64,000 nucleotides of DNA from Picochlorum sp. SENEW3. Lineage: Eukaryota. Of this stretch, positions 1-64,000 are shown in pieces. The stretch lies in contig CP120458.1 of NCBI GenBank assembly GCA_034226945.1, positions 558,001-622,000 on the forward strand. Direction: 5' to 3'. The notes under the pieces are model-generated. The model did no database searches. It was not told the DNA's origin and saw nothing but the letters and a program-made list of their open reading frames with translations. Each line of letters opens with the position of its first letter. Position 1 is the stretch's first letter. Both the position numbers and the translations under genes were made by a program.

Positions 1-2977
1 TATCGTTCCACTTGACCATTTCCTGCTGGATGATATGACGTTGTACGGCTCACTTCGATTTGGAAACACACATTCAGGCGAGCAGAAAAGTCATTCACGA
101 ATTCACTACCTCTATCCGAAATGAAACGATGCGATATCCCAAAACGCTTGAAAACATGATGAAAATACAGGTCAGCAATCTTGGCACCAGTTAACCCTTT
201 CTTGGAGGTAGCGACAATGACCACGAATTTGGTCAAACTGTCAACAAACACAACAATACAATCCACTATCTCCACATGACCAGAAACCGACAGTTCGACA
301 GCTGGAAAACCTGAACAAACGTCCATATGCACTGTATGAAAGGGATGTGGAGGAACTGGCAAAGCCTGAGCATTATTAAACGGCTTTTGAGTACTGTCCT
401 TGGCACACTGGCACACATGACAACGTGAGACAAACAAATGACACTCATGAAGATGATGCTTCCAATAAAAATGACGACTTAATCTGGCTTTTGTTTCCTG
501 GTGTGCTCCATGGACACACTGCTCATGAAACTGACGAAGAATATTTTGTCTGAGAGCATCAGTCTGTGGGCAATTAGGAATGATGATGACCTCACGACCT
601 CGATATTCACCTCTCAGCAATCCATTCTCCAATCGACAACTCCTGGGGTCGATTTTACGACACAAACGACTACATGTGCTGTAAGGTGCTCGTTGAGGTT
701 CAAGCACACAACGCAACAAAACAGATGTCCAGGGATCTTCCGAGTACGACTTCCGAATCGTATCACACATAAACTGAATTGGATCCGCCAGCTCGTTGGG
801 CTGTTCCGACACGGCTAGCAAATGATGAGGCTCGACATCTGAGGAGGGTAGAGTCTGTGCCTGATGCACCCCATTCGGCAATCTGGATAAAGGATCAGCG
901 ACCTTGTTCTTGGCACCTGGCAAATGACGAATAATTAATTGCCCATCTCGATACTGAGATAGCACTTGCAGGTAGCGAACTTCTCTTCGGCCCTTGAGAA
1001 GTTCTCGTTGTGTGAGCATACGAGCGGCTGCGGCGTTATCTGTTTCGACAATTACCTGGGGGGATTGTGTGAGGAATTTGGCCCACTGTTTGAGACAATA
1101 CACAATAGCTAAAGTCTCCTTCTCACAAATACCATATCTCGCTTCGGTATCAGTGAACTTGTGGGACAAGTACTCTATGGGCTGCCAGCCTCTACCTGTG
1201 GGATTCTGCATCAAAACAGCACCGAGGGCTAAATCACTGGCATTACATTGAATCAAAAACGGCTGAGTGGGCTCTGGCACAGCGAGAACAGGCGCACTGG
1301 TAATCAGCTTCTTCAATGTTTCAAAGGCTATTTGAGCTTGTGCAGACCACACCAGCGTTTTACCTTTCAGCAGCTCGGAGAGAATGGCGGCAATCTTTGC
1401 ATAGCCCTGACAAAACCGTCGATAAAAGTTTGTGAGACCCAAAACTGAGCGTAATTGAGATAGGTTCTCTGGAGGCTTCAATTGCTGGAAGGCTTGCACC
1501 TTCTGAGGGGTAACTTCTATTCCATTGGCAGAAATAACATGTCCAAGCCATTCCAAACGCTCAAAGAAAAAGAAACACTTGCTCGAATTCAAATAGAACT
1601 GATACTGACGGAGACGTTCGAACAGAATTCGTAAAATTTCAAGATGGCGTGGGACACATTCAGTACCTATGAACATGTCATCCATATAGAAGAACACTTC
1701 ACCGGTGGCAAGCAGATCCCCTAAAATTGAGGCCAAACGCCTAGAGAAATGACCTGGTGCTACTCGAAGTCCAAACGGTAGCACTTTAAACATGAACCGA
1801 CCTATCGGCGTGATGAAAGATGACAGTTCCATAGACTGACGATCTTGCAATCGGAGTTGCCAATACCCACTTGCACAGTCAAGCGAGCTGAGAACCTTGC
1901 GATGGCGAATCTTGCTGAGGAGATATTGAATAGGTGGCAAATCCGAAGCTTGATCCACGATGAGCTTATTAATCGCACGATAATCAACTACCATGCGCAT
2001 GGAGCCATCCTTCTTCTTGACAAACAAAACATGACTCCCAAAAGCAGATGTACTAGGTACGATGAATCCTTCTTTCAACAGCTCGTCAACTTTTTGTCTA
2101 AGAAAAGCCTCCTCTTCTGCTGTAGGCCATTTAAAGTATGTTTTAGGCGGTTGAGCGCCTTCTTTCAAAGACAATTTCACATCAAAACCTGGTCTTCGCG
2201 GCGGCAATGGCGGTAAACCCTGAACAAAGATATCTTGATTGCTATGCAAGAAATTCGTTAGTCTCGTATCATTCAAACCGACATGAAATTGTGATTTGGG
2301 AGAAGAAGCAGGCAATTCAACGTTCCCAACAAAGGGGTATGGAGAACCCTGATAATTCAATGTGCAGCAATATTCGACTTGGTCTGCTTTATTGTGCCAC
2401 AGATCAACCAGCTCGTCTTCTTCCATGAGCATGGCGCAAAGCGTCAAGCGACGTGATGTGGCATCAGGCGAAGGCAAAGATACTGAGGAAGTACTAGAAA
2501 CTGTTAATGTAGCAATACCCTCTGGCAGCGGTATGTGGATGCCTTGACTATCCCAGCGACCATTACGCTTCAATATCGATTCTAGCCAACCAAAAGGAAG
2601 TATTATATCATAAGGACCTGTAGGATGAATGTAAAAATGCATAGCTTGCTGGATTCTGTTGGATTGACCATTGATCATCACATCATAATGCAATGTCAAG
2701 TCACAGGCTTTTGTGATGCTGGGTCCAAAATCTTTTGTAACTGTGGACAACTGAATCGGTGAGATTTGCTGCAAAGGAAAGCCATACGTAGTAACAAAAT
2801 CAGCCGACATCAATGGATATGGTGTCGTGCACCCTGAATCAATAAGGACTTGTGCCGGATGTCCCTCACAAAACGCAATAAAAGTGGATGCTCGTGGCGA
2901 GTGCGACATGGAATGCAAACATATTGGAAGAATTTCAGCGGACTGGCCCGTGTCTGCTTCAGAACAGCCCCTCACTG
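1..2977 (-). pseudogene. pol: pol polyprotein (protease, RT, RNase H, integrase), disrupted by frameshifts/stops
   Basis: Manual minus-strand translation gives protease VLIDSGCT (~2830-2850), RT VFFYMDDMFI (~1670-1700), RNase H ASDLALGAVLMQ...WQPIEYLSHKFTDTEARYGICEKETLAIVYCLKQW (~1080-1245), and integrase-like sequence below ~600. No continuous ORF. Confidence 0.85.
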
Positions 2978-4285
2978 AAAATTTTGATAATAGCCTTGCA
3001 CTGGTTGTTGTAGTACCTGTTGGCCTTGGACTGGCATAGGCATCAGTGGCGCAACCTGGTTGACAAAGTGCTGCGGATTCCCATAACCACCTTGAGGCGC
3101 AAAGTGTTGCGGCGGTGTACCAAAAGAGTTCTGATAATTATTACCGCGATTCCCGAAATTGCGAGATGGGTGACCACCCCCACCTCGGCCATATCGTCTG
3201 GTGGGACCTCGATCATGGCCAGGACCTGGATTGCGGCCCCCTCTGTGTCTGACAGCAGGAATACCATAGGAATGCTCCTGATCCCAGCCCCCAGATCTGG
3301 CAGGCTTATGCCTCCAAGGACCACCTTTGTTCTGCTGTTTCGGAACCCGAGTAGAATTATAACCTGGCGTCGTCCTCTGGTTCGGTGCTTTAGACTGGCC
3401 TTGGTATCGCCTTGCTTTCCCCTTTCCCAGGGGCGAAACTTGTGCAACAGCAAAACACGGATCAGGTGCCGTATTGGGCTCAAAACCAGTGGCATACGTC
3501 TTGTTTTTGATCACCTCAGCACGACGCTCCAATTCTGCAAAAATATCCTCGATATCCGGAGAGCTTGGGTATCCCTGAGCTTCCAAATATGCCCGCAGAT
3601 AAGATCGAGCATACGGATTCAATTTCGACAGAAGATCTGTGACCAAAATCCGATCAAGAGAAAGGTCAGGGAACACAGCTGTAAACACATCCCGGTAACC
3701 AGCCAGGAAGAGCACCATGTCCTCGTCATCCGCCTGCTTCATATCAGCCATCTTGACCATGAGACGTCCTTGATAACCATGCCCATTCAAGAATTCCATC
3801 AGCTTGCGGGCTGTCTCGCCCCAGGCATCCCAATCTTCGTTGCCTGAGTTGGCCTCCTGGGCGTCTTTGAACCAAGTCAAGACGCGGTCCGCATGCACGA
3901 ACGCTTTTGCTTGTTGCAACATGTGAACAAAGTCTTCACAACTCACAGGAAGAGCCTGAGACCATCGAATGCTCCGACGAGTCCACAAAGCAACGCCCAA
4001 AGGATCCGTTTTGGGATCTGGAGGCAGATCTGGAAGCCCTTTTCCCAGCTTGGACCTCTCAATGGGGCTGCACGAGCGGATCGGCGGCACCGAGACATTT
4101 TGGACATGCCCCGAATTACCTTGGACCTCTCCATTGGCTTGCGGCGGCGAGACCGGCGGCGGCTGGCCACGGTTTTCCTCTGCCCCTGGAGGTGCCATAC
4201 GACCTCCTGTCACCTCCCGGCGACGCGGGTTCGACAAATTGCTTTGATTACTTCTGGTATTAGCCATAGTACCAATAAAACGCAC
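2972..4285 (-). CDS. gag: gag-like protein (probable ATG at 4267)
   Basis: 437-aa ORF just downstream of the PBS and upstream of the protease; G/R/Q/N-rich C-terminus; no CCHC knuckle seen. Confidence 0.75.
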   Translation of the reverse strand: MRFIGTMANTRSNQSNLSNPRRREVTGGRMAPPGAEENRGQPPPVSPPQANGEVQGNSGHVQNVSVPPIRSCSPIERSKLGKGLPDLPPDPKTDPLGVALWTRRSIRWSQALPVSCEDFVHMLQQAKAFVHADRVLTWFKDAQEANSGNEDWDAWGETARKLMEFLNGHGYQGRLMVKMADMKQADDEDMVLFLAGYRDVFTAVFPDLSLDRILVTDLLSKLNPYARSYLRAYLEAQGYPSSPDIEDIFAELERRAEVIKNKTYATGFEPNTAPDPCFAVAQVSPLGKGKARRYQGQSKAPNQRTTPGYNSTRVPKQQNKGGPWRHKPARSGGWDQEHSYGIPAVRHRGGRNPGPGHDRGPTRRYGRGGGGHPSRNFGNRGNNYQNSFGTPPQHFAPQGGYGNPQHFVNQVAPLMPMPVQGQQVLQQPVQGYYQNFQ

Positions 4286-4294
4286 TGTGTTTTG

Positions 4295-4306
4295 GTAGGA
4301 TCACCA
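4295..4306 (-). promoter_or_regulatory. putative primer-binding site TGGTGATCCTAC
   Basis: Begins with TGG 2 nt after the LTR terminal CA (minus strand ...CTAACA-TT-TGGTGATCC). The priming tRNA was not identified. Confidence 0.6.
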
Positions 4307-4308
4307 AA

Positions 4309-4858
4309 TGTTAGCTGTTGATTTGCAATAGCTTGAGCTCAGACTGCTTGGGCAGGAACTCAATGATATAGGTTCAGAACACGTGTGTGCGTTCTATCAC
4401 TTTAGATGTTAGTACAAGTTACAATAGTTACTTGCTTATATATCTTCCTTGACTGTTATTGTCGTCGCAATGCTTATATACCTTGGCAACCATCATGAGT
4501 AAATGGCTGTTCTAATTTAGATGATTTAAGACGTAACAGTATGATGGTCCAGGAGAGGCGGAGGGCATGCTGAGGCAGCCACGAGAAGGTGCCCTGGGAG
4601 TATATGGAATTTCGCCAAACTTCGGGTACAATTTGGTGGGGACATAATGTGAGATATGGCAAAATTTCAGCGCTCTTCGTCAAAAACTCTCCAAGTTATT
4701 GCCGAAAGACATCTTTTGTCACACCTGGACCATCGAACGCAGCTGGCGTAGGGCTAAAAGGATTCGGGTCCAGGGTCGAAAGTCGTCGGTTCGATTCGAA
4801 CCGTTCGAATGACAGCATATGATATGCAGTGGCATCATATCGCCCCTGGAGGGCAACA
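4309..4858 (-). repeat. candidate 5' LTR (~550 bp)
   Basis: TGTT...AACA termini and adjacent to the PBS. The second LTR is outside the window, so the outer boundary is inferred. Confidence 0.5.
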
Positions 4859-5120
4859 TTACTCTCTAATATGGTAATTTAAAATTCGTTGAGTGTCCAT
4901 GTGACACCCTGTATTACGAGGGCTGGAGCTCAGTGGGAGTGAAGAGATGCATGACCTGACCATATCCATACCTCGCTCGCGCTGGCGCGCACACTGCTAT
5001 TGCCCTGGTTTCGATGCGCTCCCTATTAAGCGCATCCGGCTTTCTTATAACATTATATACCTGCAATTCCTTCCTTTTTTCATCGCCTTCCATCCCTTTG
5101 GTGCTTTGCCAATCACATGA

Positions 5121-5296
5121 CCAACCGCTCCTTGCCCGCACACACGGGGCACCGCTACTGCTGGCCGATAGCCTCTGGCCATACAGAGAAGAGAGATTAA
5201 ATCGTACCTTACTGATCTTAAATATGCATATACTCAATCGACAGAGGCTATCGGCCAGCAGTAGCGGTGCCACGTGTGTGGGCACGGAGCGGTTGG
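5121..5296. repeat. long inverted repeat/hairpin (arms 5121-5177 and 5242-5296, 64-bp spacer)
   Basis: Perfect 29-bp core GCACCGCTACTGCTGGCCGATAGCCTCTG (5149-5177) with its reverse complement at 5242-5270; imperfect extension outwards. Confidence 0.9.
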
Positions 5297-5639
5297 TGAG
5301 AACCAACCAACTAACGCCCGTCACTCATGGTTGGGGCCAAGTCCACACCCGTTTCCTCCCTAGCATCCGAGACATCATATTTAGATGTATGTTTATATCT
5401 TAATTTTGCATGGTTGGCGGCAAGATCTGCTGACACCTGCAGGCATGAGAGGGGTGTGTGGTAGCTCGACGGTTACTGGACACTTGGCAGTATTCCTGTC
5501 AATGGGAAGACGCACCTATCTTTTTCTATCTAGATAATATATAAGATTTCATTTTACAAATTTTCGAATCATTACACTACTGCTTGAGGTGGGAACAGGC
5601 GTGTATCATATCTTGCAGAATGCGTCATCTTAGAAGAGT

Positions 5640-7631
5640 TCATTGATCAGAATCCATCTCCATCAATGCTACCCGCTTCTCATGAATTTCAGCGAGCAGG
5701 AGATTCTCCATGTTTTCTTCTGAGGTGTCTGAAGACTTTCTTTTAAGATATCGTGTCGCTGACCTAGGAAAGGGAATCTGTCCTTTCTTCATAAGGTCCA
5801 GTACTTGCAACTGTGACTCTGCAGTGTACGAGTAATTACTGCTTTTGCCAAGACCCATCGCCCATAAGCCGAGTGAGTCCCACCTCTGGCGCAGCAATTC
5901 CCGAACGCGACGCTTCCTTCTTGCTTGATCATCGCGACGCCTGGCCCGTGTCATCGGCCAGATCTGTGCCGCTCTGTTGTCTTGTGCCAGGGCAGTGAAA
6001 ATCCTTGATGAACCCACCTTTGGGCCGTACTCGATCATCATATACCACAGCATATCGTTGTATACACTTGACCACTTACTGTTCCTTGATCTGTTTCCCG
6101 ATGCATGCTGGATACACTGTTCCAGAGTGGCAAATCCTTTCGTGCCCATTAGTCCCTTTTTTCCAGTGCCTTTCCCTTTGCTCTTCCAATATTTTGTTTC
6201 CTTCCTCGACAGTATGTCTTCGGGTGTGTTCCACTCCGATACATCTTTAAGCCAGCATGCACGTGTGGCGCTGTCGCTCCATCTGTTTTGCCAGTTAACA
6301 GCACAGGTCTGCAATAATTTCAATGTGGGTGTGTGAACCCAGGACCACCCGTTCGTCTCTTTCTGTCGGATTCTCGTATTCATCGTGTGGATATAACTGT
6401 ATGTTAAGATAAGATGCAACTGAATAGGATGTTCAGAATCGATCTCGGCTTCAGATAAAATGTTCTTTGTACTGACAAGTTCTATCTTCATGGGAAACAT
6501 ACACCTATTATTTTGAACTTACCCTTTTGCGTAGGTCTGCCCCATTATGTGGCAAAAGACTGGTTCTTTCTTTGCTTCCTTGATTATCTCAATAGCCATT
6601 TTGACGTAGGGGATTTGCTCGTAGGAAGAGGCCACGTCACCCTTTGCTTCAGGGGTTGTGAACATGCCCCAGCATTTTGAGGCTTCTTCGGTTACTCTTG
6701 GGCAATATTCACGCACAATATGTTTGATAATATATTTTTGCTCCTCATTCAATGTCTTTTCCTCCGTTTCAACCGATTGAGGAATGACAGTATCCTCGAC
6801 CCCTGAAAAGTCGTTGGTAACGACCTTGGGGATCAACCTTCCAGTCCTCGTCATATTTCCACGGAATTCTGATGATATCTAATATAGTTGTTAATGTATT
6901 AATCAAATAATCCGAAAGCACTTCCAGATTTGCTACGAATGGTGCAGGTGACGAATGGTCTTTCGGCAAGAGATGCATCTGTGAAGGATTGATGGTTCCA
7001 TGATGGGCTAAAAGGCAATTCTCCAAGGTTTTGTTTGAATGGAGAATCGACACGTGACAGATTATCTTTTTACATGAGTCGGTTTGATGGTCGATGTGTG
7101 ACTGTGCGATCCGATTGCTCTTTTGTGCAGTAGATATTCATGCTGGACATGGTATTTGTGCCTTATCAAGGCAACAGGGTCTACATTTGCATCACACTGC
7201 ACTCGCACCACTCGAGTGTCACAAGGATTATCGTTTGTATCTTTTGGTGTCTGCATGTATTCCTTGTAAGCTGATGAGATCTCCTGACATTCTGCTTCAG
7301 TTGGTGGCATGTTCTCGTTCCCATCCTCAGCCATTAGAATGTTGCCATCTGTCGAGGGTTCGCATTTGTCATGTTCATCGGGTATGCCAAGCAGAATATA
7401 AAGTGATCTACTGAGTCTGGAGGCACTTTTTGCTACGTCTGCAGCAGATACCTTCCTGCACTCGTGGTCCCCTCGTGTATCTCGCTGTTGGTTGGCTTCG
7501 TACTGTCTCCAAGCCTTGTGCAGGCACTCGAATATCATGCATTCGTGTTTTTGATCAATAAAATAAATGTTTGAAGACTCTTTGTGTAAACGTAAAAGCA
7601 ACTTCTTCCCCTCCAGGACTGGGAAGGGCAT
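5640..7631 (-). CDS. hypothetical protein, fragmented (introns and/or frameshifts); possible CACTA companion
   Basis: Consecutive same-strand ORFs 7062-7631, 6769-7053, 6519-6854 and 5640-6500; GTAAGT donor near 6522; no recognisable domain. Confidence 0.45.
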
Positions 7632-7777
7632 TTGGTTGATATACCGTTCCGCTCAACGGTAAAACTCTTTCTCCGTGCGCAATTCACGCAAACATTCTCT
7701 TAACTTTCGGTACAGTTCCTCAGAGTCCATTATTTAAAAATTGTAATTACAGGAAATATTCGATCTTGATCCGTGAA

Positions 7778-8608
7778 CTATATGTACTTGCCTCTTGGAC
7801 GCTTCGGCTGCCTGGCTTCCGGATTCTGTCTCCTGTGGGTGGAGTCTTGGCCGTAGCTCTCCTCCATCCCCTGGCTTTCAGATGCCGATTGTCTAGAAAC
7901 TGCTGACCTTTCAAATGCACTTCTCTTTTTCAGGAGAAGAGATTTAATGGCTTGGCATTCTTTTAGGTACCTTTTGACTTCCTGCACATGTTTGCCAAAC
8001 CCGTCAAGATCTGGACACGTTTCTATCCTTTCAAGTTCTTTCATTATCGACTTTTCACAATCCTCGAGATCCATAATCCGATCATTGACTACTATCAAAG
8101 GGTTTCTACCAAAATGCGTCGTGTTGATGGATTTTGCTCGCACCAGGGATCTGTATGCAGCGCCCTTAATATTATCAACTTGATTCTGAATGGCCTTGAC
8201 CTCCTCAGCCTTTCTAGTGCGATCCACCATTTGTCTGGCGACTTCTGCTTCTTTTTCCAGTATTCTGCTTTGCAAATCTTTCATTAATGTGTCCCAAAAT
8301 ACTCTCTTTCCTGACAGACACTCAAGCATCTCAGAAGCCTTTGACACCAAAGCATCAAAGGGACAGGTACTTCCCATCTCCTGTAGAGCTTCCACAATAC
8401 CCTCCTCCTCTGTCTTCCTTAAAATATCTTCTGTTCGCGCCTGTATCTCAGTCAGCGCGGTTGTCGATGCTACAAGTGTTGTGGAGGCATCTCTGACTTT
8501 CTCTGCCCTGGCTGCAATGTAGGGATCTCCTGCTGCAGATTCGTACAGTTTTCGCACTTTCTTTTCAATATCCTGCAATTTGGCTTGGAGTTCTTTTTCG
8601 AGGGACAT
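7778..8608 (-). CDS. hypothetical coiled-coil protein
   Basis: ORF 7778-8722 with probable ATG at 8608 (MSLEKELQAKL); E/K/L heptad-rich; basic C-terminal NLS-like tail. Confidence 0.6.
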   Translation of the reverse strand: MSLEKELQAKLQDIEKKVRKLYESAAGDPYIAARAEKVRDASTTLVASTTALTEIQARTEDILRKTEEEGIVEALQEMGSTCPFDALVSKASEMLECLSGKRVFWDTLMKDLQSRILEKEAEVARQMVDRTRKAEEVKAIQNQVDNIKGAAYRSLVRAKSINTTHFGRNPLIVVNDRIMDLEDCEKSIMKELERIETCPDLDGFGKHVQEVKRYLKECQAIKSLLLKKRSAFERSAVSRQSASESQGMEESYGQDSTHRRQNPEARQPKRPRGKYI

Positions 8609-8666
8609 TCTTTCACGGGTCTCTCGCACAGTCTCGGGTATGGGAATGACGAGACTGTGTGGCCAA

Positions 8667-9236
8667 CTACATTGAGAATGAGGGTCGGTGAGAAAGAAAC
8701 TCGTCAACAACGATAGTTGCACAATTTACGCACTGCAGATTCAACTGAGAGTAAACCTCGCTTCTCATGATATTAATCTGATGATCTGTTGGTTGAAAAC
8801 TAATGCCTTCGATAGGGTCGTCGTCTCTGTGGGACAAAATCTTCGTAACAGTAACAAAGACACAACCATCTGGGCAACCACATTCCTCCGGACTGTAGCA
8901 AGCGTAGGCGCACTGTGCTATTTTATAAAAATTACCATCTTCTCTTCTATTGAGCATGTAATATCTCACTTGCAACCCATCCTCGTCCATGACTGGCAAA
9001 GGATGCCTCTGTTGGTCATCTTGGTCATCAGCCATGGGGGTGCAGGGCTTGATGCCGCAAGGGTCCCAGGACTCGAATGGAAAGTAACAAGTATATACCT
9101 GAAGAAAACATTTTCGAGTCCTAGATGAATTCTCAATTTGACTCCTTAGTTGATCCAGAATCCTGCGAGCAAAACCACAGGAGATTTTTCTATCAAGAGT
9201 AGGTTTGCAGTTGTCATGTTTAACTGTACCTGTCAA
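8667..9236 (-). CDS. hypothetical small Cys-containing protein (probable ATG ~9035)
   Basis: Open frame containing CAYAC..ECGCPDGC; part of a tandem minus-strand ORF array. Confidence 0.4.
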   Translation of the reverse strand: MTGTVKHDNCKPTLDRKISCGFARRILDQLRSQIENSSRTRKCFLQVYTCYFPFESWDPCGIKPCTPMADDQDDQQRHPLPVMDEDGLQVRYYMLNRREDGNFYKIAQCAYACYSPEECGCPDGCVFVTVTKILSHRDDDPIEGISFQPTDHQINIMRSEVYSQLNLQCVNCATIVVDEFLSHRPSFSM

Positions 9237-9438
9237 TTTTGGCAGTCGCAGCTTGCTGTCTTCCTTGTAGGCCGTGTAATTGGCAGTATTTGATAGATTC
9301 CTCTCGCCGTTGCTGAGGCTTCATGATGTTTTTCACAGTATCCTTCAAGTTGCCATCTTGGAGTGGTTGTGTTGACCCTTCCCACTTTCCATGAGTTCCG
9401 AGGTATTGTAGCACGTAGCGGGTCAGTCGCCCCGGGTC

Positions 9439-10014
9439 CTACAGAAGCAAGAATGCTATGATCGATGATGAAGAACGGGAAACCATGTCATGTAATGCCA
9501 TGCTCTGGATATTGTCAATCATCGTACTTCCCCCTGCATGTCCCCATATGCCTTCCTCTTCATTAAGGGTGGCACCGGCTGAGGCTCGCGCCTCGGATGT
9601 TTGTCCGTTCCCATAATTGATAGTATTATTGTTTCCGAATATAGAACCAATCTGTATGCCCCCTCCGGGAAGCGCCGGTGCCTCCATGGTCCTTTCCAAC
9701 TCCTTCATGAACAACTGGCAGCAGTTGTGGTGGGACTCGTTTAAAAATCCGCGTTCGGTCTCTATCCTCAGACGATTCAGCAACTCATTGCTAAGATCAC
9801 TTTGTATTGCAGATAAGCTTCTCCCAAGTTTGATCGATCCTATCAACCTGTCCATGAAAGACTCGTCTTCTCTGTATGTGAAAGACTCGTCCTCAAAGCT
9901 CATAGTGGCACCGTGATATCCCGTGTGCACTGCCGGATATGGTTGAACGGCAGAGTCGTCGTAGATATAATACGTTTTTAATATGTGCTTGAAAGATGCA
10001 ATCCAGGTATTCAC
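9439..10014 (-). CDS. hypothetical protein (probable ATG 9903)
   Basis: Protein-like composition; divergent from the CACTA transposase across ~320 bp. Confidence 0.45.
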   Translation of the reverse strand: MNTWIASFKHILKTYYIYDDSAVQPYPAVHTGYHGATMSFEDESFTYREDESFMDRLIGSIKLGRSLSAIQSDLSNELLNRLRIETERGFLNESHHNCCQLFMKELERTMEAPALPGGGIQIGSIFGNNNTINYGNGQTSEARASAGATLNEEEGIWGHAGGSTMIDNIQSMALHDMVSRSSSSIIAFLLL

Positions 10015-10223
10015 AATGAAGGATTCATTGAATGGCTGACAGCATCAACGGTTCAAACACAGCGATGTTGATTGTTAGCATTCAATACCGTGGCGGGATT
10101 TAAATCAAATTTGAAAACCGCAGGATCAGAACTCCATATACGTGCCAAAGCCACCATCTTTCGCATAATTAATAAAATATAATCGAAGATTTTCGGAATA
10201 ATCGTTGCGTTTCCCCTGATCGT

Positions 10224-13200
10224 ATGCCGACTGGTAGAAAAAGAGTGAAGTCTAGGTTGGGTCTTTGCAACTGTGGAGGAGAGTTGCGGAAGAAGGGGAT
10301 AAATATAAAAAACAAGTGCGATGGAACGAAATTTTTGACAGAAACAGCGTGTCGATCTCATCATAAACTGGCGATTGAACGAATCAGAAAGATTGTCAAG
10401 AACGCAAGACAACTGTTGGAGGAAGAGCCAGTGCTCCTCCCAAAGTTTATTCACCAGCCAATAGCCGATACTGCGCTGCACGGGAGGGATCAGGGCGTAC
10501 ATCCCGAAATTACTGATCCACAGCACGATCATGAGGACGAAATCGGACCAGGAAGTGACCATGGGGGCGGTTTTAGTGGTGAGTCAGAGTATTTCCCAAG
10601 CAATGGCTGTGGACAACAATCAAACTGCCAATCTGACCAAAGTCCAGGGCTGGAAGTCGATCAGTCCGCTAATTGTGACATATCAACATATCAGAGTTCA
10701 TGTGATGAAAGAGACATGTCCGAATCTGGGACAAAGGAGGAGGTTTCGCCAGAGATTAAGGAGATACAGATGGGTCTCAAGGACAGTGTGCTTGCATTCA
10801 CCAGTGACGAGGTTCAAGAGGAATTCTGCGACTATGAGGAGCCAGTAAACGAATTTACAAAAGTACAAGAGGCGTTTGCTCGGTGGCGGGATAGATGTGC
10901 CGAGTTTTATCCTGGCTCCTCGAAAACAGTTGGGCAACGCTTGGCACAGCGTTTGGAGCACTTCCTGGCACATACCCCTCCGATTGGCCAGGTTTGGGAG
11001 CATATCGACATGGATGCGGGCGATTTTATACCTGGAGTTTATCCAACATCGAAGGAAATCCGGTCACTGATCAGACAATTGGGTCTAGGCTTCAAACTTC
11101 AAGTGACATGCGAACATCACCACCCGGCACAACCTGGCAAAAAGAGGGGGCAACTGTGTGGCTACCGTGGAGGAGAAGGTAGCATGCCTTGCTCTTCTGC
11201 GCTGAAAATTGGCATTCGATCTAGTTCAATAGAAGATTTTGTCCGAACGCAATTGCTCGACCCTTCATTTGGGAGGCATGTTAGGGAGTGCAACAAGAGC
11301 TGGAACCCAGATACTCCCAAGAATGTGAGCGACGACAAGAAAATCGATAGTATATTTGAAGCAAGGTTTTATAGAGACACCCTGGAGAAGTATCCAGATT
11401 TTTTCTATGGCCAGGGCCACGAAAAACTCCATTTTGCATTGTTTGTTGATGGATTCCAGCCATTCGAAGGAGTAAAGTACACACTGTTTGCTGTCATTTT
11501 GATATGCTTGAATTTGCCACCAGAAGTACGAATGAAACCTGAAAATCTTCATATATTGAAATTAATCGACGGACCAAAAGAACCGACCAATTTTCAGCAA
11601 TATATCGAGCCCATTGTGGATGAACTTGAACAACTTTGGGAGAGAGGTATGAGGGCATACGATGCTTCCCAGCAGCGTACAGTTTATTTCAAAGGAATGT
11701 TAGCCTGCTGTATTCAAGATGGTAGAGCTTCTTTGGCATGCTCATGCCAGAGCGAAGCTGGGCATTATCAAGGGTGCCGCGTTTGTACAATCAGTGGGAC
11801 ATATGCTAACGGGGTGCACTACACAGGTCACAGAGGCATGCTTTGCAGAGAGCATCCATACAGAACTGACCCAAAATTTGGGCCACCGACCGCGATCGAA
11901 TGTATACCGAAAACTCGCGAGTTCATCATGTCTCGGATGAGGCACCTAGAGAAGTATCCACAGCATGAGAATCAGGAAGGAATGCTAGGTGTCAAGGGAG
12001 TGTCTCAGTTCAGTAGGTTGCCTTATTTTGACGTGAGCAGGTGCCATATATTATGCTTTATGCACAGTATGATGAATTCTGGTAAGTTTGTGTCGTATGA
12101 TAAGATATGTACAAACTCTGAAGAGTTATTTGCGTCTGTTCTTTGATGCAGTCAAAAGGTTGGAGAAGATATACTTTGACAATATGGACACATTCAGCCA
12201 GAACCGTATCAGAAGATTCTTGACACAAATGAAACCGAACTCGTCAATCACCGCAAACTTTGGGAGATTTTTTATGCCTTCCACGACTAGCAAGAATACA
12301 GAAGAGGATGACAGGCCCTCTCTGGCCAAGAAACGAGCCCAACACTACAAAGACTTTGCTGTCACGGGAGTTCTTGGTGCCTCCTTGTTGGCTGCTGGCG
12401 TGCAGAAGGAAGAAGCCGTAATTGTGTCAGAGATTTTTGAACATATTGGAAGTATGCTAGATACCACAATGTCTGAGAGGGTGCGAAAGTGATCACATTA
12501 TCAAAACCATGACAATTTCTTTCACAAATACATGTGCACGTGCAGGAAGCTGAAATGGTGGAGCAGAGCGTATGGGAGTGCTTATGTCATCTGGAGACAT
12601 TCATCCCAAGCCATTTTATGACACTTGCCATCCATAACACTGGCCACTTTGCCCGTCAAATCATCAACTTTGGCCCCGTAAGGGAAACTTGGGCTTTTGG
12701 AACTGAGAGCAAACTGGGAATGATGAAGCGCAGAGCTTTTAACCGATATCTTCCGGGCGCCACTATTATGCATAGGCAAGTTTATGAAGATGGTCTGCGT
12801 ATTATCGCTCGTATATCCTCCAGCGAGCGTTTAGGGGCGAATAGGCGGGAAAAGGACCCTGGAGAAGCACCAGGGACAGTCTTCCCTTGTGGTGCAAAAT
12901 CCGATATAGGATTTACTGCTGCAGACAATCTTAGGCATGCGATTATGGAACATATACAGACATGTTGGCCAGAGTCCCAGGAGCTTATAGACGAACTGGC
13001 TCTGGAAGAAAACGAGTCCTGCTTGTGGGAGGTCTTGGACGAATCTGGGTGTGATACACTGAAGGAACATTATGAGGGAAGAAGAAGGTCGATTGTCGGA
13101 GTCTGGCCTACCAAAGCATGCTCTTTCAAATCTTTCAAGTTGAATGGAGTTACGTATGAAACATATGCGAGCGCAAGGAAGAAGTCGAGGACAGACAACT

Positions 13201-13618
13201 CCAACATTCTGTACAAAGCACAGGGTACAACACAGGGATTTGAAGCAGGCCGCATTGAGTCCATATTAGAGGTGCAGGTAACACGGATTCCTTTCATTTT
13301 GGTATATTCAAGCCGTGTGGAACATAACGAATATTCATCACGTTGCAGTTCGAGGCTACGACTGAAATCTTCATTGCCATTAGGCCTTACAGAAGTCAAG
13401 GAGGGCACCCAATTCTTCCACAACTGCTCTTATTGGGGGAGCTTGGATCGCAGACAATCTGGATAGAGCCACATAGCGTATATAAACAGATTTTTGTCGC
13501 AGAAGATAAGACGATTGTCGCAAACGGCAACAAATACCTGGCTTTCCGTAAACGAAAACTGTACAAGACAGAGGTTGAACCGGAGTTGGATGAGGACGTG
13601 CCAAACACGGCGAGATAA
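10224..13618 (+). CDS. CACTA/EnSpm-type (Transposase_21/DUF4218-like) transposase; introns 12082-12151 and 12481-12545; late frameshift
   Basis: Motifs FALFVDGFQPF..ICLNLPPEVR..GPKEP..CCIQDGRA..CRVC and FGPVRETWAFGTES. Both GT..AG introns join the ORFs in frame. Confidence 0.85.
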
Positions 13619-14261
13619 GATGCTATATGCCATTTAATCACTAAAGTAGTCATCTCCCCATGGTAGCACATTCCAGAATCGATTTCGGATGATGTTTCGC
13701 ACACCTCGACATGCGTGTCCAGGTCAACGCCACGCCGTGCCACTTTCGATCTGGTTCGACCGACACGAAATCTCTACATTTTCATAAATATAAATATTCA
13801 CTTTCTTTTAAAGAGATTGGCGCAAAAATGAGACCAAACGATCAACTATAGAGGGCGCACGGTGATTGCAAAGTTCGATTTCAGCCCACTTGCGAGTTTC
13901 TTCAACGTCGAAGCCACATACAGGTTCTAAGGCGCATGGAAATTGGCTCAAAAATGGGGTTCTCGGATCGCCGTCGGGTCAGTCGTCGGTGCTCTCGGGT
14001 GGGCCTGGGACCAAAACTCCTGACCTGCACAGTGCATCTTTTATTCCGCTGATTGCTCAGAAATACTTCTAATAATTCCAAATAACTATTTTTAAATTGG
14101 AGTAGCATTTGGTTACAGGTGTTGTGGTACGTGTGCAGACCGTTGTCAGCACCGAGCCCGGTTGATTGCGCTGGGCTGTACAGGGCGATATAGCACGCCA
14201 ACGACGCCATACAAACTAAAATAACTAATATTGAAAAATATATAGTACTTTTATGGCGTAA

Positions 14262-17200
14262 ATGGCACGTAGGAAGAAGAATACGCTGTGGTTGCGAAGT
14301 CGCATTCAACATCCTATCCGATATTGCCAGGTTGTGGCCGCAGAGGAAAAGAAATTGCGCAGAATACTCAGAGATAATCCAAATTATTCTGATAGTACAC
14401 GAGTAAGGAGTAGGGTTCGCAGAGCTCGCTGGTCGGTGACCAGGGAATATCCGGGTTTGGCCCCTTTTGTTTCTGAGCCCCAGGAGACCGAGGATCGTGG
14501 ACAGGATTCCGAAGAAGAGTACGAATCTGATGATTCATATGATGGTATTGTTTCCAGGAGGGATTTGGAGTCTGAGAGGAGTGTGCACGAGGAGAGAAAC
14601 AAGAGAGAGGAAGAGGCATGGGGCAAAGTGAGGAACAAGATAGTTGACCAGGCCAAATTACGCCACAGGGATCGATGGCACAGCCTACAAATCGCTATGC
14701 ACACTGAAAAAGAACGTATAAAAAGTAAGGTGGAGTCGGTATCGAAAACATGCCCGCGTTGCCGTGGCAGTGGTTCATTGTTGTCAGAGTTTGACAGGAG
14801 GAAAGTCACCATCCTCACCATGCAGTTTTGCCATGTTATCAGCATCCCTCTGATAGAATGCGCCCGGTGCGAAATGAAAAGTGAAAGAAAAACATAATGT
14901 GAGGCGATTCACGACGTATTGCGTCGCAGGTGCAACATGCATGGCCCAAGTGGCTGTGGCAGATTCCATGTGATTCCAGCAGACATTGATGCCTTTCCCT
15001 CAACTCCTGATTGGGTAAGTTCGACAACAATGCCACGTGCGTCCGCGGTGAAAAGACAAAATAAATATTATATTGGTTATGTGCAGCCTTTTGATCTTTT
15101 CCACGCACTCAGGGATGACAAGGTAGTCTTGTACCACATGGACTTGCTGACTTTCCTCAGGGATCAGATAGACTTCTCTCCAAGGCTGGCCGTGTCTTCA
15201 TTCGCCAAAGGTTTTAAGCGCACATTAATGAGGAATGGATGCCATGTCAAGATTAGTGCAGAACAGATGTCCAAGCACTTGAGCAGGGCTCTTCATGAGT
15301 ACACCATTTTTGAGATGACTGCCAATGATCCATACATGTACTCCTCCACCCATAGAGACTGTCCAATGGAGTGTCCCGCTTGTCTAGGATCTCAAAATCA
15401 TTTGATACATATATCCAAGACCAAAGTGGAGAAAGCTGGTGCAGATATGGCAACCTTTGAGCCAATTACCTCTGGGAGTCAAGTGCTGCTTCATTCAGTA
15501 TACATTGATGGGCACTATGGCTTGCCTCACATGGCGAAAGCAGGGAAATCTCGACAGTACGATCCTCCTTTTAGTATAAAACTCCTCCCTGACAACGAGG
15601 TGCAAGAGTTTGAAGAGCATTACACGTCGCAGTCAAGGGCTACTGCAGTGGCAACCTGTGGGTCTGAATTCCAGGCTGACTCGTTCCTGAAGAGAAGGTC
15701 CCAGTACCACGACCGTACAGGAGTTGTGGGCGCATTTTGTAGACATGGATCGTGTTTACTCATGCATGACAAAAGGTATGCTGAGGTTCCCCTGGTCCAA
15801 ATGTGGAGGCATAGCATGAAGACAGATTCAAATGTGTTGCAGGTGAGAAATGGTCCTACGCCTCCATGCTGCTGGAGCGCATCGCTCGGCAAATAGGGCT
15901 ACCAATAAATCTTTGGCATGATATAAACTGTAGATACAAGGGACATGCGGTGTCATGGGCGACAGCAAAGCAACAAGAGCTTGGCACAATGGTGTCCTCA
16001 TGGATCACCCAGGTGATGGCATACCCATTGCCCCCCATGCACTACCAGATGCACGACATTCCTTGTCAATTGAAGAACAGCTACCTGAGCGTAGAATTTG
16101 CCGGTGTTGGAGCGGGGGAGCCCACGGAAATTGCTTGGTCCCACTTCAGGAAAGCAGGGCATGTACTACAGTATCAGTCCCTGTTTGGCAGAGCTGTGGG
16201 CATAGAGAAATTGGTGCGCAACTGGAATCGCACCAAGCGCCAAGGGTGCATAAAAAATTGTTGTGGGATGCAAGTCAACGCGCTGAGGCTAAAATTCAGC
16301 TAGCAGAGCGGGAAGTCCAAGAGCTAATAGGGCTGCTCCAGGCCAGTGGGCTCAGCCAAGATGAGGTATGCTCTGGTGCTCTGATGCTCGTTGTTCATCG
16401 CAACCTGACCACTCAGTTCATGTAGGTGATACAAATGAGAGATAATCCTCCTGCAGGAGTAGATCGGTACCGTCCAGAACAGTCGTTTGAGGTCCAGTTT
16501 GCTGAAGCCAGGTTGAGGTACATCTATTTCAAACACTTTTGGGATTCAGTGAGAAGCCATCCCTTCTTCCGCGTGCTGCTCGGTCCAGATGTAGCAGAGA
16601 TAACGACGAAAAAAGTGTTTGGATATTGAAAATAGAAAAATGCGGAAAGCACTGCGGAGATTGCCCCAAGGATATGTCAACAATGCATATGAGTGTCGCA
16701 AGGGGGAGATGGGTTTGCTGGCATGGAGGCTACGATGCGAGCAAAATAGGGTGACGGCTCTTTTTCATCAGAAAGAAATACTTCGTTTACAAGAAAATAG
16801 AATGCTCACCCGCCGAGGCGAGGCCGCAAGGCTAAGGAAGAGGAAAAAGGTGTGCCTTGGTTGCTCCATGAGGTTCTTCATGTTTGAACTTGACCCATGT
16901 GTACCTTTCCCTGCAGGCTCTGGAGAGTCAACTGCGTAAAGTTGTTCGCCAGGTCATTGATATAAGCTCCCTTATATACAGTATACATTGCGAGAACTGC
17001 TTAGAGCCCCGTCAGGGTGGCCCAATTGCAAGCATAGTGTTCCCTGATTTTGCTTCCTACATGAGGGCAGTGTCTCCCCCTGAAACGAGGCAGGCATGGG
17101 AGGAAGCCGAGGTCATTTATCGCCTGGTTGGTCCATTTCAAGATGGAGAGCCATTGAATGCACAACGGTTTCATGCCGCGTTGGAGGAAGGCAGGTATCC

Positions 17201-17693
17201 TTGGATTTCAAACAGTTCTACCATGGTGGAAAGCTACAGGGTTCAACTGCATGCCAAGGCTAATCTCCTCTCGAGAGCAAGAGAGGAGAAACAACTTTTG
17301 CTCGAGGAGATAAAAGGATGTGAGTTGCTGCTTCATAGCGAAAAAGCCGCTGTCGATGCCGAGATTGCTGGGATTCAGGGGAGAATTGAGGAGCACCAAC
17401 TGCATCAGGATGCAAGAATACCAGAGGAGAACAGCCCATATGCTTACACGCTGGGTGTGGAGCTTCAAGAGCAACACAGTCAGGTTGAATCACTCTATTT
17501 TCACAAACTGCAGCTGGAAAAAGTGAAGGCGGAGGTTTCAACGCTTGCTACTAAAGCACGGCTGTGCGCAGATGTGTTCGTTAGGGGTGCCCGTCCCGAC
17601 CATTCCCAGATACTGGATGATACGCCAGCACAGGACGATGACCCGTTCGATAATGAAATAAATAATGAAGAAAATGAAGTTGTTGCCGAATAG
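14262..17693 (+). CDS. KDZ transposase, CxC1/CxC2-like cysteine cluster (Kyakuja-like); multi-exon with frameshifts
   Basis: Motifs CPRC..ECARC, CPAC..IDGH, TGVVGAFCRHG, GEKWSYA, WHDINC, HYQMHDIPCQ, GEPTEIAWSHF. GT..AG introns at 14867-14929 and others. Confidence 0.85.
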
Positions 17694-19282
17694 AAGGTGA
17701 AGGAAGCACGCGAGAAGTTTGGTCAATCGAGCCAATTGAGTTGCAATTCGTGGAATGTCTTCGATTCTCCAAACTCTACTCGCATTGGGTCTGCAATAGG
17801 TTCCAAATATGTTATAGTAATGTAACTGAGAATTATTTTGCAATGTGATGCAAAGGCGTCAATTTCCTTCGCCTAACGGTAAAGTCCGCATGTCCGCAAC
17901 ATGCGTCAAGTCTCCGAACTTGTCGATCTGAGACCATTTTGTATTTGGCTTTCGATTACACTCATAATTAGTAAAAACCCATAGTTTCTAAGCAACTGAC
18001 ATCCGCAATGGAGCAAGAGATCGCTAGGTCCCAAGAAGAGCTCGAACATGCCATTTCAAACACTGCCAAGTTCCTGGGCTTGTGCAGCGCACTCCTCGCC
18101 TGTTTTTCCAAACTAGACATGCGTTTAGCAAATAAATACTTGATTTAATGATTGATTTAGGTTGTGCAGAGCGAGAGTAGCATGCGCGGCCCAAAAAGGA
18201 ATTCCCCCAAAATGTCGTTGGAGCCGAGCTTCTCTAGTTCGGGCGGATTCGGTGCTATATACCAATCAAATCATTTCAAATACTTCAGTGTGTATTAGTA
18301 TACCACAGAATAGGCACGGGGAATACTGGTCGTGACTGCAGCGCTCGTAGTCCTCCGCCCCGAGCAACGCCCCTGTTGCGCTCGTTTGCTGCTTGTCTGA
18401 GGCATGGGAGACTCGCAAACTCGTTCCATATCCCTTTAAAAACATTGCTAAGCCTAAAGAAGCGGGTGGGAGGGCGTTTGCAATGACCGCCCCCAGGGCC
18501 GGAACGAGTTTTGGCACCAAAAAAGCCTGCCTAAACGCTTGTGCACTTGGGTCACTCGGAATTTCGGTCACGCTATTTCGACCCGTTCGCCGATTCATAC
18601 CACTAAATAGCATATAAGTAATGTATAGAGCTTCTTGAATCGGCGAAGTATGCGCGGGAACGCCTTGTGGAGGGGAAAAGAGCCCCAGCTGGCCAGCTCC
18701 AACTGCAGGTTCCCAAGACGCTCCATCCAACTCTCCGAGCAATGTCGGGTCACAGCGCTCGCGAACCTCGCATCAAATCCCGAATTTAGATTTATTTTTG
18801 AATAAAGATCATTTGAAGACGAGTACTCTTGAATTCAGTTCCTTGTATGCGTGCCAAAAAGACGACAACATGTCGCAAAACAGGCATGGAGATCCCCCAC
18901 CTGACGAGAACTGCCTCTGCTGGCGCACATATTGGTGCGCAACAATTGCGATGACATCTTTTAGTATTATGAATCTAAATTCTTGCGCCCTCAATACCAG
19001 GACAAGGCACACGCCCCGTCACTGACACGTTCTCCGATGTTGGAAATGTGCGTTCAAGTTCTGAAATTACCGTGGAGAAGATCTAACCGCGCATTCCCGC
19101 ATCAATGAAATATAAATTTAATTTAGATTAAATTGAGCATTCGCTATGGAGCAGGTCATGGCCAAAACTCGCACATTTCTCGCCTTCTCATCACCTTGCC
19201 CAACTGCCCCAAGTCGTTCTGGCTCATGAGATGCGTTCCTCCCATCCTTTAGGAGAGCGAAGGCCATTCCCGCACCCTGATT

Positions 19283-20899
19283 CTATTTTTTGCGTTTTTT
19301 GGGCCTACCACGCCTCTTTGTGAGGCTACCACGTGGCCTTCCTCGCCCCCTGGGTGCAACCTGCTCTGCAGTGGCAAGTGATGGCTCAGCCTCTTCAAGC
19401 TGGTCAGGATCCCCGCCGCGCGGATTGAGGGCAGTAACTTGCTCTACACTTCCATCAATTATGATGTTCTCCTCCGGGCCAGATGGTAGCGCTCTCTCGA
19501 TAGATGGTGGGGCAAGCTGTCCAGCATGGATGTTACCTGCAGCAGGATGCTGTTCAGCACTCACAGCTGCCATTTCTTGGGTTGCAACCGCATTGATATC
19601 CAGCGACCCCTCTACAAAATCATTTAATACTTCGTTCTGTTCGGGATGCAATCCCAGCGCGAGCTCCATGGGGGCCGTACCTCCATCAGCTGTTGCTGGG
19701 AGAACCACATCTGCACCCAGGGGGTTGCCACTTCCTCTGCCGTCTTGTTGCGGCGCACGCCGGTCCGAAGGCGCACTAAATAAATTATTCCTATCATCGA
19801 AATAAGCCTCAAACGTTCTTCGTATATGGTGCGGGTCAGGGCCATGTCTTCCCATGTCCTCTGCTACCTGAGTCATGATGCCTGCCCCCTCCTCTTCCTC
19901 TTGTTCAATTCCCTTGGTTTCGTACCACAACTCTTTGTCAACGCGACGAAAATGCTCTATTAATATGTTTATTTGCGCCTTGGATAAGGCAGAATAGCAA
20001 ATGAAGGGAACTTGCTCTGGCCATGATGCATGTTGCCTTGCCAATGTGCACCTTTCACACCCACCATTGCATTCCGATTGTCTAATGTGCAACTTAGTGG
20101 CGCTAGTAACGGCAACATGAATATCTGTAGAGGAAAGAACTGCAGCAAGAAGACGAATGCTTTGTGAGAGACTCATCTCATCTCATCTCAGCCAGGCCAC
20201 AATGGGCTAGCAGTCTAGGGCAGCCCTCAACCCTGTTTGGCCTTTATTCCGTATCTGCAAGCTGCTATCAAGATAGTATAAATTCACATACCTCTATTAG
20301 TCTCCGTTGCAGCCTCTTTCATTGCCCTCTTAGCGTGCTCTCTCAGCTTATGGACCTTGATGTCAATCAGAGCCTTCAGAGTTTCCTCATCATCCTTTAC
20401 CCCTTGATCCACCATGACAAACCGTTCCTGATGAATGTTACATTGCAAATCGCAATGATATCGGTGGAGAGACTCGCAACTCGCTCGGCATACTCCTTTC
20501 TCAAACCTGCACAGGAGCTAGCAGGTCACCCACAACATGAACACCTTGGTGTGGGCTTGTGCTACCCACAGGCCTCGATCGTGGCCACCACTACACGTGC
20601 ATACAACCATACATACCATTTTGATACAAAGAGCTGCGAATTACCGTGGATTTGTGGTCCGGCCAGGTCAAAACACCCAAAAAGTCAGGGATGCTCACCA
20701 GGCCCCTTTCATCTTTGCTGAACAGCCGCTTGTGCTCACGAGACATCTCGTGTAAGCCTTTGCAGATCAATTTCGATATCTCTCTCTCCCATTTCTTCAT
20801 TACAGCCTCCATTTTCCGCGTGCGGCGCTGGAAGTCGCGACGAACATCGGGGTCTTCCAAATGCCCCGGCATATGCGCTACACGATACTCCAGATTCAT
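19283..20899 (-). CDS. multi-exon hypothetical protein with C-terminal AT-hooks; probable KDZ companion gene
   Basis: GTATGT donors near 20616 and 20291; final exon ends PRGRGRPRG..KRRGRPKKRKK; convergent with the KDZ transposase; the middle exon needs a frameshift. Confidence 0.5.
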
Positions 20900-21220
20900 G
20901 AGGCTGCAAATATATCAGTTATTAACTGACTTTAGTAGTATGAAACGGTCGAAGAGCGTTTTATTGCACGCAGTGAAACTCGAGAACGCGTGTAACAATG
21001 GGCTCCTGGGAGGCCGGTTCTGCGCCGCTCCTTGGCCTCTCGTGCACTTTCGAGCGTTTTGTTGCGATATTTTAAATATTTTAAAGCCATTTCTGCTGCG
21101 ATTGCGGGCCGCACAAACGAAAGCCACGCGAGTGTCACTCGATGAGGTGACCCGACGGATGCCTGGTCGGCCCACCGGCGGGTATGGTTTTTAGCCTAGT
21201 TTCCCATGCGCGTGACCTCA

Positions 21221-21432
21221 CATACAGAGAAGAGGCCTTGTTTAAGACCCCCTGAAATTCAGTGGTTTCCCATCAAATGGTCGGGGGACCGGGTAGGGTC
21301 GGGTAGGGGGCAAGGGGATTAGGGTATTAGGGTTAGAAAACATGTAGATTTTGGACCATGTTTGGCCGGTCGGGTATTTTAAGCGACCGCTGATTGAGCT
21401 CGGGGTCTTAAACAAGACCTCTTCCATACCTC
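21221..21432 (+). mobile_element. 212-bp non-autonomous element, CATACAGAGAAG family (copy A)
   Basis: Near-identical to 44120-44331 and 45859-46070 (which are inverted relative to it). 23-bp sub-terminal inverted repeat. Flanks do not match in this copy. Confidence 0.85.
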
Positions 21433-21620
21433 ATTCAACCACACCGTCAGCCCTACGACCCCAGCGACGCGTGCATTAACACTCCCTCGTGTTTAGGAGG
21501 CAACAAATCATGTTTAGGCACTTTATATCGCTGAACAATAAATAAATAAACAGTTTTCCGCTCCCGGTCTTAATTAAGCCCGCCTCTTCCTCGGGGCCTT
21601 AACTAGTCCCGAGGTCTCCT

Positions 21621-22503
21621 TATACCCCGTTGAGGCCGGTGCCCGACCGGCCAATGGCAGTGATGATGATACATGGAAGTGGGTTGGCCTTTGTGTGTAT
21701 TGATTGCCCATTATTAGAGCTTCAGGAAAGAAAGAGGGACATTAGCCTGTCCATGACTGTCGTCTTCTTCATAGGTCGCGTTCAAAGGATGATAAACCCA
21801 TGCTCAAGATCAAAAAGGAGGTAGTTTCCATTGTGCAAGTGTATCCTCATGGTGGCACGTCTTCTGGCTCTTAGAGTTTCAACAGTACTTTGTATTTGAT
21901 TCCCTGTCGTGATTGATTCTGCACCTCTTCGTATACGTCGTTCGGCCCTGTACTTCACAGTAAAGTCTCCATCCTCCTCTCGTTTGGAGTTCCACATGAC
22001 CAGTCTTACTATATCAAACACCGTTATGAAAAGGCTAAATCTTTTTACAGAAACATCCCAAGTATCAAGTATGTATTCCATTCAATGTTTTCTCTTTCTG
22101 TGAAGTGTCATCTGGTCAACTCAGCACTTCATAGTAGCACGTTGACTCTCCTGTCACCAGATGGTGCCCAGTCAACCCTTGAGGTCAAGGTCGACTATCG
22201 CGATCATTAGTCGCAATATCTTCCTCGTCTTTGACCCTTTGCGTCCATCTTATAGCTTCAAAGTTTTGTTTTTTCATCTTGTTGTCAGTTCGTCCACTAG
22301 AAAAGCCTGAGGTTCCAACTCTTCCCTTGCGAAATTCGTCCAAATCACCGCATTTCCACCTTCCGCTTGTCCCCAGGAGGCGAGTTTTGGACCATTCGAC
22401 GCAGAACAGGCTTCTTACTCGGAGTAGGCCCTCGGCGGGATTCATTAGGCAGGCACAGGCCCGGCAGGCGGCGAATTAGGCCACAGTGCAGATTCGGGAT
22501 ATA
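21621..22503 (-). mobile_element. non-autonomous deletion derivative of the Helitron-like element starting at 46682
   Basis: Diverged inverted homology to ~46682-47480 at DNA level and protein level (RRRATMRIHLHNGNYLLF vs RRRATGRTHLQNVDYLLF). 3' hairpin at 21634-21652; TATA at both ends. Confidence 0.75.
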
Positions 22504-22539
22504 AGGAGCCCCAATAAGGCCACTTCTCTGTATGGTTTT

Positions 22540-23620
22540 GTTTGAGCCAGTGTAGCATTAGTGAATGAAACAGATTTCCTCGACCTTCCATATGACGACT
22601 GCTCCAGGTTGTGAATTCTTTACTCTTGGTATCACTAAACCATACAGGAGCAGTTGGGCCGTCATACTTCGGGCAAATCTGACTTTAGTCTCTCTTTAAT
22701 GCTAAGGTCTATGTAGGAAGTGGCAAGCGCTTCCTTGTTCACTGTTCGAGTGTGGCTGTTCTGTTCCTAGTCAGAGTCCATACCAGGGGTTTCTGCAACA
22801 CCCAACGACTGTTCGCAGGTTGCCATTTCAGGAATGGCAACTCGTTCATTGTTGGCGATGGTGGAGCGAAGCTTGACTTTCGTTGTTTCAGCAGTTCCCA
22901 GAAGTACTGCTCTGCCGTGTGGCTGGCCTTTCTGATGATATCCTGTGGCTGTGGTGGAGTGGTGGAGGAGTCTGTAGGCTGTTTTACGGCCTACATCCAA
23001 AGCATTGTTGGTAATAATACTAATCTCTGTCCACATGGCATCGTCCACATCCTTTGGAGATGTGTTGCTCCATATGTTGTGAAGGAGGGGTTGGAAATGG
23101 CTGTTTGTTCCAGCAAGCATGCTTTCTGGTTTGAGGAGGCTGTAGACATGTTTTGCAATAGGGCATTCTCTGGCATAATGGTCCATTGATGCCTTCGAAT
23201 GTCCACATGCACAGTCCTTGCGCCTCTCCGCTGGGAGGTGGCTCACGAGGAGCCCTCCTGAGTTTATATGCCATATGATCTCCTTCCACGGGTTGGGCAC
23301 CCGTGCTCTCCACCATTTCCTAGTGTTTCCCAACATCTTGCCGAACCTGGGTCGTATCACGCTCACAGTGTGTATCCAAGCAATCTGATTGTTGGTTGCT
23401 TGCTGCCATTGAACTGGGTCTGCCGAGTTGATGGTGATCAGGCGGGTGCCTTCTTTCACTGTTTACTTGTGTAGTGGCAACTGGGCTCCCTTGTAGCGAT
23501 GCCAGCAATAGTTCCACTGTCTTTCTTCTGTTGGATTTCTGAATACTGAGTTGATCAGCGAGCGCAATGGGATCTCGTTGTCCTCACTGTATTCCATGAG
23601 CCGGGTGGACTCCCGTAATT
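22540..23620 (-). mobile_element. 5'-truncated non-LTR (L1/Tx1-like) retrotransposon fragment, ORF2 C-terminal zinc finger
   Basis: ORF 22767-23459 contains W..IIW....GGL...CACGH...MDHYARECP (zf-RVT-like CCHC). Boundaries approximate. Confidence 0.6.
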
Positions 23621-23698
23621 CACACATCTATAATATGGGCTAGCGACATGTTGATGGCACGACAGGAGATGTAGAAACTTTCATCGGTTGCATTGATT

Positions 23699-24781
23699 TT
23701 AGGAATTGAGGCCGCATGGAACACTCATTTCACCTCCGTACTGTATGTATAATGCTTTTGCATCCTGGTCTGGATCCACCCTCGTCGTTCTGCCGTACGA
23801 GGCGTGATTCCGGTAATAAATCTCAAGTGTGGACGGCAAAACTGCAAAGCGAACTCCTAAACTGCAGCATTTGATCCATAAATGATAATCCGAGTAGGGG
23901 GAGACTTCAGGATCAAAGTAGCCACATTGTCTGTGAATGCTCTTCCTCCACATAGGACTGTTGTGGGGGAAGTTATGGGGTTGTCCATCATTTTGGAAAA
24001 AGGAATTTGTATCGATATTCTGGTCGGAGAGATATCCAAACCATATCGTCCTTTCTTGTAACGGCTGAGCGTGATATTCTTCCCACGAACATAATGAACC
24101 AACGACAGCAACCGCACTACTAACAACGCTAATTTGGCTGTGCATATTCAAAAATTTGATCTTCGTCTCCCAGGAAAAAGGATCTCTTGAGTCATCCATG
24201 TTGACATTTGTTAAATACCGTCCGGACGCATACGTCTGAATAAGAATGTTCCAACAACTATATAATCCAGGATCCCGGCTCAAAATCAAGACTTTAGCAT
24301 TTGGGTAACTTGAAATAAATTTATCTAATGTGTGTAAGAGATCAGGCCTCAGATTATGGATGTAGCGTTTGTCGGTAACCATGAGGATCTCTGTTTCACA
24401 AGGCACCTTGGAACAGAATATCGATTGGCCAATGAGTCCATCCAAAAGATGCCTCAAATACTTATTGGGATCACTAAAGAGTGAAATCATGACTGAAAGT
24501 TCCACATTGTCTATATCCCTTGGTACTCCTTGTGTGCAAAGCAACCCATCTGGACTTGTGACCCCTTTGCAAGATGCTAGCTTGAAGTATTCCTGTTTCT
24601 TCAGCCTCTTGTTTCCCCATTGAGCTTCTTGATATCTCTGCCCATTTACAAATATCCAGAACAGTAATAAAGCTGCCACAGATACCACAATGTACACACC
24701 TTTTCTTCTTCCTGTGTAGAATTTGGAAAAATACTCGTTCAGATACATGAAACTCATTTTCCCTCTTCCTCGATGAGCCAT
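23699..24781 (-). CDS. GT-A fold family-2-like glycosyltransferase with N-terminal membrane anchor, intronless
   Basis: TM segment VYIVVSVAALLLFWIFV; motifs SVMISLF, DPGLYSCWN, YLTNVNMDD (DxD-like), PMWRKSIH, SDYHLW. Confidence 0.8.
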   Translation of the reverse strand: MAHRGRGKMSFMYLNEYFSKFYTGRRKGVYIVVSVAALLLFWIFVNGQRYQEAQWGNKRLKKQEYFKLASCKGVTSPDGLLCTQGVPRDIDNVELSVMISLFSDPNKYLRHLLDGLIGQSIFCSKVPCETEILMVTDKRYIHNLRPDLLHTLDKFISSYPNAKVLILSRDPGLYSCWNILIQTYASGRYLTNVNMDDSRDPFSWETKIKFLNMHSQISVVSSAVAVVGSLCSWEEYHAQPLQERTIWFGYLSDQNIDTNSFFQNDGQPHNFPHNSPMWRKSIHRQCGYFDPEVSPYSDYHLWIKCCSLGVRFAVLPSTLEIYYRNHASYGRTTRVDPDQDAKALYIQYGGEMSVPCGLNS

Positions 24782-25228
24782 GATGCTTTTATTTGTATGT
24801 ATGTACAGTAAAAAATTTAAATTTCGTTTAACGAAGGCCGCTCTTAATTGATTCTGCTGTTACCGTCTCCACCCGAATGGTTTTCTGCGATTTGAGGCTG
24901 AAATAAAAAATGGTCATTGCTCGAAATCTGTAAGCATTTTGCCAGTTCTAATACCACCATGCGATAGAGCTCGTCAAAAGGAGTCGATTGACGGGGTTTC
25001 GGGGCCAAACTCGACCATGAGGCATCGTGGCCGCCCAGAGCCAATCCGATGACCAGCTGACTACTCGGCAAAATTTTAAATTCACATGTCATGCCATAGA
25101 ATACCCAAACACTAGTTCAATAACCGTATATATGTCCATATAATTGTATAGCATATCCAATATGTCAATCAACGTTCACCTAGAGGTCGTTGTTACGGAC
25201 ACAGACGGAGTGACACGCCTCTGGCAGT

Positions 25229-25668
25229 CAGGGTTTCCATTTTTGGCATATTCGTTGCATATCGACCGGCATATTTTTGCCTCTGATCGGACGAGTTGGC
25301 ATATTTGATGGCATATTCGGGGCATATTGATGGTTCCTATCAAATACACGTTTGATGGGATGACGATACATGGGTAGATTGGTTAGATTGAAAGTTGGTT
25401 ACTTTCCCATCGAAGCATGGTTGTGATTGGAGTATATGCCACCCTGAAGGCCCTCGCTAAGCTTGCTGAAGCTACAAAACTGGCTTTTGACTGGAGTTCA
25501 CTCATGAATTCTGGGGAGAGTGCGGGCATATTTGTTGACCATCTGGCATATTTCCAGGGCATATTTTCTGAAATCGGCATATCCAGCGGCATATTTGCCG
25601 AACCAAATATGCCTCGAAAGCTTGATCTGGCATATTTTTGAAGGAATATGCCAAAAATGGAAACCCTG
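25229..25668. mobile_element. hAT-type MITE (440 bp)
   Basis: TIRs CAGGGTTTCCATTTTTGGCATATTC / GAATATGCCAAAAATGGAAACCCTG; perfect 8-bp TSD CTGGCAGT (25221-25228, 25669-25676); many internal GGCATATT motifs. Confidence 0.92.
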
Positions 25669-26030
25669 CTGGCAGTCTTTGGTCCGAGGTTTCGACTTGC
25701 AGAATACCCTCCAAGACGTTTTCTACCGACACGATGCGGAAAAAACGGATATTAAACATAAAATCATGCAGTTCTGGAAATCTAGACGGGAGGACAGTCC
25801 TTTGAACAAGGTGAGAATTGTGTGACATGCTCTGCAGAGCAGACGTCTGCCAAATTTCCATCTGAAAAGTTCTCGAAGGACGTTTGGAGGGTGAATGGCC
25901 GCAGTGCAAGCTTACAGTAGACGGCACGCAAAAAGAAATGGATGCACTCCTTGCCCACTCTCCAACCATGGCCTCAACCTTCGCCGCAGCGAGAAGCATT
26001 GCTATCAAATAACGATATACATTTAAAATA

Positions 26031-28900
26031 CTAGTTTGACCCGTTTGGCAAGGGTCTTTTGCAGGCATCGCTTCGCTCGCCTGTCAGGTCGGTCGCCCGA
26101 AGGGCTCCCTCTGTCGCTGCGCGGCTGTGTCGGTTAGATGGAACGTTAACGTTTACATAGTCATGATGGCGGTCTGCCCCGAAGATCATAAAAGAAGGCT
26201 GGTATCGCTTCGCTCTCCAGCCCAATCGCAGGCCTGGCGGCCTTGCAATAACAAATAGGCCTCGCTCCGCTCGGCCAACTCAATGTAACCGGTATCACAT
26301 ACCAGAGACATGCCAGGCTACCAGGCATATGGGTACTAAAAAAACCTGGCATCGCTTCGCTCGCCAGCCAGTTCGCAGGCCTTACGGCCTCCCGAACACA
26401 TATAAATAAGAAACAAACAAATATAGAAAGGGCTCGCGTTGCTCGCCAAACCTAATAAAGACCCCAGCCGTTGGCTGGAAAGGACCAAGAATTCATTACA
26501 TGGAGTGAAAGAATAAAGAAACAGAAACAAATAAAAGAGGGATGTTAGAGAGTGTGGCACCCTGAGAGTGTGACGATGTCTTCCCTGTCAGTTTAAGGAA
26601 GAGGTTGTGTCCTCCGGCCTCGTCAGGATCCCTTAAACCGGGGCCTCACTGCGTTCGGCACGGGCGGGATCCTTCCTCACCCATCGGCCACCTGGATGTT
26701 GCTGTTGAGTGCCTGTGGCGGGCCTCCGCAAGCACACAGTTGCAAACTGGTAAGGAATCCTTGTTCGAAGTTCCTGGCATGGCCGGGCACCATCCTCCCA
26801 GCGCGTCCGAGGTGGGTTTGGTGATACTGCATGACCATGTAGACACTGTCTTCGAGGAAAACAGCTGACATTGCTTTGCTCTCGAACCACTGGCATGGAA
26901 GGACACAAACATTGCTGCAGTATGAGTGAAACGAAAAATGAATGGCATCGCTGCGCCCGCCATCACTATCGCTCGCCTGAAGGCATTGCGATCAAATATG
27001 TGGAGAATATAGGCCAATATAGCTCGCTGTGCTCGGCCAAAAGAATTGTAGTTTCTGCCATCAGCCATGGATAAATGAAAGGAGCAGGATGAAGTAAAGA
27101 AGTGCCTAATGGTTGGTAGCAGAATGTGTATATGCAATATATATATAAGGCTTGCTGCGCTCGCCCACAAAAAACAGAATACTTCCTCAGCCCTGCACCT
27201 CTGGAGGATGCTGTCATGGAAGAACACAAACATGGCCTGCTCCCATGCATGGAAAAACTAAAATGGCATCGCTGCGCCCGCCATCACTATCGCTCGCCTG
27301 AAGGTATCGGGATCAAATAGATATAGAACTATACGCCTCGCTGCGCTCGGCCAAAAGCATCATCGATTCTGGCATTCACCTATGGGTAGAATCGAGGAGC
27401 AGCATAAAGAATAAAGCACGGATCTGTTGTAGACCAATGCTAGTGCTTGCTGGCAGAATGTATCTATATGCGATACATGCATAATAAGGCTCGCTGCGCT
27501 CGCCCACAAAACCAAAATACTTCCTCAGCCCTGCACCTTTGGAGGAGGATGCTAGCCTCACTGCCTCATATTCTGTCGATGTTTATATGTATGATATTAC
27601 ATCAACGCCCCCGGGGTTTACTTTAGTAAGTCGACCACTCGAAATTTAACTGTGTAACCCCATTCTGGGGGGAATGACGCACCCAGGCACCCAATGTCTG
27701 ATCAATCCTACCCAGGCCATCGAATGCGTCCACTTTGTCACTATAATTTTGAAATCCCAGTCTACCGCGTTCTTCAAGATGATCACGACTTCAAAACCCC
27801 GGGGATATGTCACACATGACCCCAGCCTCTGTACATTATCCAGGACTTTATAGGCAGGCTGCAACCCCTAACCTGTCCTAAAGATTCATTCCAATTACGC
27901 CACTTGAGCGATGGCGCACTCTCTCGGGGACATAGTACCAATTCGATGGATCTATTCGTTGTCCATACCACATATGTACAGGGCCGCTGCGTTGTTTCTC
28001 CATGCTGTGGTCCAAGTTGTCGAATCCTTCACCTATTCCCGCGCAGTGTTGTGTAACATGCACCCTTGACAGGTACATGCCATTTCGAACTGTTTTGCGT
28101 CGTGTTCTGCACCCCAGAGATGTAGGATAAAGGAAGGCAAAATCGCTCGAGATGGATTTTACCAGCTGCTTCTCAGAGGCCTTCGCTATACAGAACGATC
28201 CTCTGAATCAGGTATCCTGTTGACAGTATCGTACTCGTGGGTTCACCTCGTCATGAGAATGACTTCAAAAGATGGAAGATGCATCACATGGCTCCAACCG
28301 AACTCCGTAATCCACACTGTGCGTCTTTCACAGGCAAGCTGCACTGGTCCAACATGTTGCTGCAGGCAGGAGTCGCCAAGGGAACGTGAGCGATGGCACG
28401 TCAGTTCCCTCATCGCAATCATATCGATCACATGATCCTATACGGAGACATTGGCAGCGTCCCGTTTGCAGGGCACAGCCCGGTGTCCCTTCTGAGAAGA
28501 AATGTGCGGAATTTGTTGTCGTCACTTCACCGGAGAGGCGTCTTGTCCCAGGGCGACAGCGGTCAAAAGGCCCAATTTGCGACGAAACATCCTTTCACAT
28601 TGGAGTTTGCCGTCGTAAGGACTGCAGGAAGTCAAGCATGGAGACAGAAGGGACCGTGGAACAACGCTCGAAATCGACACTCTCGGTCGGTCAGCAGGCC
28701 CCGCCAATGGGGACCGTTACATCTATGTTGAGGCCGGGCCGAAATTTCGCGAAATTTTCTCGCTGGATCAGGCCCTAAAGAAGCCCGAACAGGCTGGAGA
28801 ATGGTTTCTGCCAAAAAACAGGAGGTTTGTTGGGCAAGAGAACACGTGAGGGGGCTCTCAGGCGCGGACCCACGGCGTCAAAGTGGGCAAATTCGCCGAA
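26031..28900 (-). mobile_element. non-autonomous Helitron, copy 1 (slightly 5'-truncated)
   Basis: Highly similar inverted copy at ~61396-64000. Minus-strand 3' end is a GACCC..GGGTC hairpin followed by AAACTAG|T at 26031. Confidence 0.7.
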
Positions 28901-29161
28901 TATTCGGCTGGGGGAACTGCGCTTCTCATACAACATCTACACGCAGATCATTTTGAGAGCCACAAATGGCAAGATAGAGCTGTCACATTATTTGGATCAG
29001 GACTTGGATTTATTGACCGAAGTGAATGATGGGTGTAAGCTCATTAAGCTTTATATCAAGCTCGAACTTGATTGCACCATAAGAGCTGCACAAGTTTCTG
29101 GTCCAGGCAGTCTATTGGTTTCTCAGACCACTTCGGATGCGTTCACCGTATTGATGAACAA

Positions 29162-30079
29162 TCAAAGAGTAGAATGTGCTTTACGGAGACCTTGGATTGG
29201 ACGTGGCCATGGTGTGTTGTCCTGTGGTGATGCCATGGCTAGACCCAGCAGTTTGGACAAGTTCACCTTGGATATGTGCTTGTCTGGGTTATATGACCGA
29301 TGTAGTGGATTTTGAGAGGACTTATAGGTGTGTGGAACGACCACGGATCGAGGGAATTGGCGTATGGAGTCTAACAGCACAGAGTGGAGCTCATCAGTCA
29401 CGGGAATGTGGGCTCCACCCTTCCTGTGTGACACCTTGTCGTGCTGGATCAGAATGACAGCCTTGTCTGGCGTGAGCACAAGATGATTTTCTTCTGGAGA
29501 TACTTTCTCAACGCTATCAATGATGGAAAGCGCCGCCCAATCTGCTCGGAGCGGTGGCTGCATGGTGTACAAGCACATGGCAAACCATTGCCAGTAGTCA
29601 GTAGTGTTTGCTGGGTCGCTATCGATCCTGCGTTTGATTGCATCCCTACGAAAGCAGATCTCTTGGAATGTTTTGAAGTCTTTGCCTTGGATGTTGTGGG
29701 CTGTTTCTTGAGTGGCTTGGATGCGTAACTCGTTGGCTTCCTGTCTCCACTTATCTGTGGTGGGGTGATGCAGTCCAAGCTCCTTTCTCAGGACGGAAAC
29801 CACGGGGAGCATCATGGACGACAAGACAGATATATTGGTATACGTTTGTTTCATGTAGCGGTATACTTCTTCAATGTTGGGTATGAGCCACAAGGAGTAC
29901 TGTTGGACCTTGGCAGCATCAATCTTTGACCGTTTCTTGAGGCCATGCATGACTCTATAGAGCGTTTCCAATTTGGTTCTGTACGATCGCACATCCCAAG
30001 GATTGTCGACATAAAGTTGTGTTGTTCTCATACATGGAGGAAGAGATAAAAATTTTGGAAATTTTACGCACTGGATCAC
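29162..30079 (-). pseudogene. tyrosine recombinase (PLV/NCLDV-like), C-terminally truncated
   Basis: LYTMQPPLRADW (catalytic Arg I), IQHDKVSHRKG (Lys), IQGLRKAHST (H-x-x-R box variant). Stop occurs before the expected H/W..Y motif. Confidence 0.65.
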
Positions 30080-30234
30080 TCAATGGACGGTACATGTTTG
30101 GCCGAGGCTTCCTTGGTTGCAGTTGGGAGCAACCATTGTATTTGTCAAAGTAACGTTGGAGAGGCCACTAACGTTACTATGTCGACCTTGAGCGATGACC
30201 ATCACTTATCCAGTGAAATGGGAAACTGCTTACC

Positions 30235-32766
30235 ATGGAAATACCGTACGAAGTCGATCCTGAGACAGGAGAATACAAAGTGCCATCAGACGAAGTGCTT
30301 GCCATGCTGCACAACATTATTGTGCAAAAAAACCAGCATTCATGCAGCTCTCAATGTCGCTTGCATGGCGAATGTAGATATGGGTTTCCATTTCCTGCAC
30401 AGTATTCACATACACCTGTCCTTTGCCCAAAATCAAAGAGGTATTTGCCATACTGCCCAGGGTACAGACATAGAAACACAGTCTGTTACGTTCCTATGAT
30501 TGCCTTGCTGTGGAATGCTCATACAAATGTTGTGCGAGTCACAAATGATAATCTAAGCTACTACTTACTCAAGTACACTGCTAAGGCAGAGCCTGCTGGA
30601 TCGTTAATGGTGGAGCCAGATGCCATGCATTCCCTGACAGTGCCAGATTGTTCTGAAATCACCAGGAGAATACTAACTGACGTAGTGTATAGCAAACCAG
30701 TCAGTGTTTCTGAGGCTGCCTTAAACATGCTTGGCATTGATGTTATTTCATTCAGTGATCAGGTAGTCTTTGTCAACTCATGTATTCCTTCTCAACGAAC
30801 TTCAGCAGAATCGGTCATTACCAGACGGGGCAAAGACGCTTTTACCCTTGATCAAATTTCAGCTTACTGTGACCGACCTCCGCACATGGAATCTCTCACA
30901 ATTGTTCAATTTTATGAGCAGTATGACGTTGTACCGCGAAAACAAAGCACACGTCAAGAAGGAACGTTCGTTGTCATGCATAATAAGCAAATTGTCAAGC
31001 GCTCCAAACAGGCTATTGTCAGGCTCTCCAGATATGCTCCAGGAAGCGAAGATCCAGAGGGTTTTTTCTTCAACGTCTTGTTGCAGACACAAACATTTCG
31101 AAGGGAAAATGAACTGCTTGGACGTGATAGCACATATTACGGTAAGTGCATCGAGCTTGGGCTTTCAGACACAACCATACGTCTGCGCCACATGCTGGAA
31201 ACACACTACATGAACATGCTAGCATCAGAATTCAACCTGGATAAAGATTGTCAGTTTATTTATGATCATTACGAGAATCAAACTGGTGTAGAAACCCATA
31301 CACCCGTATACCCATGTCCAACAAACCACCATAGCGATGATGTACCAGTCCTTACACATGATCAGCAACAGGCATTTGACCATATCAAGCGGAATCCTTC
31401 TGGCTTCCATGTCATTCAGGGTGGGCCAGGCTGCGGAAAGAGCTTTATTATCAATCATATTCATCAATACTTTCACTCGATGAACAAAAATGTAGTGCTG
31501 TGTGCTAGCACTGCAATTGCAGCTGTCAACATACACGGCCAAACCATAGACCGTGTTGTTGCTTTGGAAAGGTCAGGAGAAAAACGCACCAATATCAATT
31601 TTCGAAACAAAGCCTATCTATATTGCAAGCACGCTGATGTTATCATTGTCGATGAAGCCTTTATGCTGACTGCATCAAAATTGGATATTTGCAACAAGAG
31701 AATTCTCAACTGTGGTGATATGGTTGAAGAAGATCAAATAGCTCAAAAGCTCTTCATTTTTGTCGGCGACAGCAACCAACTTCCACCAATATGCCAGCAC
31801 AAGTCAAGAAATGACAATCAGCTCATGCAAACTTGCAGAGTCTGCAACATTATGAACAGCGAATTCGGCAAGTATACCTGGCACATTCACAACCTATCTA
31901 CCTCGTGCAGATTTACCAGTGACCCTAAATGGGGAGAATTCATCCTAGGGTTAGTATCCAATAACACGCCGCCCAGCCGTGAGCAAATTAAACAATTGTT
32001 TTCATCCAAAGTTCTCCCTCAAGATCAGTGGTTGCCATTCCTCATAGATAATCCAGATGCCATCTCCATCCACGCAAAGAATGACAATGCCTTGGAATTA
32101 GGGGAACGCTTGCTAGTCCATAAGTGTCAAACAGCTGGTATACCTGTATTTGACATTACTCCTACATTCCGTATACTGTCTGGAACTCCACCCCACTCAG
32201 ATGACTTGATAGCCAAAGTAAAGGAATCCTTCAGTCATGACCTGCCAAAGATTCATTGCATGCGCAAGATAGCAATTGGCACAAAAGTTATATTCTCTAA
32301 AAATCAGGATTTCGACAAGGGACTCATCAACGGAGCGGTTGGAAGTATTGTGTCTGTTGCATACAAGAATCCTAATAAGCCAAACAGGTTAAAGCAAACA
32401 GATTATGTCACTACACCTTTGCATTCAGAAGACATGATTCCCTGGGCTCTTAAAGTGTACGTCAAAGCTACCAAACGAACGGTCACTCTGTATGCCCAGG
32501 AGGATGTCAGATATCTCAGTAATGGCTTCAAGTATGCTACACGACAGTTTCCCATTATGCCAGCCTCATCATTCACTGCTCACAAAGCTCAGGGGAAAAC
32601 CATCAAAACCAAAGTGCTACTGGATATACGAGACATCTTTCAGGAAGGGCAGCTGTTCGTCATGCTAAGCCGAGTAACCACACTGCATCAGATCTACTTG
32701 ACCAAATTACCCACGCCAGACCTTTTCAAAGTTTCACCCATTTCTCAATGTGACATCAATCAATAG
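30235..32766 (+). CDS. Helitron RepHel: C-terminal Rep plus PIF1-family SF1 helicase (N-terminal HUH motifs missing)
   Basis: HSC..C...CRYGFP, YYLLKYTAKAEP (Rep motif III), GGPGCGKS (Walker A), IIVDEAFM, VGDSNQLPP, FTAHKAQGKT, QLFVMLSRV. Confidence 0.9.
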   Translation: MEIPYEVDPETGEYKVPSDEVLAMLHNIIVQKNQHSCSSQCRLHGECRYGFPFPAQYSHTPVLCPKSKRYLPYCPGYRHRNTVCYVPMIALLWNAHTNVVRVTNDNLSYYLLKYTAKAEPAGSLMVEPDAMHSLTVPDCSEITRRILTDVVYSKPVSVSEAALNMLGIDVISFSDQVVFVNSCIPSQRTSAESVITRRGKDAFTLDQISAYCDRPPHMESLTIVQFYEQYDVVPRKQSTRQEGTFVVMHNKQIVKRSKQAIVRLSRYAPGSEDPEGFFFNVLLQTQTFRRENELLGRDSTYYGKCIELGLSDTTIRLRHMLETHYMNMLASEFNLDKDCQFIYDHYENQTGVETHTPVYPCPTNHHSDDVPVLTHDQQQAFDHIKRNPSGFHVIQGGPGCGKSFIINHIHQYFHSMNKNVVLCASTAIAAVNIHGQTIDRVVALERSGEKRTNINFRNKAYLYCKHADVIIVDEAFMLTASKLDICNKRILNCGDMVEEDQIAQKLFIFVGDSNQLPPICQHKSRNDNQLMQTCRVCNIMNSEFGKYTWHIHNLSTSCRFTSDPKWGEFILGLVSNNTPPSREQIKQLFSSKVLPQDQWLPFLIDNPDAISIHAKNDNALELGERLLVHKCQTAGIPVFDITPTFRILSGTPPHSDDLIAKVKESFSHDLPKIHCMRKIAIGTKVIFSKNQDFDKGLINGAVGSIVSVAYKNPNKPNRLKQTDYVTTPLHSEDMIPWALKVYVKATKRTVTLYAQEDVRYLSNGFKYATRQFPIMPASSFTAHKAQGKTIKTKVLLDIRDIFQEGQLFVMLSRVTTLHQIYLTKLPTPDLFKVSPISQCDINQ

Positions 32767-33251
32767 CCTCCATCATGTAACTTCACAAATACCTTTCTCA
32801 TTACTTCATTAGTAACTAGTCTGGTAAATATAAACGTGCTACTTATCTCATACTTGCCTTGCAAGTATATCAGAATGTCCTTGTCTACATTCCTGCAATA
32901 CTTCCTGAACATTTCTTCAGTGCTTGCCTTGTCAACTGCCTCTCTCACATCAACACCGTGATACTCTAGTGCATCAAGTAATACACCATTTGGCTGGCAC
33001 CCTCCGTTCAATTTCCCTTGCACTGACGCAACAAACCTCAAGTACTCTTGATGCTTTTTGAAGCAGTGCAGTTTCGACGGACGGTACCCCGCAATTACTG
33101 CCTGCAATCTCTCACTACTGCTCAAACTAAATAGTTTACTCACAGGTTCATCAATGCTGTCATCAATTTGTCTACCAAGCAACTGCAATACTTGACCCTC
33201 TCGCCATGCAACGCGCTTTTCGTATGCTTCGCGTAATTGCATTACCGTCAT
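32760..33251 (-). CDS. hypothetical protein, convergent with RepHel, probably inside the Helitron
   Basis: 163-aa ORF overlapping the helicase stop and lying before the 3' hairpin. Confidence 0.5.
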   Translation of the reverse strand: MTVMQLREAYEKRVAWREGQVLQLLGRQIDDSIDEPVSKLFSLSSSERLQAVIAGYRPSKLHCFKKHQEYLRFVASVQGKLNGGCQPNGVLLDALEYHGVDVREAVDKASTEEMFRKYCRNVDKDILIYLQGKYEISSTFIFTRLVTNEVMRKVFVKLHDGGY

Positions 33252-33401
33252 ACCATGCCAATTCCTTCTACACTAGTAACATATTATTGCTGTATTACAT
33301 CCTTCGATATGTATAAATGAATCAATCACCCACGCGTTTTCCAAATCTCATCTGTTCCATTATCACCCTGCAACCCTTTACAGCAATCTATTGCCCCAGC
33401 T

Positions 33402-33426
33402 GAAAGGGCGGTCCATCCGCCCTTTC
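33402..33426 (+). terminator. putative Helitron 3' hairpin GAAAGGGCGG-TCCAT-CCGCCCTTTC
   Basis: Perfect 10-bp stem downstream of RepHel; no canonical CTRR follows it. Confidence 0.55.
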
Positions 33427-33959
33427 CATCCAAACATCACTATGTCGATTCAAATGTCATGAGACTCACGTCAATAAGGGGCCCGCGAGAATGTTTCTTT
33501 TTACACGATACTTTACAATTCGATTTATTCATTGCTTTTCCACCAATGATCACCCCTTGTTGTGCCACTGTAGGCACTGGGACGACCATTGGGGAAAAAC
33601 CGTTAACCGTCTGTTGCCAGACGGCGAGTCCTCTCCATTCCACGTCTATTCACACCTGCACCACACATAATTGTCAGTTCTTACCTTTATTAATTGTTTG
33701 GCGACGTGATTGGATGGACTCTATACCTGCAGGCACATATACAAGGGTGGTCGTTAGTGATGGATTGTCGTTGGTCACGCTGCGAGCGAGTCGCTCTGCT
33801 ACGAATTTGGAACTTACATTAGAGTATATTGTTTATTTATTGATACTGTATCATTCTGAGGCTGTATGGGCAGTGCTAAATATTCACTTGGAAAAAACAA
33901 TACCCGTCCAACCCAACCGCACGGCTCACTTGTGCATCTCCAGGGTGCCATGATGTGGG

Positions 33960-35303
33960 TCAATTCTCTTTGTCTTGTGCATCCTCGAGAGGCCTCCGTC
34001 GCCTGGATGTCCCTGTGATATATGTTTTAGCGTATTCGTTGCCACAATCCTGCGTTCGTCGCTGCTTCGCACCACGCTTTGCCCCTGGACGTCTGCTCTT
34101 CAGTTGCTCCACCTCCTTCTGGAGTTCGGCCAACTGTTTCTTGAGGATATCCCTTTCTGCCTTGGCGTCATCCTCTGACTTATCTTTCTTGGAAAGCAGT
34201 TTTTTCAACCGCTTGTTCTCCTCGTGTACATGTTTGACACTGTCGAGTGCTTGCTTGTGTATTTGTTCAGACATGAGAGCTTTAGCCTTCCCGTCGAATT
34301 CAGGATGTTCCTCTCTGACTTTGTCAAGATCGTCGATGATAAGCGAATTCATCTCATTTCCAGAATTTTTCTTGGCCCCTGTAAAGATGAAGGAATACTT
34401 GTCTGGAGAATACCACGCAGGGATCTTTTGTAACACGAAGGGTCTCAGATGCTGCAAGTGCTCTTGGGTGGAAAACCTCTTGTCGCCTTCTGCCGCATGG
34501 TTCAGTCCATCTAGATACTCTCCGATGCAATCGATAAGATATCTTCCAAATTGAAGGTACCAGTGACGATCTGCATCCATGTTTTTCCGGACACCGTCTC
34601 TGACATGTCTGTTGTGATTATTCCGGTGATTTGAGCTGAGGTATGTCATGAGTCTATCTGCTGTGTATGATCTCGAAACCCTGGACAATTCTCCGCATTC
34701 CAGCACAACTTTTTCTTTGCATAACTCGAAAAGGATCTCATGTGCCTTGGGCATGCCTTTTTTCTTGGACAGGTATGCTCGACACTGCTCAAAGTCATTA
34801 TTCACAGGAGACCTGGCCCAGTACTTCATGCATGCCTCGCGAGCGTGTTTCTCTAGATGCGTATCCTCAACAAACATCATTTCTGAACTGTCTCCGATCG
34901 AGACATCGCCTCCCTCATCAACATCTAAGGGAAAAGAGTTGGCAACTTCAGGGGGAGGGCTTGCCTCCAACCACCACAAGATGTCGTCCATTTCCGGGGC
35001 CAGGTAATCCAGATCCACTCGTATTCCCGAGCAATCCTCAGCTTCGATAATAATCTCATTCTGTATTCCCTCCTTCTCTCGAAACGACGCGTTTTGCTTG
35101 AAATAGTCGTCTCCGGGTGCTGCTGACCCGGATGTTTGAATTTCTAGACAGGGACCTTTTCCCGATTTGGGTTTGATTCGAATCATCGAGAGCTTATTTT
35201 GGATATACTGTATATATTCTGCTGGTCCAGAGGGCGAATGGAACCAAAGTGCAGCTCGTCCGCAACATGAGGAATTCAAAATGCCGTACCAATGCATCTG
35301 CAA
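33960..35303 (-). CDS. hypothetical protein with C-terminal coiled coil (probable ATG 35185); divergent CACTA companion
   Basis: Long intact ORF head-to-head with the transposase across ~200 bp. Confidence 0.65.
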   Translation of the reverse strand: MQMHWYGILNSSCCGRAALWFHSPSGPAEYIQYIQNKLSMIRIKPKSGKGPCLEIQTSGSAAPGDDYFKQNASFREKEGIQNEIIIEAEDCSGIRVDLDYLAPEMDDILWWLEASPPPEVANSFPLDVDEGGDVSIGDSSEMMFVEDTHLEKHAREACMKYWARSPVNNDFEQCRAYLSKKKGMPKAHEILFELCKEKVVLECGELSRVSRSYTADRLMTYLSSNHRNNHNRHVRDGVRKNMDADRHWYLQFGRYLIDCIGEYLDGLNHAAEGDKRFSTQEHLQHLRPFVLQKIPAWYSPDKYSFIFTGAKKNSGNEMNSLIIDDLDKVREEHPEFDGKAKALMSEQIHKQALDSVKHVHEENKRLKKLLSKKDKSEDDAKAERDILKKQLAELQKEVEQLKSRRPGAKRGAKQRRTQDCGNEYAKTYITGTSRRRRPLEDAQDKEN

Positions 35304-35393
35304 ACCATCGTGCGAGAGCGACTCCTATCCATTTGCCAACATATCATCACGGCTCGTGTACAATAAAATAATGGTTTTTTGGTTCAATCTCCA

Positions 35394-38300
35394 ATGAATC
35401 GTGATACGGAGCAAAGTACCTCCCAGGGAGGGAGAAGGTCAAAGAGGAGGAGAACTGGAACAAAAAAGGTAGCAAAACTGTGGACCGACTTTCATCAGTC
35501 TTGCATTCATCTGGAGCGTGAATGTCGACCATCCATGATTCGATTCGATCGAGAATCTAGGCAGGTGTTGTGCCGAGTGCAGTGCCCGTATGGGAAGTCT
35601 TGTGGCTATCATGGGAAGCCTCACATCTATGAGAGGATGTGCCTCAATCAGCCGGGAGACCTAGATCGACGGAAATTGCTCCAGCACATACGAAATAAGC
35701 ATCCAGAGATTGCCTTGAAGTTCGATGTGGCGGTGACGGATGAGTGCCACCCAAGGAGTCTTGAAGATGGTGCTGCCACAATCCAACTCGATCGACAAGT
35801 GTCCACTACTCTCCTCCCTTATGACCGAGACGAAACTCTACCAATTCGCTCCTGTGAAGATTTTGATGAAGCAGTGGAATCATCCGATGAGGGCAGCGTG
35901 TGCACCGAGGTGAGGAGACACATGTCATGCTTCCTGATTCTGGTTCTTGTTGTTCTGAAGAGTGAAAGCTATCTTCCTGCAGGACCTTGAAGACAGCGAC
36001 GCTTCGAGTGATGAGCATGAGCCAAATGGCGAGAATGGACCTAGTGAACGCTTTCGGTGCACTCAGGGGTCGCATTTCCAAACCTTTCTAATGGCAGTGT
36101 TGGGGAAGGAACGTAGCGAGGGGCTGGATCAGCCACAAGAGGATGAAGACGAGGAAGATGAGGCACCCTGCACTTTGCTTCAGCTCACATCTGCGCTCCT
36201 CGAAATAGAGTTAAAGCATGCTGTATCAAAAGAGCTCATGCAGGATATCTTGAGCGTAGTTCGGATGGGGAGGAGCAACCATGACAGGATGATCATTCCA
36301 CCATCCATCCACCTTCTGAGGAAGGCCATGGATGTTCCAGACCTTCAGACTGTCGAATTCCATAAGTGTCCCTGCGGATACATCTACGACAACGTCGTCC
36401 CGTTCAAAGATAGGGACATGCGTGAAGAATGTGGAGCAGGGTGTGGTAGGAAGAGGTTCACGGCAGATAGGGGTGGGAGCCCAAGACCCATGCAGCACTT
36501 TTATTACTTTGGGGTGCAAGACTGTATGCAGAGTCTGTTCGCTTCGCGCAAATTTCGAGAATCAAGAAACAAAAGCATCGAAAGCGGTCGCGCAGGAAAC
36601 ACGGTGTACACATCCGAGTGGTTCAAATGGATCAAGGAGAGGGAAAGCACAGCAGGCGACGACACGACTAGTATCTGGTCGATTGGCGTGGATGGATCCC
36701 AGCCTTTTGGAAGGAAAGCACATTCTTGTACTCTGATTGTATTAAAGTGTGAAGATATGGACCCTGAAGGCCGATATCTCAGCTGCAACACCAGATTATT
36801 GGGAATTATCCCAGGCCCAAAAGAACCCAGAAACCTCAACCCCTTCTTATGTTTTATTGGTGAAGAGTTTGAGCGCCTCCGCTCATCTCCCATGGAATAT
36901 CAATATGATGAAGTGGACGAAGATGGGCATGTGGTGAGACATTCTGGAGTTCATCGACCCATACTGGGATTCATTCATGCAGATGCCAAGGCCAGAGAAA
37001 AAATCCACATGTGTGCTCCCGGGAACGCCATCAAAGGGTGCTACTTTTGCTGGCAGCGGGCCTCAGAAGCCATAACTAGCAGAAACGGCAAATCATACAA
37101 GAGAAGGCTACTCACAGGCTACGAGGAGGAGGATCCTGTCACACATATCAATGGAATCACCAACGAAGAGTTCCAGTTGTCCCGCTGTGATGATGATGCA
37201 ATTCAGCAGCAGTCCGTGATTGGACACGCTGACCTGGAAAATATATTAAATATTATGAAAACTGTGATGCCCCATGGCATATATGACGGATCGAGCACGC
37301 AAGAATGGCAGGATCGGCTTGGGATTCATGACTATGCAAAAGTGTTTCATGCCGTGCCTACTTTGCACGTCAAGCACGGGATACCAGCTCCTCTATACCA
37401 TCTGATTCTCTTAGGCATAACAAAAAACTTTATAAAATACTTGTGGGATGGCCACGGCAACAAGAAAACCAGTGATCCCGACAGCAGGAGTATGAGAGTC
37501 TACAGCAAGAAGACCGTCAAGAAATTGGAGAGAGGAATTACTCTGAACAACTCGTTCAATCGTCCATACTCGCCATTAGAGCACTGCTACTCTTGGATTT
37601 GCGAGGAAGTCAAAGTTTTTGTAGAAGTACATTCATGTGCCCTCTTCAACGAGGAGGTGACCGGTGTTTCTGTGCTCACACCCAAGGCCATGGAAGCTTG
37701 GGCACATTTGAGGCAGTTTGTCATGCATCACCTGAGCCACGCTGAAGCCGCCCGGCTCGAGCCATCTCAAGCCCTCTGGCATCTACACCAGTTCTCAAGG
37801 ATATGTCAGGAAGAGAAGGCATACGAATTGCTGACGCCCAACCTCCATACAGCCAACTGCCTCCTGCATCACCAGGAGGCCTTCGTGGGCCCACTGCACC
37901 AGTTGTCAGAGCTGTGGGTTGAACGGGCTATGCGGGCCGTCTCCTCGACGAGTTGTATTAATACGCCTGAGGCAACATTAGCAAAACGGTATCTTATCAG
38001 ATCGGCATTGGAGAAAGCCAAGCACAAGCTTGGGTCAGCCGACCAGAGTGCCATCCCAGTGTATGCCCCGAAGCAACACCGAAAGGCTGCGGGCACCATG
38101 TACGACGCCCATACAAGCACCACGTATGCTCTTCAAGGGAAAGGAGTAGAGAGAAGTACGACGAAATGCATCGAGGCTCGAGATGCTGCGAAGCAGCAGA
38201 GGGGTAAGCTGAGGGAGTCCATTGAGAAGAAGAAGTTGAACCTCATCAGGGAGTTTCACACAAAGCACCAGGACGAGAGACCGAGGGAGCCGCAGAGAGA

Positions 38301-38820
38301 TATCAAATTGTACAGTCATTTTTCTTGCAACGTCTTGGTAGATGGCAAAGGCTGTTGTGTGAAAACATTCTATGACAGGCGTGATACAAAGAGGCGGTCA
38401 CACTTTGTCTTGCTGAGGGACAAGGATTCTGAGGCTCACCATGTTGGGGTGGTGTATGAATTTGTCCGCGTATTCAGTCCCCGGAATCCAGATGAAGTGG
38501 AACGATACGCGATTTGCGGGATATATGAGACAGAAAAAATGGATTACCATGGAACCACTGTGTACATGGTGATCACCTTCATGAAGGAGTTCACAGGAGA
38601 GAGGCTGTGGAGGCATGACGAACGTGTGTTCAGCGTGCCGATCGACGATATCGTCTGCCAAGTTTCTAGTTTTCAAATGTCAAAAGATGGTTGGGAGGGA
38701 GAATGGCCCCACTACAAGCTTGTGGAGGACGGCCACAAGAAAGAAATGGACAAAATGCTTGCCTTCTTCCCAACCCGAGGTTCCACCTTCGCAGCAGCAG
38801 ACAGTGTCGATATCGAATGA
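35394..38820 (+). CDS. CACTA/EnSpm-type transposase, apparently intact (intron 35910-35982; ~1117 aa)
   Basis: N-terminal C2H2/BED-like finger; motifs WSIGVDGSQPF, GIIPGPKEP, GFIHADAKA..CYFC, LYHLILLG, PNLH..GPLHQLSELWVER. A phase-0 intron joins the two ORFs. Confidence 0.85.
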
Positions 38821-39717
38821 CAATAAACGGATAAAGTATAAATAATTTCCAAGTAATAGCAGTGAATCGAGGCTATTGTGGAAGATCTGGGTCCCTTGTG
38901 ATCGACACCAGAAGTTCCTTAATTAGTACCATGGGCGGTCGACCTGACTCGAGTCAGTGAGGAGCTCCTCAAAATTTTCACACAAGCCAATTTAATCAGA
39001 GGCCCATAACTTTTCGAATATCGCGCCAAATTTCCTCATTTTTGTTTCAATAGACATATTTTCTTACCCTCTTTTCGATGGTGTCGTCGAAATAATAAAA
39101 TACGCCCCTCAGAAAAATTTGGGATTTAAGGAGGCCACCATCCTTTCTGTAAGTGCTACGTGTTTCGTAGGTGCCATGTGCTGCGGCATTCCCGCTTATA
39201 AGCGGGATCACCGCCGTATTTGAGGGTGGCGCCCAATGGCCAAAACCCCAAAACTCGGCGGCGTTCCCGCTTATAAGACGGATCACCGCCGTGTTTCCAA
39301 ACCCCATTCTGGAAATATGGCGGCGTTCCCGCTTAGACAATCACCAACCGTCATCAAGCCCGTTGGCCATCCACAAGCACCATAACCTTTATATCATGTG
39401 TACCAAGTCAATACACTATATATAAGAAAATATAAAATTGCAATCCAAGCGTCCAAATTTGCTCGACGCACGTTCTGGACTGCTCCATCCGAGCCCAACC
39501 GTCAAAGTCAGAAGAAGCGCTGAGATGCCGTGTTTGCCTTCCAACACTATATCAGGGATATATTATAAATATATGTGCAACAAGTAACCTATTGCTGCGC
39601 TGTTTGCAGCGCAATGCTCTCGTTGTCAGGGTCGCACTTCCAGGTGAGTCGGTTGGCTGTTAGTTCTGTGTGCGATCTGGATCAGTAGACGTTTTTACAT
39701 TCTTCGTTGTAGAGTTA

Positions 39718-42381
39718 TTATTCTTCAATCACCATGTCCTCGTATTGCGCCACAGAAGTGCTGGGGTTGGGGTTCCTGTGCCAGCTTGGTTGAGGAGGGA
39801 TGTAGGCCATATTGGCATTGAATGCAGGGGCTGGATTGGTATTCTGGTTCCGACACTCGTTGATGCCAATCTCCTGCAATTGTCGGATGCCCTGCATGAA
39901 TGTCTGATGGAGCTCCATGAACCGGCCATCAAGATGTCGGGGCAATTCGTCGAGGATCGAGGTTGCAACTCTCTGGTCGTTGTTGAACTGTATTTTGGTC
40001 AGCATCCTAGGGTCCGTGATTTGCCGTCTTCCAAGCGTCAGGATGTCGCAGCTTGAGCCATGGCTTGGTGCGGGAAAGGCCTGAACTAAGGCTCGTTCCC
40101 ACTCCGCGTTGACATGAGTGTCGTTCCTGATCTGGACAGATTTCTGGAGTTTCTCCGCAGGATCCATATCGTCTTCATCCGTAGCGCCTAACGCTATGAC
40201 ATGTGGACATGTGCCGAAGAAGGAAAAGCAATGACACGTGCACGTTTTGTAGTACATGTTGACAAAGTACTTTCTGCGTGGTTTTGGTCCCAGGTGGTAA
40301 AAGCACACCGGCAAGCATTGATACACCGTGTTGTCCTCATCAATGTCGACATCGGACAATTCCACATGATGGTCTTCTGCACCATGAAACGGAGCTGGTG
40401 TCGCCATCTTCTGGACATACTCGTGTTGGCGGCTTTTCACGACAGACGCCACCTTTCTCACCATCTCGTAGGTGATGGGGTACTTTTTCATGGCAGCTTC
40501 GACATGCATACAAATGTCGTCGTCGTTGTCATCACAAGTGCAGCTGAGGTCTCCGGTACAGCAGTAGAACATCTGATTATCCACATTGAATTTGATGAGG
40601 CACGAGTCGCTGAGGGACCCTTGGCCAGTGGCACAATAGGGCTGCATGGTTCTGCCACACGTGTCCACACCTGTCAAATGCTTGTGTTGGTTCACTCGCG
40701 CATTGGCCTTTTCGGCCCCTTGTAATCGCTTCTGCAGTCGATCAAGGTATCGTGGTGTTACTTCGTCGAGGAATTTTAGGATGAGGCTGTCTCTGCGACC
40801 CAGTCTCTCCCTGTCAAGGAACTCTTCTTGGACAGTCCTGAAGAGCCGCTCAATCAGATTGTTGGTGTTTGATTTCAAGAAGGCAATGTGTTTCCTTCCA
40901 TATTGAGACCACCGATCGCTGATTGTCATCCAATTTTTGATGAAATATTCCTTCATCTCGGCCAGATTTCATTCTCCAGGAAGGTCATGAATTCATACGC
41001 CACAGAATCAAAGGCACCCTCGTCCTTGACGAGCCTGAGCTTGTTGACATATCTGAAGATTGTGTTTCGGTTGGATTTGTCGCGATCACTGCGTCCAGAC
41101 ACGCCACTGCCGTGGCTTTTCATTTTGCGCCCGATGCTCTGCATGAAATGGAAAGCACACAGGACCCAGAAGCAGTTGAGCTGGTCCAAAGCAGAGATGC
41201 AGCATGTGGATTTGTCAATCATGAAGGTGATGTCATCGATCTGTACATCACATGCATCTACAACGGCTCTGATGAATTTTTTCCATTTGGTGGAATCCTC
41301 GCCCCCGAGCATATGCAGTAGGCCACTGGGAAGCCCATGCCATATGGATCTCGCAGCAGGAGAGCCAATGTCACATCACCTTTTCGATTCAGGCAATGCA
41401 CAGCATCAGCGAACACCATTGTATGGCAGGTTTTCATCACCTTTCTTTGCTCTGGGCTGCAAATGGCGATCTGCACATCGTCGCCTCGCTCAAAGTATAG
41501 AAAGTGTTCGCGGTGTTGATTGTACAGAGCCTCGCAAGCATCCAGGTCGTTCCCGGAGGCCTGTCGCTTGTTGTATGCTTTTTTGACTCTAATTGCCATC
41601 GTCTTATTCAAGAGATGTCGTTCCTCAACCGTGAGATCATGCCGAGTGGCACCTGTCTGATACTTGATAACGTTGACAGCCTTTGCAGGTTTGAATCCAA
41701 GGTCGTACAGGTCATCCAATGCCCTCTTCAGTCGAGGTGTCTCAGGCTCGTGATAATCTCCAGAACCCGGTTCGTGATTTGTGTGGGTCTGAAGTGCCTC
41801 AGCGTAGATGGCATCCTCGTATCGAAACTTTGTGAGGCGGGTTCTGTATTCACAGTTGACTTTCTTTCCTTGCTTGCTTGTTGCCGGCACTGCTTTCTGC
41901 TGTCCCCTTGAGCAAGTCAGTACAGCAATGGTCTCCGTCGGCTTTTGCAATGCCACATATGTTTCGGAGCGTTCATTGGCTCGACGCTCGCAGGTCTTGC
42001 CAAAGAACGGGTCGGAATGGACACAAGAAGCCAACCATGCCACATAGTCCTGATGCCCCGCTTCCTTCCTCTTCTGCTCCAAGATGTCAAGGGTATCGTC
42101 ACCTGGCACCAAACTCTCGTTACCTGGATGACGAAAGTGGTGATGATAGATCAGCAAGGGCATCGAATTGAAGTTGTTCGTGAGATCGTACCTTTGCTAC
42201 ATTTGTGAACCAGTCTGCTCTTCTGCGCTGTCTCAAACAGCTTTTTGATCTCGCAAAAGGTCAGATTTTCGAATTTGTAAATGATCCTGCGCGGAATGTT
42301 CGCATTATCATAATCTGAAGATTGATGAGATACATACTGTTCGTTGTCGAGCAACAAAAATCTCGTATACTTTAATTTCAC
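39718..42381 (-). pseudogene. MULE DDE transposase with two SWIM fingers, split by three frameshifts
   Basis: VFADAVH..GMGFPVAYC, FMIDK..LCAFH, NTNNLIER, CTC..CMH and CTC..CPH, spread over ORFs 42151-42381, 41258-42163, 40953-41312 and 39718-40956. Confidence 0.85.
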
Positions 42382-42396
42382 GTCAATCTGTGTTGT

Positions 42397-43641
42397 CTAT
42401 ATGCTGGGATATTCTTCTTGCACAGCCACGGTGCACATCAAGGAGGTTCTCGGACCATCCTCGATGACAGCATTCACGACACCACAAGACCCGTCTGGAA
42501 TCAACGTTTTGTTGAAATTACCAGCACCGTACACCACCACTCGCTGCCCCATTTTTGTTGGATGAATAGGAAAACGCACTGGCGGGGATGCAAAAGCTCC
42601 CAGCATTTCGGATGTGGGGTAATATTTCAATCTGTGCCCAGGCTTCAGCTTTCCTTCTTTCAAAATATCTTTATCGCATGATATCCCGAATTCTCTGTGG
42701 ACATCTCCCGTCTCTGCGTCGATATGTTCCCGTTCTTGTAGAATCATACCCCAAACACCATCTTTCCTCCTAATGACACTTTGCCCACATTCATACGAAA
42801 GACGACCCTCACGCATCGGTCTTCTCTGCCAGGGATACTCGTTCAAATTGTCAGGATTTAAATATTCTATTTCAATACTGCATCGATCACTCGGAATCGT
42901 ATGCTGCATATAATGGTCTGAAAGAACTTGGATGCCAGTGTGATTCAAAACCTGCTCTTCTTCTTTGCTCAAAGAAACAAGGAAGAACTCACAGACAGGT
43001 ACGCCTCGATCAAGTGTATTCATGTCAGGGTCTTTGAGGACGAAAATACACATCCCAACAAGGTCTGCAACGTCATCGTCAAACAACAAGCTCGGCATAT
43101 CTTGCTTCATCACTAACAGGTGGAATTGCATCAAGTCCTTGGCATACTTGGGCACTGACTTCGGCATGGTTGCGGGCTCATCAACCTCGTATATATTCAA
43201 TATACAAGGAAACGAAATCACACTGGAAGGCAGCGATAAAGCAGATGGGCACGCGACAATATATGGCCTGGTACGCAGCGGCCAGAACCCGTTATTGAAG
43301 ACCAGATATTCGCGCAGGTCTTCGTCGCGCGGTATGTCTTCGCCGCCAAACGCATAACATATTCTTTTCAAGTAGATGATATTGGCATCGTTAAAGGTCT
43401 GAATTGGAAGACGCAGTCGTCCCTGTCTCCTCAAGGACGTGTAATATCGCTCCCCAGATATCTCATACAGCTTCCCTGCCTCAACCCGTGCTCCGAGAGC
43501 CTGATCGAAGGCATCAGTCCCGCGGCGCAGGTCCCAAAAGTCCTTTTCACATTTCTGTGGATCAAAGGGTATGATATCTAGACCTTGAAGCACTCTGCCC
43601 TGCTCCTGAGTCCACAGTGGTGGAGAGTCCTGGTCGCCCAT
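42397..43641 (-). CDS. hypothetical 414-aa protein inside the MULE
   Basis: Intact ATG-started ORF between the right TIR and the transposase; no domain recognised. Confidence 0.65.
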   Translation of the reverse strand: MGDQDSPPLWTQEQGRVLQGLDIIPFDPQKCEKDFWDLRRGTDAFDQALGARVEAGKLYEISGERYYTSLRRQGRLRLPIQTFNDANIIYLKRICYAFGGEDIPRDEDLREYLVFNNGFWPLRTRPYIVACPSALSLPSSVISFPCILNIYEVDEPATMPKSVPKYAKDLMQFHLLVMKQDMPSLLFDDDVADLVGMCIFVLKDPDMNTLDRGVPVCEFFLVSLSKEEEQVLNHTGIQVLSDHYMQHTIPSDRCSIEIEYLNPDNLNEYPWQRRPMREGRLSYECGQSVIRRKDGVWGMILQEREHIDAETGDVHREFGISCDKDILKEGKLKPGHRLKYYPTSEMLGAFASPPVRFPIHPTKMGQRVVVYGAGNFNKTLIPDGSCGVVNAVIEDGPRTSLMCTVAVQEEYPSI

Positions 43642-43972
43642 GAGTCCCGTGAAGCGTTGCCACGGTACCAGTGCGACTCTGGCGATTGATTGCCTTTATA
43701 TAGCCCTTACAATTAAACAATATCTATTGCTTACTATCCATCATATGAATTTGAAAGCATAAACTCTCCGACGCTCACCCAAAATTCAAATTAGTCTAAG
43801 CGGGAACGCCGCCATATTTCCAGAATGGGGTTTGAAAACACGGCGGTGATCCGTCTTATAAGCGGGAACGCCGCCGAGTTTTGGGGTTTTGGCCATTGGG
43901 CGCCACCCTCAAATACGGCGGTGATCCCGCTTATAAGCGGGAATGCCGCAGGAAGTGGTACTTTGGTACTTG

Positions 43973-44047
43973 TTTAGGGATTTCCTCCTGTGGGGCTTGT
44001 ATGATTTGGAAGATATTCGTCCTATTTTTCGACTGTGTAATAATCCC
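43973..44047 (+). repeat. short dispersed repeat; uninterrupted homologue of 60498-60630
   Basis: TTTAGGGATTTCCTCCTG...TTTTCGACTGTGTAATAATCCC occurs at both loci; the second locus carries a 52-bp insertion. Confidence 0.8.
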
Positions 44048-44119
44048 CTGTAAAACAAAATGAAAGCAATTCATACACACATAGTGTTTGAATTTGGGTG
44101 TACATGATATTGAGCGGAG

Positions 44120-44331
44120 GAGGTATGGAAGAGGTCTTGTTTAAGACCCCGAGCTCAATCAGCGGTCGCTTAAAATACCCGACCGGCCAAACAAGGTCCA
44201 AAATCTACATGTTTTCTAACCCTAATACCCTAATCCCCTTGCCCCCTACCCAACCCTACCCGGTCCCTGGACCATTTGATGGGAAACCACTAAATTTCAG
44301 GGGGTCTTAAATAAGGCCTCTTCTCTGTATG
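44120..44331 (-). mobile_element. 212-bp CATACAGAGAAG-family element (copy B)
   Basis: 8-bp TSD GAGCGGAG at 44112-44119 and 44332-44339. Confidence 0.92.
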
Positions 44332-44391
44332 GAGCGGAGTGGATAAGCCAAGGGTTAGTGCGCTGGTCCCATACAGAGAAGAACCTCGCTG

Positions 44392-46285
44392 GTGGGCCTC
44401 ACTTTCTTCCTCACGGCTATATTTCCAACGATTACGCGGCCCGTGGTTTTCAAAGAAACGCAACAATCATTGATTGTACCCATCAAAGAATGTTATGAAC
44501 ATGATGGCCCATCATATGCTTCTAAAAGCCTGATGAGATTAGCTGACTCTCTCTTTCCCGAAAACAAGAGGAATGCCTTTGAAGAGCATCGAGCGTATTT
44601 TTTATATATTCTGTCTACCTCGAAAAAGTGCAATGAAGTGCAGTGGAGAGGTGTTTCGCAGCAATATATCCACAGAGTCGAGGGAAATCGTCTTTATCCA
44701 TTTGAAATGGTAATGGGATATGGAAGTACCGTTGTGAGAGAACATTCTCCACCACGCGTAAGCTGTGTGAATATACCTGAGCTGAAAGGAGTTGTAAGTT
44801 TTTCTAATGTTATGACATCCATACAAAAAAATAGCCTTAGGCTGCATTTGTTTTCAAATCGAGGATTTCGTGCTTTTGATTATGATAGATCTGGTTTTAA
44901 ATATAGGGGGGAAGGGTATTACGGTCGTGCAGGAATTAAATGGGATGCCCGGAGGCTTCTTTATTCTTTGAATGATGACGTGATGCTGAGAAACCTTGTT
45001 TTGAGTGGAAGCCCCTATCGACCTTTCCTAGATATACATCATGGTAATGAAACAATCCAAATGGGCTTGTCAGAATGGAAGAGGGCTGGGGGCGAAAATC
45101 TAGGATCAGTATTTTATGAGGGCGAAGATATCGTCGCATTTATTCGATTTAATGTACCATATAATCCATTGTCATGGAACGGGCATGGGTATAGAAGTCT
45201 AGGAATTTATCATCTCGAGGTCCTGAATAATACCGTATCTGCAATACCTGTCCGGTGGGTCGCAAGAGATGATTGTGTTTCTGATTGCATCAAACTAAAT
45301 GAAATCTACGGCTGCCTGTCAACTGATCTTCAAAATTGGAATGGTTCTTTCACTCCAGGCCTTCAAAATATCGAAATTCCATCTAGGATCGAATCTGCAA
45401 AAGTTTTTGACTTCATGACAAACCCCACCAACAATGCATGCATCAGGTCAATTAATCTTGGAATAAAATGTGCACATAGATGTCGAATGGGGAATCAAGT
45501 TTATCAGGCTAACGTGTCGAGACTGAGATCGGTCATGTTTGCAGTAGTACCACTGCGAAACAATGTGTTCTATGGGTGTATTTACCTGAATAAAACGATG
45601 GATGGTGATTGTTTCTCTACACCCCTCGTAGAAGAAGTTGGGAGGAAGGGACACCCTATGTCCTCTCCGATCATAGACTTCGAGAATCACTATCACTTAT
45701 TTGTTGTGAACAAGAATAGTTCCTGTCCATTGGAGCATGTGAGATGGGAGAGTGAGACATTTAGCCGCTTTGAAACAAAAGAGAGGGAATCTCAAGGCAC
45801 CCTGGTGTTAGAGAAAGTTCGCTTTCCATTTTTGACTCACTTGAGCATAGGTTTCACCGAGGTATGGAAGAGGTCTTGTTTAAGACCCCGAGCTCAATCA
45901 GCGGTCGCTTAAAATACCCGACCGGCCAAACATGGTCCAAAATCTTCATGTTTTCTAACCCTAATACCCTAATCCCCTTGCCCCCTACCCGACCCTACCC
46001 GGTCCCCCGACCATTTGATGGGAAACCACTGAATTTCAGGGGGTCTTAAACAAGGCCTCTTCTCTGTATGGTTTCACCACAAACCTGCTGCACATGGTCG
46101 TGTGTCCTAATGTATCAGTCACCCTGTTAGTGTCTGGATCTACTATCATGGCTGATTTGAAATGTCAGCGGGAGAATGTAAATGCATTGCGAGTAAATGC
46201 ATCCTTTGGGGAACCACGGGAAGACTTTCATGGTAAATTAATTATACGCTTCCCCTCTGCTGCACAGTTAACATATATAGAGTAG
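44392..46285 (+). pseudogene. intronless ORFan interrupted by a 212-bp element
   Basis: Removing 45859-46078 fuses ...LSIGFT in frame to TNLLHMVVCP...LTYIE* (ORF 46094-46285). Start codon uncertain. Confidence 0.7.
45859..46070 (-). mobile_element. 212-bp CATACAGAGAAG-family element (copy C)
   Basis: 8-bp TSD GTTTCACC at 45851-45858 and 46071-46078. Confidence 0.92.
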
Positions 46286-46681
46286 CATAACCTCAACCAG
46301 TATTGAGGGTGCGGGGTATTTTTAGAGCAACCAAGTGTTGTTCACGATGTTGCTTCCGTAACTGGTGAAGCAGTCTTTTTAACTGAAGTCCTTTCTTGTA
46401 TTATGAGAGCAAGACAACAATAACTGGGGAAATCTTCATGTCATACAATCGTCGGGTGAGCCGACCAGGGAGACGTCTGTAGATGCCGAGGAAGTGGCTA
46501 TCTTGAAACTCTGCGCAAGAAGTTGAACCAGCCAGGATGGGATTTTGGCATACAGGTGCGCAGGGAAGAGAATACGAGGAAGAAAGAATCGACCCAGAGC
46601 AAAGCAGCAAAGAGTAACAAAACTGAGGTCAGGGAAGGGGCCAGGATGATACGCAGATCTGCGTATCATTGCGCAATGGGG

Positions 46682-49600
46682 TATATCCCGAATTTGCACT
46701 GTGGCCTGCATGGCCGCCTGCCGGGCCTGCCTGGGCCTAATCAATTCTGCCGACCGCCTATTTCCACTCAGAAGCCTGTTCTGCGCCGAATAGTTCAAAA
46801 ATCGCTGTCTGTGGACGGGCGGAAGGTGGAAATGCGGTGATTTTGACGAACATCGTAACCGAAGAGTTGGAACTAGAGCCTACACTGTGACACGAAATGA
46901 AAAGTAGATTAAAAAATAAGACTTCAAAAACATGAGACAGACTTCAAGGCCCAAAGATGAGGAAGATATTGCGACTAAAGTTCGCGATAGTCGAGCTTTG
47001 GACCAAAGGGTTGACTGAGAACCACCTATTCACAGAAGAGTCAACGTCTCAGCATATCATTTACATTGTAGACGGTCAAACAGACTATCTATTTGAATCA
47101 TATCCTACTAGGTTTGAATCAATATGTAAGAAGATAGAACCTTTTTCATATTTGACAATGCGTCCATCAAATCCTGTGGTTGATGAGGACTTTTTAGTCC
47201 ATAAAGATACAGACAGGCGGATTTCAAGAAGACGCGTCGCGTTTACAGCAGCAGTTGATCCAACACAACGTGGAAAACAAAGTACGCCTGTTGAAAATCA
47301 AAGACCAAGAAGGCGTGCCACCGGGAGAACACACCTCCAGAATGTAGATTACCTGTTGTTCCATGATGACTGTGGTGTGGATGATCCTTTTGACTCGAAC
47401 TTTGAAGGGTACGATGCGACGCAAATGTCACATGGCAATCACGGTCAGAATAATATCCCTTCTTCTTCTGGATCGAGGAGAAGAGCACGCCGGCGCCCGA
47501 GAGATGTGGAAGACGCTGATCACCATGTGGAAGAGGAGGAAGACCTGGAGACTGTGATTGAGAATGACCATGCCTCCGAATTCTTTGACATGGACTATTG
47601 CGATCCACACCTACCGAGATTGAGCAATCAAATATTTGAAATTGAAGCACGTGGGCGAGAAAGAGGCAGAGACTACTATGATTTGTTGTTGGAAGCGACC
47701 AAACAGTGGGATGACCTGTGCTCCAAAATATTCACGGAAATGGCGCGGTGCTGTCTGTGCGGAGCATGCGAACTTGGTGGATCACTGAATCCCACATTTG
47801 GGAATGTCCAAGAACACAGGGCCGATGTAGACAATGGTAAGTGCCGAGCCGAAAGGAACAACCCCAGTCTGCCAGGAAAGTACAAATTTCGAAATGGAAG
47901 GGGCCAAATATGCTGAAAACAGTGCAAGACGTGTCACAACGTGACACGGATGAATTCCAAAAATAAAAGAACAACGGACTGGGAGGTGAATTTCGTCGTC
48001 ATGGAGGATAAACAGTATGCCGGTGTGCTGCTTGTGTGCCACCCTCAAGAGAGACAGTTGCTGCAGTGCGTGGACCTTGGGTATGAATTCACTGAATACG
48101 CTTCTGGGAGCACTGGGATGGCCAAGGCGTTCAACATGTTTTTGGCACCGATAGTCAGAGAGATGGGCACACGGTACGAGGATGAAAACTTTTCTGATGT
48201 CGCCAGTAATACCCTGATGGTTGGACAGGATGGCAGACCTCTCGTACGCCCTGGAGCTCAGTCAATTATATGTACCGACCTGGTCATCAATCCTGTCTAT
48301 CGCAAGCTGAGACCGATGGCGGAGGTGCCCGACCTCATGCTGAATAGGTATTTGGCACCTGGGATTGTCGAGTCCATCCTCGAAGTTGCTCGCAATCGTA
48401 ATCCTGTGATATATCAGACGCCTGCTGATCAGACAGAACGTGGTGATCCCAAGGTACGTGCAGTTCTATGCATGCTGCTGTGAACAGCATATTGGCTGAC
48501 AAGATCTGTATTCATGCAGGCTGAGGAGTCTCCATCAACTGATGCCCCAGGTCCTTCTGGCAATCAAAACACAGAAGATGAACAGATGGACGGTGTCGAC
48601 GACGTCCATCAGGTATGATTTTACTTTTGAATACGTTTCAGCCGTATTCCTATCCTCACCAAGACATGCTGCGGTGTTCAGGCACAAGAACAGGACATGG
48701 TCATCATTGCTAACAATCCTGTGTACAAGAATGCATTGTATGGGTCGACGCCCATGAATGTAGGAAAAGTGTATCCAAGGCACATCGATAGACATTCCGA
48801 TGTATGCGACCCTGAAAAGCTTGCCTGCTATCCCAGTGATGTAGCCAGTATTCGAAAGCAGCACATCAGCGTGGAGGACACAGCAGCTCCCACAGCACAC
48901 ACTCCAGGCGAGCCTGATCCAACTCAGGGTGCTGAAGATGCTACTGATGATATTAGTCAGGTCGCGGAGCAGTTTGAGGTCCTGCGTTTGCCAAAAAGCG
49001 ACATTCCCATAACGGCCGAGAACACAATCTTTCCATATCTGTTTCCCAAAGGCAAGGGCCATTTCATTCCTCCTCAGGGCAAACAGTCTTTTGTGGGTGA
49101 ATTCGGCCAGTATCTAAAAAACAGGCTATCGTGCCTATTCTCTCCATTTACCCTCGTGCAAGAGTACATACTGATGATGTAGCAAATTATGATTGTGATG
49201 CAGTACACGACATCCCAGCGAAAGTTTACTTTGACTGATGCATACAAGAGGAGGAGGATTTCACACCCCCAACGAAAGCGAAGAAAACTTCGTCCGTCAC
49301 TTGATTAAATACAAAGTGCCAGGTATTATTGATTTTTCGCCTCAGTGGTGGCGCATCAAAGTGAATGAAATCAATGCCCTCACCAAGGAATCTGGAATGC
49401 CAGATTATTTCCTCACGCTCACGGTGGATAACGTAACCGAGCTGAAATGGAACGAATACAAACAGATGGATGCAATACTGGAAGAGCTCAATACGTTGCA
49501 CCAAGATCGTGGTGCATACAAACAAAAGATGAACAACTGCCAGGCAGAAGCTGCTGTCCTCTTCCATCACCAAGTCACGAATTTCATGCAATACTTCATT

Positions 49601-50880
49601 CTAGGAGGAGTCAAACGACTGGGGGAGATCACCAAGTATACATGCCGGTACGAAATGCAAGGAAGACAGGCGGTGTACGCGCATATCCTTCTGTGGTCAA
49701 CACCAGAATCCGTTGCCCGGTACAGCAACCAGATTCAGAGAGACATTGTGCTGGATGTAGGGCCTGATGGAGCCCTGCAACCTCCGGATACCGATTCCAA
49801 TCCTGGAAAGTACCGACTGCATCAGATTGTCCGACGAAAACAAATACATAGCTGCAATGGGAAATGCATCAGGCGAGGAGGGTGCAAACTCCATTTTCCT
49901 CATGGCATCCATCTGGGGGAGATTGAACTGGATGAGATCAACAACTCGTACGACTACTATTGCCCAAACTATGAAAGCAGAAATGTCGTCGAATACATTC
50001 CACTTGTACGTTGAAAACGACCATCTGTTGTAATAACTTTAACTGCAGCTGCTGATGGCCTGAAATAGGGTAGGGTACCCTGGAATGGGCACATGTGCCT
50101 CAAAAGAGTCACCCACTCGGAGCTGTCCTTTTACGTCTGCAGGTTCACGATGAAGTCGGAACCCACGGGAAATCTGGTCGTCGATACCGAAGTCGAGAAG
50201 CAGCTGAACATGGCCCGCATTGATCCTGCCGTCATCAAGGTGGTCAATGCTGCTACGCAGAGCCAGCCAGTCAGCCACGTTGAGGCCTCCCTACAGTATT
50301 TGGGAATTCCTGTGGCAGACCTGCGGATGAAATTCGATGGCAGATGGATCAAAAGTCCTTTCCTGTATATCCGGACAGAACTGCAGGAGATTTGTCGCAC
50401 CATGTTGAGTTGCAGCAATGCACCATCACCCCACACATGGACTATTATGAAAACAGGCCCGACCTTCCAGAGTTGGAGAATATCACCTACCCCGAGTTTT
50501 TCAAAAGGTACAGAGTGCTCAAAAAGCAATTACAAGGTGACGACCTGTACGTTGGCCGAGACAGAAAAAATAGGTTTGTATACAGACACAGGTGTCCCCA
50601 GATTGTACATGTCACCAACCACTCTCCCACAGTGTTGCCAGAAGGTTTTTTCTATAATTTGCTGCTATCGACCATCTCCTTCCGCATGGAAGGTACGCTG
50701 ATCCATGAAGGCTCGTACTTCAAAAAGTGCCAGGCATTGGAAATGGTAGAAACAGATGAAGATCTGGAGAATGAGGTGTCTCTGAAATTGAGTCGCCATT
50801 TGCAACAGTACTACAGGGACTACAACATTACCAAGTACTGTCTCCTCTCGGATGTTGCCAAATTGAGAGAATATTACAAG
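46682..50880 (+). mobile_element. Helitron-like element with multi-exon Rep gene (frameshifted; helicase not present in this copy)
   Basis: Motifs FPYLFPKGKG, MPDYFLTLTVD (I), RYEMQGRQAVYAHILLW (II variant), HSC..C...CKLHFP, FYVCRFTMKSEP (III variant), PEGFFYNLLL. Colinear with the 30235 RepHel. Confidence 0.8.
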
Positions 50881-50889
50881 ACTAGTAAT

Positions 50890-51400
50890 ATGCCCCATGC
50901 ATCCGAGGTGATGGCAGTGGTGGATGACAGGGAGGACCCGAAGGAGAAACGCGGCCTGAGGCTGTTGGCGCGCAATCGCGTGGATTGCAAGACGCCGGTG
51001 ATCATCTGGGACATCAGCCCCTGCATTTTGTGCTGCTCTATCCCTGGGGCACCCCTGGGTGGCACACCGGCATGGGGTTGTCCCCTCTGCAATATGGGGC
51101 GTTCTGGCTCCATGACAGGGCTGGCGCTCATGCAGACTTCACCAAAGGAGGTCGATTGTTCCAGGAATGGGTACTGGATACATGTGTCAAGGTGGAGAGG
51201 CAGAGATTGAACTATCTGAAGACGGACGACTTTCGTCGGAAGATGCGCAGGAGTGCTCTGGGGCCTCTGAGGCAGGCCATCAGGCACGGCAGGCGCAAGG
51301 GCTCCCAGGCAGGGACCGGGGCTGCCGAGGTGCCCGCGTCGCACATCAGGTCGCGAGCGTATTTCAGAAAAAAGAGGTACGATTCGTACGCACTGGCCGA
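50890..51400 (+). pseudogene. fragment of a canonical Helitron Rep N-terminal region (different family)
   Basis: LHFVLLYPWGTPGWH..GGRLFQEWVLDTCVKVERQRLNYL..VPASHIRSRAYF..YDSYAL matches the Helitron_like_N pattern; visibly more GC-rich than its neighbours. Confidence 0.75.
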
Positions 51401-51616
51401 GAACCCTGCTTGTATAAAAATAAGAAAAGTTAGGGGGCTTATATATATGTATGTGTGTATCATATGCTCTTGCTATTGCACGGAGCATACATACAATTTG
51501 AAAAATCTCAAATTTGAGCGGCGGTAAAATGGACTTCATTGCATAGCAAGAGTACAGTCGCCTCGGGGCATTTCCTGTGAGTGAATGCGACTTGGTTCGG
51601 TCTGTAATGGATCTAA

Positions 51617-52876
51617 TTGGACGTGGTGGATCCCGTTGTAATTTATAAGTATAATAAAAGAATACTAAGGACGAAACATGCCTCTTCTCTGTATGGAGTT
51701 TCAAATGGGCTCCTCCCGGAGGGCGAGATTTCTTCAGCAAATTGCAGCGGATATGACAGTGACATCGCCGAAAACAATGCAAATTTATCAGAAAAATCCA
51801 AAGCGTCGAACAAGCCGCGCGGACCGGTTGGCAAACTTTTCAAAAAGCGCTTCGAGGAGCCAGCCCAAAGGTACCCATTGCTGGAAAAGGGGGAATTGAG
51901 CTCCAGAGTAAAGGTCGATGACCAGGTGCATGGTCTTATCATGTCTCTCTACGTGGATTACACCCACTGGTGTCGGGAAGCCTTCAATGCACGGGATGAA
52001 TGTGCAGTTTTGGGCACCAAGGTGGGTGAGCTGGAGGGGACAGTGAGTGAGTTGCAAGGCAAGTTGAGCAACATGAGGGAGCTAGTCGACAAGGTTGTTC
52101 AAGACTCTGCTCCATTCTTGAGAGACTTTACCAACATGGTGAGTAAGTGCCAAGACGCGCAATCGCAGATAGCAGGGTACATGAACATACTGAGAGAGTA
52201 TGGTGGGCATGGGGAGTTGGAAGCTGCAAGCGAAGGGGCAGACCCTGCCCTCAACCCTCCAGCAAGGGAGCCCCTTCCATCCCAAGCCATCGAAAGGGAT
52301 TCAGAATCAATGTACAACAGCCTTTCGATCGAAGGAACGCCAAGCGGCTTCGAAAGAGCACTAGATGGCGAACAGAGAGTGTTTGAGCATGTGATCCATG
52401 TATACTCTGTACAGACAGGGGGGCAACATCTCTTGGATAAGCACAAGCGGCGGATTTCTCCTGGATATTACGTTTTGCAGCATGAATTGAGTGAATTATT
52501 ACAGAGCACGGTGAATAAGAAGATTTCTAACTTTGGGAATTTCACAAAGACATCCCAGTGCAAATTTTCTGTGAGCAAAGCCGTCCTGATCTCCAAACTG
52601 CTCCCAGAGGTGATACAAACGCTTCGAAGCAAAGGCATTGTATCTGACGAAGGCCGTCCAGATCAGGAATACAGCTTTGTGCCCATGGTTGATGCGAGCA
52701 TGGTGGTGGAGGCATTTCGAGAGAAGCACTGTACAGGCAAGAGTACCAGGGAGAGGCTGGACCGTCTCCTGCACCTCTTCCGCGATCTCACGAGAGCGGG
52801 GCAAGCAAACCAGATTGAATATCCACGTGGGCATTATGTTGTCGAGAAAGCGGGCTCTTGCTCCTCGGGGGCATGA
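51617..52876 (+). CDS. hypothetical coiled-coil protein; convergent companion of the KDZ transposase (5' end uncertain)
   Basis: Long ORF ending 60 bp from the KDZ stop; its 5' part runs into a CATACAGAGAAG terminus at 51684-51695. Confidence 0.6.
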   Translation: MDVVDPVVIYKYNKRILRTKHASSLYGVSNGLLPEGEISSANCSGYDSDIAENNANLSEKSKASNKPRGPVGKLFKKRFEEPAQRYPLLEKGELSSRVKVDDQVHGLIMSLYVDYTHWCREAFNARDECAVLGTKVGELEGTVSELQGKLSNMRELVDKVVQDSAPFLRDFTNMVSKCQDAQSQIAGYMNILREYGGHGELEAASEGADPALNPPAREPLPSQAIERDSESMYNSLSIEGTPSGFERALDGEQRVFEHVIHVYSVQTGGQHLLDKHKRRISPGYYVLQHELSELLQSTVNKKISNFGNFTKTSQCKFSVSKAVLISKLLPEVIQTLRSKGIVSDEGRPDQEYSFVPMVDASMVVEAFREKHCTGKSTRERLDRLLHLFRDLTRAGQANQIEYPRGHYVVEKAGSCSSGA

Positions 52877-52935
52877 GAGAGCAGGCCAGCATGGCAACCC
52901 CCCATGAGCTCATGCACTGGGCAGCATCCTTGCCC

Positions 52936-55324
52936 TCAGGAATGGAGCCCGTTCCGTCTCCGCCTCCTCTCCTCCTCTGCATTCAGCTTTTCTAGTTTTC
53001 GAAAGTTCCCATAGCACATGAACGACTTGAGGAGCGTCATGAACGACTTCTGAGACATCCTGGACATCATGGACTTGAGGTTCTTCAGGGCTGCATTGTT
53101 CTGCTCAGCTATTTGGGTGTTGATGAGCTTGAGCCACGAGTCTTCGTGCGCTTTGATGCTATATCCAAGGCTGCACGCCTTATGGTTGACCCAATGGAAC
53201 GCATCCACGAAGAATTTGGTGTGCATGAAGAACAGGGGAGCTCTGCTCAAGCAATAGTCCTGCAAATTGCATGCATTGTCGTAGATCACGTACTCTGGAG
53301 CCTTTTCAATATGACATGTCATGAATGTAAACGGTTCGTTCCTCCCCTCTGCTTCTTTGATGATGAACGAGGCATATACAAACCCATGCTCACACAGGAT
53401 GGTGAACACCCCTCCTGTTCTGTCACCTGGCTTGTAGAAAGCATGATCGCACTTATCCGACCCCTCTTTCTTCTCATCCTCTCTACTTTTGTCGGCCGTG
53501 TAGTGTGGTTTTCGCCGAAGGCGAGGAAGGCCAGTCAGTATGCCCGTTTGCAGGTATGACCCATCCAGTACAGGCACCTGGTTCTCCTGGTCCTCCTCCA
53601 CACCACTCCCAAGCTCCCTCTCCAGGCTATACCCGCTAGGAAATGTAGTGACATCCTTTATTCTCGTAAATAATTCTGTCAGCAGGGGTTTCCACTCGGG
53701 GGGAACTCGGACGTGCCCCTGTGAGTGGCTCACTGTCTGTAGCAATTTGCACAGGTATGGGGAGTGTTTCATCAGGTCCTGCATCACCCCACTCGAGATC
53801 CGCGAGCCATCCTCTACCCATTCTTTTATATGGGATATATTCTTCATCGAGATATACGACACCACCGGGGATTCGCTCGCGAGGCAGCGAACGAAGTCTG
53901 CCAGGGCCAACCGTTTCGGTTGAGTGGACCATGCTCTTGCATTGGTGTGTGCCCACTTCAGGAATGAGTCCAAGCTCCATGCCCTACCCAATTCAAGTAA
54001 CCTAGATCTCTTGGTAAACATTGGGGACTCTGCTGAAGGCTCTCCGAGCCTTCGGATCCACTTTTGGAACTGATCCAGCAATCTCACCAGCTCTGCCCTG
54101 TGTTGTTTTGTCCTCACTCCTGCCACCACATTCACGAACGCCCTCTGTCTCTTTCCCCACCTTTTGGGGACCTCGTTTCCAGTATCATCTGATTTGATGA
54201 TGCTTTGAGCGAAGCATCCCTTGGACCGGATGCTCATGGACGTCCCATCCATGATGAGCACCCTGGGGGAGCATGCAGCATGGGCACATCATGGGGTTAT
54301 CAAGGGCCCGCTCTTCGTGTCCAGTCCTCCATACCATCTTCCAGGATATTCTCTTTCCGAATTGTATCGCAGCGTTTCGAAACTTGGTGGCATCCATGAA
54401 TGGCTGAACAGATTCATCCAGTCTGGGGCACCCGTCACTGTCAAACACAAAACTCCCATGGTACTTCCTGCGCGGCTCATCGCACTGACTCTCCAACGAC
54501 TGCGCACCCAACAGCAGGGCAGAGTTATAGGCATCATACATCATCTGCAGCTCCACCACCATCGTGGAAGACACCCTCCAGAGACCATCATGCACCCCAG
54601 TGTAGGGAACAGTGCATTCAGGCTTCCTATTTGGGCACACCCATCGATACATGGGCCTTTCGTGGATGCAATCATATCTTGAAGTATTCAAAAATACTCG
54701 AACAGATTGATAGTCGAGTTGAAGGCCCGTGACCTCATCGTACTCCTGCTGGCAATGGCAGAGGTTCCTGGGCTTTGGTGGCCTCAGACCTGTGAGGGCA
54801 GAAAAATGCTTGCCACCTGGCTTGGGATGCGTCCACGCCGCGAGTCCGGCGTGATGAATCCTTTGTATAGACTCCCTAATATCTTCACCGAGCGGCGTGG
54901 TAATCTGCGCCTCCTCAGGGTGAGTTTCCAGGTACCAGTCCAATGTGCCTGGAGGTGGGGATGGAACAAGGTCAGGCTCTGTCATGCCCTGGTTCTCCAA
55001 GAGCGCGACAGCGCTCTCTTGGTCCACTCCGTTCATCATACGCACATGTCTACATCTGCGACAGTCTCGACACAGGCTGCATCGCCAGCCTACTGTGTCT
55101 AGCTTGACAAAGGCATTGTCATGGTAGTACCCCACACATTCTTTGTTCTTCAACTGAATTTGAATCACATCGCACGCTCTCCCAAACCTACACTTTTTGA
55201 AGGTCTCTAGGTGCTTGGAAATATATTGCACATGCAGACAGTCATGAGAGCCCCCAATTCCCCCCACGTTGGGGCTCTGGGGCGGGGAGCCAGAAACCTC
55301 TCCTGGGCCATCCATGTCACTCAT
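52936..55324 (-). CDS. KDZ transposase with SWIM-like and CxC4-like clusters (Dileera-like, tentative); one frameshift near 54265
   Basis: CSLC..CRRCRH, CTVPYTGVHDGLW, CPCC..IMDGT, RTGGVFTILCEHG, AEGRNEPF, VIYDNAC, VDAFHWVNHKAC, NTQIAEQNNA. Confidence 0.88.
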
Positions 55325-55903
55325 ACTGGCGACAAATATGTAAGATATTAATTTGTAGTGCTATAAACACGCTCGAAGGAACTGCAAAGCCCAGCAAGTA
55401 GGTCGAGAGGTCCACTCGAGTCGGCGCAATCAAACAAGTCGCCGCACTGTACACCGCACGGATCACTCCGACGATTTTTTTCTTGAAATAACTGTATTAT
55501 GATAAAGATATGTGCAAAGCGGCACGAATTCTAGTGCTGTCTGCAGTGAGATTATTTCGCCAGCGGCATGCACTAGTTCGGCCTGGAAAACCCCCGATTT
55601 CTTAATTTCTATATAGTGGCCTTATATCGAAGAGCTATATGCCTCGGAGGTGGAACACATCAGAAGCGCTGCCTTTGTTGTACAGAGACATATCACCCTT
55701 GTCTAACGGCTGGATTTGCATCCTTGATCCTTGGTGAGCCCCAGGTGGTCAGTTTAATATTCCTGATTTGAACCTGATTTTGACACTTCGCTCAGAAAGC
55801 GGCAGTATGCTGTATCTTGCTGGAGAGCAAGCCGGCTTCCCAACTCTGATTGTCTTGGAGGGAGCCATGATATGTGGCCGATAATCATGACACACATTCA
55901 GGT

Positions 55904-56398
55904 TCATTGAAATAGAGAAATCAGACAAGGAGGCAGGGATTCGTCAACCATGTAACCTTGCTCTATGTCCATAAATCCAGAGGCCGACCCTAGATGTCTG
56001 GTAATCTGCACAGCAAACTGGTCGGCAGAGCTTACCAGTACAACATTGGAATTATTGACAAAGGACTGAGCACCAACATAATTAGATATAACCTTTTTCT
56101 TGTACTCCAGATATTCGCTGATCTTTGTGACGATTCCTGAGAAAGCAATCTGTGTAGGGGCAATGCATACATGGCACAAACTGTAATCTTTCTGTTCTCT
56201 GCAGATGACCCCTTTTCGATTACAAAATTCCGTTTTCCACCTGTCACCAAAAATGTACAGTCTGACCCCATCGATCTTCAATCTTGGGAAAACAAATTTC
56301 AGAAACCAATGCATTGCAAATTCGTTATACAAGTGACCGCAGGGTTGTGTACTTTGCTTACGTATGGCCATGTGGGTCCTCCCGCCGCAGGAGTTCAT
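55904..56398 (-). pseudogene. degenerate hypothetical gene fragment
   Basis: 164-aa protein-like ORF flanked by stop/frameshift-broken coding-like sequence; function not recognised. Confidence 0.3.
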
Positions 56399-58461
56399 TT
56401 GAAATCATTCTACAAATATACAATCAGTAACAGTACTAGATTGCAAAGGCCTAAAAGCTCTTCCAGCAAAATCAAGGGCTGAGGCAGCAATACAAAGCCT
56501 GTTTACGGAAATCTTCTAAACTCAAAAGTGATGGATGATCTCCACAGTATGATTGACAGGGAGGCTGACCCTGACTGGAAAATCAAAGGAGACTAGAGCA
56601 AGGCAATGCACAAGGATGTTGTAGCAGGGGCGAGGTGTTCCCTGTTCAAAAGTGTCGTCATCGTGGGAGTACTCGTTGCAACACGACAAGTAAGCGTCCC
56701 AAACATAGATATCGTGCGGGGCGCATATAATGACACTAATTGGTCAGATATTCTTACATTATAAGAAATAGTAGTAGTTATATTTGAAGTCCTCCAGCCT
56801 GGAACTGGTATGTATACATTTCATGAACACTGCCACATCATGGAATGTAGAAAACTTTTCCAGGGGTGCACAATAACAGTACAGCCCTCGTTATATTACA
56901 TTCCTCCCCGCTACGTTTGGATCAACTGTAGTTCGTTACGTGTGGATGGAAGGAAAAAAGACCATTGCAGGTGCTGAGGTATTTTTTTTTGGTTCAACTC
57001 AGCAAGCAAGGGGTGGATCTCCCCTTGAAAAAATTCCCACACCAATTCATACAGATTGCATTGCAAATAATAAGAACAGGTGTTTGTTTGGCACCTCGAC
57101 TACTGAATTACTCTACATGGCAGTAACTATACTCTCGTTCTACCCTTCTGACCACCATCAAAATCCTCGATTCCTCAACTCTCCTCCAAAACCGCATCCT
57201 AAGCATTCTTATTATACATTGAACCATAACTTATTTAATAGAAAAGAACAGATCAAAGAAAATCCACCAATCGAGAAGAAAACTCGCGGATCATCATCGA
57301 TGCATGCATTCATTCCTTCCAAGTCTTATTTGCTCCTACTTCCTTTATGGCCTTTTCAATCCCTGAATAGTGAACTAAACTAATATTAAGGGCTATATTC
57401 ATCGGCGCCGAGTCGAATGGATCTCACCAACCGAATGGTCGTCGTTTCCGATCGCGTCGCGACGGTTGGGACGAAGACGCCCAGAATCGTTCCTTTGTGG
57501 GCACGAAGGAGCATCATTCTTGCTTTAAAATTATATATCAGTCGAAAGAACCGACGACTGACCACCACGGAGCACAATAGGGTTCCAACAACAACCGTTC
57601 CACGGGAATAATGTCATGACAACACTCCCAACGGTGCCAGCAGGCCACGACCTCCTTCTCCCAGGTTTTCCATCCTTCAGTATCTTATATTTATATATCT
57701 TTCAAGGAGACTCCTGGGCTCCCTCCAATCAAACTCACTCACAGAGGTGGCTTTGCCCAGAGGTTGTTGCGAATTTTGTTGTGAACATTGGTGGTGAATG
57801 CGACGCGAAATACTCCTGATGCTGGTGAGCGGAGAAGCTCTTTACTAGCATCTCATCAATTCCATATGTATGAGATGCCTAAAGTCGTCAGGCCACGGGT
57901 AAAAGCTCTCAACCTTGGAGTCTGAGGCAGCTGCTTGTGCTTGATTCCTGGCCCATTGCAAAAACATGCGGTGGCCAAGGTGGGTCCTCGCCATGTAAAT
58001 GCGCCATCTGGCTCCTTGCATGGTTTCTGTGGATATATATAAGACATAGTAGCACCACAGACGCGACGATAGAGTGCTCACGTGCCCACAATCGTATCCC
58101 AAGCGTTGGGAAGTGACTCCCAGACACACCCCTCCCTAGATGACCGGTCACGCAAAATCTGGGAAATCTGAGAAAGATCTTTTTGAATTACATCCATATG
58201 AGGTCCTGAAAGTGAAAGAACAGAGAAAAAGCCCTCACGCGACCAGAAAAGTGACCTCAAGCCAAAAGGTTAGAGTTCTGAACACCCCTTAACACCCAAA
58301 GCAGAACAGTCAACCATACAGGCTCACACTCACCTCCAGAGACCTGTCCATCAGCCTCTGCTCTGATACCCTCCATACCATTTTCGAAATAGAATTTATA
58401 CATCAATTTTAAATGGATCAGTAGGTGTCGGAGCCAAACTTGTGAGACATGCCTCCATATG

Positions 58462-60078
58462 TTAGGTTCCAAATTTGGATTTGACCTTCTCAATGTTCCC
58501 CAGCGAAGAATGAACGTACATTTTGTCTCCAAATTCACCATGATCTCTGAGATATACGTAATCAAATGTTTGCAAAGTCGCTTGTAAAGCTTTAGATGGT
58601 CGTTCAACTGTTATTACCAGGAATTTAAACTCCTCCAGAACTACAGGTTGCAAAATCATATCTTCTGCACCTTCGACGTCAAATGAAAAGTAATCGATCA
58701 CTTTTGGGGCCCTAGCTCGTTGGAGAATTTCCAATAGCGAACTGGCTTGTCTAACAATCTTTGTACCATTTGCTGTCTTTCTATTGTCTGTATGCTCAGA
58801 CACAATGCCCCCAAAAGCACCGTCTCTGCCTTCTGGGTGCTCAATAAACTCAACAATGTCCCCTGTCTTCTCCGATACAATCGCATAATAAATATCACAT
58901 TTTCTGTGAGCGAGTCCCCAAGTGTATTCAAAATTCGCTTCAATGCAAATGCCTGTCCAATCAAAGTGATCTTCAAGTGCCTTGGAATTACTTAGACTGG
59001 CAGCATCGTTTGAAGCGAGGTCTAGAAAGAATCTCCCATTACAATCACCATGAAGTAGTTCAAAGATACCACAAACAGTTTTATCCTGGCCCACTTGACT
59101 GTACCAATCTTGGGTTACACCATACGTTGAATTTCCAATGTACACAGAAATTGTTTTCCATGAACTTCTGTCTTTCTTCACTGAAGTGAGAACCCTGGGA
59201 AACAAATAATTTGAAATATCATCATCTTCTTCAGTGGCGCTTGACAACCTCCAATATGCATCTGTTTCTCGAAGACCGGATGTTTGGTTATGAAACGTTT
59301 GACATTGGCTTACAGCATCCGACCCCGATACACTCCCTAATTGACGTATTGCATATCCCACGGATGTCATATATTGAATCCAATGGAGACAAAAGTCATT
59401 TTCAACACCCTCGTAGGTATTCGTATTCTCCAGATAGACTTCTGTGAGTAAGCGTTTAACGCCTCTTGATACTAAAGCCTTTCCAGCAGAACTGACCACC
59501 TTAAAGTCAAAACCCTGCATGTCTGTCTTGATGAATGCTATTTCTATATCGAGAGGAATGGAGTCCAATACATCCTGAAAGGAAAGGATGGGTACAATCT
59601 TCTCCATACCATCGCGTTTTGGGACATTATTCCAATGCTGAGTGGAAGCCGGCTTAGCCAGAGATGAAGAGACCCCACCTTCATTATAGACACGCATTGT
59701 CTGTAGCCCCGATGCATCACTCACAGCAGCAGGAATAACAGTTAGTTGTGGATGAGGATGAATAATATCGCTCACGATTGGCTCAAATGCTAATGCGTGT
59801 GTCGAAAAATCTCCCTTTCGCGGCACAATGGGATCAACATTGGACCCAATATTGATAATCACTTTCTTGGTACCATGTGGCAGTGATATCTTCAATCCTG
59901 TTTCCCCAACTCGCTCTCCCATCATGCTGGGAATCATGGCCATCAATGGAATTAATGGTAAGGAGAACAGTGCGATCCACAATCCTCCGATGAAAACTAC
60001 GAATCCTGTTCCTTTTCTCAGTTTTGGAACCCAGGGACGGTCAGCAAGCTTCATCATCCAGATCCCCAACCAAAACAA
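58462..60078 (-). CDS. membrane-anchored tandem FkbM-family (Methyltransf_21-like) SAM methyltransferase, intronless
   Basis: N-terminal TM. Domain 1: INIGSN..AFEP..PAAVS..FIKTDMQGFD. Domain 2: FLDLASND..SNS..WTGICIEAN..IDYFSFDVEGAE. Confidence 0.85.
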   Translation of the reverse strand: MFWLGIWMMKLADRPWVPKLRKGTGFVVFIGGLWIALFSLPLIPLMAMIPSMMGERVGETGLKISLPHGTKKVIINIGSNVDPIVPRKGDFSTHALAFEPIVSDIIHPHPQLTVIPAAVSDASGLQTMRVYNEGGVSSSLAKPASTQHWNNVPKRDGMEKIVPILSFQDVLDSIPLDIEIAFIKTDMQGFDFKVVSSAGKALVSRGVKRLLTEVYLENTNTYEGVENDFCLHWIQYMTSVGYAIRQLGSVSGSDAVSQCQTFHNQTSGLRETDAYWRLSSATEEDDDISNYLFPRVLTSVKKDRSSWKTISVYIGNSTYGVTQDWYSQVGQDKTVCGIFELLHGDCNGRFFLDLASNDAASLSNSKALEDHFDWTGICIEANFEYTWGLAHRKCDIYYAIVSEKTGDIVEFIEHPEGRDGAFGGIVSEHTDNRKTANGTKIVRQASSLLEILQRARAPKVIDYFSFDVEGAEDMILQPVVLEEFKFLVITVERPSKALQATLQTFDYVYLRDHGEFGDKMYVHSSLGNIEKVKSKFGT

Positions 60079-60529
60079 AAAAAGAGTCTGGCGATTTTCG
60101 GAAACTACAACTACTGTACTAATCCTAATTATCTGCGAATCAAAAATAAATTCAATCGTCGAAAAACGCGCAGAAGTTGAGATTTTGTCCGAAGTCTCAG
60201 ACCCAAGATTTAAGGAAGGATTTACAGCTCTTGGTAGGACAATCTAAATACTGTCATAGGTTTCCAGGTTGATTTGATGGTCTCGGGGCCCCACGTGGGG
60301 CTTCCATACAGAGAAGTGGCCTAGAATAAGGCCCTCAGCTCGTGGGGGGCCAGAACAAGACCCGGAAGAGAAACACGTGTTTTTTAATTCTTTTGGCACA
60401 ATATTAGTTGTATTTAAATGTGAAATGATGTGTTGTCACGGGCTAACGATCACACGTTGGTGTTGGCGCACGTGTGGCGGTAGCTACCGCTAAATATTTA
60501 GGGATTTCCTCCTGGGGGCCTGATTGTCT

Positions 60530-60581
60530 CATACAGAGAAGAGGCCTTGTTTAAGCTTAAACAAGACCTCTTCCATACCTC
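60530..60581 (+). mobile_element. 52-bp minimal CATACAGAGAAG-family element (copy D)
   Basis: Both termini are retained and the interior is collapsed to a palindrome centred on TTAAGCTTAA. TSD GATTGTCT/CATTGTCT (7/8). Empty homologous site at ~43973-44047. Confidence 0.85.
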
Positions 60582-60637
60582 CATTGTCTTGGATGATATT
60601 CGTCATATTTTTCGACTGTGTAATAATCCCTACACTA

Positions 60638-61270
60638 CTGTACTCGACTAAATTATTAGGACGATTTAAGACTAGTTGTCATGACACCCGATTTCATATT
60701 AGACGCTGGATGATCTGCCCCAGAAACAGGCCTTAATGTCACTCAATTGCTCCTTTTCCGATGTTACATGATTGCTACAAGTCCAATGAATACATTGAAT
60801 CCCACTCCTGTCACAAGACACTGCCACAAGGGCGAATTGGAAGCCATCATGCGGCTTGGACCTCATCACCTTCCTGCAAAGTGCACTCCACTAGTTCATC
60901 ATTGCTCTACTCAATATCTATGGTTCCTTCCTCTTCGTCTGGACATTCTGATATTTCCTGAGACTATTCTGCTCTTTATCAGCCTTTCATGTCACATTTA
61001 TCAACAACCTGCGCAATTGCATGACCATGTGTGGTGGGAGCTCAGTGGAGGATGCCACAGATGCCAGATCTCATCCTGAGGGCGTTTGATGGATCGCAGG
61101 CCGGGTTAAACCGATGCAAGAACGTATTAGTATGCTCTGGAGTGAGTATCTAGCCTTGGGTCGCCATGTAAGCCAAGTTATGGGCGATCAAAGATTCGGG
61201 AGATTCGATATTAGGACATTTTAAGGGTGCCTGTCATGACACTTTGTCTAATAATTTAGTCGAGTACCGG
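60638..61270. mobile_element. Tc1/mariner (pogo-like) deletion derivative
   Basis: TIR core GTACTCGACTAAATTATTAG at both ends, flanked by TA; internal LPAKCTPLV resembles the pogo DDE P..T..LQP motif. Confidence 0.6.
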
Positions 61271-61310
61271 TACTATAAAAAAAAACTTCGGCCGATTTTC
61301 GGAATCCAAA

Positions 61311-64000
61311 TCTACACATAAAATAATAACTTTTGGTGCCTACAAAGGATGCAAACGCGCACGGGAACACGGTGCAATTTTGCGTCAAACATGGCGAATT
61401 CGCCGAATTTGCCCACTTTGACGCCGTGGGTCCGCGCCTGAGAGCCCCCTCGCGTGTTCTCTTGCCCAACAAACCTCCTATTTTTTGACAGACACCATTC
61501 TCCAGCCTGTTCGGGCTTCTTTAGGGCCTGATCCAGCGAGAAAATTTCGCGAAATTTCGGCCCGGCCACAACATAGATGTAACGGTCCCCATTGGCGGGG
61601 CCTGCTGACCGACCGAGAGTGTCGATTTCGAGCGTTGTTCCACGGTCCCTTCTGTCTCCATGCTTGACTTCCTGCAGTCCTTACGACGGCAAACTCGAAT
61701 GTGAAAGGATGTTTCGTCGCAAATTGGGCCTTTTGACCGCTGTCGCCCTGGGACAGGACGCCTCTCCGGTGAAGTGACGACAACAAATTCCGCACATTTC
61801 TTCTCAGAAGGGACACCGGGCTGTGCCCTGCAAACGGGACACTGCCAATGTCTCCGTATGAGATCATGCGATCGGTATGATTGCGATGAGGGAACTGATG
61901 TGCCATCGCTCACGTTCCCTTGGCGACTCCTGCCTGCAGCAACATGTTGGACCAGTGCAGCTTGCCTGTGAAAGACGCACAGTGTGGATTAGGGAGTTCG
62001 GTTGGAGCCATGTGATGCATCTTCCATCTTTTGAAGTCATTCTCATGACGAGGTGAACCCACGAGTACGATACTGTCAACAGGATACCTGATTCAGAGGA
62101 TCGTTCTGTATAGCGAAGGCCTCTGAGAAGCAGCTGGTAAAATCCATCTCGAGCGATTTTGCCTTCCTTTATCGTACATCTCTGGGGTGCAGAACACGAC
62201 GCAAAACAGTTCGAAATGGCATGTACCTGTCAAGGGTGCATGTTACACAATACTGCGCGGGAATAGGAGACGGATTCGACAACTTGGACCACAGCATGGA
62301 GAAACAACGCAGCGGCCCTGTACATATGTGGTATGGACAACGAATAAATCCATCGAATTGGTACTATGTCCCCGAGAGAGTGCGCCATCGCTCAAGTGGC
62401 GTAATTGGAATGAATCTTTAGGACAGGTTAGGTGTTGCAGCCTGCCTATAAAGTCCTGGATAATGTACAGAGGCTGGGGTCATGTGAGACATATCCCCGG
62501 GGTTTTGAAGTCGTGATCATCTTGAAGAATGCGGTAGACTGGGATTTCAAAATTATAGTGACAAAGTGGACGCATTCGATGGCCTGGGTAGGATTGATCA
62601 GACATTGGGTGTCTGGGTGCGTCATTCCCGCAGAATGGGATTACACAGTTGAATTTCGAGTGGTCGACTTTCTAAAGTAAACCCCGGGGGCGTTGATGTA
62701 ATATCATACATATAAACATCGACAGAATATGAGGCAGTGAGGCTAGCATCCTCCTCCAAAGGTGCAGGGCTGAGGAAGTATTATTATCGTTTTGTGGGCG
62801 AGCGCAGCGAGCCTTATTATGCATGTATCGCATATAGATACATTCTGCCAGCAAGCACTAGCATTGGTCTACAACAGATCCGTGCTTTTTTCTTTATGCT
62901 GCTCCTGAATTCCATCTTTGCTCCTTCGTTCTACCCATGGGTGAATGCCAGAGGCGATGATGCTTTTGCCCGAGCGCAGCGAGGCCAATAGTTCTCTATC
63001 TATTTGATCGCGATACCTTCAGGTTAGCGATAGTTATGGCGAGCGCAGCGATGCCATTTTAGTTTTTCCATGCATGGGAGCAGGCCATGTTTGTGTTCTT
63101 CCATGGCAGCCGTGTCCATGGCATTGTTGGAGTTTATCAAACAATCTGCGCAAAACCAGTGCTGAGGGTTAGTACCCGATGTGTGCACGGGTCTTTCCAC
63201 CGGAATGCGATGAGACAGTGGAATTTCGAAGGGTCAACTTACTTAATCAAGCATCGATCTCCGACGGGATAGGAGGCAGTGAAGTTGACAGCATCCTCCA
63301 AAGGTGCATGGCTGAGGAAGTATTATTATGGTTTTTGTGGGCGAGCGCAGTGAGCCTTATATATATATTGCATATACACATTCTGCTACCAACCATTAGG
63401 CACTTCCTTACTTCATGCTGCTCCTTCCATTTATCCATGGCTGATGGCAGAAACTACAATTCTTTTGGCCGAGCACAGCGAGCTATATATTCTCCACATA
63501 TTTGATCGCAATGCCTTCAGGCGAGCGATAGTGATGGCGGGCGTAGCGATGCCATTCATTTTTTTTTCACTCATACTGCAGCAATTTTTGTGTCCTTCCA
63601 TGTCAGTGGTTCGCGAGCAAAGCAATGTCATCTGTTTTCCTCAAAGACACTGTCTGCATGGTCATGCAGTATTACCAAACCCACCTCGGACGCGCTGGGA
63701 GGATGGTGCCCGGTCATGCCAGGCACTTCGAACAAGGATTCCTTACCAGTTTGCAACTGTGTGCTTGCGAAGGCCCTCCACAGGCACTCAACAGCAACAT
63801 CCAGGTGGCCGATGGGTGAGGAAGGATCCCGCCCGTGCCGAACGCAGTGAGGCCCCGGTTTAAGGGATCCTGACGAGGCCGGAGGACACAACTTCCTCCT
63901 TACACTCAGAGGGAAGACATCGTCACCAGCTTTGTCTGCCACACTCTGGAAAACGTCCCTCCTTTATTTGTTTCTCCATTCCATGTACTGCAGTCTTAGT
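61311..64000 (+). mobile_element. non-autonomous Helitron, copy 2 (continues past the window end)
   Basis: Inverted copy of ~26500-28900; candidate 5' end A|TCTACACATAAAATAA at 61311; ~180 bp extra near 63110-63290 relative to copy 1. Confidence 0.7.

Follow-up and report, generated by a model that had tools for sequence, protein, structure and literature searches.

The short, gene-less repeats of the alga Picochlorum sp. SENEW3 are non-autonomous copies of a mobile element with KDZ-like ends, and the family to which they belong is more than a set of ordinary MITEs: its long copies encode, as judged from a structural model, a virus-type tyrosine recombinase (YR) of the Cre fold, and this recombinase is under purifying selection. 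We lean, with modest confidence, towards a KDZ-ended carrier that would be inserted in trans by a putative KDZ transposase, and whose captured viral replication and recombination module would act on a circular form. Below, the window is the whole 64,000-nt stretch of DNA that was analysed, and genome-wide counts refer to the whole assembly (13.85 Mb, 14 contigs).

The family comprises 11 full copies of a 212-bp element (nine on contig C6 and two on C4, 92-100% identical), a single 52-bp copy and two long copies with paired ends (6.0 and 9.9 kb). Within one set of four 212-bp copies and within a further pair the copies are identical to each other, and movement of the family is therefore recent. 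The four window copies described in an earlier note on this DNA were all found again, each with the left tip CATACAGAGAAG and the right tip CTTCCATACCTC. As that note had also claimed, the tips are not mutually inverted and an inverted repeat lies 8 nt inside each end: it begins at position 9, spans 23 bp with one C/T mismatch and, in the predicted DNA fold, leaves the 8-nt tips unpaired. Because the tips (CATACAGA and CATACCTC) are not complementary, the true terminal inverted repeats (TIRs) of hAT MITEs are absent; a short direct repeat, CATAC, is present at both element ends. Exact 12-mers of the left end occur 33 times in 13.85 Mb, against 2 for a reversed-pattern control, and those of the right end 23 times against 7: given these counts and the 11 full copies, the end patterns are not a product of chance. 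The 52-bp copy consists of exactly 26 nt of each end; this unit, which the earlier note put forward as a candidate for the minimal cis requirement, is known from one copy and could have arisen as an in-place deletion. The window holds six further exact left tips that the earlier note had missed (5180, 9878, 22534, 44370, 51695 and 60305), and about ten solo left tips of 12-22 nt are scattered over the genome.

The window region is heavily nested and rearranged. Its features are listed here with their strands and, where present, their target-site duplications (TSDs):

44120..44331, minus strand: 212-bp non-autonomous copy; perfect 8-bp TSD GAGCGGAG at 44112-44119 and 44332-44339
45859..46070, minus strand: 212-bp non-autonomous copy; perfect 8-bp TSD GTTTCACC at 45851-45858 and 46071-46078; breaks into the 3' end of a 517-aa open frame
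21221..21432, plus strand: 212-bp copy without TSD, lodged in what remains of a long family member; its left tip is where KDZ1 inserted
60530..60581, plus strand: 52-bp copy (the outermost 26 nt of each end); 7/8 TSD GATTGTCT/CATTGTCT, in which the odd base is the one that opens the left tip
60305..60483, plus strand: 180-bp left end belonging to a long family member; CTTC stands just before it
58293..58410, plus strand: conserved segment, downstream of the recombinase, that closes with a degenerate AT palindrome (58391-58410)
58462..60243, minus strand: FkbM-type methyltransferase (Pfam Methyltransf_21) at the passenger-gene position
29135..30217, minus strand: truncated family tyrosine recombinase with 89-90% identity to the C3 copy; contains one stop and lacks the catalytic His and Tyr
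21428..21605, minus strand: remnant, left interior of a long family member
22513..22534, minus strand: left tip (about 22 nt) fused to a Helitron 5' fragment
51681..51695, minus strand: solo left tip; 13 nt (TC plus tip) in place of 32 nt of a KDZ2a paralogue; CTC precedes the tip
9867..9878, minus strand: solo left tip flanked by two copies of a 13-nt duplication
5180..5191, plus strand: solo left tip at the inner edge of a 44-bp hairpin arm
44370..44381, plus strand: solo left tip
13924..21219, plus strand: comparison element KDZ1, outside this family; own ends and 8-bp TSD ACATACAG
51399..55360, minus strand: comparison element KDZ2a (partial), outside this family; right tip GGGTTCTC

Left and right ends could be paired in 14 cases: the 11 copies of 212 bp, the 52-bp copy, C3:554407-560399 (5,993 bp) and C2:1158976-1168832 (9,857 bp). 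Five pairs, the C3 copy among them, are flanked by perfect 8-bp TSDs; another five have imperfect TSDs of 7-8 bp plus bases derived from a tip; four have none (the window copy at 21221, C6:645888, whose 8-mer recurs 300 bp away beside a left end in inverted orientation, C4:1159262 and the C2 copy). The two perfect TSDs and the 7/8 TSD reported previously (for 44120-44331, 45859-46070 and the 52-bp copy, respectively) are thus correct, while a perfect 8-bp TSD is confined to five of the 14 pairs, which counts in part against 8 bp as a consistent genome-wide property. Paralogous empty sites were sought for the 12 short copies and were recovered with both flanks for four, with one flank for three and not at all for five. 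At C6:722429 and C6:766829 the empty site holds a single 8-mer (8/8 and 7/8 matches); since the empty sites of three insertions hold one copy of the 8-mer, the 8-bp duplications are true TSDs, and the proposal of a non-autonomous, MITE-like family with such TSDs is borne out. The duplicated 8-mers are unrelated in sequence from one insertion to another.

The imperfect TSDs follow a rule: in all five, the odd bases equal the opposite tip. Ahead of the left tip the carried-over bases are C, C, CTC and CCTC (the right tip ends in CCTC), and in one copy a C follows the right tip (the left tip begins with C). This match spans four subfamilies with different flanks. At C6:622711 the empty site ends in G, and so the C beside the left tip was acquired; the empty site of the 52-bp copy can be read only to an initial G, beyond which it is too diverged. 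The bias extends to left ends in general, with C immediately before 20 of 24 (binomial P about 1e-9) and CTC before six of 24 (P about 3e-6, or 0.002 given the C). These 24 are 23 of the 33 exact tips plus one mismatched tip; the excluded ends are the copy at 21221 and nine solo tips without a repeat arm, and C precedes five of these ten. A target preference for C contributes too, since four of the five perfect TSDs end in C. From the tip-derived bases in all five imperfect TSDs we infer an intermediate in which right and left ends are joined, most simply a circle. The window may hold one such joint: beyond the post-recombinase segment and FkbM passenger (58293-60243) lies CTTC-CATAC-AGAGAAG, at 60301, possibly a right/left fusion through the common CATAC, for which a 4-nt match is weak evidence. 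Neither a right/left joint or circle nor a clean empty C3 site was found in the contigs of four of the 24 public sequencing runs, and contigs drop rare forms. The left tip of the C3 element does meet different flanks in two other public runs (X4 and X8; four of 24 examined), which confirms that this boundary is mobile.

The insertion scars resemble those of KDZ elements in the same genome. Both KDZ genes of the window match PF18758. KDZ1 (7.3 kb, with a second copy at 96% identity on C4) has the ends GTTCTAAG+GCGCATGGAAA and TTTCCCATGCGC+GTGACCTC and an 8-bp TSD in both copies; the window element inserted where the 21221 copy has its left tip, and an 8-bp TSD of its own flanks it. KDZ2c ends in CATTAGC...GAATCTC and has an 8-bp TSD in all three complete copies; as these TSDs all begin with A, they might also be read as 7 bp plus A. 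The one complete copy of KDZ2a, with ends CACAGGCC...GGGTTCTC, has a 7/8 TSD with a C beside the left tip, the same C-for-N change that is seen in the present family. All three KDZ families with resolved ends (KDZ1, KDZ2a and KDZ2c; KDZ2b is not among them) therefore combine the right tip CTC with a TSD of about 8 bp, and KDZ1 also has an 8-nt asymmetric tip followed by a sub-terminal repeat, with ACCTC common to it and this family. None of them matches the sequence of our sub-terminal repeat: the local KDZ families and this family have the same end grammar and different repeat sequences. The earlier note had pointed to the two window KDZ genes as candidates. Both lie in elements whose end sequences differ from those of this family, and of 14 KDZ loci not one is bracketed by a left end and a right end of the family (within flanks of up to 10 kb, with less flank on one side at four loci). 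Genome-wide KDZ searches recovered no KDZ gene with these ends, in an assembly that may be incomplete, and neither paired long copy holds one. The proposed KDZ affiliation is thus supported by end grammar and lacks its gene; because no cognate transposase was found, KDZ membership is not established.

What the long copies do contain is a recombinase. Both paired long copies hold an open reading frame of about 400 aa without a match in Pfam or PHROGs, and Pfam named none of 30 profile matches either. A model built from a 17-sequence alignment (pLDDT 61.7; the single-sequence fold was poor, pLDDT 41) was used for fold searches. It matched Cre with a Foldseek E of 2e-4, and XerA, a staphylococcal integrase and Cre with Z of 9.8, 9.1 and 8.9 (rmsd 14.4, 5.2 and 6.9 over 234, 186 and 265 residues); among viral models the nearest folds are giant-virus proteins, one of them an annotated integrase (E 3e-7). 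Residues R178, K215, R299, H325 and Y334 are conserved in nine of ten recombinase sequences, the tenth being the window copy, which ends before the last two. The earlier note had looked to the longest paired copies for the transposase of the family; that both encode a tyrosine recombinase and no KDZ protein counts in part against its assignment.

Purifying selection on the recombinase is evident in all 45 pairwise comparisons (dN/dS 0.12-0.31 at dS 0.12-1.77, Nei-Gojobori), and dN/dS is still about 0.2 between close copies (dS 0.14-0.18). The C3 and C6:741093 recombinases (dS 1.18) are both linked to the same left end. Among the ten recombinase loci of the genome, some of which retain intact frames, a correctly oriented long family end lies at a distance of 1.3-5.2 kb in six (two with both ends, two with the left only, two with the right only); four have no long family end, and two more distant matches are ends of short copies. 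A profile search returned 551 recombinase relatives. Eight close loci come from metagenomes, and all except L098 are short contigs without ends; in L098 a left-tip-like end lies 38 nt before recombinase codon 146. No relative of the recombinase or of the polymerase was confirmed in viral contigs. The 18-nt left-end pattern gave four matches in viral contigs, all in a single 38%-GC phage-like context that lacks the sub-terminal arm, and these were put down to chance.

From left to right, a long member consists of small open reading frames, sometimes a TVpol-D5/SF3 gene, iteron-like repeats, the recombinase gene, an AT palindrome, a variable passenger and the right tip. A 231-aa open reading frame on the left has no match in Pfam, PHROGs or Atlas. 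The C2 copy, and in part C6:737245, also encodes, in divergent orientation, a protein that combines motifs resembling those of family-A polymerases with D5_N and an SF3 helicase; an in-frame stop interrupts the C2 frame and the C6 copy is cut short, while whole relatives measure about 830 aa (87-88% identity). Where database relatives of proteins in these elements are named, they bear Picochlorum labels, in line with a small green alga as the probable host. The Atlas clusters closest to the polymerase-helicase belong for the most part to Preplasmiviricota (score 0.99), and we take the polymerase to be TVpol, motif identity being judged from the alignment. The pairing of a YR with a primase-helicase replication module, a feature of polinton-like viruses (hereafter PLVs) and also of virophages, is thus present. 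In L094 the polymerase-helicase position is occupied by what is presumably an AEP-like primase gene, which indicates that the replication gene is exchangeable. Between the two genes of the C2 copy TGTTCCAC is repeated seven times in 931 bp, an arrangement that looks iteron-like. The two paired copies have neither room for nor a match to a capsid or packaging ATPase, and whole-genome searches with PF04665 and PF21738 gave no match (PF21738 matched no control either).

The sequence common to long members ends at the AT palindrome, about 530 bp past the recombinase; all four perfect genome matches to AAATTTANNNNTAAATTT lie at this position, which in distant metagenomic copies is occupied by a 26-bp perfect palindrome. 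Eight of nine post-recombinase segments extend to the palindrome or a decayed form of it, and in six of the nine a long open reading frame follows on the strand opposite to the recombinase. No two of these six passengers resemble each other: they are a proline-rich secreted protein, a PAN-domain protein, Methyltransf_11, Methyltransf_24, the FkbM gene of the window and one of no assigned kind. In three of the six the right tip lies beyond the gene, which places the passenger inside the element. L096 carries the proline-rich passenger (48% identity), and the boundary between palindrome and passenger is kept in a distant metagenomic relative. That the palindrome might be a protelomerase site is a weak idea (TelA ranked 21 in Foldseek and fell outside the best 50 of the wide search), and it fits equally well as a signal that ends the transcripts of convergent genes from both sides.

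Among known systems, Zisupton and Dileera make 8-bp TSDs and Kyakuja 7-bp TSDs with CA..TG and no TIR; hAT elements also make 8-bp TSDs, and CMCT elements 2-5-bp TSDs (PMC12730594). KDZ elements are likewise described with an 8-bp TSD, and KDZx1 without a TIR (10.1101/2024.08.15.608186); some giant transposon families (KDZ, EnSpm, Sola) hold only non-transposase genes and move in trans (PMC12477816). Our family resembles KDZ elements in its 8-bp TSD, its lack of TIRs, and its passengers and possible movement in trans (PMC12730594, 10.1101/2024.08.15.608186, PMC12477816), and its left tip starts with CA, as do nine of the 14 published 5' ends shown (PMC12730594). It differs in having no KDZ gene between its ends, in carrying a recombinase and polymerase-helicase under selection, and in the carry-over of junction bases from tip to tip, for which no KDZ precedent was found in the portions of the literature consulted; nor did these contain an account of the KDZ reaction pathway.

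The polinton-like virus and virophage 'end module' combines a tyrosine recombinase with a primase-helicase (PMC11296320), and TSDs are uncommon in PLVs that carry a YR (10 of 232 in one cluster; among PMC12220804, PMC8547959, PMC10120064, PMC11296320). The likeness lies in a giant-virus-like YR (by its modelled fold) beside a TVpol-D5/SF3 protein, and in the exchangeable replication gene. The paired copies differ in lacking capsid and packaging ATPase, in their size (6-10 kb), in an 18-23-bp sub-terminal repeat instead of long TIRs, and in their 8-bp TSDs and MITE-like derivatives. Composites of YR and DDE enzymes are known: Tec1/Tec2 of Euplotes and MarCry-1_FO of Fusarium, in which the YR is thought to resolve intermediates (PMC3212892). 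They share with this family DDE-type ends with a TSD and a YR on board; theirs have their own DDE enzyme and TIRs, whereas here the YR is of viral type, with a polymerase-helicase and a slot for passengers alongside it. In Cryptons and Starships, recombination takes place with a matching target and produces no true TSD (PMC9977147, PMC10104507, PMC13465315). A YR gene, a short direct end repeat (here CATAC) and, for Starships, cargo are common ground, as are the catalytic R-K-(H)-R-H-Y residues and a modelled fold resembling Cre/Xer/Int; our YR matched no Pfam family, however, and instead of an end-target match there are unrelated 8-mers, duplicated at insertions and single at empty sites. No KDZ-ended element with a YR and a polymerase-helicase was found in a literature search (Repbase and Dfam lay outside its scope). 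The main text of a Picochlorum genome paper mentions neither recombinase nor Zisupton (PMC11092101), and the available parts of PMC9297572 and PMC6431247 contain nothing about ends of this kind.

Under the KDZ-ended carrier reading, the element would depart as an end-to-end circle, right tip against left tip. A putative KDZ-type DDE transposase, acting in trans, would re-open the junction and insert the circle, and a nick slipping by 1-4 nt would duplicate bases of one tip onto the other end. The recombinase and polymerase-helicase would be a module captured from a polinton-like virus or virophage and retained by selection for its role in replicating or resolving the circle; passengers would be swapped at the AT palindrome, and short copies would require ends only. 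Copy-out/paste-in insertion sequences (IS3, IS30, IS256) use an abutted-end junction; they are prokaryotic and have symmetric ends, and the likeness, if our junction is real, would be one of working and not of membership. The original description of Zisupton is said to report sub-terminal inverted repeats and circular forms.

Two lines of evidence conflict, the scars pointing to the local KDZ families, and gene content and selection to the recombinase. In favour of a KDZ enzyme in trans, a staggered 8-bp duplication is DDE chemistry, whereas YR elements are described without a true TSD; the CTC right tip, the TSD of about 8 bp and the 8-nt offset are all seen in local KDZ families; and both giant KDZ families that move in trans and YR plus DDE composites have been published. 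The circle with tip carry-over is favoured by the five imperfect TSDs and by the C and CTC that precede left ends, and a recombinase module on the carrier by the Cre-type fold, catalytic residues, dN/dS and the six of ten loci near a long end. Against the KDZ enzyme, no KDZ gene was found with these ends although four identical copies call for an enzyme that was active not long ago, a mobilising enzyme would be expected to show purifying selection of the kind that the recombinase shows at dS above 1, and the sub-terminal repeat sequence occurs in no resolved KDZ family, the CTC match resting on three families. The carrier reading as a whole must also accommodate the four paired copies without TSD, the 9.9-kb copy included, and the fact that no junction or circle was seen.

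Alternatively, the recombinase itself could be the sole mobiliser, binding the sub-terminal arms, circularising the ends and inserting without full homology across an 8-bp overlap that gap filling duplicates; the KDZ-like ends would then be coincidence or relic, and the element a YR transposon of viral descent that lacks a capsid and has MITEs and TSDs. We regard this as possible but rather unlikely. No other enzyme is shared by the long members that have these ends, intact frames exist, selection has acted while the gene was linked to the same left end (C3 vs C6:741093), and L098 has its left-tip-like end just before recombinase codon 146. Arms around an 8-nt CATAC core would make a loxP-like site, which window 60301-60316 resembles, and C is favoured at both TSD edges, as if microhomology between tip and target counted. 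Yet from standard YR exchange, of the kind seen in Cryptons and Starships, one coupling sequence or a common target motif would be expected, and instead the tips are fixed at both ends with an unrelated 8-mer on each side. YR-bearing PLVs seldom have TSDs; the CTC tip and 8-bp TSD of local KDZ families would be chance; and the CTTC before window 60305 has an estimated chance of about 1 in 10 among some 25 left ends. A fuller version, which we hold to be doubtful, is a capsid-less, virus-derived replicon behaving as a transposon: a giant-virus-type YR alone would circularise it and insert it near-randomly with an 8-bp duplication, its own polymerase-helicase would replicate it, host surface and methyltransferase genes would be swapped at the palindromic site in integron-like fashion, and units down to 52 bp would be mobilised.

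It is improbable that these are ordinary KDZ MITEs and Pack-type carriers with a passive recombinase module, the selection signal dating from a virus or plasmid past and the odd bases from repair or donor flanks. The KDZ-like end grammar, the interrupted and truncated polymerase-helicases and the nesting and rearrangement of the region would fit; a dN/dS of about 0.2 even at dS 0.14-0.18, extra bases equal to the opposite tip in four subfamilies with different flanks, and the palindrome/passenger boundary conserved in a distant metagenomic relative would not. Least probable is that another DDE superfamily (hAT, MULE, CACTA/Plavaka) or a Helitron provides the enzyme. MULE-like, CACTA/Plavaka-like and Helitron genes are plentiful nearby and hAT likewise gives 8-bp TSDs, but the tips are not inverted repeats, CMCT elements give 2-5-bp TSDs, and neither paired long copy holds such a gene; the Helitron sequence past the left tip at 22534 proved to be a separate 5' fragment with other flanks elsewhere, and Helitrons were discarded as partners.

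The carry-over of bases from tip to tip yields a concrete prediction, a joined-end circle, that is testable by PCR; if the original Zisupton description already reports circles, this part is less new. The long copies tie a transposon to a replication and recombination module of polinton-like-virus type, with no capsid genes, and may represent an intermediate step between virus and transposon. Should the recombinase alone suffice, the rule that YR elements make no TSD would fail, and the 26-bp ends would constitute a very small delivery unit. For the alga, the passenger slot, with a different methyltransferase or secreted-protein gene in each copy, would be a route of gene movement in a compact genome.

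The observations below bear on the studied transposon family with asymmetric 8-nt tips and on its surroundings in G000, the Picochlorum genome assembly (contigs prefixed C). At G000:C6:73311-73470 lies what is left of the right half of a 212-bp-like copy, decayed and broken by insertion of a KDZ2c element, and one long copy (G000:C6:227748-245670) is found in two parts, its left-part ORFs lying on one side and the recombinase and right end on the other of approximately 12 kb of ordinary host genes. At window 5139-5280 a hairpin with 44-bp arms encloses 54 nt that start with a solo left tip, that is, a left end standing without the rest of the element. Other features of the window are as follows.

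10176-13466, CACTA (Transposase_21) transposase gene
26549-28901 and 61398-63947, repeat in two inverted copies (93-98%), short repeats inside
30217-32766, Helitron piece, PIF1 helicase
35367-38820, Plavaka-like transposase gene
39171-43961, MULE/SWIM-like element, 168-bp TIRs, each with an internal hairpin
44359-45912, 517-aa open frame between two 212-bp copies
46682-51527, Helitron piece, Rep

A solo left tip lies at the start of the 517-aa open frame, for which no Pfam match was found, and the end of this frame holds one of the two 212-bp copies. Near-identical copies of the MULE/SWIM-like element are present at C6:704026 and C6:799918, the Plavaka-like gene has several copies on C4 and C6 (94-97%), and a fuller relative of the two Helitron pieces occupies C4:1128247-1134330.

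A relative of the recombinase was found in a metagenomic contig (L094:1-1000), where the divergent position is occupied not by the polymerase-helicase but by an AEP-like primase gene; the AGTTACTT repeats of the studied family are also present at this locus.

KDZ1 (7.3 kb; window 13924-21219 and G000:C4:977523-984830) has asymmetric 8-nt tips, a sub-terminal repeat of 11-12 bp and 8-bp TSDs. The C4 copy is flanked by a nested palindrome, which may be likened to hairpin-derived P-nucleotides and which is joined to one of the studied family's right tips. KDZ2c (6.4 kb; G000:C4:1121659-1128071, C5:280404-286816 and C6:40690-47092) also has 8-bp TSDs, its inverted repeat is nearly absent (3-4 bp), and its longest open frames reach 1,092 aa. 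Before the left tips of KDZ2c and KDZ2a (G000:C6:64582-64600 and C6:65214) stands, inverted, the element's own right tip or nearly so, which suggests that end-to-end attack occurs in KDZ families also.
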